Shown here: piece after piece, positions 1 through 64,000 of the stretch
Numbering within the stretch: the first letter of the stretch is position 1
Layout of the letters: each line of letters starts with the position of its first letter
Assembly: GCF_964204865.1 (NCBI RefSeq)
Contig: NC_135254.1
Location: 14,942,001-15,006,000 of the forward strand
Length of the DNA stretch: 64,000 nucleotides
Origin: Styela clava
Taxonomy: Eukaryota
Direction of reading: 5' to 3'
Notes under the pieces: generated by a model
What the model saw: only the letters and a program-made list of their open reading frames with translations
Database searches by the model: none
What the model was told of the DNA's origin: nothing
Program-made: the position numbers and the translations under genes

Positions 1-1263
1 GAAAAATATAAGTCATTTGAACAAAAATTTTAATAACAAAGCAAATCGATGATTATGAAAAAACCGAAGTGGTCAGAAATTTCTTCTAATTTGAAAACTT
101 CACTTATTTAACATGTCACTGTAAATATTATCACGTTTGTACTAATTAGGCCACAACTTTAAATCTATTTCCATTCGAATACCTTTTGAACTAAATTAAC
201 AGAGCCAAAACAATGCTGCGCCAGTTTTTGAACAACTTTACTTACCACCCTGAATGAGTAAACGAAAAACATGACACGATATAGAGTCTGTCACATTAAA
301 CTTTTCTGAAATATTATAGACCATTTTGCAAACAAATTTGTTTGTGAAAGTTCCATGAAAACCATAAATGTAATAACAGCCTTTCCTCCTCATTTTGAAA
401 TTTTCGAAAACGTCACTAATAAAGGCGGTCGAATTTTACAGGGTAATTGTGTTATCATCGCCGATCGTTTTCTTCCGCATCGCGTTATTATTTGGGGAAT
501 TAACATCGGCATTATGCCAGTTTTAATTTGAAAAAAAGATACATCCCGTGAAAAGTTACCCTTGTTGTAAATTCAGTAAATACGATTATTACGAAATTTT
601 GGCGATTCAACAGCGCCTAAAATAGAGTCTTGTTTTATCTATCACTGGCTCATAAATCAAGAGTCGTGGTATTTTCGTTAGCATTCAATTCCTTATTGTC
701 AGTCAAAAATGTGTATTTCAGATCTACTCTCTTAACGATAGATAGATACGACGATAGATAACATACTGCGGCCATTTCAGTTCCGGGCGAAATAAAACAA
801 TTATCGGCGTTATATACCGACGAAACTGAACCCGACTTTTCTCCCGAAAATGTTGATATATAACTATAAGCTAATTAATATCTGCATTTATTGTACTAAA
901 TAAATTATACTCATTGGAATTGCAATAATAGCTCAAATTTGATGAATTTTCAAGATAGCAAAAATAGGAAATTGGATTTGTTCGTGCAGCTTACCATTTA
1001 TTTTCATATCTAGAGTAGAAATGCTTTTATTTTAAGGTAAGTCGGGCTCTTCTATACCGCAAATACGCAATAATCACATTTTTCTGCGTGTTTTGTGATG
1101 TAATACTATAGTCAAGTTCACTCCAGCATTACACGGATGACTAAAATATGCGGAGTGGTGTGGATATAAGTGAATATTATATGCTCTGAGAGATGTCATT
1201 GGCCACTCAACAAAAAATATTAAAATCACTAATGCGCATATGCATTATTCATACTGCTCTATT

Positions 1264-1363
1264 ATCCGGTTAACCGTTACAATAATATCCGGTTATCAGA
1301 TAGCAAAATACCTCTTGGTTAATCGGTTATCCGGTTAACCGCTATCCGGATAATCCAACCCTA
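1264..1363. mobile_element. Right end of a hAT-like DNA transposon (left end not found in window)
   Basis: Clustered (AT)CCGGTTA(A/T)C palindromic motifs ending in ATCCAACCCTA (revcomp TAGGGTTGGAT). Same architecture as the ends of the 3749-5581 element. Confidence 0.45.
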
Positions 1364-1676
1364 GTCCGGGGGTTAGAAAGATGTCAATAGAAACAAGAGA
1401 GCTGTGCTCAAATATATAGACGAAGCGAATTACGTTCGCTTCTCAGCTGTCCTCGCGCAATTGCCACAAAGTGCCGCTATTTTTTTTATTCTGATCACAT
1501 TTTCGAACTCAAAAAACGAATCTCCTAAAGTTCACAGAAATTTCTGAAATAAATAAAAGAAATAGTCTTCTGGCAAAAAAATCAATCTTCAACTACTGAA
1601 CTTTTCAAAGCAATTGGTCCAGTATTCGAAGAAAAAAGCGATTTCATCTCCACGAAAGAAAAGAATAATAACAAGA

Positions 1677-1771
1677 ACAACAACATAATATTAAAACGAT
1701 CGTTATGTACACTGACGTGTCCAACAACAACATAATATTGAAACGATCGTTATGTACACTGACGTGTCCAA
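1677..1771. repeat. Near-perfect ~49-bp tandem duplication
   Basis: ACAACAACATAATATT(A/G)AAACGATCGTTATGTACACTGACGTGTCCA occurs twice in a row. Confidence 0.85.
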
Positions 1772-1779
1772 AAACATAG

Positions 1780-2180
1780 ACTGGGTGATGAAGGCATAAA
1801 AGAACCGAAATGGTTTGAAAATGATACAGAATATAAGAACCGAAGATGTAGATAGAATAAAAACTGACTGACTGGGGGAGAACGGAAAGCTACAGATGGA
1901 AGATGTTATTAAAAAAAACACTGAATGTGAGAAAAGGCATAAAAAACCTGAAGAAATTATAATGTTAAAAAAATAAAAGAACCGAAAAAATTAAAATGAT
2001 ACAGAACAACAGCAAAGTGTGATTAGGGTTAAGTGCTCTAGAAAAGGCATGGAGAGAAAAGAGAGGGCCTGTTAGTAGAAAAAACACAGACTGAGTGAGA
2101 AAAGGCATAAAATAACCGAAAAAATTAAAATGAACAACAGAAAAGGGAAAATTAATTGCTCGAGAAAGGGCATAAAAATA
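1780..2180. repeat. Degenerate purine-rich tandem repeat region
   Basis: Recurring modules GAAAAGGCATAAAA, AACCGAAAAAATTAAAATGATACAGAA and ACTGA(G/A)TGAGA. Confidence 0.55.
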
Positions 2181-2299
2181 TTACGGGAGAATAATGAATG
2201 GGTGGTCGACAGAACCTCCAGTGTCTTTAAGAACGTCGTCAACGAGACCCAAAGACCAGCTTCTTGTCCCCTTTGTCGTTTCTTTTGCCATATATTAAA

Positions 2300-2592
2300 T
2301 TATTACTTATCGATCTTTAGATCGGTAAGTATGTTGATAGGTATTTGTCTGTCTGTTAGATGCACGCGATATCTCACGAAGGCGTGGTTGAATCTGCTCC
2401 AAATTTTGCATGTGCATTCATCATAGCTCGGACCAGAAGCCTATTGATTTTGGATGAATTATGTCGTATGATTAGCGAGTTAATAATTAATTAGTGATGG
2501 AAAACAAGGTGTCACTATGGAGTAAGAGCGCTGTTTTGGGGATCCCCTAACTTTCGATCGATAAGTCTTCGGTCTCTGACCGATATTCTCGT
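2300..2592 (+). mobile_element. DINE-1/Helentron-associated (HINE-like) non-autonomous element, copy 1
   Basis: 5' hairpin ACTTATCGATC-TTTA-GATCGGTAAGT, (GTCT)n microsatellite, sub-terminal inverted repeat GATCGATAAGT, 3' stem-loop CGGTC-TCT-GACCG, ends in a T run. Further copies occur in the window. Confidence 0.75.
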
Positions 2593-3748
2593 TTTCTGTT
2601 TATTCAAATTTATCTAGTGTTGACTTCGTTTGTGATAATAAAATCTCTCTCTCTATCTACGTGTTGGTTAAATTTAAACTGCATCGTTATTTAAAAAACT
2701 GAGATATACAGTACAATATATGTAATTTTTCCACTTGTCGTAAAAGTCTACAATAGGCTCAATTGTGTACTATACCTATTGTTTTCTTTCATGGTAAAGT
2801 GATATTGAGTAAAGCTGAAAGACATTTTACGGTTGAGTTGTCACACGAACACAATACGGACGAATTTTCTTCATGTATGTGTTTCAATACAGAGAAGAAC
2901 TATACGATTTGCTTCTGACATCAGGGGGCCTTCCGTGCCCAAAATTAGAAAGTGGCGACGTTGTAAAAAATAGTGTTGCGGAGAGAAGTGGTACATTTTT
3001 GAAATTGTGAATATTTAAAAGATTGCTTCAACATAAAAGGAAAACGACAAAGTAGACATTGCCGTTCATATTTCCAAATTATTTCACTGATAGAACAGCT
3101 CGGATATCAGGCGATCACAATTATGGAAGGTTTGTATGAAATAGTGCAGTTTTTGAAAAAGTTTGCTTGTTCAATGCATTTTGTATTGGTTAACGCTCCA
3201 TAACTAAACTAAGATTTCAATGTTTCTGTGAATATCAATTTAACTCTCGTTGTCCCGGTGTGTTTAAGCTTCTGCTTTCAAACCCTTAGGCCTATTTTTA
3301 AGAGATGATGCCAGTTTTGGACTGTTAAAGGGGAAACATTCAATTACCATGGTAAAATGATATATTTGAATATATCGATTTTAAGTGAACGAATGCAAAA
3401 GATTCCACTCAACTAAGTATGTGACTAGTCCAGCATCGTCCAGCCTATCGTATTAACATGCCAGTTGTGGGTGGTATGCGTAATATTATGTGTATTTAAA
3501 CGCTAGAACGGCGATCTGAGCAAACATTCAATCTCTTATTATGCGGAGAATTGACACTACCCTAATATTTGCAAAAAACACAACGATATATGTTGTCGGT
3601 TAGTGTGCACTATGACTAAAGCATGACATTAGATGCCACTTGTAAAGAATTGTACGCAAAAACAAAATTTGTGAAAGTTTGATACAAGACTTTTGAACCA
3701 CCAAGGACAAAGCTAGTACATTCACAACACATACGTATATATAAATAT

Positions 3749-5581
3749 TGGGGCTGGGAATTTCATGGAAAACACTTTAACCGGTTAACCGCAGCGTGAC
3801 GTATTAGTTTGTTGCGTCACAATGGTTACAAAGACATTTCGCGTGATCTTATCGCGGTGTCGCTCTATATTATCCCCGAATCCAGGGGTCGGTCGCTTCG
3901 CTACCCGCGAGGGGAAATGTAAAGAAATGTGTTTAGTAAGGTAAAAAGTAGGTGTTTGTTCTGATTTTGTTGGAAGACCCTGGTCGTTGCGCCGGACGAA
4001 TGGCGGCATTCGTCCGGCGCGGTGCCCCCGACCTTTTTAGTCCATTAAATAGTTTAAATACCAGGTTAGAAACCGATCACCCTCAATGGAAATCAAGTTT
4101 TATTAATTTTAGGGCCCGTGATCACTCAACCGTGACGAATTTTTTTTGACATAAATTAGACCTCAATTAACTTGTATGACCCAGATATGGCCTCTCTACC
4201 TATTACCATTCTCGAGATATAACGTAAAATCACTGCAGCATGACTGAAGAGTTGGAGGAAAAAAATTCCTTTTAAAATGGATTCAAATAATTTTTCCAAA
4301 TATGCCCATGCTTTCACTTTCTCAATATGTCCTTTCAGAGGCCTGCAATAAGCCAAAATCACTAAAGCGTGACTGGGGAGTAAGAGAACAAAAATTTCTT
4401 CAAAAAAATGTTAAACTAATTTTTCCAACCATACCTATCTATTTCATTTCTCAATAGCTCCATTTTTAAGTGCGCAACCTTCTTACGCCACTGGAGGGCT
4501 ATTGGGAGGGGGAAACACCGATTTTTCAGTAAAGAAAATTTCAAATATTTATACTCTTTGAGAATTAGGCAAATCTTGGCCCAAAATCCCATTCACATGC
4601 CTCAGAATTGCCTAAAAACAATAGAACCTAAGTGGGCGTGGCTTTGCACGAGTTCTCTCACCACAGAGGGCGTGGGGGCACAGCCCCCACCGCCAAAAAG
4701 ACTTGGAAAAATTCCTAATACTCGGGCAAACGCTTTCCGGCCCCGGAAACTTAGCTAAACAGCCTCTAAACCCCTAAATCACTCTCGCGTGACTTGATTG
4801 ACAGCTGATTGACCAATGAACAGCCTCGGGCCACAAAAACCCCGTTTTGACCCCTTTCCTCTGGCCCGATCGTTTCCAAAAATTTTCTGCGTCATGCGGA
4901 CAGGGATACCTGACTAACGTGCTAATCACCTACCTCATCTGCCCTACCCTACATAGTGGAAATGCTCATCAGTCGGTCTCCCACGCATAGAATTTTAACT
5001 TCCACCTCACGTGCAACGTTTTCTGATTTAGACTGTGCATTCGCACTTTCAGTGCGACAGGTTGCGAGACCATAGATAGTTCCCTGGTCGCTCTACTACA
5101 GGAGATGTGCAGCGTGGTTCAGACATAAGGAAGTATTTTAGTAAAGGCCATTTCCGATATTAAATGTCACTTATGGGACAAATATTTAGTGTTGGATGGG
5201 AAAATCTACTCATCATAAATAAACACAACATCAACTGCTCACTTGTTGGATGACATTGAATAATTATACGATTTTGCAATAAAATCGTGAACAATATATT
5301 TCGACCAAAAACCGATTCTGAATTTATCATTGTCAAACTTTCATAATCAGCAATCTTGGTACTTAATTAGTTTTCACATTTATTGGGTCCTTATCAATAC
5401 AGTTAGTGATATTCTTTTGAATTAAACGCCACGTGATACAAATTTGCGATGACGTAATCATTTTTGAAGTAATTGTACATTATAAAGATGGTTAGTACCT
5501 GAGATGCCAGTTAACGGTTAAAATAAATCGTAACCGTTAACCATCTAAAATAAGTTAACCGGTTAACCATTCCCAGCCCTA
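3749..5581. mobile_element. Non-autonomous hAT-superfamily DNA transposon (~1.83 kb)
   Basis: TIRs TGGGGCTGGGAAT / ATTCCCAGCCCTA; exact 8-bp TSD ATAAATAT (3741-3748 and 5582-5589); sub-terminal TTAACCGGTTAA motifs at both ends; no transposase ORF. Confidence 0.85.
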
Positions 5582-5828
5582 ATAAATATATATATACGTA
5601 TATCACTGATCTATCATAGAGACTATAGACGAGGGAAAACAGCGTATAAAAGTTTTGCTCTTTTTTTAATCTCAAACCCGAACGACTGATATCACCAGCA
5701 ATCGGAATCATTCAGTCAGTTTTGCCAATATCTTAAAATAGATAAAAAATTTCATACGTTCTATTCGACTAATATCTTGATGAAATTAATTTATCCGTTC
5801 CAGGTGCAAATTTTTTTGTGTGTTTCAG

Positions 5829-8800
5829 ATCCAGAGAATGAAGTAATCGACGAAAAGGAGTATTCATTGGCATCTGAGCTCAGAGACCTGTGTAGTGATT
5901 TCCGAAAAGAGTCAGCCAGCAAATTAGCACAATGTGCCGACGTTCTTCTTAAGCTCGGTGAAATATATTTGAAGAAGGTTGACCACACGTCCGGAATATT
6001 ACAAAAATTAACCTATATTCGATGCAGCACGCTGTTAAACGGAGCAAAAGTTAGATTCAAACTGAAAAACATGGAAGAGGAGGCCGTTGCAACTGAAGAC
6101 CTTTTGCAAAGAATGGGAATAAAAGTTCTTCAATCTGCATGCGCTCATAAAACGAAGGATTTGGTCAAAATCTCTAATAAATTATTCAAAAGAATAAAAA
6201 AGTTTCGAATGATGTATAGCAGTAAAGTGCGACGTATCCCTCATTTACCCGAAGTTGGAGATGAATTTTTCAAAAGTATGAAAGTGTTTTATGTAAAAGA
6301 ACTATTGCAAGAGGTAACAGATGAATACAAGTCAATAATGAAAACAATTTCAGAGAAGTGTCTGATTATACTCGGTGAAAGTCCCTGTGACTTTGCCGCC
6401 GTAGGACTGGGTTCTCTTGCCCGTGGAGAAATCACTCCGTACTCGGATTTTGAACATGTTTTGGTTTTGGAAGACGGCGTAGAATGCCGTAAGGATTATA
6501 AAGACATAAAAGAATATTTTCGTTGGTATTCAGTTCTCTTTCAGTTAATAATGATAAATTTTGGAGAAACATTCATTCGGAGCGTTGGTATAAAAAGTTT
6601 GAACGATTTATATTCGAATGACCCGGAAAAGAACTGGTTTTATGACATATTCACCCCGTGTGGCATTTCCTTTGATGGCATGGCGCCACATGCTTGCGGC
6701 AATCCCTTAGGAAGGCAGTACCAAACGGAGAAATGTCGCCACATCCTTGAACTTATAAAGCCTTCGAGTGAGATGGCAAAACTCGTGAATTCAACCGAGG
6801 ATTTGAACAACGGTTACTACATCAGTGAACTTATATCAAGGCCTTGTTTTGTGAATGGCAGTCAGCTGGTTTATGACCAATTTCAGTCTTTTGTTTGGAA
6901 AGAATTGGAGGAAGTCCAAAGATATAAAGATGTTGGAAAGCTAATATCGTCCAACGTTCTTGCACAAGTGAGGAATAACCAAGACTATTTCCAGAAAGAT
7001 AAAATTTTAAACGTTAAAACAGACGTATATCGGCCAATCACCGTCATTCTTTCTTGTCATGCTCGAGTGCATAGCATACGAGATTTTTCGTCATTCCGAA
7101 TTATTGAGGATTTATTCCAAACAGGGGTTCTTTCAGCGAAGGCCTATGTGGAATACAGATTTGCTCTAACAATAGCTTGTGAAGCTCGGATGAAAGTATA
7201 TGTAAAATATGCAAATCAGAGACATAAAATAGCGATGAAAACTTTACTTGAAATCATTGGTAAACCGAGCTTTATTGAATTTTATGAGAACATGCTCTTG
7301 ATTCGACATGATTATCATTTATGTTCTGAGCTGAACCTATCTAAACTAGGAGCTTCCCTTATAAACTCTTACCGTTCCGAGGGCTTTGAATATTTTGGCG
7401 AAAAATTTGAGATGGCAGAGGCGAGAGGTTTGGCGAATGCCGGCTTGTACTTCGAAGCAATACAGATCTGTCCCGTGATTCCTATGGAAGAATGGAAAAT
7501 GTATGCACTATTTTGCGAAGTCTGTGCCGAAGTTTGTAAAGACGCTCTAGCTGACGAGGCGATGCTAAAAATCTGCATTGAAAGCGCCGGAAGAATAAAT
7601 CTAGGTGACTCTTCGATACCTCTCGAAGTAAGGACCATCGTTTGTCGTTTTAGAGGCTTAGCAGAGGGATTACTTGGATTGCGCTCTAATTTGAACAGTA
7701 CAATAAGGCGATTCGCTCGTGTTTTCGTCCCAATGACATTAGGAGGAGCAAAACATTTTCTTAGCCTTTTGATGTACATGAACAATTTTTTTGGTGTGAA
7801 ATTTGACAGCGAATCAACATTGTTTAGTGACCTCCATGACTTGATCCAAACATGGGAAGTTTCCAACAATAAAGCGGAAGAAATATGCAAGACAGTAACA
7901 TTGGCAAAACTAATGCGAGTTTTTGACAAGCCCTCTGAGGCCATTAAGCTAGCTGTTTCAGCAAGGAGGAAATTAAGAGATTATGCTAGCAATTTTTCTG
8001 AAGAATTCGTAATGGGACAGTTACATGTTCTGATATGGATCATTGACAGGCTTCGGCGAGATGCTGCGACCGCCAAAGAGCTGACAAACTTAGTCGACAT
8101 TACCGAGATTGCCGATATGTGGACTGCTCTTGGTCACATGTCCGAGAACGAAAACAAACGAGTTGAAATAATCCCGTGTAACAAGATATGGTGCCTCAAT
8201 GAGCTCGGTCGAAACGAGGAAGCATTGGCAAAGTGCGACGAATACTTAGCCGATGAAAATTTAGGTAAAGATGCAAAAGTTGGACTTTTGAATCTAAAAG
8301 GTAATACGTACATACTATTAAGCGACAAGGAACAACGAAACAAACGTTACGACAATGCCTCAAAACAAATAGAACGGGCAATTCGACTATACAAAAACAT
8401 GGACCACGAAGAAATGAATGAAAATTGTCAAATTGGATATGCGTTGGCGGCATCCAAATTCTTCGATGTCTCCCTTGGTGAGGGCTTGGAAACTCTCGCA
8501 AACGCGCGAGCTATTTTGGAGAATCTGCCTGACCAAACTAGGTTATCATTTTTCAAAACATACCATGCTGAGTATAAAGTGAAGTGGCAAGATCTGTATA
8601 AGCAAGAAACGAACGAAAATTGCATTACATTATTACATTGTATTTTGGGTTTATGGCGCTTTACTATTGCTAGAAATATAGTAGTGATCGGTAAAATGAC
8701 TAAAGGCGATGAGATATTGGATAGCCATGTAATGATTGAACGATATTCAAATCAATTGCGACTCTTAGAAAAGCATGGAGATCCTAAAATGAAAAATGTG

Positions 8801-9148
8801 GCAACTGTGTTTTTAAATTTTTTATTAATGAGCGCCGCGTCTGGAATGGACGAAGTTTATCTTGGGTTTGCTTGGATCAGACAAAAACCTGACGTTTTGC
8901 GCGAATTTCGACAAGTTAGGAATGATATTGAACGCAAGGTTTGGGTAGATTTGTTCGATAAATCAAAACAAAATCTTTCACTTTTTCGTAGGTTATTTCT
9001 GTTGGCAATTCTACGAGCAAGTGTTGACCAAAACAAGGACGACTTGGCCAGCGTAAAGATTAATCATATACCAATCTCAATTTCTTATCCATTCCTTGTT
9101 TCAAAAGATGGAAAGTGCATGAATGATAATGATAAAATATTATCTTGA
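5829..9148 (+). CDS. DUF294/GlnE-like nucleotidyltransferase + DUF294_C-like helical domain + TPR-like repeats (single large exon; true start probably on an upstream exon)
   Basis: 1123-aa ORF (5777-9148) with Pol-beta-type motif GLGSLARGEITPYSDFE (~6404-6454); segment NVKTDVYRPI...ARVHSIRDFSSFRIIEDLFQTGVLS...EARMK resembles DUF294_C; TPR-like segments LNELGRNEEAL and LLNLKGNTY. The ORF opens at TTG, and a strong acceptor TTTTTGTGTGTTTCAG ends at 5828. Confidence 0.8.
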
Positions 9149-11896
9149 TTTATATCTGACTGTTTTACAAAATGCCTTGTGAAAATTAATCGAATGTTTT
9201 TGCTTAATAGAATTAAACTGCTGCGTGGGTTTTATTCTGGAAAGACGTTTTATTCGGGTTTAGCTCCACCAAAAAGATTGCAAACCACTTGTCTAATGCA
9301 ACTATATGCACTTGAGAAACTGGATGCAAGATGCTTGTGGTGAAACTTAAATTGTGTTTTGGGATTTAGTTAGTGCGCATAGGATCATATTCCATGTGTG
9401 GGTCTAAAGAAGTGTACATCGGAGCTGCTATAAATAACGCCAAACAAAAATGTGATGTATAAATACTGCCGAAATTTTTTTTTTGTCATATAAAAGTCAC
9501 GTGCGGAACGCTATGGGTATCCTGTTTGCCATGGGACATACCTGCTTGATGATTACGTGAGTTTTATTTTAGCTATACGTGTCTGTCAAGAATTTCCTTC
9601 TACGCCAGACAGATGTTTTTTAAATCATAAAAATCTCACATCACATTTCTATTTGGAATTTTAAAGGTGGATTATCACGGAAATTTTTTTTCGATGAATT
9701 TGATTCTATATATTTTTAGGAAATGGTGACGCTTACAATTTACATAAAGTCGACTAAGTTTTCTATCTAAGAATTTTTAAAACCCATCCAACGAAAATCG
9801 ACCGATATTGATATTAAAGATATTGCCCGTATTGGTATGTATTTGAACCACTGTAGCGTTTGCCAAATATGCACGGCGCAACAACGGTTTAAAATAAGTA
9901 AACAGAACGCAAAAACCGCCTTTGACCTGAAGCAAAATTACGCCGCCGAGTTCTCACGTACTATGTCATCATCGAGACATACTAATTTGCCTTCGATTTC
10001 GGCAGGGTTGACTTTTAAATATTTGAGTCTCGCAAACGAAGTCCACTTTATGCAAGCGGTGAACGCCAAAAATCCTAAAAAATTATATAGAATCAAATTT
10101 GCCAAGCCTTTTTTCACAAGTGTATTATAACAAGCGGAATATAAAAGCGCGTAATATATGTCTAATATTCTGTATCCTATAAGCCAGTACTTTCGAAATA
10201 ATTATTGGCGTTTTTAGAGTTGTACTTACGAATCCATTTAATTTTGAAGGATCATAATTGTTTACAATCCAACTAGCATGCTCTATTTTTAATTGTTCTC
10301 ACCGTGTCATTTGCCACAAACAACTTCGATATTTTGCAAATTGTCTCTTGTTTTTTTGTCGATTGAAACTGCGCCAGGCAAAATAATTGTCTGGAATGTT
10401 GCTATTGGCAATATGGCAACCTTAATTAAGAGTTATGCTATTTCTTTATCTTTCTTAATCTTTAATGCAATACAAAAACAAAGAGGCATTGTAAACTGAG
10501 CAAGAAGAAATTTTAGAAAATCAAATTAAAAGCATATTTGTACGAACTGTGTTGGAAAAATCATATATATATATATATACAGACGTTTTTTCTCGAATAA
10601 ATACCGTTTAATCTCCGGGCTCGCACTTTTTAAATGTAAGATATACGCCTTCGGATATTGGCATCTTTTCCGATAGGTGTTCACAAACTTCATAAAAAAT
10701 GCATAAACCCTTAAAACAAATGTTTACGTCCTTAATGAGGCGCATTTTTCACATTGACTTTATTCTCTCTTGTATGGTCTATCGCTACGGGTTGTTGTCA
10801 AGTTAAAAGCATTGCAACAACTTAGCAATGCCAGGTGAAATATAAACTCAAGGTATTCGTTGTGGGCCGCAGGGCATGTACAGAAGGAAAATTAGTCGTA
10901 AAACATTTTTATGCGGTTGATGGAATGGCATATCACCTTTATTCATCGTCGACACCAAAGTGGAGAATAAAGGTAAGTTATTTTTTAGTGTGTGAAGGGG
11001 TAGGGGGAGTCCCTATCTTGTGCATTTAATAAACAAATAGTATTCATTTCTCCTTACATATGGCGCTAAATCTATATATATATATATATATATAGCTTTA
11101 TGTTAGAATCTCTGATTTGTAAAATAAGCGACAACAACTATACAGCTAAGAAAATATGCATTATCAAAACGTAAAAAACAAGCGAGAAGTAAGAATTGTA
11201 TCATATAAAAGCATAAAGAATTCAGATGAACTAAAAAAAAATCAGTTTTTGACCACACGTATGGTGGGATTTCTTTTTAAGCGCCTTGCTTGTACTTTGG
11301 CAATATACATAGACTTGACCCTCAGAAAATCTGTAGCTTCAGCATTTATTTATGAGCAACTAAAAGATATAAAAAAAAATCAACAACCGGTTATATTTCT
11401 GAATATTTTTTTCATCTGATACAACGGTATATTCTTTGGTGAAGTACCACAGGCGGTACCAAATGTTTTACGATACCTTCAATTGCACAAAAATGCGAAT
11501 ATTTATTTTAAAATACTGGTGTCTTTTAATTAAGATAAAGATCAGAGTTAAATAGCAGAATTTCAAGTTGAAGGTAATGCGAGACAACATTTTCATATGA
11601 CAAAACTGTATCTTTTGCGGTGATACACCACAAAAGATACAACCTGTTCTTAGAATACCGCGGATACCACATAATAATGAGGCATCATTTAAATACTAAA
11701 GAGATAAGTTCAAAATATATAGATTCAAACGAAGCAATGAGTTCGTCATCAAGCTGTCCCGAGTTTTGCGAAAATCAGAATGACTGCGTAACTGCACAAT
11801 TTTGTGACGAACATTATCCTGAATTTCTATACAATCAGCATTTTCATGTCTGTCAGTTCGAGGCTTTTGTTTTACTTGGACGGTCGGCATTATTAG

Positions 11897-12188
11897 TTAT
11901 TACTTATCGATCTTTAGATCGGTAAATATGTTGATAGGTATTTCTGTGTTCGTCTGTCTGTTAGATGCACGCGATATCTCACGAAGGCGTGGTTGAATCT
12001 GCTCCAAATTTTGCATGTGTATTCATCATATCTCGGAATAGAAGCCTATTTATTTTGGATGAATTATGTCGTATAATTAGCGAGTTATTAATTCATTAGT
12101 GATGGGACACGCGGTGTCACTATAGAGTCATGAATCGAAATTACAGTTTCGATCGATAAGTCTTCAGTCTCCGACCGATATTCTCGTT
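11897..12188 (+). mobile_element. HINE/DINE-1-like element, copy 2 (short 3' subtype)
   Basis: Colinear with 2300-2592. Carries the TAGAGTCATGAATCGAAA variant in place of the GGGGGATCCCC segment. Confidence 0.75.
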
Positions 12189-13577
12189 TTGTGCATTTGT
12201 TTGAAATAACCTCATAATAACCGACTAGACAAATCAAGAAAATCACTTAGAGGCGAATTCAAAAAATTAAGAATTCTGAAAAATGTGAATACGTAGAATG
12301 CTGATAAATTTTCTCAATAAATAAATCGACGTTGCTTTTCAGTCACAGATCGCACACTGAAAATCTGTAATTTTGGGAAAGAATAAAATCTTTCCGCATC
12401 GGCATCGCATATCTCGCCAAGGATCAGGCGTGGACACCGTGTTGATTCGCAATTCTGTGTATCGCGTTAAGCAAAATGACCCTCTATCCTCGTTCTTGTC
12501 ATATTGGTTATGATTGTAAAATCTGGACAGTTACTGATTGAATCTGTAGATAGAAGCATGTACAGTATATGATCAAGGCTACGTCGATTGTCCCCGCAGG
12601 CACAATTATAAGGAAGTCTTTCGTTGGTACAATTTTGAAATAAAAACTTATAAACAAGTCATACTTTACTACAACTCAGGTTCGCATGTACATGTTATTT
12701 GATGGTAGTTTTTTTTTTTGAAAAATTGAATAGGCACTGTATATTTCATACAAATATCGCCCCCAGCTATAAGTTATCTTAGGCGTGAAAATTTAGCCAA
12801 TGGATCAGAATTTAACTAAAGGCGTTTGACGTCAATTTGGTTTACAAAAACGTGAAAATCTCAAAGAGGAGCATTCAAATGTCATGTCAAACACCTATCG
12901 CCAAATTGAAGCTGTCGTTATTTGAACGAAGGAAAGAGTACAAAAAGGTAGATTGCAAGTATATCTTTCTAAGGATGTGATAATATAATACATGATTAGT
13001 TATATGTGCTAAAACCTTCATTTTCAATAAGGTTCCGATCAGAAGCATTTGGAAAGTATCATCCAGATTGGAAAGTACAAAATATTTCTCGGTGGCAACG
13101 TAAAACCTGACAAACTTTGTAAAACAATTGCAGTTATTCTCAACATTTGACGAAAATATATTTATATTGTCATTGCCACCATCGAAGTAACATTAAAAGT
13201 GCGGTTTTACGGTTTTGTTTGTAATCTGTGCAAAGTGCAAACTGATTACAAAAGTGATTAAAATTCTCAGCTACAATATTCTTGATAGCAATTACAAAAT
13301 TTAAAATATTACTTTGTGAGAAACCTTCTGATTATATCATTGCGAGAATTAATGAGTCAATGTACCTGTAATTATAGACGGAGTACGTGTTTTTACACAA
13401 TTTAGAAAGTCGCCTATGGGCATCGCGGAAGGCTGTCTTAGCTAAGTACGATTTTTAGTCTCAGTTAATTCTAAAGTTACGCAGGCGGTGAAATATAAGC
13501 TCGTTGGTGAGAAGACAGCAATATATTTAATGTATAGTCTGAAAACTGTTGATATTTCGGACAAAAGCTACGACGAA

Positions 13578-13583
13578 ATGAAG
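13578..13583 (+). CDS. Putative coding end (ATG AAG) of the first exon of fucosyltransferase 1
   Basis: ATGAAG|GTAACT splices in frame to the acceptor at 14368, giving MK-VHR-MTKH. The same ATGAAG|GTAA motif precedes paralogue 3. Confidence 0.45.
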
Positions 13584-14377
13584 GTAACTTAGCCTCATAT
13601 GAAAACGTTTTATGAAATGTACGATTGAAGTATGTGCAAAACTGCACCAAAGTATTTTTTGATCAATTTATGCAAAAAATGTGACCAATAAAACACATAA
13701 TGCAGAGAAAAATTTTTAGGATCTCAGTTTAGCATTTTTTTGTTTAATTTATTTTTGGATAATACGATATTGATTAACACACGTTTGAATCCTTTGGCAT
13801 TTTGCCGTGCTTCATGATAAACTATATTAATATTCAAATCTGATGTGCTACAACTGATATTGGGTTTTTCTTCGATTGTTGGTTTTAAATTTCCAAAGAA
13901 AGAGTGAGTACCAGAGTGGCGTTAAAAAAAGCAAATATCAAATCATACATTTTCGACCAGGAATTTCTAGTTATTAAATCGACAATGATCGATTTAACTA
14001 CTTATGATAATAGCGTAATAGATACATACTTAAAAAGAGAATTGATGCGATCAAGTTAATAAAAGTATTAGAGAGGGAGTTCAAATAACGTGATGATTAT
14101 GAATAGCTACAGAAGAGGATGTTATAATTAATTTTTAAAATAAGGTTATAATTATTATGAAACCTAACATTGAAACACTTTATGTACTAGACATCGAGTC
14201 AATTTTCGCTATGCTATACGAATTTTCGTTCTGCATTATTGTTCGTTGTGTTGGATCCATGTATAGAATTATTATATATATACGATGTACTTCGGATAGC
14301 CATTGATAAAAATAAAAAAGATTAAACAAGCGTCCGATCATAACTATGAACTGGTTTTGTATTTGTAGGTCCACAGA

Positions 14378-16122
14378 ATGACGAAGCATTTCCGACCACG
14401 GCACAATTCATGGAAGACGAGACATATCGTTGCCCTGTCTTTGGTAGGTTTTGTTTGGTACACTCTGGTTTCCAAATGGTCTCCCACAGAAGATAAATCT
14501 TCTTTGATCAGAAAACTTCAGGGATTGAAGCCAGTATTTTCACAAAAATCTTCGAAAAGCACCATGATGACGAGTACAACCACGGCAACTAAAACCACCT
14601 TGAGAGCAATACAGAAACCGTCCGTACTTGAAAAACAGAAATCTGATAAATCACCCAAACTTGTGCCTCCCAAACAAAAGTCCAGAAATAAAGACGAAGA
14701 TGCCGATCCGTTCAACAGAAAAAAATTGAACATGAATAATGACCCAAAATTGGCTGAGCTTATTCCAGTTGAGGCACCTGGTAGAAGAACTAGACCGAAA
14801 TTGGGAGGTTTCTTAACACCTCCTCCTATGACGAAAAAGCCTCCTATAATTCTAGTGTGGAAAGCTATGGAACACCAGATGAAACATTATAAGGAAGATT
14901 TGGAATTTTATTTTGGAGAGGAATGTGGGGGTTGTCAGTTGACAACAAATAGAGCGCTGGCGAAAGAATGTGCAGCCCTGGTTCATTTCAATTCTCCAGA
15001 TTTACGAAAACTTATGGATGTACCGGATAACAGTACCAGGTAAAAATTTTCTATACGTATGTCGTATATATACGAATATGTATATGTATGTCTAGTAAAC
15101 CATGATAACGCAGCTTTGCTTTTGTCATCGTTCTCTTACTTTTATCGCCAACAAGTTACAAAAACCACTCAACTTATTTCTTTTTACATGTCAGACATCA
15201 TTTGTAAGGGAAATGCAACTAACCGCCGATTGCTGCGGCAGCTCGGTTGGTCAATACTCACTTATCATCTTTTCTTTTATTTGTTATTTTTAGAAATCCG
15301 GACCAATTTTACGTTTTTTGGTCTCGTGAGACCCCGGCAAAAACTTATTCCTTCAGAAATGTACTTCAAGACAAACGTTTTGATCCAATCTTCAACCTTA
15401 CAATCAATTTTCGGCGGGATGCAGATATTGTTGATTACTTCGGTAATCGAGAATACGAACTTCGATTCTATCGGGAAAAAGAGAGAGACACTGACAACAA
15501 ATGGTTTGAGAGATTATTGAAAAAGAAAAACGGCCTTGCAGTATGGGCAGTCAGTAATTGCAACAGCACTTATGGAGCTACGGAAAGAATGAAATACGCG
15601 AAATCACTGATGAAGGCAGGTCTAAAGCTAACGGCATTTGGACAATGCTTCGGTAAAAGACCCACTGGTGGCGAAATGTTACAGCAGCTGATGCGACATA
15701 AGTTTTACATGTCCCTAGAAAATTCGATTCATTGCCCTGATTATGTTTCGGAAAAGTTCTGGAGAAATGGTCTACGCGCTGGTGCTGTGCCAGTAGTATG
15801 GGGTCCATCTCGAGAAGATATTGCAGAAATTGCCCCAAAACATTCTTATATTCACAGCGAAGACTTTGAAACCCCAGAGAAGCTGGTGAAATATTTAAAT
15901 TATTTAGATAAAAATCAAACAGCTTATTTGGAGTATCATGCTTGGCGTTTTAAACCAATAGACGATTCGATACCTGAAGAAGACATCATACCAACATACA
16001 GATCGTCGTTGTGTCGACTGTGTAAAAAAATTAATGAGAGGCCAATTGTTCGCAAAACGATTGCTTCTGTTTATGACTGGTTATATGAAACACGATATCC
16101 AGACGATTTGTGTTTTCGATGA
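14378..16122 (+). CDS. Alpha-(1,3/1,4)-fucosyltransferase (GT10), paralogue 1; exons 14378-15039 and 15294-16122 (496 aa from this ATG)
   Basis: Type II TM (IVALSLVGFVWYTLV), S/T/P/K-rich stem, GT10 motif FYMSLENSIHCPDYVSEKFWRN, C-terminal CRLC. A phase-2 GT-AG intron restores the frame. Confidence 0.92.
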
Positions 16123-17976
16123 ATATTTAATTGAAACGTGAACAAAATTTCTGCACGAAATAACTCACTAGCCTTGTGTTACATTGAGACCAATCCAATG
16201 GTATATGGTGCAACTGCTAGTGCTTGATTGGTTTTTGTTAGAAGGTTGATCAAAATGACACGAACGAATCAGGAATCAGACGAGAATTCGTATTAAATTT
16301 CAAATTAATTAAAACTGTCTAAAGAAGAGTCAAATATTCTATTACTATTATGAATATAAATTTATGCACGTTTATCGAAGCATGGAATGGACAGATACAT
16401 GCCATGGTATAAGGTCGCCATGTATTTACAATTTTTCAAAGTTACTTTTGCTAATTAATGAGCTTTTTTTTATATATCAACGTGCTCTTATATATATGCT
16501 TGCGCATTAATTATAATGAGAAATAAAATAAAAATTATCTTTCTCAAAAGGTTTTTGTTAATCGATCACAGTTCGAGAGTCTGACTTGACTCGAGTCACC
16601 GCTTCGAAGAATGGTATTTGGACTTGGACATACTATATATATATCAGCACTTGTAGGTCAGGCAGATAGGTCGGCGGCATCCTGTCTACTCATAAAATGC
16701 AAAATTCACAAATATCGTGTTAACAAATTCCCGTCAAAGCTAATCGGTAAAAATGTATGATCTCAAGTTGCAATGTCACCAGAACCGATATATATATATA
16801 AATATGTTTTACATTTTCGACGACCTTCTTTTTCTATTTCATTAGCAAAAACATTTATCTGCACGTCTAAAAAATTCATGCTTAGTCAAAAATGGTGAAT
16901 TTATTCTCGTGTTAAAATATCTATGAAACTTCTAATTCAAACCAAAGGAGCAGCCAAAGTTTCTATAAAATCTTTAAATTGGCCTAGTTTCAAAAGTTCA
17001 ATTTGCATTTATCGCTTGGATTTAAAAAAATAAATGGTGACCCAAAAAACAGAATCCATAAATTTATTAATTACTTCTGAGAAAATGAAGGAAATTTATT
17101 CAATTTTGTTCACACAAGACATTCTGTTAGTGTATGATTGTACCCAAAAATTTTTGTAATCTAGGACTCTCTGCACAACAGTTATGTTCTCTCTAAAATA
17201 TGTTCCAATGGCCTTCCAGTCATTGAAGACAGACTTACATCCGTTCGCACAAAATTGTCAATCACTCTCCCTAGAAATTTCGCTGCAATCGCTGCCTTGA
17301 GTTTACCTATTGTTTGAGGATTTATATAATATATAAACCCTAGTCTTAGGGGTTGAAGTCCGACGAATGAGGTGCCCATTCACACTTCCTGCATATCATC
17401 CTTTTCTGGAATAGCTCTCTCAGACAGTCGAGGGTGTGGTTTGGTGTGTGGGGTGCCGTCTCGTCTTTCTTGAACTACAGGTAATCTCTAGCAATCGTTC
17501 AACATCGCCCAAATGATATCCAGAATTACCTCAGCACTGACACATAACGATCGTATTCACCGTTTGAGCCCTTTTCATTTTCGTCTTCAAACCAACATGA
17601 ACCGATTATGCCGTTTATTGCTATTGGCTACTCATGCCGAATGTAATAAGTGTAACAGTCTCTGCCTGTAAAAACATTATTTTTGCTATTAACATGTTGT
17701 GACAGCAGAAAGTGTGCTTCAGTAAAAAAACAAGTGAGTGATTGTCAATTTTGTGCAACAGATGTAAGTCTGTATGCAACGTATAGAAGGTCATTTGCAG
17801 CATATTTAGAGAGAATATAACTTTTGTTCAAAGCTGACTCGCTAGAATACATATATATAGTCTCTAACATTACATAATTAAAAAATGACATTAATGTTCT
17901 GGTAAATAAGGATTTTATCACTGCTATGATAGTATCCGGAAATTATCGTTTCGCATTTTTCTACGAACAGCTAGAT

Positions 17977-18255
17977 CAGGGGTGGGTAAGGTTTTTGGAC
18001 CAAGGGCCTAAAATTTTGCCCACTTAGACTTGCGGGACATGAAAGTGAGACGTAAAAAGTTTTATTTTAAGAACAATATTTACAGTGTTACAAAAGCAAA
18101 AGTGGAAAACAATAAGACTCGTGCCAAAACTAAATTTAATCGTAATCTCAATAAATTCCTTCAGCTATTTTTTATCTGAAACATCAAAATTTGGGCCAGA
18201 TTGGATTACTCAACGGGCCGGATTTGTCCCGCGCGCCGTAGTTTGCTCATGTCAG
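17977..18255. mobile_element. Degenerate Charlie/hAT-like MITE
   Basis: Starts CAGGGGTGGGTAA, ends GCCGTAGTTTGCTCATGTCAG; imperfect 8-bp flanks AGCTAGAT/AGCTATGA. Confidence 0.4.
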
Positions 18256-19137
18256 AGCTATGACCGCTGAGTTACTTCATTCTTATCTAAGTTAGGAATA
18301 CGCAAGTAAAAAAGTAGAAAACGAATCAATATACAGAACCATGTTTCAAAATTCCTCTGAGTTGGAATGGTGCTTGAGCGGCTGGTACTCTATTAGGCAT
18401 TGGGCATGCCTGATTAGTTGGAAACTGAGTGGGTACATTTCAATTGTAACGTTACCAGTTAGTAAGTCGTTGGTTACCGTTGCCATTTTGCTGTTTAGCC
18501 ATTTTTGCGTAGATAAACTCGTTCGCCTATACCCCGGAAAACATTTGTTATCATGCAACAGACTCCTCTTAACACCAAGTGCCTAATTGACTGTTTTAGG
18601 AAGTATTTTCAGATGGTATGAATCTGGTGTCACGACAGAGTTATTGCATCATGGTCTGGGGTCTTAAACGATATCTGTTCTGTAACCCACCATACCAAGG
18701 GTCACTCACTATTATTAACAGAATATGACGATCGTAAAAGTTTATTTAGACCATTGTGATGAAAATAAAACATGCCATATTTTAATAACGTGTTTTCTGG
18801 AGTTAGTTTTCTAACGTTATTGTTCTTATGGGCCGTTTCTGAACCTTCATTCCGAACAAGCGAATACGGATGTGTAAGGAGCTACTATTTTTTTGATAAA
18901 TCCGACTCTTTCTGGTTCATTCTCCTAATTTATTACACACATGAATCTTGAGGCTTCGAGTAGCAACTTTTAACTTCAACATCAACCACATGAGGCTGTT
19001 TCTTTGATTTTTGTTTGAAATCGGGTACGATGCCACAACTGCAATGAGAGAATGAATGGTGGTTCAAATGGAGGCTAGGTATGGGCAATGGCATTAGTTC
19101 ACTCTCAAGAAATGCAATTTTTGCATCAAGTATTATA

Positions 19138-19435
19138 AACTAGAATTCGGTTGGAAACCGAAGACTTATCGATCGAAGGTTAGGGGATCCCCCAAAACAG
19201 TGGTCTTTCTCCATAGTGACACCGTGTGTCCCATCACTAATTAATTAATAACTCGCTAATTATACGACATAATACATCCAAAATCAATACGCTTCTGATC
19301 CGAGCTAAGATGGATGCACATGCAAAATTTGGAGCAGATTGAACCTCGCTTTCGTGAGATATCGCATGTATCTAACACACAGACATACAGACAAATACCT
19401 ATCAACATACTTACCGATCAAGATCAATAAGTAAT
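19138..19435 (-). mobile_element. HINE/DINE-1-like element, copy 3
   Basis: Reverse complement of the 2300-2592 family (GAAGACTTATCGATCGAA...CAAATACCTATCAACATACTTACCGATC). Confidence 0.75.
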
Positions 19436-21056
19436 TATGTTACATGTAACACCATGCAATAAGTCAAGTAAATATTCGCATTCCCACGCGAATAAAAATT
19501 CATGAATAGTTTGTGTTCAACCAACATAACATCACCAACCTTGCATAATTTGGGATAGGATAACACGAGGCAACCTTATTGATTGATTTTAATCGTGATT
19601 TTGCGAGATTTCCTTGCATACGCATAATCAATAAGAACAAAGTCTGGTAACGCAGAATGAAACGTGTAAAGCTGATCGTTGGGAATAAGCCCGCAATCAG
19701 CGGTAATAGCAGACTGTACACGTATAGATGACGTTTAGCGCTCGCGGACATTTTTATTTTTCTAATCCTCTCGCCTTAACCTGGATCAATTTCGACACAA
19801 TAACGTTAATTTAGCTTTATTAGTAAGCGGGGATAACATGTGCTAGTCTAGGTCAGTCTGAGTTAATCTCAAGGTGAAAGTTAAACTGGAATTCAGCCAG
19901 ACTTGAAAGAGAAAATATTCACCAGTAAGCGTCTATGAGGGTACGTACCAAAACATTATTATTCTGATATGTATATGGAATTAGTTTTTTTTGATAAGAT
20001 ACGAAATATTTATGTACTCTAAGCCCTATAGGGTCGAAAATGCTAATTAGATGATAGTCTTCAACGAAATTAGAATATGAAATCTGATTAAATAAAAAAC
20101 ATGACTGAAATATGAAAAATACATAGCGCTGCACTGATTTTCAGAATTATATATACATAAACATAATCAGATGACAGCTTTCTAACAGAACTTATATTTA
20201 AAGATCGTAACTATTCAATTTGGTTTATAAACTGGACACCCATTCTGGTAATACGACAAGACCTCAATTCTGATTCTTGGAATGATGTACGTTTGTATCA
20301 TGATGTTTAGATGTTAAAATGATATGATCAATATGAGTTTGAAAATATTTTTGATGTATTTCGACTGGCATTAATTCACGAAAAACCCCAAAAATGGATT
20401 TTTTTTCCTATGTGAAGAATACCAAATTTTCGAAAATCCCAAATGCTGAGGACATCATTTATCTTTTTAAAACATCCGTTTAGGTCGATATTTTTCGAAC
20501 TTCCACGCAGCCATAGGGTTTAATTTTTGCCACAATTCAAAATGATCTAGTTTAAATCGCTTCGGGCAGTGTTTTCATTTTAGCGTTCATATACACGCTC
20601 TGTAGGAAGGTTGAATCGTTGTATTGAAGAGTTTTTGAGGATAATGTTACTCGAATAAGCATGTAGATATCATGTTAATGCCCTTGAGAATCAGAAATAA
20701 ACATTTGCTAAATATCTTTAACTATCAACACTCAACTCAAAACTAAAGTTTGTCATCTATGACTTCGAAGGAGCGTGAACAATTGTTCTAATAATGACAG
20801 CACGCAATGATATTGAAAAAATGATAGAATACTTTGCATTTTTAGCTCTTCGCATTAAGCTTCTTGGTTTTTGTACGTTTTGTTGTAATTTTTTCTCTTG
20901 TTCGAATCATTTTTAACTTTGTAACCATTGTAAATGCATGTATGCCCGCATTATCGGGTACTGTTGAATGAAAGCGAGTCCAACTACTAAAAAATAGAGT
21001 TATTCTCTATAAAAAAAGACTAGTAATCGATTCCAATTTTCATGCAGGTCTTCAGG

Positions 21057-22578
21057 ATGGCCAAGGCGCGAACGAGCAAGTGGAGGATGAAACATTTGAC
21101 AACGCTATTTATCATCTGTTTTGTTTGGTACGCAATTATTACAAGGAGAAAATTTTCCGACGATAAAGAAAGCCTGTTACGATTATTTTATCGCTTAGGA
21201 CATTTTGGAAAGGAAGCAAGTACAACAAATCCGCCATCTCCATTTTCTGTTAGACAGCTATCACTTTCAAAAGCGGAAAAGGAACGAAAAGTCGCTCATG
21301 ACCGTTTTCAAAAAAACGTAAACAAAAAAGAGAAACACGATAGTCCCAAAAAAATTATTCAAAACGATATTGATGTCACAATAAACACGAAACCACCTAT
21401 AATACTTGTTTGGAAAGCAATGGAGTACCAAATGAAAAACTATAAAACGTTTTTGGAATATTATGCACCAGAAAATTGTGGAGGTTGCCAGGTGACAACA
21501 AATAGATCATTGGTAAAAGAATGTGCTGCTTTGGTTCATTTCAACTCACCCGATCTCAGGAAATTTCTTGATGTTCCAGATCCAAAGTATAGGTGAGGTT
21601 TAAGTTTTAGAACATTTCTAATTAAGTCCTACAAACATATTTATTCATAATTGAGCTGATATTGATCTATTACTTTGATCAAGTGAAACCAAACTGGTTT
21701 GTATGTTTAGTAAAACACATTTATTTTCATATAAAAATTCGCTTCTATATTGCAGAAATCCAGATCAAATTTATGCATTTTGGTCTCGCGAAACTCCAGC
21801 GAAGACTCAACATTTCAAGAATGAATTAAAGAGCGATACATTTGATAAAATTTTCAATCTAACTATCAATTTTCGTCATGATTCAGATATAGTTGATTAT
21901 TTTGGAAACATAGAATACGAACTCAGAATATTTAAACAAAGGAACAAACGCAACATGGCAATTGACAAAATCTACAAGCAAAAGAACGCTCTTGCAATAT
22001 GGATAGTAAGCAACTGCGACAGTACCTATGGAGCCGCAGAACGAATGAAATATGCTAAATCGTTAATCAAGGCTGGTCTCAGTTTAACAACTTATGGCGA
22101 TTGTTTCAATAATCGCTTCTCTGGACCTGATATGAACAAAGAAATAATGCGTCATAAATTTTACATGTCTCTCGAAAACTCTATACATTGTCCAGATTAT
22201 GTTTCAGAAAAGTTTTGGAGAAATGGATTACGAGCAGGTGCAGTTCCCGTAGTTTGGGGACCGACGCGAGAAGACGTTGCTCGTATTGCTCCAAAACATT
22301 CATATATTCACAGCGAAGATTTTAAAACTCCAGAAGATTTAGTAAAGTACTTGAATTATTTGGATAAAAATGACACAGCTTACAGGGAATATCATGCATG
22401 GCGTTTTGAACCAATAGATGAGTCCATTCCAGAAGAAGACATTGTACCTAATCATTATTCAACATTTTGTAGACTTTGTAAAAAAGTTACTAAAAAACCA
22501 CTAGTTCATCAAACAATTCCTTCGGTAACAAAGTGGCTTTATGAAACTGGATATGTTGATGATAAATGCTTCAAATAA
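21057..22578 (+). CDS. Alpha-(1,3/1,4)-fucosyltransferase (GT10), paralogue 2; exons 21057-21592 and 21756-22578 (452 aa from this ATG)
   Basis: TM LTTLFIICFVWYAII, GT10 motif FYMSLENSIHCPDYVSEK, same phase-2 intron position as paralogue 1; acceptor at 21047 upstream of the ATG. Confidence 0.92.
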
Positions 22579-24084
22579 ACGGCTAAATTATATTTAAAAT
22601 GCTTTATTAAATCTATGCATCGTTATATACCTGTACAGGTACTTTTCGCATTATTTTATTCCCGCCTAATGTTGTAGTTGAGAGATAAGATCCATCTCAT
22701 ACGGTTATAGTTAGAACTTGAAAGGGCTTGCGCTGAATTTAGCGGATGAACTTTTCCTATGAATCGTTAACCATCTTTGTAAAAGTAATAGTCATAATCG
22801 CGATCACTACTTACTACTGTATTTTAGGATTTTCAATTCTATTCGAGAAATATGTAAGCTTATGGGGAAGTTTGAATATCTCAATAACCATTATCTGCAT
22901 GCCATGTACAAGTGTTGAAATATATTTCACTGGTCTATCATTTGTTGAATAGAGATGAAATACAAAATTAAAGAAGTTTTTTTTCTGAAATGAACACATA
23001 AATATATATTACCGGAGTCCGGAATATATTGTTTTCAGACTTGGATTCATTTGCTGTGCTCTTGCAACTGTTCTTTGCCAAGAAAACAAGACTTGTTGGT
23101 ATATTTCTGGCAACCCATTTACGTTTTTGTCTGAAGTGGTACTGTCGTTTTCGGGTCTTTTGGAAATGTGACTGCCGGAGTGCACATCGAATATGGTGTG
23201 ATCAAACGAATTCTATTTCTAAAAAACAATAGCTCAGTACTGTCAGTAGCTAGAAGAAGGGATGAAATCGTCAATCAAATTACTGGTATTATGTCTTAAC
23301 GTTACCAGTACATAACAGACAGCCGAAAAAATAGTTTAGCCTGCTACAGCCACCCATGAAAATAAGATTCCAGATCAAGACCAAGGTCAACTACTTATTC
23401 AAATCTTAGATACAGTATAGCCTACTTAAAAAAGCCATGAACAGTGAAATGATATCACCGAAGTTCGTAACACTATTGATTAATGCATTTACTACTACCC
23501 GTTCTCCACAAACTTCACTTTCCAGTTTTTAAGTTACCGTATGTGACTTTGCGTGTACCGTATTTCATTGTCAGCGAAATAGGCGACCACAAAAATATTC
23601 ACCCACAGTTTAAGAACCACGGAATTAGCCTAGTCCGTCGTGTATCTCTCAATTATATATGACCATAAAACTGTATAACTAATAGTTTACAGTTTACACT
23701 TACAGACTACCTCGAATGTTTATCAGAACTCCAATATCCTAACTTCTGAGTAATATGCTAACGTACTCCAACTAAACAAAAAACAGACAGTATATTCGAA
23801 AAAAAATTAAACTGCACTTAACCGGCATAAATCTCACATTAACCAACAAGGTCACCCGAATAAGACTGCTTCTGCATCGTTCGGATCAACTGTTTTTCAA
23901 GTCCGCATTTGGGCACTAATAAACGAAGATGTAAAAAAATTCTAAATTCCTATTTGAATATCGAAAGACGCAAACAGTTCATGCAAATGCAGCAATAAAT
24001 ATAAATAAATTAAAGGATATTAACTCTTGGTAGATAGTATCGTAAGTAAGTAGTGACAGGATTGCATAATTATCATGACGTTTT

Positions 24085-26790
24085 TCCCGCGGAAACAAAT
24101 CCCCGGCCTTAAACACAATGGTATAACAGCAATCGAAGATTCCGAAAAAGCTGAGCTTCTGGCGAGTTCGTTCTCGGCAGGTCAGTAGCAATGAAAACTA
24201 CTCCCCGAAATTTCTTTAAAGAAAGATCGCATTCAAATCCTCACATGACGTAACAATCTTCAAGGCTAATCACAAATTGGATAAAAATATCACAATGAAA
24301 GAACTCAATCAAGTTTTAAAACCAAGAAAAAGCACTGCTCCAGGAATAGACAAGATTTGCTACGCGATGCTTATAAAATTGCCCGCATAATGTAAAGACA
24401 TATTACTCAAGATGTTCAATTTGATTTTGAACAAAGGGAGTATTCCAGATACCTGGAAACGCTCTGTTGTAATTCCGATTCTTAAATCCAATAAACAAAA
24501 AGACCAACCATCTTCATATAGGCCTATATCTTTAACTAGCAGTTTATGTAAGGTCTTGGAAAGAATTATAGTTCGCAGACTGAATTGGTTTGTTGAAAAA
24601 AAATGGCATATTATGTAGAGAACAGAGCGGTTTTAGGTGGAGGAGATCTACAACTGATGCATATCTAAAATTTCACGATGACATATATAAAGCTTTACCA
24701 AATAAAAGATCTGTACTTGGCATTTTCTTAGACATGGAAAAAGCTTATAGCATGGTATGGAAAGTGGGACTGTTATACAAACTATATAACATTGGTGTCA
24801 CCGGGAAAATTTGGCTTTTCGTTGCATCTTTTCTGACGGATCGTTCATTTCAGGTTAGAGTAGGCAGTCGTCTTTCAAGTATATTCTCATTAGAAAACGG
24901 AATTCCTCAAGGGAGCGTAATCAGTCCACTGCTATTCAATATAATGATAAACGATATGCCTAGTACTATTTCATCAGATAATGTTGGATTGTTTGCAGAC
25001 GATAGCGCTCTATGGCACATTGGGCTCAAAATTGTAGATTTAATCATTTCCTCTCAGAACTGGTTGGATTGCATTCAGTCCTGGTGCAATCAATGGGGTT
25101 TTAAGATCTCGGTCACAAAACCGATAGTTGTACTCTTCACCCGAAAGAGAAAATTACTACCAATAGAACTACACATAAACGGTGTAATACTACCAGTCAG
25201 GAATGAAGTAAGATACCTCGGAGTCTATTTCGATAGGCGCTTAAATTATAAGAGACATATCGAATATGTTGTACAAAAATGTAGTAAACGGATTAATCTG
25301 CTGCGTTTGCTTATTGGCTAGCTGGGGAGCTAACAAATCACCCCTTTTGTCATTGTACAGATCCCTAGTTCGACCCATTATGGAATATGGTATGGAAGTC
25401 TATTTTTCAGCATCAATGAATGCCACAAGAAAAATCGAAATTATCCAATCTCAATGTCTACGCATCGCTGCAGGTGGCATGATGAGTACGCCTAAAATTG
25501 CTTTACAAGTTTGTTGTAATGAGATGCCATTTAGTGTACGACGACTACAATTATGCCTCTTATATAAGGCTAAACTGCTAACATTTGTTGACCATCCTTG
25601 CCACGAAGTCATCGAACACTCAGGGAAATGAAATATTTCCCAACTCTCCAACATTTCGTACATTTGGTATGATTGCAAGGACTTTCGATATTGACAAATT
25701 GGATATTAGTATTATTAAAGCCGAAGAAATTTCCCCATGGTATTTGATGAAATTAATATTGACGATGCATTATCGAATATACTTTTTCCTTGGTATACGC
25801 CCGACCAAACAAAAGCTATAAGTTTGGAATATATAAATGAATCCTATCAATCACACGTGCATATCTATACCGATGGATCAAAAATTGATGACAAATGCGG
25901 TGCTGCGGTTTATGTTCCATATAATAATTCTCGCATGGGTTTTAGGCTAGACAAAGACTGTTCCTCGTTTGATTGCGAAGTTTTTGCAATATATAGTGCC
26001 CTTACATGGTCAAAAAATAACTATAAAGGGAATATACTTATCATATCGGATTGTATGTCTGCTATACACGCTATAAATAATAACTCGGATCAAATTAGTA
26101 ATATATCTTCAAATATTCAGACTTGTCTTTTTGAGTTACAGGAACAAGGATGCAAAATAACACTACTATGGGCTCCAGGACATGTTGGCATTCCGGGTAA
26201 CGAAGTCGCCGACAAAATAGCAAAGGTATCAGCGGCGAAAGTCGATGTGGACAAAAGATTATCCCAATCACAAAACAAAGTCAAATCACAAATTCGACAA
26301 TTTTGCGCTAATAAATGGGATCAACAGTTTATACACAGTGACCAAGCGTTTCATTACAAGACATTTTCCCCTCAAATGAAGACAGCATCAAGAATTCCAC
26401 TTGGTCACCACGAATAATGGACAAAATTTTATTTCGACTTCAGACGGGACATTGCCGTTTAATTGGGCACCTCCATAAAATAGGATGCCATAATAATGGA
26501 CTTTGCGATTTCTGTGATTCACCAGAGACAGTAGAACATTTTCTAATGAACTGTCGTGCATATAGAAATAAAAGACGCATACTAAAGATGAAATGCCGCG
26601 ATTATGGCATTGAATTTCAACTCAAAGCTATCTTACGCGACCCTAGCATTGCCCCTGCTCTTGTTGATTTTGTGAAATCTACCAAGAGAGTACTATAGCC
26701 ATATACAAAATTTTGATTTAAATTGTCTGGCGCAAAAGACTCAAAAAAAAAAAAAAAAGCGCCATATATTACCATACCACACACACACGT
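24085..26790 (+). mobile_element. 5'-truncated, decayed non-LTR retrotransposon (I-group/Nimb-like LINE: RT + RNase H + CCHC)
   Basis: YRPISLTS, QSGFR, FLDMEKAY, GIPQGSVISPLLF, FADD and YLGV RT motifs; RNase H YTDGSK...SDC...WAPGHVGIPGNEVAD; CDFCDSPETVEHFLMNC. Broken by stops (~24388, 25319, 26415) and frameshifts (~24600, 25630, 25750). Confidence 0.92.
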
Positions 26791-26906
26791 GGAAACTAAA
26801 TTCACAAAATCTTCGAAACGTTTAATATAATAACAGTTAGTTCTGGAACAGTCATAATGTAAAGAAATAGAAAAGCAGTTGAAAAACTCAAAACTTGGAA
26901 ACATTT

Positions 26907-27211
26907 TAAACGAGAATATCGGTCAGAGACCGAAGACTTATCGACCGAAAGTTAGGGGATCCCCCAAAACAGCTCTCTTACTCCATAGTGACACCTTGTG
27001 TCCCATCGCTAATTAATTGATAACTCGCTAATTATACGACATAATTCGCCCAAAATCAATAGGCTTCTGGTCCGAGATAAGATGAATGCACATGCAAAAT
27101 CTGGAGCAGATTCAATCCCGCTTTCGTGAGATATCGCGTGCATCTAACAGACATACAGACAGACAGACAAATACCTATCAACATACTTACCGATTAAAAT
27201 CGATGTGTAAC
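26907..27211 (-). mobile_element. HINE/DINE-1-like element, copy 4
   Basis: Full-length reverse-strand copy with (AGAC)n microsatellite and both sub-terminal repeats. Confidence 0.75.
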
Positions 27212-28054
27212 AAGAAGGTTCGGCGTGTTCCGTGGCAGTTTTAAATATGCTTTAATAATTGCAATCCCAGGATTCGTGTATTGCTATGCGCGCCATATCA
27301 TTTGGCGCCCTATCCGGCAAGAAACTCTGGCGACTATATAGCCTTGAAACTCTGATTCTCAATGGTCTCAGAGGTTATTGCGTACTTACAATAGGGTCGC
27401 TGTTCAGCATACCATTTTCACGCGTCACCTCAATTTTGTGATTATCTGTCCTCTTAATCTGCGACGAAAGCAAAAATGCAAACTTGCGTATCACGTTACA
27501 TAACTGGTTACAAGTGAGTATTGTTTTCAATCGAGTTTGTAATGTATTCCTTGACATCGTGTATCTGGATACCCGAGTTTGCCTATATTCTGCTCGTGTG
27601 GTAGAGAATATAAAATTCTGCAGATAATTCGACCGACGTAAATATCTTTTTCCAATTTAATTCATTGCTGGTAGAAAACTTATTTTAGGTTGTATAATTT
27701 TGAAGCCCAAAATGGTTTGAGTTGGCCACCTTGATGCTAACCCAAGAATACGATTTCCTGGACGGGTAGAACGGGGTTTAACAGATAATAATATAGGTAT
27801 CATGTATTTCCACTCGTGATTGTGTTTTATGTTTTTAATGACACGGCATAACTTTGAGCCGAAATAATATTGTCATGAGAATGAGATATTTGTGAACGTT
27901 TTCCAACAATCAAATTTTATTAATTCAGCAAAAAAAAATTCAAAGAGTTTTTGTTTTCACTCAATGAAAATAAATATAAAAATTATATCATCAAGATTTT
28001 CATCTTTGTGTCAGTTCGACAGTGGCTCTCATTTTGCAATACGTCACCAAGTGG

Positions 28055-28965
28055 AAAATTACACACGGCAATCATTATATATCGCTAAACTCGCATGCGT
28101 CAAACAGGCCTTCTAGGCATAACTTATGAATAGATAAAAAAAAAACTATCAAGATATTTATATGATATGACTTCTGTGATTCACGCTTCTTTATCGGTTT
28201 TATTTCAACCGCCAAACTGTTGCAAATAAGAGCATGTGCAGCAGTATGGAATATGAAGGTAAGATATTATTCTATTGATTTATTTTTTGTTATGTTTATA
28301 TTTTGACAAAAATTACCGGAACCGTGACAATGAGGTAAGTTTTTATGAGGTTAAAAACTATTTAATTAATTTAAAAAAGTATTTTAATTAGTTTTTAAGG
28401 TTGAAATGGTAAAGTTTTCAAATTCAGACATTTATTCGACCCTATTTACTTTTTAACCTTTTAAACGGGAAAAGATTTGGAATAATTAAATTAATTAAAA
28501 AATTGAAACAAATTCAGTTTTAGAATTTTTTTAAACCGGTTGAATTTTGAAATACTCCTTGAAATTTCAAAATGAATGATAGTTTGAAATTAAATGTCTA
28601 TCTAGACTCCTATGGATTTTGAGGTTCTCATTTCTTAAAAATAGGTATGAAAATTATAATATCAAGATTGCTTACTCTGAATCTGTTCGGCAATTCCTCC
28701 TTGCATTATTCACTACGATGCGAAGTAAAAATTACGCACGTAAATCACAATATATCGCTCGACTCGCGTGGGTCATGCGTCGAACAGATCCCTGAGGCAA
28801 AAGTTTTGAAGAGATAAGGAAATTTCAAGCAATTTATGTGGAATGGTGTTTTATGACTCACGTTTGTTTATCTGTTTTATTTCAGAGAGTTACATGTTGC
28901 AAGACAGAGCACATGGAGTAGCATGAAAGTGGGAAAATGAAGGTAAAATATTATTCTCTTAATTT
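28055..28965 (+). promoter_or_regulatory. Duplicated ~230-bp upstream blocks (28055-28280 and 28728-28965), each ending ATGAAG|GTAA; putative alternative first exons of fucosyltransferase 3
   Basis: Colinear similarity AAAATTAC.CACG...TATATCGCT..ACTCGC...CATGCGTC.AACAG...TTTATC.GTTTTATTTCA...TGTTGCAA..AGAGCA...ATGAAGGTAA.ATATTATTCT. Confidence 0.55.
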
Positions 28966-30771
28966 CTTTTCTCGGAATTTAAAAAAAATGCAATTTCGAG
29001 ATACCTTTTCATTTGGGTATTCGGAAATTATATTCTCGATTTCATCTTGTAATTGTTTGTTTTATAACATGCTGTATGTAACAATAACAATTTAGCTTGA
29101 TCATTTGATAGAAAATTGTTCCGCGAAATATACGAAGTTTGGTTCAGGGTTGCGTTTGGCATAGAGTTCAGTTAGGCCTAATTTCTTTTTTGTATGATTT
29201 CTTTTATTCCGGTGGTTAGAATACTGAATAAAACCAACTTTAATAGATCTGTTATTTAAAACCCATTCCACGCGGCAAATGTGGAATAAACAAACATTGA
29301 TAATACATTAAGCTTGGTCAAAAAAGCACAAATTTGCATTTTTCATGATTTTGGTCAAATTGCGTTTTGTTTGTTGGATAGATTCGTAAAGTTCAGCTTG
29401 TTTAGGAATTTATTTATATTTTTAGTTATAGTAATAGAAGTTGAATATTTGCAAAGCAATGTTGAAGACTTGAGGATTTGATGTTTTCGTGGAAACTCGT
29501 TATTTCTTTCATCATTGGTAGTAGTTCTTCGCTTAATTAACCTTATTTATTTCTAGGTGTAAATAACCAGTCTAATCTTGTCATTGAAATATGTAGACGA
29601 GTAAACGATAAGACTATACGCATGAACGTAAATGATTGAACACCGTCAAGAGGTTACGCCACTTATGTGAACCACAACGACCTCGGGGATTATATCGTTT
29701 TTACTGTATATTATTTATAAAAACTGTCTAAAAATCATATTCGCTTCACAATTATTTACGAAACACTTACTATTTTCTGGGGGCATTCAGATTGTTTAAA
29801 GATAAGGTATTACTCAGGATGAGAATATATTAATATAGCACTGATTTGTATATATTTACAATTATTCACGAAAGGTAAAAACATACTGGGGATTTGGGGG
29901 TAGCCGTATCTATAATGGTTACACAAAACGCCTGCTGTTGAAATACACCGCCAATACTCAATTATCCGACAGAGTGTCGGAATCGAAGGCATTAGCATTT
30001 TATGATAATATATACAGTGGTACAACAAGTAAAATTTGTCGCCGTTGGCAATGTTTTGGTTATATCTTTATTGGAATCGATGATTATTAATATTTTGGGT
30101 TGGTATAATGTACAAATGTGACATCATTGATATAAAAACAAATTTCATTCATATTTAAGTGTAAAACATATTGAGTGATTAGGTCAGTCAAAAATGGACC
30201 GCATGCAAATGGAGTGGAGTTACCCAGGAAGAGTAAATCAACTTTGATCCCGGTGATCAAACATTCAATATGGTCTTTATTACAAATGCGCTATAATGAG
30301 AACCTAAAAGGTATAAACTTATACGGATTCTGTACAGCGTACACATGAATTTTAGCATTCGACGATTTTTAATCAGATTGACTGAAGATAATATGCGGAG
30401 TCAATCGAGTTTTTAAATCTCGATTTAACGCAAAACCTGCCTCCGGCAAGGCGGTAATTATTTTTATATAATGCTGTTTGATGTGTATTACGTTGATTCG
30501 GTATGAAACGTGTTCAATAACACATGCGAACGATTCTGTTCGTTTCGACAAACTTCAAAATAATAAACGCAATGAAAAAGGGAAAAAAGGTAAGTAAAAA
30601 TAAGGTATTATTGTCCGGATGGGAAATTTGATGGTTTTTAACCGTTCAACACTACAAATAATGGGTTAGTCGACAATAACGTCAAAATATTCTAATATAT
30701 ATGAGCGAGTCGACGTGCAGTAAAAAGATTTCCAATAAGTTGATCAATTAGATATAAATTTTTGCATTTAG

Positions 30772-33554
30772 ATTCCACGTTTGAAAAGCCATTTCAGAGC
30801 TAGATCTCGTGGATGGAAGACACGGAATATTATATCACTATTTCTATCCGGAATTATATGTTATGCATTAAGCAAACGACTGAAATTAAGCATTAGAAAT
30901 CATGGTGATTTTCCATCAATAAATTTAAAAAGGAATGAAATTGGAAGAACCAGAGTCTATCAAGAAAAACATGATTTATCAGACAATATGAACGCCATTG
31001 AAAACTATGTAATTCGACCTCCGAAAATTATCGTTGAGGACAAAAAAGATGGTATAATTGAAGAAATAAAAACAGAAAAGTTCAAAACGATTAAAAATAT
31101 TGACATGAAGCAAAAGAGCGCGAAGGAAAAAGTTGAGAACTTTTCTTCGTTAGAAGACACGCGACCGCCTATTATTTTAGTGTGGAAAGCCATGGAATAT
31201 CAAATGAGAAATTACAAGAAACATCTGGAATATTTTTCTCCAAACGAATGTGGAGGATGCCAGGTGACGACAAATAGATCACTTGTTAGAGAATGTTCAG
31301 CCTTGGTTCATTTCAATGCACCGGATTTACAAAAATATATGGATGTACCTGATCCAAAAACCAGGTAAGTTTAATTTTGTGATAAATAAATATTGGGGAC
31401 ATAGGGCATACATATAGAATGAATGTACAACCGGCTACTGATTGTCGTGCGTATAAAAGTATAAAAGTTGTCGTTTAAAACAATCAAATTTGAATTCGTA
31501 TGTTCGGGTCATGCTGATATATATAGTTTATATGGGATCCAACCTACTCGAGGGAAAAAGGTTATGTGTATGTAGTATATATGACCACAGAAAGCGCTTA
31601 AAAAAATGACACTTTTGCGCTCAAATGTGAGTTAGACTCAAGAGCGTAGCCAGCCCAAACATTTTTTGTATAATGAAGTGATACGATGATCACTCGTGCC
31701 TTTTGCTCCCAACAAAGTCAGATAAAAGTTGCCACTGATATCTAACAACATCTTATAGAATCGCTCTACACACGTACTTCGCTGTCGAAGTTATTCAATG
31801 CGTATAAGCGCGCATTTTCGTCTATTTCGTTTGGTTCATTTGGTGAAAGGATTATTGATAGCAAGTCAAGAAACGTCCGGTTTTCAGTAAATCGTTCGAG
31901 AATAGAGAAAAATGCTGTCGAAAAGGGCGTATGAATTTATGTCTCACCGCAAATGCCGTAAAATTGCATTTGATAAAAAAAAATGTTGAGTTTTTTTATT
32001 TTTTGGAGAGGGAGGGGGCATGGCCTCTCAATCCCGGCGGCTATCAATCTTCATTACAGGAGGTCCCGATACAAATAACTTAGTGAAACCGCGGGCCGCA
32101 CCTTCATTTAGCTTCCGTATCTCATTACCTTTACTCTCCTTAAATTGCTCGCTGCTCAGCAAGCGACAGCTTTGTGAATCGCGTTGCTCGCTTCGCACAA
32201 ACTAGCTGTTAGGACATTGTAACGTCGTAGGCATAGATAATACATTGAACGCAAAGAAATTGGAATTGCTCGCACGAAGCAGATTTAACTGAAATAAAAA
32301 CACGTCTCGTGGGGCGCATTTCGCCCGCAGGCCTCAGGTCTAAGCAACCAAACTTTTTCGAATGATGACAGAGCGCACCTAGGACACAGTGCCCTTCGAT
32401 AATAATGCCCTGAGCGCCCGCTTGAAAGCCATCCATCTTTAGTACGAGAACATACGTTATATACATTATTATTTCATATTGTTTTTCCAAAGATCAAACA
32501 CCTCACCCCACTATAATAATATATTTAATGTTGAATTAATATAAATATAATCCAAACCGTTGTTGTACACAAATTTTCGACTTAGGTGAATTTAAAAAGA
32601 AATGTCTCTTGACATGTATAGCAGATACGTACGGGGCTAAATATTTTTTTAAAATCCCGAGATGTATTTAAAAAAGCCCTTTTAAAATCTATTTTATTAT
32701 TTAACTAATAAATAAGTTTTCTCTTTTTCAGAAATCCCGACCAGATCTACGCGTTCTGGTCTCGTGAGACTCCATCAAAAACATACAAGTTCAGAAAGAC
32801 GTTACAAGATCCCCGATTTGATCCCATATTTAATCTGACAATGAATTTTCGTGTAGATGCTGATATCATAGATTATTTTGGAAATATTGAGTACGAGCTA
32901 AGATTTTTTCAAACTAAGAATCGGGACGGGATTTGGTTGAAGAAGATAATGAAGCGAAAGAACGGTCTTGCTATTTGGGCTGTCAGCAATTGCAACAGTA
33001 CATATGGCGCTACAGAAAGAATGAAATACGCAAAATCATTAATTGAAGCCGGACTGAATCTAACAACATATGGGGATTGTTTTAATAACAGATATCAATC
33101 GAGAACTATGACCCAAGAAATAATGCGGCATAGATTTTATCTATCTTTCGAAAACTCAGTTCACTGCCCTGATTATGTTTCGGAAAAATTCTGGAGAAAC
33201 GGCTTCCGAGGGGGAGCAGTTCCCATAGTTTGGGGACCCCGACGCGAGGACGTTGCTAAACAAGCCCCTCCGCATTCGTATATTCATACTGAAGACTTTG
33301 AAACACCAGAAAAGCTAGTCAAATATTTGAATTATTTGAATACCAATGATACAGCATATAAAGAATATCACTCTTGGAGATTTCGACCAGTTGACAATAC
33401 AATTTCTGAATATGATATTGAACCAAATCACAAATCAACACTGTGCAGACTTTGTAAGAAAATATTCGAAAAACCACGAATTCACAAAACGATTCCATCC
33501 GTTTATAAGTGGTTGTATGAAACACGATATTCAGATGATCTTTGTTTCAAATAA
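30772..33554 (+). CDS. Alpha-(1,3/1,4)-fucosyltransferase (GT10), paralogue 3; exons 30772-31364 and 32732-33554, start codon on an upstream exon
   Basis: TM IISLFLSGIICYAL, PPIILVWKAMEYQM, GT10 motif FYLSFENSVHCPDYVSEK, conserved phase-2 intron. No ATG before the TM; phase-0 acceptor at 30771. Confidence 0.9.
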
Positions 33555-35510
33555 ATTGTATATACTACTTTTTAGTGTCGTCATGAAGTAAGTTTTATAA
33601 ATACACCCTACTTAATCAAGCTTTACATTTATATAAACGATGAATGGATACGCAACTCTGACCTAAAAGATTCCATTTTTTCTAAAAATTGTGGCTCTTT
33701 ACGTACCATTGCCAGCTTGTTTACAGCTTATTTCAAAGAAAAGGTGTGAACTTGTCGCGCTATCGATAGTTTGCAATGAAAATAGAATTAAACCTTAAAA
33801 GAAATTTTTATATTAACAAGTGTGTTCATGATGAAGATCCAAAAATGTGAATACTTGGTAAATAAATCAAAGCGCAGTTATTTTAATTCATTTTACCATA
33901 ATGAAAAGAATTGTTGGGGCCAGCAACCATTTGTCCGAATATGAAAAGTAATGTACTACATGGAGAAATTTCAAATCGATCATGCCGTTCCCATTTTTTG
34001 CTTCTTCTTGTAATTTGATTGAAAAAACTCTTTCAATGCAAATACCAAAATGAATGTGTGCTTGCTTGTAGCAGTCAATTAAAAAACATTTTATCATTTG
34101 ATCGAACGCATTATGAAAAATGAATAATGCATTCATGCTTTTCCCTAGTGGGTTATTATTGATTGTGCAATAATAAATTGATAATGCTGGATATATTGAG
34201 TTAATTGCAATTGAGTAATTTAGATTCATATTTCATAAGGCATGAATCTTACTCATGGGCGGGCCTAGGGGAGGGCCATAGGGGGAACCGCCCGGCAGCA
34301 CGTTGTTTAATGGGATACAGATCCAAGCTGTAGAGTTCGCGTTATTACACATGTTTTTTCGATGTGTCTTTAAAGGCTGACATTACGTGTATAGTCTTGT
34401 GTGACTGGTTGGGTTGGTAGTTAGTCAGCAATGGTTGACTGCACTTTCCCGCCAATTTGCTCGTCTGGTCATTGCGTGATGTAGCGCAGTAATACAAATA
34501 TTTCACTCTCACTTGCTTTTTAATTTATTTTTATGTATAACAACATCTATAATTTATTTATACCTCGAATTATTTTTGAAGTTAGGTATGAGAGGAATCA
34601 TTATCAGAAACACCCCATGAGTAGTAGAAAAGTTTGGCACGATCCTGATCATACTGTATACATCGTTTTTTGCTGTGATCGATCCATAATATGCATAAAC
34701 TCATTGAGTACTATCAGATAGGTGGGAAGTATGATATGATCAGAAATCTTTGACTGAAAGTTAAATGACCTTTGGTACTGCTCAAATGATTGAGTTGGGC
34801 TGCTAAAAACTGCAAAATCTGTACCGTGAACTTTAATGGGCATCGACCCTATAGCTATATAGATAAACCACAAGCCACCACTGCAATCAGCGTAAAATTT
34901 ACTAACTTAACGTTTAATCTTTTTTTCATTACCACAAGTGATTAGAAGAAACCTCTGAATGTTCACCTTATTTCTGCATTAGTGTATAGTACCATCATGG
35001 TCCTCAGAGTTGGAAGACTCAGAACAATGTACAATTATAACTGAAGTAAAAAGATAGGAAGAGAATATAAATCTATAGATAAACAGCCTGCTTTTAAGTA
35101 ATGATTCCGTCATCCATTTTCATCAGAATTGCATTTACAATCGGTTTGTTATCTCTAACATTGTTTAAAGCTGCAAAACTCGGAACGTAGTGCATTGCGG
35201 AAGATATGCGTAAACATAAATGCTTGACACAGAAACTACTCTAAACTGATTTAACGATTTATTCTGCCTTTGGCCAGTAATACATTGTGAAAAATTACAA
35301 CTGAATCAGTTTTCGAAAATTGAATTGAAAAAAAAAATGGGTTTAATTGATGAACGAAAAAATGAATGATTTCCAGTAAAAGGATTATTTTCATGAAGAC
35401 TGAAAGTTTGCTCTCTAACAGACGATGTAGTTTAAATCAACACGTAAAACATAGTTAATGGCAAAAATTATACAAATTCAATTATGTTATATATGTGGAT
35501 TTTATTTCTG

Positions 35511-38500
35511 TTACAGCGCACTTCCGCTTGGGTTTTCATCGGCATTGTCGTAAGCGACGTTCTTATAGGCAATCTCTTCTTTTCCGTTAGATTCGTGACC
35601 GCCATTTGTCATTCCGGCTGACATCATAGCTTCTGAAATAAAGCAAATTATTACATACAGAGGTTAATCGCCCATTACACAACAATTAGCAAATGCACCA
35701 AGGCCTATAGCACAAGGATATATTTTTTCAAATATCGAATAGTTTTACCTTTCGTGTCTTTTCGTGATTTATACAAAATGACTCCGAGCACCACAACAAA
35801 TATGAGCACTGCTCCAACAATACTGAGTGAAATAATAAGAGCGCGATGCTCGTCCTGTGGTGTGGCAATGGCACAGCCCTCAACAAATGTAACTTGTGAT
35901 ATTTCTTTACCAATCTCTTCTTTTGGTTCGGCGCATGTTGGGCTATCAACTGTATCCGGATAGGTGTTTATGTAGTCTGCAAGATTCTGAAAAATCAATA
36001 TTGCTGAATAAGTAACCGTCATTATACTGATTTTATCATTTGCAGTGTGTCTTTACACGGGCAAGATGAAAATGAAATTAAAGGTGCGACCACAGTAGCG
36101 ATTTATCAGTTAACCGTAATCTAAAATAGTAAACAAAATTACACAGGCCGCCTAAGTGGTCATTGGTCATAAATAAAATAAAATTGGGACTTTTTAATAC
36201 GCAACTTGGCGTAATTCTCTTTACCCTCAAGCGAGACAATCTCAATGCCCCCTCACGAGCACGTCCTGTTGTCAGTCTACTCAAAATTAATATTGTGAAA
36301 AAATTATTTCAAATTAATATTTGTGCTCTTGTGTATCACATTAATCATATATCAGTTTGCGATTGTGATATTTTAATTATAAATTTTATGTGCGGTAATT
36401 TATCAAGTCTGTTTAATTTTCATATATAAAAAATCTGAAAATAAATAATTTTTTAATATTGAAGAATTTTTCAAAATCAAAAGGTCTATGAGGCCTAATT
36501 AGAGAATAGCGCTTCTCAAGCTCAAAAACAACATTGATGCAAACTTTTTTGCGCCCTAATTTCATCCAAACTTACTCTGCACACCATTGAGTCTATGATA
36601 ATTCGTGATTGTTGTTGGCTTCTGCTGTGCAAGTCACGTATTTTTTCCAATTGGTACACAAATTAGGTGTACGCACACAGTTTTAGTGAGTAAGGGTAGC
36701 CACGGTTCTAAAATAGCGGGTGTAAATAAATAAGTTTCATGAATATTTGAAAATATGTACCTGCAGTTTACAGTCACAATTCCAGGGATTGTCAGATAAC
36801 CTTGCGTAAAATCCAGGATTTTCCACAATGCTCAATGTCTTCCCACTCATCGTTTTCAATCCACCATTGTTCAAATACAATCCTCGCAACGTCTTTCTTT
36901 GAGTGAAAAATGCATTTTCGGACAAACTCATCAATCGACTGTTGTAACTTAAATCGATATACTGCAGAATAGGTGCGGATGAAAATGTCTTGTCGTCGAT
37001 AATTTCCATATTGTTGCTCTTTGAACAAAATATAAAACAATTGTTGAATAAGTATTGAGACTATCACAAGCGATACCGGGTCTGTTCTCTGTACGTTATC
37101 TGATTTTGTACAAAAGTATATACCCTCCATAAAAAAGGTATACAGCGGCAAAAGAATATCACAAATATTCTACTCACGCCTAAATGCAATTGACGTAATT
37201 TAGGAGCTCCAGCAAATGCTTCATCCTCGATAATGTAAATATAATTGTCAGTCACATTGAGTATTTCGAGATTTTTAGCATTTTGGAAAGAGGAGGCTCT
37301 GAGTGCTTTCAGTCGAGATTCTCGAGCATCGAACAAGGTTACGCCTGGTGGGATGATTGGAAGATAGTCCAATTCGTTACCGGATAGATCGATATAATAA
37401 ATATCCGGAGAATTTCTGAACACATCTTCTGACATGTTTGAGAGTTTGTTGTATGCCAGCCCAACATATTTTAAACTCCTGTAATATAAAAAATACTCGA
37501 TATTATAAAAATTAATCTTCCCGATATATTTAACCGTTACACGGTGTTGAATATCAAAACCGCGTGTAGTAATTATTTAAACAGGAATACGCGACTTTAC
37601 ATCAGAGAATAGCCCATTGCGAAGCAAACACAAGGACTACATCAAAATAGTTGTTGCAAACGGCCAAGGTGAGTACGTACGTACGTTCAGTACGTTAACA
37701 CAAATAAAAAATATTAATCATATTTTCCGATGAAAGAATATATGTTGTACAAAAATGGTATAGAATAAAATGATGATTAAAAGAAGCATGTTTGCTCAAT
37801 TGTACAGATTCCGACCGGATTTACGAGGCACGGACACCTGTCGTAAATAACAAGTCGTTAAGAGTAGCTGTAGGGATGGATATACGGCTTTAATCGCCAT
37901 TGTATGGAGTAAGTTTAAAGAAAACAACATTGTAATGTAAAAGAAAACTTCAATAAAGAACTATAATAATTCATCACAATACCAATTCAATAATAAAAAG
38001 CTGAATATAGAACTTACAAGCAATTTGCAAATGTGTCCGAAGATATTATTCTGATAGAATTATAGTTCATTGAAAATTGAATAACAGATACCATATCTGA
38101 AAAGGCGTTTGGTAGGATAACAGAAACTTGATTGTCGTTCATGTTGAAAACCTGTTTTGATCAAAAACCGTAATACTTACACAGAAATAATATATAACAT
38201 CGATATAAAATTAAAATATATAGATGAATTTATTTTTGTTGGTTGGCACTCATGTGCATTAGTCTGAAGATATAGTTTTACAGCTGCTTTAAAATGGTCC
38301 AAAGGAATTTCCATTGTCGACACTCTTCTCACGAAAAAAAGGTTCAAGACAACGGACGTTACCTCGAGATTTCTCATTCCTCTGAAAATTCCAGTTGGAA
38401 TATTATCGAAAAGATTATCATGTAGAGTCAGTTGCTTTAAGGTTTGTTCGGGTCCAGTGAACGCAAATATATCCCAGAAATCAATGCTATTATTATGAAG

Positions 38501-41500
38501 GTACAGGTATCTGGAAAAAATTTGGAGTACGTAAAATCAAAGTCTACGGCATCGACTAAAAACTAAATAGTTTTGGTTTGAAAGCGCTAACGTGGCAAGA
38601 GTTTTTCTAAGTTTATATTCAATAAATTTACTGCGCTGATTCATCAGCTGAACTGGTTAATCAAAATGGCATGGTGCCGTGTGTGTTAAAATATAGCAAC
38701 GCCATGTATGTCGAGGACATTTGACTCTGCTGAAGCATACTGCCTGTCATTTGACAAGATGGTATTTTGATGTGAAATTCATTCTCTTGGTTGTGCTGCT
38801 TAAGATAGCAGTCTTCGTTTCAGCTAATAAAAGCCTAAGATATGAACCCTAGTTGGGTTCATCAAAAGTGGTCTATCTACAGAGCGAAACTTTCTGTAAA
38901 CGGTAATTGGAATTACTTGCTAAATACCAAGATATTCCGTATATCAACCAATTAGAAAAAAAATTAGTATATATCATTGGTTTTATTATCATTACCACAA
39001 AAAGCACTAATCGTTTGTTGTTTTGCACGAGACATTTTTGTTCATGAAATGTATTTAACATGTACTTACTCAAGTTTTGTGAGATGAAGAAAGTCGTAAT
39101 TACGCAGTGATGAAATATTATTTCCTTGCAGAAAAATTTCAGTTGTACTTGGTGGAAATCCAACAGGCACCGCGTTCAACTCTAAACATTTCGTACATAA
39201 GTTAAAATTGAAAAAATAATCTTTATTCATCCACTCGAGTATTCAAAGTATACTCTTTGGAGCGATTTTTGGACGTCTTTTGCGCGAAAAGTCATTTGTG
39301 CGAAACCCCCATTTGTGCGAAACCCCAATTTGTCCACAAATCCCACTTTCTATGCCGAATCTAACAGATTGCCTTGAGTTTTGCTAAAGATTGCTAAAAC
39401 CCAATCTCAATTTCTATCTACTTTATTCAGTTGGTCCTTGGTTACGCAAAAGTACTGTTAACTGTATTTAACATGTCACGTAATGCCATTTTTGTTAAGG
39501 CAAGGCATAAAACTAGTTGTGAGTATAGGATTATCGACGTGACACCACATAGCAGTAACAAATCTGACAGCGGGTTTCCAACTTTATCGGGCAATGATGT
39601 TGTTTCTAAAGATCAAAATGTAAAAAATCTTTCAAGGATGTCTAATTAAAAAATAAAATATTTTCTTACGTCTGCTTGAACAGTCAACAATTGTTGTGTT
39701 CATTGATTTGATACAATCACATCCAAACGGACACGTTGTTTCATCAGTGTAATGTCGTTCTGGGTCAATCGAAAGAACCGACCTCCCCCTGAGATTTTCT
39801 GGCTCTGCACACACCATAGTTGCTCGGCCAAAACCAATACGGGGATGAGTGTTCATCCACTATTAAAGAAACGCAATGAAAAGAGTACAGTGGACTAACT
39901 ACTCATCTTTGGATAGTGGATCTCTATACATATAGATAATATAATTATGCTGTTGCGGTGAAGATGACTAACTCTCGTTTTAGAGTCATTTATATGACTT
40001 GAGTACGGAACAAAATAGAAATTAGATGATAAAGTAGCAGATTTTCCTACAAAAATGAGTTTTTGTGGTAATTAAATTCGAAATTGCTTAAAATTATGAA
40101 AATACTGCTAAAACACTTTCTGAGTAATGTGAAAAAACCTTACCGTGAGATATACTTGCAAACTTGAATCACATATCAATGTATTTATGTCATAGGTATA
40201 AACTTTTTCCAATTTATCGTTTCTATTAACAAGTCGAGGATTAATTCCAGTCAGGGCGCTGTGAAATATGAAAATATAGATTTGACCGTTTTTATTTTGA
40301 ATGCCTTGTAGTACAGTCAACATAACTTTTTATTTTATTTTATTTGAATAATGCTTTCAGAGGATTTGTATAGTGAGTTGATGAGATTTATCTACATCAT
40401 TCAAGTTTTCAGTTTGTTGAGATATATTCTCTGATTCTGTGATGCTGACTGAAAGAAAATGAGTAGCTTTTATTAGATATGAGTAAAATATGACTAACCT
40501 TCCACTCATGTCAATCATGGTCAAATTGGTGTTACCAGCAAAAGCGTCGACATTAATATCTTTCAAATTAGGATTTCCTGCCACTGATACTTGCTCCATC
40601 TGTTAAATAATATTAAACTTAAATAAAAACGAAAAGTCTCACAATATTTCCATGTTGGTAAGCTCGGAGGATAAAAACACACATCATATCCAGGTACTTT
40701 TAGCATTTTTTTTCTTTAATATATGGATATATCACAAGTACTTCGCATTGAATGCATTTCGTGCAGAACAAATATTAATCTTATTAATACAATAAGGAAA
40801 TGTAGGATAGGACATTCAGTATTCGACATGTATCACAAATATCAATTGAAATATAATGAACCGCATGAGGGTTCCTCGTTGCAATTGGTTACTATGGAGG
40901 CGACGAACGTCACAAAGGGTGAACTGATCGGGGGGAGTATGGCGTTATTTAGGCATGCGATGAGCCTGTTCGAGTAGGTTGCATTCCTAATCCTAATCTT
41001 TACAGAATTATACAACTTATCACTCTTTTGATTCAATAACTGATTCAATTGAATTTTTGTTCTAAAATATTGTTGAATAGGGGTAATTGCGTTCGTCACA
41101 ATGCTTTAGAATGAATACTATGACGCTAAATCAAGAAGAACAATATATACTTGTGCTAATGATTTGGTTTCTGCGAGACTAACTACTTATCCTTCTTCTT
41201 TGCTTTTGAGTAATCACTTAGAACAATATATATGTGTGATTTTTGACTCCAATATTAAGTGATAATTATGACCTGACATCATTGAATTTCTCATTTGTTG
41301 CGAACGCTGCTATAAGTAAGCGATAGGTAACTAATTTTCAGCACATATTCTACCGGAAATGTGGTAATTCGTTAACTAGTAAAACAAAAATAATGAAGAA
41401 AATATTGATGTAAATTCTCGTCGCACTTACGTAATCCAGTCCATTGAATGCACTAGCATCGACAGTCTTTATATCATTGTCGTGAATATATAGTAAAATG

Positions 41501-42709
41501 AGTTTTTTCAAGTTGGCAAATTTGTTCGCACCAATGTCAGCGATCCTGTTACCATTTAACCGCAAAGTTTGAAGATTTGGTAAATTGTCGAAGATTCCAT
41601 CGGGAAGTGCACTGATTTTGTTGGATTGTAAATACAAATGCCTGTAAAATGATATAATGAAAAGTATGTCGTCACTAGAGCGCCAATTTAAAATTACTTA
41701 CTGTTTCCCACTTTGCCTACGATACGGCATTGGTACAATTAGCAAGCAAATTTAGCCGGGAGAATGAGGACACCCATACCATCCAGACAATCTAAGCAAG
41801 TATCATATTTTCAAAACTATTTTAAGAAACAAATTACACCAAGCTGGCACCGTTGTACAAAACTTGGTATTGTATTTTGGAGTATTTAGCATCATATATA
41901 TACTTTAATAGCTATTTCGAGCGCTGTACATGCAGCTATTAGTTTTGTAAAATCAGCTTGTCAAAATCTGCATTTTGAAACATAAAAGTTCGGACATCTG
42001 GCTTTCAAATACAAAAATTTTCCTCTACCGGTGCGCAAGAACAAAGAAGCAAAATGGGCGAGTAAACAATTGCTAGTGCTCTATAGACGCCAGCACCCAA
42101 ATTCGTGAGTTTTCGGTATTCGTTTCCCATCTTGCTTCTTTGATCCATAGAGACTACTATTTTTATGAGGTCTATCGTTTAATTTGACGATTTTCACCAA
42201 CATTGAAGATTTGTTATATATATATATATATCTTACTTTAGATTTGGTACATTGGCAAACGTCGCTGGATCCAGAGTTTCAATTTTGTTATACTGGAGGT
42301 GAATTTCTGTGGTATCGGCATCGAAATCGCTGAACGTTACTTCAGTCAAACTTCTTCTAGCACAGTCAGCGATCCTCTCTCCCACCCAACCAAAGCAACT
42401 AAAACAGTAGGAGAATTTTTTCGGGTTATATAAATTTCTTATTAGTTATATGGTATACTTTCTCTTTCAGTGTTATAAACCTTCTTAATTTACACTCTTA
42501 TGAGAGATGGTTGTAATCGATTAAACATACCTAGTTATTTTTGATAAGTTATTTGACGAAGGTAATTCACTGCGCTCGTACATTATTTTTACAATAGAGG
42601 GTGAACTTCATAAGTTAACAATAACAATTTACCTGCATTGTGAAGGACAAGCGCTGGTGGACACTGTAAATACAGATATCAGAGTTAAGAATAAAATATA
42701 GTTCTTCAT
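35511..42709 (-). CDS. Leucine-rich-repeat single-pass membrane protein (SLIT/SLITRK-like double LRR cassette), ~722 aa; exons 42633-42709, 42237-42398, 41431-41641, 40499-40599, 40144-40258, 39670-39859, 39070-39181, 38363-38510, 38018-38151, 37178-37478, 36761-37018, 35749-35986, 35511-35632
   Basis: Signal peptide MKNYILFLTLISVFTVSTSA; LRRNT CPSQCSC; LxxLxLxxN repeats; LRRCT ...CAEPENLRG; second LRRNT CPFGCDC...VDCS; NPWNCDCKL; TM ALIISLSIVGAVLIFVVVLGVILY. All GT-AG phases are compatible (2169 nt, 723 codons). Confidence 0.85.
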
Positions 42710-43612
42710 TTTCTTCACTCTATTTCTGCAAAAATCTAATAAGAAATGATTCAAAGTACATTGAGATGTATGGTTGTTTATTTCGGTTCACAAACATTTT
42801 TCATTCCCACTTGCAAACTATTTAACGTCGTCCTGATTCGTGGGTGATTTTTGTAGACATAAGGTGGAGTGCCACCGTCTTATAAGATGGAATGCGGAGT
42901 TAAAATTAGTCACATTTACGCCCTATAAAATTATTGATAAGAATCAATATATTCGTAAGATTTCATCTTGGATAATATTAAATTAGCTAAAGCACGTTTT
43001 GACAAAAGCTGGAGAAAGCGAGAAACTGATCCTATTTTATTGTATACAAATTTCAAACGTGTCTTGTTTCATCGATATACAAAAATTTATAAATCAGGTC
43101 TTAGTAATATCCCATAAAACATTTCTGCCACTACTCTAATTTGAATAAGCTAAAAACTAGACCACGACCGAGTTTGACTTTTCACTTGTGTGCAAACATA
43201 TTCCTAAAACATTCCACTGGTTATCGTGATTCTGTTGCGCAGTTGAGTACAGAATTATTGAGTCTAGTTAGTTAATGATTACTTTCTTATGCATATTTGG
43301 ACAATTCGCAAAAACATGTTTCGGTATTGTTACCATACGTTAGGCAAACAGGTTCGTCAAACAAAAGGGTTAGGCTCATTGTTGTACAATTTCTAATGAC
43401 AAAGCAATTCTGCCATTATTGCATGGGTGGTAAATATTCCTTAAACATTTTGAAATTGTGTTCCTATTTCAAAGCCTTCAACCAATATATATTTATCGCT
43501 AATAAAACGTTTGCAACTAACACAACGTCATGTTCGTGTGTTATATACTAGATCAGAGATTACCAACCTTTATGAAGCGAGAGCTTCTTCTTGGGTACCG
43601 ATTAAGCTAAGG

Positions 43613-44817
43613 CAGTGATTCCCAACCTTTCTAACTGGCAGACCGGTAAAATTAAATAAAATGTACTCGCGGACCGGCAAAAATTGAAATGAGTGGAACA
43701 GAAAATAATACCATATTATATTTGCGCAATATAGTGCAATGTCGGGCACTCTCAATGTTTCTAGAAAAAAATTGCTCACTTGAAATTATTTCACATGAAG
43801 AAAAAATATTAAATGATGTGCAGGCCAAAAATTGAAATGGTTAGAACATAAAATATTAACATATATTTTCGTAATAAAATGCAGTGCTGGGCACCCATTA
43901 TGCGTAAAAAAGCACCCAAAAAATATCTCACATAAAATATGTACATGCCAATTCATGAACAAACACAATTACCTCTAGTGAGAATTTGCTGCTGTTCCGT
44001 TTCCAATACAGGATTGCAAACGAGGCATGAAAAAAGGTTTTGAAACACAAAGCTCTGCAGTGACTCACGATCGATATCTTTGCTTAATTAAAGCTATTAG
44101 TGAAAAAAGTTTTTTAGTACAAGTGACTGGTTGAATACTCGGACAACAGTTTGATTGCTCGATTACTTAGCGATGGGTATTCGTTATCAAGAGAGCTTAA
44201 TACTTGTAACTGTGATTCTTTTAAAAATCTGTAAATTAGAGTTCATCATATTTATTTTTCTGCAATTGATCGACGTCCGAAACAAAATGAATTTATATTA
44301 CAATGATAAAGTCGTTGCTAACTTGGCAACAGGGTCAAAATCCTGCTGCGCATCACCTGGAAAAGATCTCAACGGCCCATGGTTCTCATGTCAGCCTGCA
44401 GGGTCGCAACAAGTTCATATCTTGCTGGAAGCCAAAGCGAAGCTGTGGAATATTATACTGCTTTTGGTTCAAACAAAGAAATATTCATAACCTTTTATTT
44501 GGATGGTAATATTAATGAAAAAAATCATGCAGAACGGAAAAAGCACGCGTGCTGATTGTCAGGTTTCTGAATCTTGCGAGATTTACCACAGCGCTTTCGC
44601 CATGATTCGGAACCGAGAAAGCGAAAAGTGTGATTACTCGGCGCCTGGACGTCGCCGGGTCATTAATACCGCACTAATCAAACAGTAATATGACGGCGGA
44701 AGAGTAATTGCGCGATAAACCAACGTAACTTAGTCTTTTCGACTTCGACAAAGCGATTGAGATGGCAGAAATTCAACAAAACGAAATTTCTCGTAGACCG
44801 GGGGTTGGAAACCCCTG
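43613..44817 (-). mobile_element. Internally deleted Charlie-like hAT transposon with transposase relic
   Basis: TIRs CAGTGATTCCCAACC / GGTTGGAAACCCCTG; exact 8-bp TSD AGCTAAGG. The minus strand at ~43975-44130 reads FSLIALIKQRYRS*...MPR...ANSH*, like a hAT dimerisation-domain C-terminus. Confidence 0.8.
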
Positions 44818-45380
44818 AGCTAAGGGGTACAAGTTTGATGTACGCTACTCTTCTAAAGAGCCAATTTGCTCGATCAAGCTTTAACTATTACTATTAATGG
44901 TGTTTAGCCATACGGAAAAACTGATAATGTAAATATTTTTTTTAATTATCAACAATTCTAACATAGAAAATATTATAATATCAATATCACATTTTCGAAT
45001 TTAGTGTTTTTAAAATTAAACTTTTTAAAATGATCACTTCCATAACATCGTAGGAAATCACAATGTCCATGCGCAAACACCGTGCACCAGCCAAAGATGA
45101 AATGAATTTCACATTTGTGTTACCAAATGTTACATTTTACAAACACTTTTATCGGATCACGAATATCTCGCCAGTTAACTGGAAACCTGGATCGATCTAA
45201 AGATCGATAAGTAATTATTAGATGCAGCTTGCCGACAAGCGCTGTTGTTTGACGGCGACTTTGACGACTTTCTAATTTAAGAACAGACTTGCGGGTGGCT
45301 CATGTGGTCTTCGCGGGCGACTTCGTGCAAGATTCTGTTTCATATTTTTGTGGAGCCTGTTCATAATAAAGGTTATTAGC

Positions 45381-45598
45381 CTACTTATCGAATTTAATAA
45401 TTTAATCGGTAAGTATATTGATAGGTATTTGTCTGTCTGTTAGATGCACGCGATATCTCACGAAAGCGAGATTGAATCTGCTCCAGATTTTGCATGTGCA
45501 TTCATCATATGTCGGACCAGAAGCCTATTGATTTTGGATGAATTATGTCGTATAATTAGCAAGTTATTAATTAATTAGTAATTTAACACAAGGTGTCA
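45381..45598 (+). mobile_element. HINE/DINE-1-like element, copy 5, 3'-truncated
   Basis: Family sequence up to CAAGGTGTCAC, then an abrupt switch to MOXD1 exon sequence. A lone reverse-strand 5' end also sits at ~45190-45217. Confidence 0.75.
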
Positions 45599-48500
45599 CC
45601 GGACTTCCAGTCGGGCCTAAATATAACACAATTGAAGTTCGAGCATCAGAATTTACCATCCCATCAGAAGATACATAATACAATTGCAAACTTTTCAAAC
45701 TTCCGGACTTTGGTGGGAAACAACATATTGTCAAGGTATTACAGACGTTAACGTGTCTACACCTAACTACTTTGGTATCGCAAGAGCCTTGGTTTATGAA
45801 ATGTAAATTTAAATATGAAATTATTATTTTCCAGAATATGCACAAAGACAAACTATCTTGACAATTTTTATATATTTCATGTTCACTCAGTGTTCAATCT
45901 TTCAGTGCATCGAACTTACAAAGCTTATAACTTTCATTTATTAGCACGGCTATTTCTCCAAGTTTCAATAGTAATGTATATGAGTTTTCACGATTTATTT
46001 GTAGAATGACAAGCGTTAGTTTTGTTAACTTTTATCGCTATTATTTGATACATTTTTGTACGTCATGATTTATTTGTTTCACGCTACAGTGGGAACCAAT
46101 CATCCAAAGTGGAAATGAACTTTACGTACATCATATGATAATTTACAGTTGTGGAAACATACAGCCGGTGATTTATTCCTTTATTTAAAATTATTTGATT
46201 CCTTTACCAGTGAATGAATAAGCAATATAAAAAAAGTACTTTAATTTTCGTTATTAAGCGAATGGTGTTTCTGCAATTTTTCTCAGTTACCTTTTCAACA
46301 ATGACGTATGCTATTTTCCCCCTTGGGCGATATCATTGACAAATTATTTATAATTATGTATAAGTTATGATAATATTATAATATAATATAATTTTCTCCA
46401 TTGTATTGATGATATCAATATAATACTTTGTAATAATATTACTTCTTACTATTCTAACGAAACAGATCTGGAACAAGACGCCCGTTGTTACACATCAAAT
46501 GTGGCTTATTTTTCCTCTTGCACGGTTATCATTCTTGAATGGGCAGTTGGAGCAGAGGTAATATTTTTACCTATTTACTGTTTGGCAATTTTGTACAGGC
46601 AGTTAGATTACTGGAAGAATTTACTCAGCAAAACATCGATTTAAAATTCTGAAATACTCATTATATACGAGTATAGCTTTTGTTCGTAGTTCCAACAATC
46701 TTAAACACTATTTACACATACGCATCGTGCATATTTTAATTTTTATTTGTCTTGTGTTCGTAACTAAGTAATAAACAAAAATATTCAACCACAAATAAAT
46801 GACGCAGACAAATTTTTTAAATCGGCCCGTTTTCAGGAAATGATATACCCAGAAGAAGCTGGATTATCTGTGGGTGGACCGGGAGATCCAAAGTACGTAC
46901 AGTTGGAAACACACTACGATAATCCGAATGTGGATTCTGGTAAATTCATTTGTCATTAAATAAGTATCGGAAACAAAATTTAATATGTGTATACTATAAT
47001 TTTTTTCTATATGAAATATAGAATTTTGAATTGACAGTTGATCTGAAAAAATAAAATAAAGATAAAAACGTTTTCACTATTTGACTTGTGTCTGTTCTTC
47101 ATTGCCTACAAAGTGGGAGTTGAAACGAAAAACGTTTGATCCTATTTGAAAAACAAGTTTACTTCCAAGACAAAAAACTTTATTCGGTGGAAAATACTAT
47201 ATTGAAATGATTACTTGAACATTCTGAATAATATTGGCATGATATGGACTTTATTGCCAAGTCCACTCAAAAAGATTTGTGGGTATTTTAGATTATACTT
47301 CATTATTTCTATTATTATTTCAGATTATGAAATATATTTGTTGCACCACGACTCATAAAGCACTTAGTTAAAGTTTCTAATTTTATTTGTCGTAACGGTA
47401 ACGGCAGTTTAATCTTTAGGAATACGTGACAGTTCTGGAATCAGATTTACTTACACTTCAACATTGAGAAAATATGAAATTGGCATCATTCAAATTGGAA
47501 ATTTTGTTAATAGTCTTCATCATTTTATTCCTCCTGGCGCCGAAAGTTTTAAAAGCATAGGGCATTGTACAGACGCATGTGTCACAAATGTAAGTTACCA
47601 AGTTTTACAATAAGAATCTACCGTTAGGCTAATAATATTCAATTTATTGTTTTAAATAAAACAAGACATTTAGACAGTCAAGATATTTTTCCATATTATT
47701 TGATTCAAATATCTGAATATTTTTAGAGAATGGCGGCGGCTGATGTTAATAACGTTACGGTCTTTAGTGTTGTTCTGCATTCTCATCTTGCTGGGAGAAA
47801 ATTAAGACTGAGACATATGAGGTCGAGTAGTTGGTATTTTTAGAAAAATCAGCCAAAATTTCTCTGCTAATGACTGATTCGCGAAATCCTGTTTATTGTT
47901 TAATCGTGAGCATATTTTTGGAAAGGAATTGAGTTAATATCAATTGGTTGTTAGTTTCTCTATTTGTAAGTTAGTCGGAAAATAGTCATATCAGAACAAA
48001 GCACCCTCTTATGAACACTATCTAACGCAACTTAACATTACATTGATAAAAATCTGACTTTTCAAATTTAATAATTATCCACTATATATATATAAATGTA
48101 TATAAGAAATCAATAGAAAATTTTAGTCCAATGAAAGCAAATATTTTGTGTAGAGATGGCGTTGAACTTCCGTACTTAGGCAATGATGAGAATTACGATT
48201 TCAATTATCAAGAAGCACGATACTTCAATCCAGGAGTTATCATGAAAAATACTGACTATTTCCAAATGGAGTGTGATTATAACACTAAGTCTCGAACTGT
48301 GATGACGGAGGTTGGTTATTTCGTAAATCAGCAATTTATGGTAATCATTCTTCATATATCCCACCCCAACATAGAAAACAAAGGTTTTACATCAATATCT
48401 TATACATTCTGCATCCGTTCAAATTTTCCAAACTCAACATTATGTAACGACACTTTATCTCATTTGCAATTAAAATAGATATTGCATTAGTAGAATTTAT

Positions 48501-49744
48501 GAATATCTATTTTTATGTCGGTGTTTCGCATTTTTATTTTATTTGTAGGGGGGATATGGTACTAGGGAGGAGATGTGTATGGCGTTTGTTTTATATTATC
48601 CGAAATTTGATTTATCTTTTTGTGAATCAACAGTCAGTCAATACGTTTCGTGGCCATACTTCGGAATTAATGCAGAACAGATACAGCAGTAAGATCATTT
48701 TTCGTACATAACAATGTTTGTTTTTCAAGAATAGTCAATTCTTCATAGAGGCGCAATTCTCACCACTTCAAAGCAGCTCCTGCCACGAACGAGCCGCGGC
48801 GCCTCTTTCCATGGTTTTATGGCGCTATATTCACAAAGTCACGTACTAGATTTCAATTTACCGTACATAAACTTGAAACATAACCCGAAATCAATCAGAA
48901 CTTTATCCACAAAGAAAATCTACCCAAAGTATGTCACCGTCAAGGGCAGTACTTTTATTACAGCCTATATGCCTTGGTTTGTCGCATTTTACCCAACAAG
49001 ATTTTCAATTTTCTGCCGTGTTACCCCGCCTCACGCCATTGGTTTGTGGCAGCTAAATAGTCAGCCGCCATGGGTTTGCGGCAACTTCGGACGCAACAAA
49101 ATACATAAAACTGCACTCCTCATGATGCCCCATATATATATATTACAGAATAAACAACACCGCCGGAGATCATCTTTCTCATTTCATTTTGACTGGACCA
49201 GAAGAGGTTGCCGGAAAGACGCTTTTAGAATATATGAGCGAGGTGATATATAACTAACTAGAATATAAGTACTTTATGAAATATTTTCATTTATCACAGA
49301 CATCTTTTATTACAGCTCGACTGGAATCAGGAAAACATCACAAACTTTGAAAGTTTTTACAATTCAGCACTGCACTGGGAGTTGTGTATTCCAGCAAACC
49401 TGAGTCAAATAGTAAGTTTCGATGTTTTTTTTTTTTTGAATCACTTACAAATTCCACATTGCTAAATTTTGAAATATTTTCATCGTATATATACTAAATG
49501 CGTCACAAAATTTGGAAATTGAGCAAATTTTTTTCTTTAAGAACATTTGGCATATGCATTTCAGGTCGTATCTGCGTTCGTTCCAGCCAATATAACAACT
49601 CCATACATCCCTCCAGCTAAAGAATGTCTGGTTGCTACAACAAGTCAAACGACAACTAGCCATGGCCATGCAATCAAATCGCCTCCTTTTATCATTGTAG
49701 TCTGGTTGTTGTTTTTCGCCCATATAGGTTACTCTAACAATTGA
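45598..49744 (+). pseudogene. 5'-truncated DBH-like monooxygenase (MOXD1-like) duplicate; part of exon 5 through the last exon
   Basis: Exons and introns are colinear with the 59084 gene; YVHHM, LHSH and GTREEMC copper motifs; hydrophobic C-terminus PPFIIVVWLLFF. Lacks the signal peptide/DOMON exons, and the exon-7 acceptor at ~46455 is lost. Confidence 0.75.
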
Positions 49745-51310
49745 AAGCCAAAATACGATACAATATCTAGAAAACATGACATTTGAATCGTTTTTTCAAA
49801 ATAGTTTTTGCATTTTATGCCTAATTTAGGAAGTGTAGTTTGCTTTATATCGAGACATACATACATTAAGAAACATTTGGGTTACCTGCTTAAATTTGTA
49901 AAAAAGCAGAAATATATGAATTGAAATAAATAAAAAAAAATACGTGACTTGATTGTATTGTTATAATCTTATATTGTTATATTACTATAATTTCTCATTT
50001 GCACAGAAATTTTACAAGAAGTTATTTTCTGTGGTATGCGTGTTCGAATAGCTATTATAGAAATATCACAACAATGAACCAAATAGGCCCACAACTGTTA
50101 TGGAAAGTCATCATGTTAGGTCGAAGCTCACTTAGTTAGATGACCTTCACGCTTAGAGATATGTACTGTGTTGACTTATGTGTGGAAGTAATCTGCTTTT
50201 GTGATAGGATGTTGTAGTTGTGTTCTAATCTGGTAGTTTCAGTTGACTAGGAAGTCATCCGTAATAAATGCTTGCTGAATAATAATATATAAAGCCTCTT
50301 TATATATATGCCTTAAGTGTTTGGCTATGCAACAACTACAATGTTAAAGAATCCAACCCGTGGATAACTTTCACCTGAAGGCATGCAGCGCGCAAATAAG
50401 GCAATGAACCGACTCAGAAGTGATTTTAAATCTTGTTTGAACGAATTGTTTTTATGGAATACATATATCACTCTCTCGGTGGTAACGAAGTTCTAAACAA
50501 GAATTTCCATTCTATGTTATGAAAAAGTAAGAATTTCTCCCGATGCAGCAAAGACTACCCAATTTAGTTCATGCTGAGTGTGACTGGGCATGGGGTAGCA
50601 AACTGATAACCCTAATTTAAGACCCCGAACAAACTATACGTAACTGTTTATTTTCATCTGGGCAATGCGAACATTGACCGAAGCACCCATACTGCCTATA
50701 TGGCCTATTATCGTGGAGTCACAGCTCCAGAAGGAATCGCATGCACAAAATAGTACTAACGGAGAGAAAATGCGTTTATTAAAATTAGATATCTTTCCGT
50801 AAATAATCCCACTCTAACCGAATGCCTATATTTATATCATCTAAATCAGGCCTGGGCAAGTTGCGGGCCGCAGTCGGCCCAAGGAAATGTTTTATTCGAC
50901 CTAGGAGCAGATTTCTAGAATAAGAAAATTTGTCTTTACATATAAATATACTTTAACTGTAAACTTTTTCATTGTAATAAGATTCAGTGATTTAGTAGCG
51001 ATGTTTTACAGACCAGTGGTCGACTGACTGTGGGCCGTGGCCCAATCGTGGGCCGCCGAGTCTTTTCTAGTGGGCCCCCAATACATTACATTTATAGCAT
51101 TGATACAAAAAAGTTTTAAAAATCCAACATTACGTATGAATTTTTGGCCAAATAGTTTTTATTTATATATCAAACGATTCTACATTACGTTCATTTCAAC
51201 TAAACAAATTAAACGTCTCTTAAAAGTGTTTCAAGTGTTTGAAATAAAAATTTCGATTGAAAATGTTAGGCCTTAAAGAAACCTATTTCATTTTATTATT
51301 TAGATCTCAC

Positions 51311-53791
51311 TAGGCTTGCACGTAATTGACAAAAATCAATTCCGTAATTACGGCAAAATCAATTACGTAATGACCCCGTAATTGTGATATTTTTCCACGC
51401 ATTTAAACCTATCATAACAACCAATTGAATCCACTTCTTTTCCGAATGGGACATTGAAGTTGGGTTTTCATATTCTTGGCAGTACTACACGCCATCGGCA
51501 GATGTTAAAGACAAATATCAAGGAGTGAATTCAAATTAATTTTATTCTGATTTTTATCTTTTGTGTTAGCTTTGATTTCCTTTATCACCTTCGCAAATTA
51601 ACCGTCCCATTTTTATGCGATCAATTTTATTTTATCATTACCGACACTGGTATACGGTTATTTATGGAAACGATAGTTTTTTAAAACCACCTTAGTACTG
51701 AATAAAAATTAAGGGTTTCTAATTTATTAACCAACGACGAGCGTATTCACTCATTTGATTATACTTGCGATTTCCTCGCGACGAAGACTTGTTTTTGCAG
51801 CGTCTTCCGCATTATCCGACATTACTGCCTTGTTAGCATTTTATAATAATAATTATTGATGTCGACTTATTGACGATATTCCGATTACCATGCTTCATTT
51901 TACATTTAATCATTTCGCGGACTGAATGTTTAAAACATTATTTGCGATAAATTTAGATTAAATATTATTTATTTGAGTATAGTTTAAATATCGAACTTAT
52001 ATGATATGCCTTCTCCGAAAATACAAAAGTTATATCGCAAAACAATGCATTTTGTGACATTTATTTTACATTCACGACATTAATTTGCTAACTCAAGTCG
52101 GCGATCCTATCGGCCAAGATTGACACAAGTTTGGTCGAGTGCCGGTGGTATTCAAGTAGACGATAAATCAAAATAAGTTGCCGCATTTGGTAAGACAGTT
52201 AATCATACATGGCCGAAATATTGAGAGGAATTGTGAAAAACATCATGCGCAAGGCCAAGTCCGGACTGATATATAACGATAAAACCGTTAACAGAACATC
52301 AAGATTTTGTAATAGAAAATGGATCTCGCACAGAATAAACACACTGGCTCATATTTGATTATATATGATAGCAGTTGAATTTTTTTGCGGTCCGCGAGGA
52401 ATCCGTCGTTTTGCTGTTTCTCTGCCGTCTCAATCGCTTTACCGATGCCGAGAAGACGAAGTTGCGTTGGTTCATTACGCAATCTCTCTTTTGTCGTCAT
52501 ATTGCTATTTGATAAGCGCGACATTAATTATCACGGCGAGGTATTGGCGCGAGTGATCAATCGCTCTTTTGGCTTATTTGGTTCCAATTCGTCGCGAAAG
52601 CTCTTCGTTAAATTTCACAAAATCGTCGTGTTGAAAGGTTATGGATATTTTCCTGTTTATACCCTAAGTATGAAATAAAACAGCCAAAAACAGTATGATA
52701 TTCCATGTTCATATATCAAGTGTTGATATTAACATTAAAGAATGGTTAAGCATTGCTAATCCACACTTGGTGGGGAATTCCCACTATTTAAACGCGTGAC
52801 TATAAAATAAAATGAAATAGAAACGGAACATATATACCATAAGTAACGGAAAACTGGAACAAGTAAATAATAAATAAAAGTAAAATGGATACAAATGTTT
52901 GATAGACCATGTTTGAAAGATTGATCTCCTGTGTTCATTAGTCATTTCACCCGAAGAAGTTGAAACCGGGCGTGTTGGCGTCCATCGGTCTTAACACAAT
53001 TCTTCCCCCTATCTACGGTTATTATGTACATTGGCCATGGCCATGCTAGATAAGATGCGAGAGAAGTTGAAACCAGGTGTGTTGGCGTCAATCGGTCTTA
53101 ACGCAATTCTATCCCTTATCTACGGTTAAGTTACGGGAGAAGTTAAAACCAGGTGTGTTGGCGTCAAACGGTCTTAACGCAATTCTATCCCCTATCTACG
53201 GTTAAGTTACGGGAGAAGTTAAAACCAGGTGTGTTAGCGTCAATCGGTCTCAACGCAATTCTATCTCTTATCTACGGTTAAGTTACGGGAGAAGTTAAAA
53301 CCAGGTGTGTTGGCGTCAAACGGTCTTAACGCAATTCTATCCCCTATCTACGGTTAAGTTACGGGAGAAGTTAAAACCAGGTGTGTTAGCGTCAATCGGT
53401 CTCAACGCAATTCTATCTCTTATCTACGGTTAAGTTACGGGAGAAGTTAAAACCAGGTGTGTTGGCGTTAAACGGCCCTACTCAGTTCTTCCCCCTTAAC
53501 TACGTTAATAATTTACATTGGCCATGCCAGAGAAGTTGATAATAGGTTAGTGAATGGCAACGCGTCATGCCCTCCTTCACCTACGTAACAAGAGAGAGAA
53601 AAATGGCTGCGAATACCGGAACTCTAACTTCTACTTGTTGAGCTTTCATTTTTCGCAATCGACGAAATTGACTGCTTTGAAGAAAGCTCGTTTCAATGCA
53701 ATAATTACGAATTTACGGAATTCGTAACTTCCCTTCCGTAACTCAAAATAATTACGTAATTCCGTAAATCCGTAAATTACGTGCAAGCCTA
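51311..53791. mobile_element. Non-autonomous hAT-superfamily DNA transposon (~2.48 kb)
   Basis: Perfect 17-bp TIRs TAGGCTTGCACGTAATT / AATTACGTGCAAGCCTA; exact 8-bp TSD GATCTCAC (51303-51310, 53792-53799); many sub-terminal TTACG/CGTAA motifs. Confidence 0.92.
52955..53537. repeat. 76-bp minisatellite array, ~7 units
   Basis: GAGAAGTTAAAACCAGGTGTGTTGGCGTCAAACGGTCTTAACGCAATTCTATCCCCTATCTACGGTTAAGTTACGG units start at 53061, 53137, 53213, 53289, 53365 and 53441, plus a divergent unit at 52955. Confidence 0.95.
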
Positions 53792-55149
53792 GATCTCACT
53801 CAAAAAAACTTTGCCAATCACTCTTATAGAACATAGTACCAGCTGCTATATTATGCAGGCAACTTTGTGAAAAGGATCAGCGCTTGTTTATCACATGATC
53901 AATAGAGTAATCGTAGTGTATGATTTTGATAAGTCGCTCTTTGAGTCGTGTGCTAACACAGCGAGATATCGTTAGCCTAGTCAGCTTTGTATTACCCAGT
54001 ATGCCATTGAACCTGCCATTGAACCAGTCTGCCATTGAACCTGACCTGAAGGTAAAGTAAGAAAGGAAGGTTTATTTTATCAAATAAACATCAAACTAAG
54101 TAACAAACTCACATGTATAAGATCGAACTCATTTATTAACAAAAAGCAAGTCACTTATTTTCTATGTCCAATTGCTACTTTGTTGTCAACAAATGTCTGG
54201 ACGACAGCCTCTTTCACCTCGCTTGTCAGAAATTTCTTTTTGATGCTTATCAAAGATAAATTGACAGGCGCTAATTTGACATCGAAGACTTCAAATATGT
54301 TTTTGTTCTTGAAAACTTTGAGAAAGATCGTTCGCAACTAGCAATTGAGTAGCCAATACTGAGTAAAAAACAATATGGAATGCACAAAGTTGGAAAAACA
54401 TCTCAGGCAAGCTCAACCATTAAAGCAAGAAAATCGTTAGCATTTTCTAATGAGATAAGATTTACATATTTTCTTTTAAAAAATTATGTTTCCACGTAGA
54501 CGTTTCAGCAGCCGCACATACAAATTTTCTGGTATGATTGTAAACATTACCTCGTTTTCGCATGTTATTAGTTAGTTTTTGGTCGTGTTCCGGAAATTTC
54601 AGTACGAATCAAATAAATCAATGATAATTCTGTTTTCTTATATAATTTAATTGCCGTAATCAAAAATTATTCTAGAAATAGATGTGATAGAAACTTTCTA
54701 ACAGTACTTTTAATAACAGGGTTGAGTATTTTGAAATACAATGGTTGTATAAAACATTCAAACCAGTTTAAGACGCTAACTCGTGAAACCACTCTTAAAA
54801 TAGGCGCCAAAAATGTGGCAGTTGTAAAATATAGGAAGAATTTTTTTCGTATCAAGGGTCGGGAAAACATCCATCGTTGACTCAACATCACCACAGTCAT
54901 TCAAACAAAACTAAACACATAATGTCAGCATTTAATCAAATAAAAACATATCGAGAAAACCATGTGTAATAACGTAAACCTTACAGCTGGGCTCTGCTGG
55001 CCCCTCTAAGCACGCCACTACATAGAGCCAACGGAACCTTTTGAAAAAACTATAATAATAGTCCAGTGCCAACAACAACGTTTAATCAATGAAAACAATT
55101 GGACCAGTAGTCAAAGAGGAACGAGATTTTTTACAATAACAACAATAAG

Positions 55150-58100
55150 ATATTAGAACTCGTTCTCGCCTGAAAAGTTATAACACACTAAGAAGTAAAA
55201 AAATGAGTTAAACGTACATTTATGCTTTGACAAACTGCGCTAGTTACTGTTGTTTTGGGTATTTTGTGTGTAGTTTCAGTATTTGAAAAAAGATGGTCTA
55301 ATTTTATTTCCTCGCTATATGGAATAGATTAGGTACTGGCACAAAATAAAGTGTATTTCAACCCTAGTTTCAAAATTTTCAGAAATTATCAATGTTGCTG
55401 AAATATTATTCAAACATACTGCGTTCAAGACCTACTGTACAGTTTGCCAGTCTCAATGCCTTCATATAACTAGCAGGCTATCTAAGAGTAAAACACGGGA
55501 GACACTCTTACCCTTTCTTTAGTCTTTATGTTCCCCTTGCTATGTCATTAACAGGCTGTACTTTGGGTTCTACAAATTAAAATTTCGAGTCTTTCAAACT
55601 AACTCAATTATGTGTGAACAGTAAACTCATAAACCCCAATTCCTGTTTTATAGAAATAATTTGATGAATATTGCTTCAGTTTATTTGTAACCTTTTCAAA
55701 TGGAATTTTTTGAAACTGAAATGACTTTCTGAAATTTTGCGATATTCTAAAATCTAGATCTAAAGCTCTCAGGCAAAAGTGTGTCATAGCTCAAGTATAC
55801 GATCACAACACTCTTATCTTATTTAATGATTGACAAATTTTTGTATCACTTGAAAAATAAAGCAAACGTGATCATGATATAGCAGAATACTTGTTTTCCC
55901 CTTTATGAACACTAGCACATATACTACATACTATTACCTCATTACCGTCTGAAAATATAACCCTTATCATTTATTGACGTCTAGTTACGTTGGTGAATTT
56001 AAAATCTCGTGACCATAATCTCATCTTTTTCACGGATATGCCGCATGATTTTCGCGTGAAATTTTGCCACGCTACGTAACCTTTAGTGCATTCAATTTGA
56101 ATTTTGTTATCATTATTTTTATGCAAAAAAAATTTGTTGTGAGTTTTGTAGGAACTCTCAGGGTTATTTTTGAAAGAGTTATCCTGCATATACGTTCATC
56201 TAGCGATACTTAAGACATTAATGTAGGATTACTTCATCACATTTTATGGTTTGCTGAACAACGCTGTCGAGTAGAGTTTATCGACCCTCGTGGTATGAAG
56301 ACTTTCTCCCATTGACGCATGCTTTTAACCACTAGAGCAGCAATCATGTGAGAATATGATTTTTATCATAAAAATCGTACATATAAATAGAGAAAAAATC
56401 TTCTTTACCGTATGCATCTGCAGATACCCAGGGTGTCGCATTTATGCATTTATTTGCTAACAGGTTTTTGGATAGTATTTCATTACTATAGTATTTTTGA
56501 AAGGGTATTTGCCAATTTAGCCAATAAATTAATGTCAATTTTTCCAAATCTGTTTTTGATGTATATCGAAAGATTCAACTTCAATTCCAGTGATTAGTCA
56601 TGGAAGAGTCGCAAACAACTACAGACGAAAATCAGAGCATATTCTAATTGCGTATTTCTCACGTCTGTTACATGCTGAGATTTCGATAGGGACCATTAAA
56701 TCTGTGCAGATGCTTCATATTATGTTCTTTTCTCTGAACATGTCGCTTCAAATCAGCCGTATACACGCATCAAGCTCCAACATTTGAAAAAAAGGCAACT
56801 GGGCCTAATGCTTGAATGCACAATTGTCAAGATATCTTTTTTAACACCGATATACAAGTTGTGGGTTGGCCAGTAACGCCAAAAGTTCAATATATCCAAC
56901 ATTACATATAAATTTTTTGCTGAATAGTTTTTGTTCACAGGACAAATGATCATACATTACATTCATTTCAACTAAACAAATTAAACGTCTATTAACAAAT
57001 AAAAAATTTGCATTGAAATTGTTGGGCCTTGAAACATTTTTCATTGTACTATTTGGGCCTCTCTTAAAAAACTTTGCAGATCACTGTTGTATACCATAGT
57101 ACCAGCTGCTATATGCAGGCAACTTTGTGGAAATTATCAGCGCTTGTTTTTGCACATGATCACTGATCAATAGAGTAATCAGGCCGTAAATTTTACTCGT
57201 GTATAATTTTGATGAGTCGAGTCGGTATGTCGATATCTCAGCCAGCTCTGAATTACCCAGTCTGCCATTGGACCTGACATTCGAGGATATGTTAAGGCGC
57301 AGCAGAGAATACACTCATCTCAGTTTTATTTAAATGTGTAAAAAAATACAATGAAAAACGCGCAGGTTGATTGACTTTACTTAGTCCAGCCCGCCACAGC
57401 ATTTTAAATTTGCAATGTGGACCCATATCTCAATTGTATTGCCCACTGAACAGCCTTCCAGCGCTATGTTGTAGATGGAATATGTTGAAATTGGGCATAA
57501 CATCATAAGACTGGTAGAATACATTGTCTGGGTTTCATGTTTATTAGAGATGACGTCATCAATGACTTTTTGAAATAATAAAAAATTAGTAGGTTTCGAG
57601 GCGCCAACATTAATCGTTCACCACTGTTACGCAATTGGTCCTGTAGAAAAGAAGCGTTTTTTCACAATAACAACAAGAAGAATACCAAGAAAAAATATTT
57701 ATATATATTTATTAGAGCTCGTTCTCGCTTGGAAAGTATCACATACTCAAAGATGAAAAAAATGATGAAACGTACCTTTATACTTTGACAAACTGCGCCA
57801 GATATTGTTGTTTTGGGTACTTGTGTGATGTGTAATTTCAGTATTTGAAAAAATATGGTCTAATTTCATTTCTTCGCTATACGGAATAGATTAAATACTG
57901 GCACAAAATAAAGTGTATTTCAACCCTAGTTTCAAAATTTTCAGAGATTATCAATGTTGCTGAAATATTATTCAAACATACTGTGTGTTAAGGCCTACTG
58001 TACAGTTTGCCAGTCCCCAATGCTTCTATATAAGTAGAAGGCGATCCCAAAGTAAAACACGGGACATACTTTTACTCTTTAGTCTTCAGTGTTCCCCGTG

Positions 58101-59050
58101 CTATGTCAACAACAGGTTGTACAAATTTATTCTGGGCTCAACAAATTACAATTTTGAGTCTTTCAAACTAACTCAATTATGTGTGAAACGTAAACCACTA
58201 AACCCCAATTTCTGTTTTATAGAACTAATTTGGTGAATATTACTTCAGTTTGTTTGTAATATTTTCGAATGGTATTTCGAATGATATAGATATAAAGTTC
58301 AGGCGAAAGTGTGTCATAGTTCAAATGTACGATCACACCACTCACCTGTAAAAATAAAGCAAACGTGATTGTGATATATCAGAATACTTGCTTTGCACTT
58401 TATGAACCTGAATGGCATATACTACATACTATTACCTTATTACCGGCTCAAAATATAACCTCTAACATTTATTGACGTCTAGTTACGTTGGTGAATTTAA
58501 GATCTCTTGACCATGATCTCATATTTATCACGAATATGCCGCATGATGTTCGCGTGAAATTTGGCCACGCTACGTAACCTTTAGTGCATTCAATTTGCAT
58601 TTTGTTATCATTATTTTTACGCAATGAGAATTTTGTAGGAACTCTCAGAGTTATTTTTGAAAAGAATTATCCTATTTACTTTTACAAATCGGTTAATAAT
58701 AAATAGTTGAATCTCCAGCGGACATCAATGTAGAATTACTTGATCAATTTTTATGGTTTGCAGAACAACGCTGTCGAGTACAATTTATCGGTAAATCTAC
58801 TCTCGTGGTGTGAAGACTTTCTACTCTTGGCGCATGCGTTTAACAACTAGAGCGACAATCATGTGAGAATATGATTTTCATCATAAAATCGTACATATAA
58901 ATAGAGAAAAATTCTTCTTTACCGTATGCATCTGCAGATACCCAGGGTGTCGCATTTATTTGCTAACAGATTTTCGGATAGTATGTCATTACTATAGTAT
59001 TTTTGAAAGGGTATTTGCCAATCTAGCTAACGAATTGATGTTAATTTTTC
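55150..59050 (+). repeat. Direct duplication of the MOXD1 upstream region (~55150-56545 vs ~57715-59050)
   Basis: Long colinear identity, e.g. CAACCCTAGTTTCAAAATTTTCAGA, TTGACGTCTAGTTACGTTGGTGAATTTAA, CATATAAATAGAGAAAAA, GCAGATACCCAGGGTGTCGC. Also 53802-54045 vs 57066-57280. Confidence 0.9.
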
Positions 59051-59083
59051 CGAATAAATATATATTCTACATTGTAGCATAAA

Positions 59084-62000
59084 ATGGTACAGATAATGCT
59101 TTTTTATACATGTATTGCGTTATTGGCGGCGTCGAGTGTAGAGTGTCAAATGAGTCCAAGTGAAAGTTATACACATTCTTCAACGCTGCGATCTGGGAAT
59201 ATTCTATTATATTGGAAATTTGATGACATTTATATTACTTTCGAGGTAAGTATCATTGAAATTGAATCTAAACTTAAATTTAATAAAGTACTCTCAATTC
59301 AAGAGTACTTTTTTACCCTTGAACTCAATATTTGTGTGATTCTTTCAATTGAAACTAATCTGTCGTTTATCCACAATAATGACCAGGAATCATATTTTGT
59401 TCGTCACCAATTAATGTTTTGCAGGTGATTGGACAGACAACGGGATGGATTGGGATCGGATTTTCACCAAACGGAGCTATGACAGCATCTGATATTATTG
59501 TAGGATGGGTAAAAAATGGAATCCCCACAGTGACGGTAATACATATTTTCATAAATTGGATTTTTGTGCTTCACTAAAAACACTTCTTCATATCTCTATT
59601 CTGTTTTCAAATGATAGGAGGACTATCTGTCATCGCGCCGAAGTAGATTAGTTTTTACACAATTCTCTTTTGCAGGACAGACATGGAGGCTCATCTAACA
59701 TTTACCCACCTCTTGATCCTGAACAAAATATTGAAGTACTGGGAGGTGCAGAATCAAATGGGTGGACAATGTACAAATTTTCACGTCAGATTGCTGCCTG
59801 CGAGAGTGATTACGATAGAGAAATCACGGTATACATACTAATTCATATATTTTTTTCAAAATTGAAACAGATACAAGTTGTTTTGTTTTAAAATGTAGTC
59901 AAACACGGAAAAATTAATTTGGGCGTATGGAGACACTGATCCAACAGGAGACGATCTTGCCTCAGGTGATTACCATGGAACCAAAAGAGGTAATTTCTTT
60001 ACTTGAATATTTGACTGAATGTTTACAGAACGGATAGCGCGGATATGGCGTATAATTCACTCATAATATAAGAAGTGATTTAAAATGAATTGCATTTCAT
60101 AATGTTTTTCTCGTTATATTTTCAACTTTGTCCCAGTTTTCCCTTTGATTCACGATCAATTGAACAGATCGGTTTATTGATTCCGGACTTTAAACTATAC
60201 TTTCTTCTATGAAATTACGTAAAGCCGCAAATTGTGGATGATATATAGATTACAAAAGATTGTGCGATGCCATAAAAACAATAAAAAATACGCGTGCGAG
60301 AATGGGACGAGTTTGGACAAAAATGTGGGGTGATGCGAATGCTTAGTCATAGTGACACATTATTACTTATCGATCTTTAGATCGTTAAGTTTGTTGATAG
60401 GTGTTTGTCTGTTTGTCTGTCTGTTTGTCTGTCTGTTAGATGCACGCGATATCTCACGAAGGCGTGGTTGAATCTGCCAAATTTTGCATGTGAGTTTATC
60501 ATATCTCGGACCAGAAGCGTATTGATTTTAGATGAATTATGTCGAATGATTAGCGAGTTTTAATTAATTAGTGATAGGACACGCGGTGTCACTATAGAGT
60601 CATGAATCGAAACCGCATTTCGATCGATAAGTCTTCGGTCTACGACCAATATTCTCGTTATTATTTCGGGCGTAAAAACAAAAAAATGCATCAACCACAT
60701 ATAGACAAACATATCATAAGCCCATATATTTCAAGGATCCAAAAAAAAAGCATTCATAAATAGCAGAAGTAACGAAAATCATCAAATGACATTATAATCT
60801 AAATAATTCAAGAACTTAGTCCGAAATCTGTTGTGAAAAAACAATTACCATTTATTGTAGACTAAAATTGACACCTCTAATGCAAAAATCTCTGCGAGAG
60901 ATGCTTGAATAAATCCGGAATTTATTTGTATTCACCAAAGCTAATAACACATGATTAATATTTGTTGTTAAACTCCCAACTTATACTGAATGTAATTATT
61001 CCACTTCAGGGGTTGAAAGCATGTATTTTCTGCAATCTTCTGGAGATCCAACCGGCCTTCCAGTCGGGCCTGAATATAACACATTTGAAGTTAGTGCATC
61101 AGAATTTACCATCCCATCAGAGGATACATACTACAATTGCAAACTTTTCAAGCTTCCGGACTTTGGTGGGAAACAACATGTTGTTAAGGTATTACAGCCA
61201 TTACATTGGACATTAACGTATTATCACCTAACTACTTTGGTATCGCAAAAGCCTTGGTTTATAAAATGTAAATTTAAACATGAGGTTATTATCTTCCAGA
61301 ATATGCACGACAAACTACAAGCTACAAAAGACAAACTATCTTGACATTTTTTTATATATTTTATGTTCACTCAGTGTTCAATCTTTCAATGCATCAAACC
61401 TATAAATCTTATAACTTTCTTTGCGCGACTTTTTCTCCAAGTTTTATTAATAACAGTTGTTCATATTGAGTTGTCACGATTTACTTGTAGAATGGCAAGC
61501 GTTATTTTTGTCAACTTTTATCGCTGTTGTTTGATACATTTTTGTACGTCATGAGTTTTTTGTTTCACACTACAGTGGGAACCGATCATCCAAACTGGAA
61601 ATGAACTTTACGTACATCACATGATTGTTTACACTTGTGGAGACATACAGGCGGTGATTTATTCTTTCATTTGAAATTTTTAGATTCCCTTTTCAAGTGA
61701 AACAATGAGCGATATAAAACATATTGATACAATACTTTGATCCTCTTTATTGAGCAAACGGTGTTTATGCAATTTTCCTCAGTTACCTTCTCTACAGTGA
61801 CGGATACTAATTTTTTCCACCTGGGCAATACCATTGACAAATTATTTTATAAGTTATGATAATAATTTAACCCAATACAATTTTGTCCATTGTATGGATG
61901 ATATGAATATAATATTTTATAATAATAATAATACTTCTTACAAATCTTTTCGAAATTAATTTCAGAACGAATCAGAATTGGAACAAAACACCCGTTGTTA

Positions 62001-63875
62001 CACATCAAATATGGCTCTTCTTTCCACTTGCACTGTTATCATTCTCGAATGGGCAGTTGGAGCAGAAGTAACATTTTTACTGTTTGGTAATTTTCTACAG
62101 GCAGTCAGATTGCTGAACGCTTTTTATTTACTCAGCAAAAAAAACGATTTAAAAATCTGAAATACTCAAATATATATATTTCATTTCTCATTTTCCTATA
62201 GTTGCAACGATATTAATCACCCTTTACATATACGCACCATGCATATATATTGTAATTTTTATTTGTCTTGTGTTCGTAACTATAAGTAATAAACTTTGTT
62301 TTTCATAAAAATATTAGGTGGGGTAACATGTGGTGTATAATTCAATTAGTCTCTGTTTTCGATATATTCACTCCAAAAATATTCAACCACAAAGACAAAT
62401 TTTTAATCGGCCCATTTTCAGAAAATGATATACCCAGAAGAAGCTGGACTATCTGTGGGCGGACCGGGAGATTCAAAGTACGTACAGTTGGAAACACACT
62501 ACGATAATCCGAATGTGGATTCTGGTAAGTTTATTTGTCATTAAATGAGTATCAAAAACGAAATTTAATAATATTATATAGACTTTTGAAATGACAGTTG
62601 AACTGAAAAAAAATGGAAAACGTAATAATGTTTTAATTACATATTTTCACTATTTGACTTGTGTCTGTTCTGCATTGCCTACAAAGTGGGGCGAAACAAG
62701 TTTGATCCTATTTAAAAAACGATTTTACTTTCGAGACAAAAAACTTTATTCGATGGAGAATACTATATTGAAATGATTATCTGAACATTCTGAATGATAT
62801 TGGCATGATATGTACTTTATTGCCAAGTCCACTCAAAAAGATTTGTGAGTATTTTAGAAATTTAGATTATACTTCATTATTTCTAATGTTATTTCAGACT
62901 AAGAAATATATTTGTTGCACCACGGCTCATAAATCACTTAGTTAGAGTTTCTACTTTTATTTGTCGTAACGGTAACGGCAGTTTAATTTTTAGGAGTACT
63001 TGACAGTTCTGGAATCCGATTTACTTACACTTCAACATTGAGAAAATATGAAATTGGCGTCATTCAAATTGGAACTCTTACTAATGGTCTTCAGCATTTC
63101 ATTCCTCCGGGCGCCGAAAGTTTCAATAGCATGGGGCATTGCACAGACGCATGCATCACAAATGTAAGTTACCAAGTTTAACAATAAGAATCTACCGCTA
63201 GGCTAATATTCATTTTATTGTTTTAAATAAGACAAAAAATGTATGCATTCAGATACTTCTCCATATCAATTGATCCAAATATTTGATTTTTTTTAGAGAA
63301 TGGCGGCATCTGGTCTGAACAACGTTACTGTGTTTAGTGTTGTTCTGCATTCTCATCTTGTTGGGAAAAAATTAAGACTGAGACACATGAGGTAGAGTAG
63401 TTGGAATTTTTGGAAAAATCAGACCAATTCCCCTGCTAATGACTAATTCGCGAAGTCCATATATTTTGGAAAGGGATTGAGTAGGCTATAGTACCAAGCG
63501 GTTGTTAATTTCGATTTTTCTTTATTCATTGTGTCAGAAAGAAAGTAGATCAGAACATTTCAGAAGAAACCACCCTCTTTTGAACCATATCTAATGCAAC
63601 TTGATATTACATCGATAAAGTCCAAAATTTTGAATTTCATAATATTCACTATATATATATAAATATATAAGAAATCAATAAAAAAATCCATGTCAATGAA
63701 TGCAAACGTTTTGTGTAGAGATGGCGTTGAACTTCCGTACTTAGGCAATGATGAGAATTACGATTTCAATTATCAAGAAGCACGATACTTCAATCCAGGA
63801 GTTATCATGAAAAATACTGACTATTTCCAAATGGAGTGTGATTATAACACTAAGTCTCGAACTGTGATGACGGAG
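59084..63875 (+). CDS. MOXD1: DBH-like monooxygenase (MOXD1-like), continues past the window end; exons 59084-59245, 59425-59535, 59676-59828, 59899-59989, 61010-61188, 61576-61653, 61966-62067, 62422-62524, 62994-63163, 63297-63391, 63719-63875
   Basis: Signal peptide; DOMON motif GWIGIGFSPNGAMTASDIIVGWV; Cu type II monooxygenase motifs YVHHM, EWAVGA, QLETHYDNP, LHSHL, YDFNYQ; compatible GT-AG phases. The symbol is family-level only; orthology was not tested. Confidence 0.85.
60360..60659 (+). mobile_element. HINE/DINE-1-like element, copy 6, in MOXD1 intron 4
   Basis: Full-length, expanded (GTCT/GTTT)n tract, short 3' subtype like copy 2. Confidence 0.75.
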
Positions 63876-64000
63876 GTTTGTTATTTTGGGAATCAGCCAT
63901 TTATGCTAATCATTCTTCATATATCTATTCTCCATATACCCCAACATAAAAAACAAAGGTTAAGTGCAAACTCTTATCTTTTTTTTATCCGTTCTCATAT

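Follow-up and report, generated by a model that had tools for sequence, protein, structure and literature searches.

A window of 64,000 nucleotides from Styela clava, the whole stretch of DNA analysed here, contains a long open frame whose product resembles nucleotidyltransferases (NTases) that are treated as bacterial (GlnE/DUF294; PMC3710099). We asked whether this frame belongs to a real animal gene, and what its product might do. The frame, at 5690-9148, runs for 1152 codons, compared with a longest of 175 in 200 shuffles of positions 5001-10000, and none of the 48 listed variants introduces a stop. Its product is LOC120344594 of S. clava, with 100% identity across aa 100-520; the RefSeq protein has 1108 aa and the N-terminus MED. 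Residues are numbered here from the proline at 5831 (residue 1; RefSeq number = residue + 3).

Spliced contigs starting at 2832-2907 were joined on to 5829, and the 3129-5829 joint was present in contigs of 4/4 runs, from four studies; the run type behind the contigs is presumed, and they carry neither expression level nor tissue information. In three of four additional runs exon 1 ended loose at 3129, and the remaining run showed unspliced intron read-through. A single contig covered exon 1 and 5827-9073. Contamination was ruled out by the spliceosomal intron, the animal-gene neighbours on a 24.9-Mb contig and paralogues across eight contigs. Positions 5829-9148 are thus the long second exon of an intact, spliced animal gene. 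The sequence-only reading, which had begun its feature at 5829 and assigned it to an invertebrate chordate-like genome, was right on both points, as 5829 is a true splice acceptor. Neither a signal peptide nor a strongly hydrophobic stretch was present in the window protein, whose hydropathy peaked at 1.43. Feature coordinates are collected in Table 1.

Table 1. Features of the gene and its product, in window coordinates.
Feature	Position	Strand	Basis or remark
Exon 1 (5' UTR and ATG GAA G; start codon 3123)	~2900..3129	+	5' end approximate
Phase-1 intron, 2699 nt, GT..AG	3130..5828	+	3129-5829 joint in spliced contigs
Exon 2 (remaining CDS through TGA; no second intron)	5829..9148	+	open frame; contig cover
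N-terminal helical region, aa 1-~134	5831..6230	+	pLDDT 84-98
Pol-beta nucleotidyltransferase core, DUF294/SidM_N-like	6248..6920	+	Pfam, fold model, structure and profile matches
Catalytic motif G194-S-x10-D206-x-E208 (G-X11-D/E-X-D/E), GSLARGEITPYSDFE	6410..6454	+	spacing equal to DrrA
Family-specific insert NFGETF...NWFYD with E246	6554..6650	+	gap in both profile alignments
D282, putative third metal-binding acid	6674..6676	+	alignment with SidM-type D
Helical C-lobe, DUF294_C/inactive-HEPN-like, with NVKxxxYRP and R453	6923..7375	+	Pfam, model, VIA
Divergent tail, all-helical; probable degenerate TPR solenoid	7388..9145	+	weak TPR signals, low-confidence model

The enzyme half is contained in one exon and was modelled as a single folded unit. 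Pfam matched DUF294 at aa 155-230 (23.4 bits, above the cut-off of 21) and, under their cut-offs, SidM_N at aa 160-254 (E 1e-4) and DUF294_C at aa 389-462 (E 0.012). Model confidence for the N-terminal half was high (pLDDT 89), with strands at 188-192 and 209-213 flanking the G194...D206-F-E208 motif. Together with the third acid, D282, this agrees with the signature of a G-X11-D/E-X-D/E motif carried by a three-stranded sheet. At E<=0.001 Foldseek returned GlnE and DrrA only (4 of 500 rows), GlnE 1v4a first. A VIA search of 48,161 chains gave DrrA/SidM 6yx5_B (Z 26.3, rmsd 3.4, 323 residues), E. coli GlnE 1v4a (Z 25.6, rmsd 3.5, 320 residues) and E. coli GlnE 3k7d (Z 24.1, rmsd 3.5, 310 residues). 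These superpositions, at Z 24-26, covered both the NTase lobe and the helical lobe, and HHalign matched the clade at 97-99%. From aa 65 onward the model superposed on the N-terminal helices of DrrA (VIA alignment, model 65-513), and aa 2-113 resembled TPR-like hairpins (VIA matches to model 2-113, Z 8-12). Searches of PDB sequences gave only TPR proteins among the matches listed. HHalign against single GlnE domains gave no match, and GlnE was not found in any of five genomes searched for a fairer comparison. By the predicted model, DrrA/SidM and GlnE are tied as the closest structures. The Pol-beta fold of the GlnE/DUF294 clade and the DUF294_C/GlnE-like helical segment, both proposed from the sequence, were thereby recovered.

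Other NTases among the VIA matches listed, aminoglycoside NTases included, reached Z 8.5 at most. Nucleotidylation of a small molecule or RNA, as in aminoglycoside-NTase-like detoxification or RNA tailing, with the tail as a scaffold, would draw on the two-lobe layout that aminoglycoside NTases have in common with the window protein (~230 residues, Z 7-8.5). Their rmsd, however, was 6-7, whereas the enzymes that modify proteins had 3.4-3.5, and the TPR arrays and F-box fusions of homologues suggest protein partners, so we consider this quite unlikely.

The catalytic motif has the same spacing as G98...D110-x-D112 of DrrA (PMC7815794). Ten of its 15 residues were identical in one SidM_N-family protein, and its G-S-L start is common to DrrA; by sequence, the nearest motifs are those of SidM-type proteins. 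The third acid had been placed in GISFDG (6662-6679), and alignment agreed: D282 fell on the SidM-type D, which in one protein lies 38 residues past the second acid, the spacing from D112 to D150 in DrrA. E246 was also considered because it lies 40 residues past D206, as D150 does past D110 in DrrA, and was dropped, since it sits inside an insert missing from SidM-type and canonical DUF294 proteins; E246 was found in 427/429 homologous cores. D206 was kept in 425 of these 429 cores, D/E208 in all, D282 in 427, and D206, E208 and D282 jointly in 424, across animals and bacteria, a census that is biased because its members were picked by similarity to the window domain and include near-duplicates. 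These counts support conservation of the catalytic acids. In the C-lobe R401 was kept in 427/429 and R453 in 422/429 cores, and NVKxxxYRP (within NVKTDVYRPI, 7010-7039) aligned with the SidM-type 'iKxDxlRP'. The HHalign match to SidM-type proteins spanned the whole domain (probability 98.7% global, 97.3% local); that to canonical CBS-DUF294 proteins reached 93.1-97.4% in six three-sequence draws and 98.1% with all 12. Judged by profile, the family is no nearer to SidM-type than to canonical CBS-DUF294 proteins, for which no published activity assay was found.

The window protein is a member of the GlnE/GlnD/DUF294/DrrA clade and is distinct from GlnE, GlnD and DrrA themselves; no characterised family was found for it, as the sequence-only reading had supposed. 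With DrrA/SidM of Legionella pneumophila (SidM_N, PF20879), whose AMPylation substrates are Rab GTPases, modified at a switch-II tyrosine, it shares the fold of the whole domain, N-terminal helices past the GlnE match, the G-S-L start, the G-X11-D-x-D/E spacing, the aligned third acid, the C-lobe K/RP motif and, probably, a setting in the eukaryotic cytosol. It differs in being encoded by an animal host gene with an intron, in its 15% identity, in having E for the second D and an insert of ~32 residues with E246, and in its TPR-like tail, which stands where DrrA has GEF and PI4P-binding (P4M) domains; for these Pfam gave no match at E<=1 (full protein) or E<=0.1 (tail). E. coli GlnE is alike in fold (Z 24-26) and in having three acids in its active site, but it has two NTase domains (removase and transferase) and a central regulatory domain where the window protein has one NTase domain and a TPR-like tail; identity is 11-13%, there is no sign of a PII/GS circuit, and no GlnE family of Pfam or NCBIfam matched. 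GlnD has HD and ACT domains after its NTase, neither of which matched in the window protein, and the GlnD family score was 14.4 bits against an NCBIfam cut-off of 799. Canonical bacterial proteins with DUF294 and DUF294_C (~620 aa) share a DUF294 match above cut-off (profile 98%, 249 columns), yet 12/12 have D-Q-D where the window protein has D-F-E and 12/12 lack an acid at the D282 position; the window protein in turn lacks CBS/cNMP sensor domains (no CBS match).

On the evidence of predicted structure and sequence, we propose that the window protein acts in the cytosol as a protein NMP-transferase, probably an AMPylase, and that its tail selects the target or trigger (probability roughly 0.6). 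The three top structural matches all modify protein hydroxyls (PMC8097203). By analogy with DrrA/GlnE chemistry, D206, E208 and D282 would hold Mg2+, the GS loop and basic residues of the C-lobe would bind the triphosphate, and the attack on the alpha-phosphate would come from a Tyr, Ser or Thr, with pyrophosphate leaving; an NMP, most likely AMP from ATP, would thus end up on a side-chain hydroxyl of a protein in the cytosol. The fast-diverging tail would decide the target protein or the timing of activation.

The Pol-beta fold is also used for RNA, antibiotic and messenger chemistry, and fold likeness alone does not prove function. The sequence-only reading had allowed for either a protein-nucleotidylating or a messenger-making enzyme. 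In the latter case, a signalling-nucleotide synthase of the cGAS/OAS kind, the tail would sense infection and the core would make a cyclic or linear oligonucleotide; cGAS/OAS/CD-NTase synthases make cyclic or 2'-5' oligonucleotides. The sensor-repeat and NTase layout and the lineage-specific expansion in sessile marine animals do resemble immune families, the oligonucleotide-making Hailong HalB aligned weakly (Z 6.5-7.1), one PADLOC candidate model weakly matched the motif (E 6e-4), and an oyster cGAS-TPR fusion has been mentioned (PMC8195603). Against this, the entire two-lobed domain including the C-lobe fits protein NMP-transferases at Z 24-26, far over other NTases listed, and a messenger synthase would be less useful to bacteria that fuse the domain with F-box adaptors aimed at host proteins. 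cGAS, OAS and Mab-21 were absent among the Foldseek and VIA matches listed, and Pfam gave none of them at E<=1; such an absence is no proof against a Mab-21/OAS-type fold. Since DrrA and both GlnE domains, the three strong matches by structure, are protein NMP-transferases, nucleotidylation of a protein is favoured over synthesis of a messenger, and we regard the messenger alternative as unlikely.

The reverse activity also seems improbable; here the enzyme would strip AMP off host proteins, such as ones AMPylated by bacterial effectors, and the tail would recognise the modified substrate. In its favour, 1v4a, the AMP-removing domain of GlnE, ties with DrrA (VIA Z 25.6 vs 26.3) and came first in Foldseek, and a host counter-enzyme would be expected to expand and diversify too. 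In GlnE, N169 is removase-specific and G697 transferase-specific (PMC4454073); the window protein has T202 at this position, like three SidM-type proteins. The family HMM, moreover, scored 15.3 bits on the GlnE transferase domain and -1.3 on the removase domain, and the same residues are kept in bacterial effector-like homologues.

Evidence on the tail pointed to TPRs at low significance. Weak Pfam matches were to TPR/ARM families and below cut-off (TPR_2, E 0.94), one TPR protein matched at E 0.003 in the PDB sequence search, and Atlas scores of 0.86-0.88 were taken as leads only. The tail model was all-helical and unreliable (pLDDT 46); no match in its fold search reached E<=0.001, the best from Foldseek with this low-confidence model being to TPR proteins at E 0.002. 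Homologues carry clear TPR arrays at the tail position. The tail is probably a degenerate TPR solenoid: the proposed ~600 aa of TPR-like sequence stands as regards helical content and the arrays of homologues, but not as regards a significant TPR match or a confident model. A TPR and AMPylase layout is known in animals from FICD/HYPE, which, in contrast, has the unrelated Fic fold and is a single-copy, ER-membrane protein.

The locus had been presented as a single candidate gene; it is a real gene, but one of a large family, with ~19 intact paralogues in S. clava including itself. In the enzyme half the window protein was 38-44% identical to 17 intact paralogues, whereas its tail could not be aligned with any of the 18 paralogues compared, none of which matched it at E<0.001. 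By sequence comparison, paralogue tails have diverged far more than the enzyme half. In close paralogues dN/dS was 0.26-0.36 for the enzyme part (7/7 pairs) and 0.34-0.68 for the tail, above the enzyme part yet below 1. As tail dN/dS was <1 and 14/28 tail variants were synonymous, positive selection on a sensor is unsupported; none was found in either paralogue dN/dS or the listed variants.

One paralogue with a degenerate motif retains a 1437-codon open frame with TPRs, an exception among Styela cores. It would suit an alternative in which the animal copies no longer catalyse and instead bind nucleotides as scaffolds, or as decoys for effectors of bacteria, which is very unlikely given that the window protein and 22/23 Styela cores keep D206, and 22/23 keep D282.

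The family is expanded in tunicates, Branchiostoma, octocorals and a few intracellular bacteria. No relative was found in viral contigs (0/94 candidate stretches) or phages. Neochlamydia homologues were detected by tblastn (E 7e-21; 11 places, one plasmid); a plasmid protein of strain S13 matched the enzyme half over 97% of its length at 27% identity (E 7e-21). The plasmid homologues have an F-box-DUF294-TPR layout, with an F-box in both proteins inspected. This is the layout of the Neochlamydia NEX2 family (F-box-[OTU]-DUF294-TPR), sequence homologues with the same acids and the enzyme followed by TPRs, of which one member carried a functional type III signal (Domman et al. 2014, PMC4209131). 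Because of this shared layout and signal, intracellular bacteria appear, by analogy, to deploy a homologous enzyme within eukaryotic cells. The NEX2 expansion is under purifying selection (dN/dS 0.29; same source), comparable with 0.26-0.36 in Styela. Most NEX2 members carry an N-terminal F-box, whereas the window protein has neither F-box (no Pfam match) nor OTU, is animal, spliced and not bacterially secreted, and has a degenerate tail. The architecture is already present in NEX2-type effectors of intracellular bacteria; no published description of the animal family was found, although supplementary tables of NTase classification papers may list it, and the available NEX2 text describes neither an animal homologue nor an NTase assay.

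Two octocoral rows were placed among bacteria in trees. Several separate transfers to animals are unsupported because the AU test does not reject a single animal clade (p 0.72; p 0.68). The rooted tree nested animals among bacterial rows with support of just 80-90, and bacterial monophyly was not rejected (AU p 0.50), so a bacteria-to-animal direction is likewise unsupported. A tentative and rather doubtful extension is that marine invertebrates domesticated an AMPylase of intracellular bacteria into their innate-immune repertoire, with a DrrA-type head and hypervariable TPR sensors AMPylating a host or microbial protein upon a microbial or damage cue. More speculative parts of the NMP-transferase proposal itself are that targets or triggers might differ from paralogue to paralogue and that the family could be active in host-microbe conflict.

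Metazoan AMPylases are given as Fic proteins and SelO only in the available text of two reviews (PMC8097203; PMC13459536, 2026), and DrrA-like proteins are treated as confined to Legionella (PMC4454073). From model and sequence, the window protein likely represents a type of protein-tagging enzyme not yet listed for animals in reviews. If active, it would add a third fold for animal protein AMPylation, in the nearest invertebrate relatives of vertebrates, and would give the DUF294 domain of NEX2-type effectors a testable activity. Were domestication also true, the family would be a third animal AMPylase class, in which an effector was converted to a receptor-enzyme.

LOC120344594 is a live host gene, as judged from its frame, a spliced joint, its start and its variants. 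The open frame at 5690-9148 spans 1152 codons, against a longest frame of at most 175 in 200 rounds of shuffled DNA, and its product is identical (100%) to LOC120344594 of Styela clava across the searched region. All 4 runs of a first set, drawn from 4 studies, yielded contigs that join exon 1 to exon 2 at 3129/5829, with a 2699-nt GT..AG intron removed; these runs carry no RNA record, but a junction this exact is what splicing of a transcript would leave. Exon 1 was a loose end at the splice point in 3 further runs, and the intron was read through in another, larger run (the fourth of the second set). Exon 1 contributes ATG GAA G and with it the MED with which the database protein begins. Two variant listings, one of them covering 40 of its 108 rows, gave 48 distinct coding variants, 24 of them silent and none a stop.

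A 5-nt insertion allele at 9134, present in 5 of 8 runs, gives a longer protein with an altered C-terminal end, matching a 1121-aa database version. Very high-copy repeats lie just upstream of exon 1, at 1500-1800 and 2100-2700 (summed contig depth in thousands, 4 of 4 runs). Other features of the window are collected in the table.

Exon 2 of LOC120344594 and other features of the window
Feature	Position	Strand
LOC120344594, exon 2	5829-9148	+
GT10 fucosyltransferase genes, at least 3 in tandem, each with an N-terminal and a catalytic exon	14369-16122, 21027-22578, 30772-33554	+
Non-LTR-type retroelement, reverse transcriptase and RNase H frames in separate pieces, between fucosyltransferase copies	24584-26417	+
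Leucine-rich-repeat exon	37064-37576	-

The sequence-only reading had proposed a GlnE/DUF294-type nucleotidyltransferase (NTase), and such a fold was predicted for the region. Pfam placed DUF294 above its cut-off, with SidM_N and DUF294_C below. With residue numbering that starts at 5831, an AlphaFold2 model of residues 1-530 (104 sequences) reached pLDDT 89 and pTM 0.90, and its only Foldseek matches at E<=0.001 were GlnE, the E. coli adenylyltransferase, and DrrA (SidM), the Legionella AMPylating effector. In a VIA-align search of 48,161 chains, DrrA 6yx5_B came top (Z 26.3, rmsd 3.4, 323 aligned, model 65-513), tied with GlnE 1v4a (Z 25.6, rmsd 3.5, 320 aligned) and followed by GlnE 3k7d (Z 24.1, rmsd 3.5, 310 aligned). 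Aminoglycoside NTases reached Z 8.5 at most, and an enzyme acting on small molecules or RNA appears quite improbable.

The catalytic motif G194-S-x10-D206-x-E208 has the spacing of DrrA G98...D110-x-D112 (PMC7815794). The family profile aligned with 3 bacterial SidM_N-family proteins over the whole domain (probability 98.7%, global). In this alignment E246 sits in a family-specific insert and D282 meets the third acid, which in one of these proteins lies 38 residues past the second acid, like DrrA D150. Of 455 distinct cores, the census covered the 429 that fill 230 or more of 331 columns, a set biased by the gathering method; D206 was kept in 425, D or E at 208 in 429, D282 in 427 and all three jointly in 424, in keeping with the likely third acid of the sequence-only reading. 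With the acids so retained, a catalytically silent scaffold seems very improbable. Canonical DUF294 proteins matched the family profile with probabilities of 93-98%, about equal to the SidM type, so that a closer relation to DrrA in particular is not favoured, although their motif is D-Q-D and the third acid is missing from them. By predicted fold and active site, the family would work like DrrA and GlnE, yet belongs to neither.

DrrA and the two GlnE domains use three acids and Mg2+ to attach NMP to protein hydroxyls or to remove it (PMC8097203). Since all three close structures act on protein hydroxyls, protein nucleotidylation by the enzyme half is the most likely function; it would be cytosolic because no signal or membrane segment was predicted. 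AMP would be favoured as the transferred nucleotide, given the likeness to DrrA and GlnE. The same chemistry covers an eraser that removes AMP, which we consider unlikely, and a messenger synthase, also raised from the sequence, is an equally doubtful reading of a fold whose close structures modify proteins.

Homologue searches returned 479, 476 and 512 matches, of which 120 were listed from each. Those listed included Styela, Clavelina, Branchiostoma and four octocoral genera or entries (Paramuricea, Xenia, Dendronephthya and close relatives), together with Holosporaceae 'Namur' and Parachlamydiaceae MAGs among bacteria; no vertebrate was among them. Additional homologues without a species label placed inside the tunicate clade. 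Some lancelet and Clavelina members are auto-labelled PII-uridylyltransferase N-terminal-domain proteins in UniRef. One Branchiostoma protein (P0135) has several enzyme units per chain, as do other members, and another protein (P0139) also carries CUB/LDLa/tectonin domains, which may stem from a fused gene model.

The bacterial range was patchy, with local expansion: family members occurred in 6 of 86 genomes of one order and in 4 of 151 of another, and three of these genomes had 12-21 matches. A search of 72,556 plasmids gave one Neochlamydia plasmid with 11 family places; the two of its proteins scanned showed the F-box-DUF294-TPR layout of NEX2, a family of 50 members; in a heterologous type III secretion assay, one NEX2 protein tested positive (PMC4209131). 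Bacterial fusions join the same enzyme to a predicted AAA-ATPase or methyltransferase (L027:3575-7285, a genomic stretch, and the protein P0176). Full SidM_N-family domains occurred in 3 of 86 genomes of one gammaproteobacterial order (stretches L110, L111 and L112; E 3e-46 to 4e-25); a 2015 survey limited DrrA-like proteins to L. pneumophila (PMC4454073).

Trees were built on thinned subsets of 128 rows, 53 rows (a quick tree), 29 named rows, and 37 or 36 with outgroups; the last three used named rows only, and both the degenerate copy and one or two long-branched rows were omitted from them. Tunicates formed a clade (support 100) with LOC120344594 as the deepest Styela branch, and grouped with Branchiostoma and one octocoral row (support 95-98). 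Two other octocoral rows fell among bacteria. In AU tests, monophyly of the animals (p 0.72, 0.68) and of the bacteria (p 0.50) both stood unrejected. The patchy range, the mostly intronless genes and the otherwise bacterial clade (PMC3710099) make it reasonable to infer gene exchange, in one direction or the other, of animals with intracellular bacteria.

LOC120344594 is a real, expressed member of an animal family that apparently lacks an earlier description. No paper on animal members was found in the literature searched, which mostly excluded subscription journals, and the family may be listed in supplementary tables. In the paper on the S. clava genome, only cold-shock genes are reported as transferred, and 'tetratricopeptide' and 'nucleotidyl' are absent from the main text.

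In the S. clava genome, 32 candidates yielded 25 family matches (a lower bound), spread over 8 contigs. Of these, 19, LOC120344594 among them, are intact frames 741-1211 codons long, 1 is a degenerate copy and 5 are fragments. Of 9 paralogues with an annotation, 7 have their start codon inside the long frame. The degenerate-motif paralogue (L108:1880-6190, minus strand; contig G000:C2 near 21.80 Mb) reads open over 1437 codons and shows clear TPRs, and is a candidate pseudo-enzyme or decoy. Five paralogues stand in tandem on contig G000:C10 at 7.58-7.64 Mb (L092-L096); four of them share 81-96% identity across the enzyme half and 73-87% across the tail, and dS that is uneven between regions may reflect gene conversion.

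The enzyme half of LOC120344594 was 38-44% identical to 17 paralogues and 26% to the degenerate one. Its tail found no match among them by phmmer and 0 of 18 by BLAST (E<0.001), and scored 2.5 bits against a profile built from the tails of 16 paralogues, on which shuffled sequences attained up to 5.6. Across all 171 paralogue pairs, tails matched (E<0.001) in 60, mostly at 19-30% identity. In 7 close pairs, dN/dS was 0.26-0.36 for the enzyme half and 0.34-0.68 for the tail, consistent with a tail that evolves faster yet remains under purifying selection.

The TPR-like tail of the sequence-only reading stood in part. Residues 520-1105 were predicted all-helical, but at low confidence (pLDDT 46) and with weak TPR signals of their own. 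We regard the tail as a probable degenerate TPR solenoid mainly because TPR arrays are unambiguous at this position in Clavelina, Branchiostoma, octocoral and bacterial homologues. DrrA is switched on when a partner binds its N-terminal helices, on the far side from the active site (PMC7815794); the model overlays that helical region, and control by such a route is possible. Since the head is conserved while the repeat tail diverges, the tail may pick the target or gate activity.
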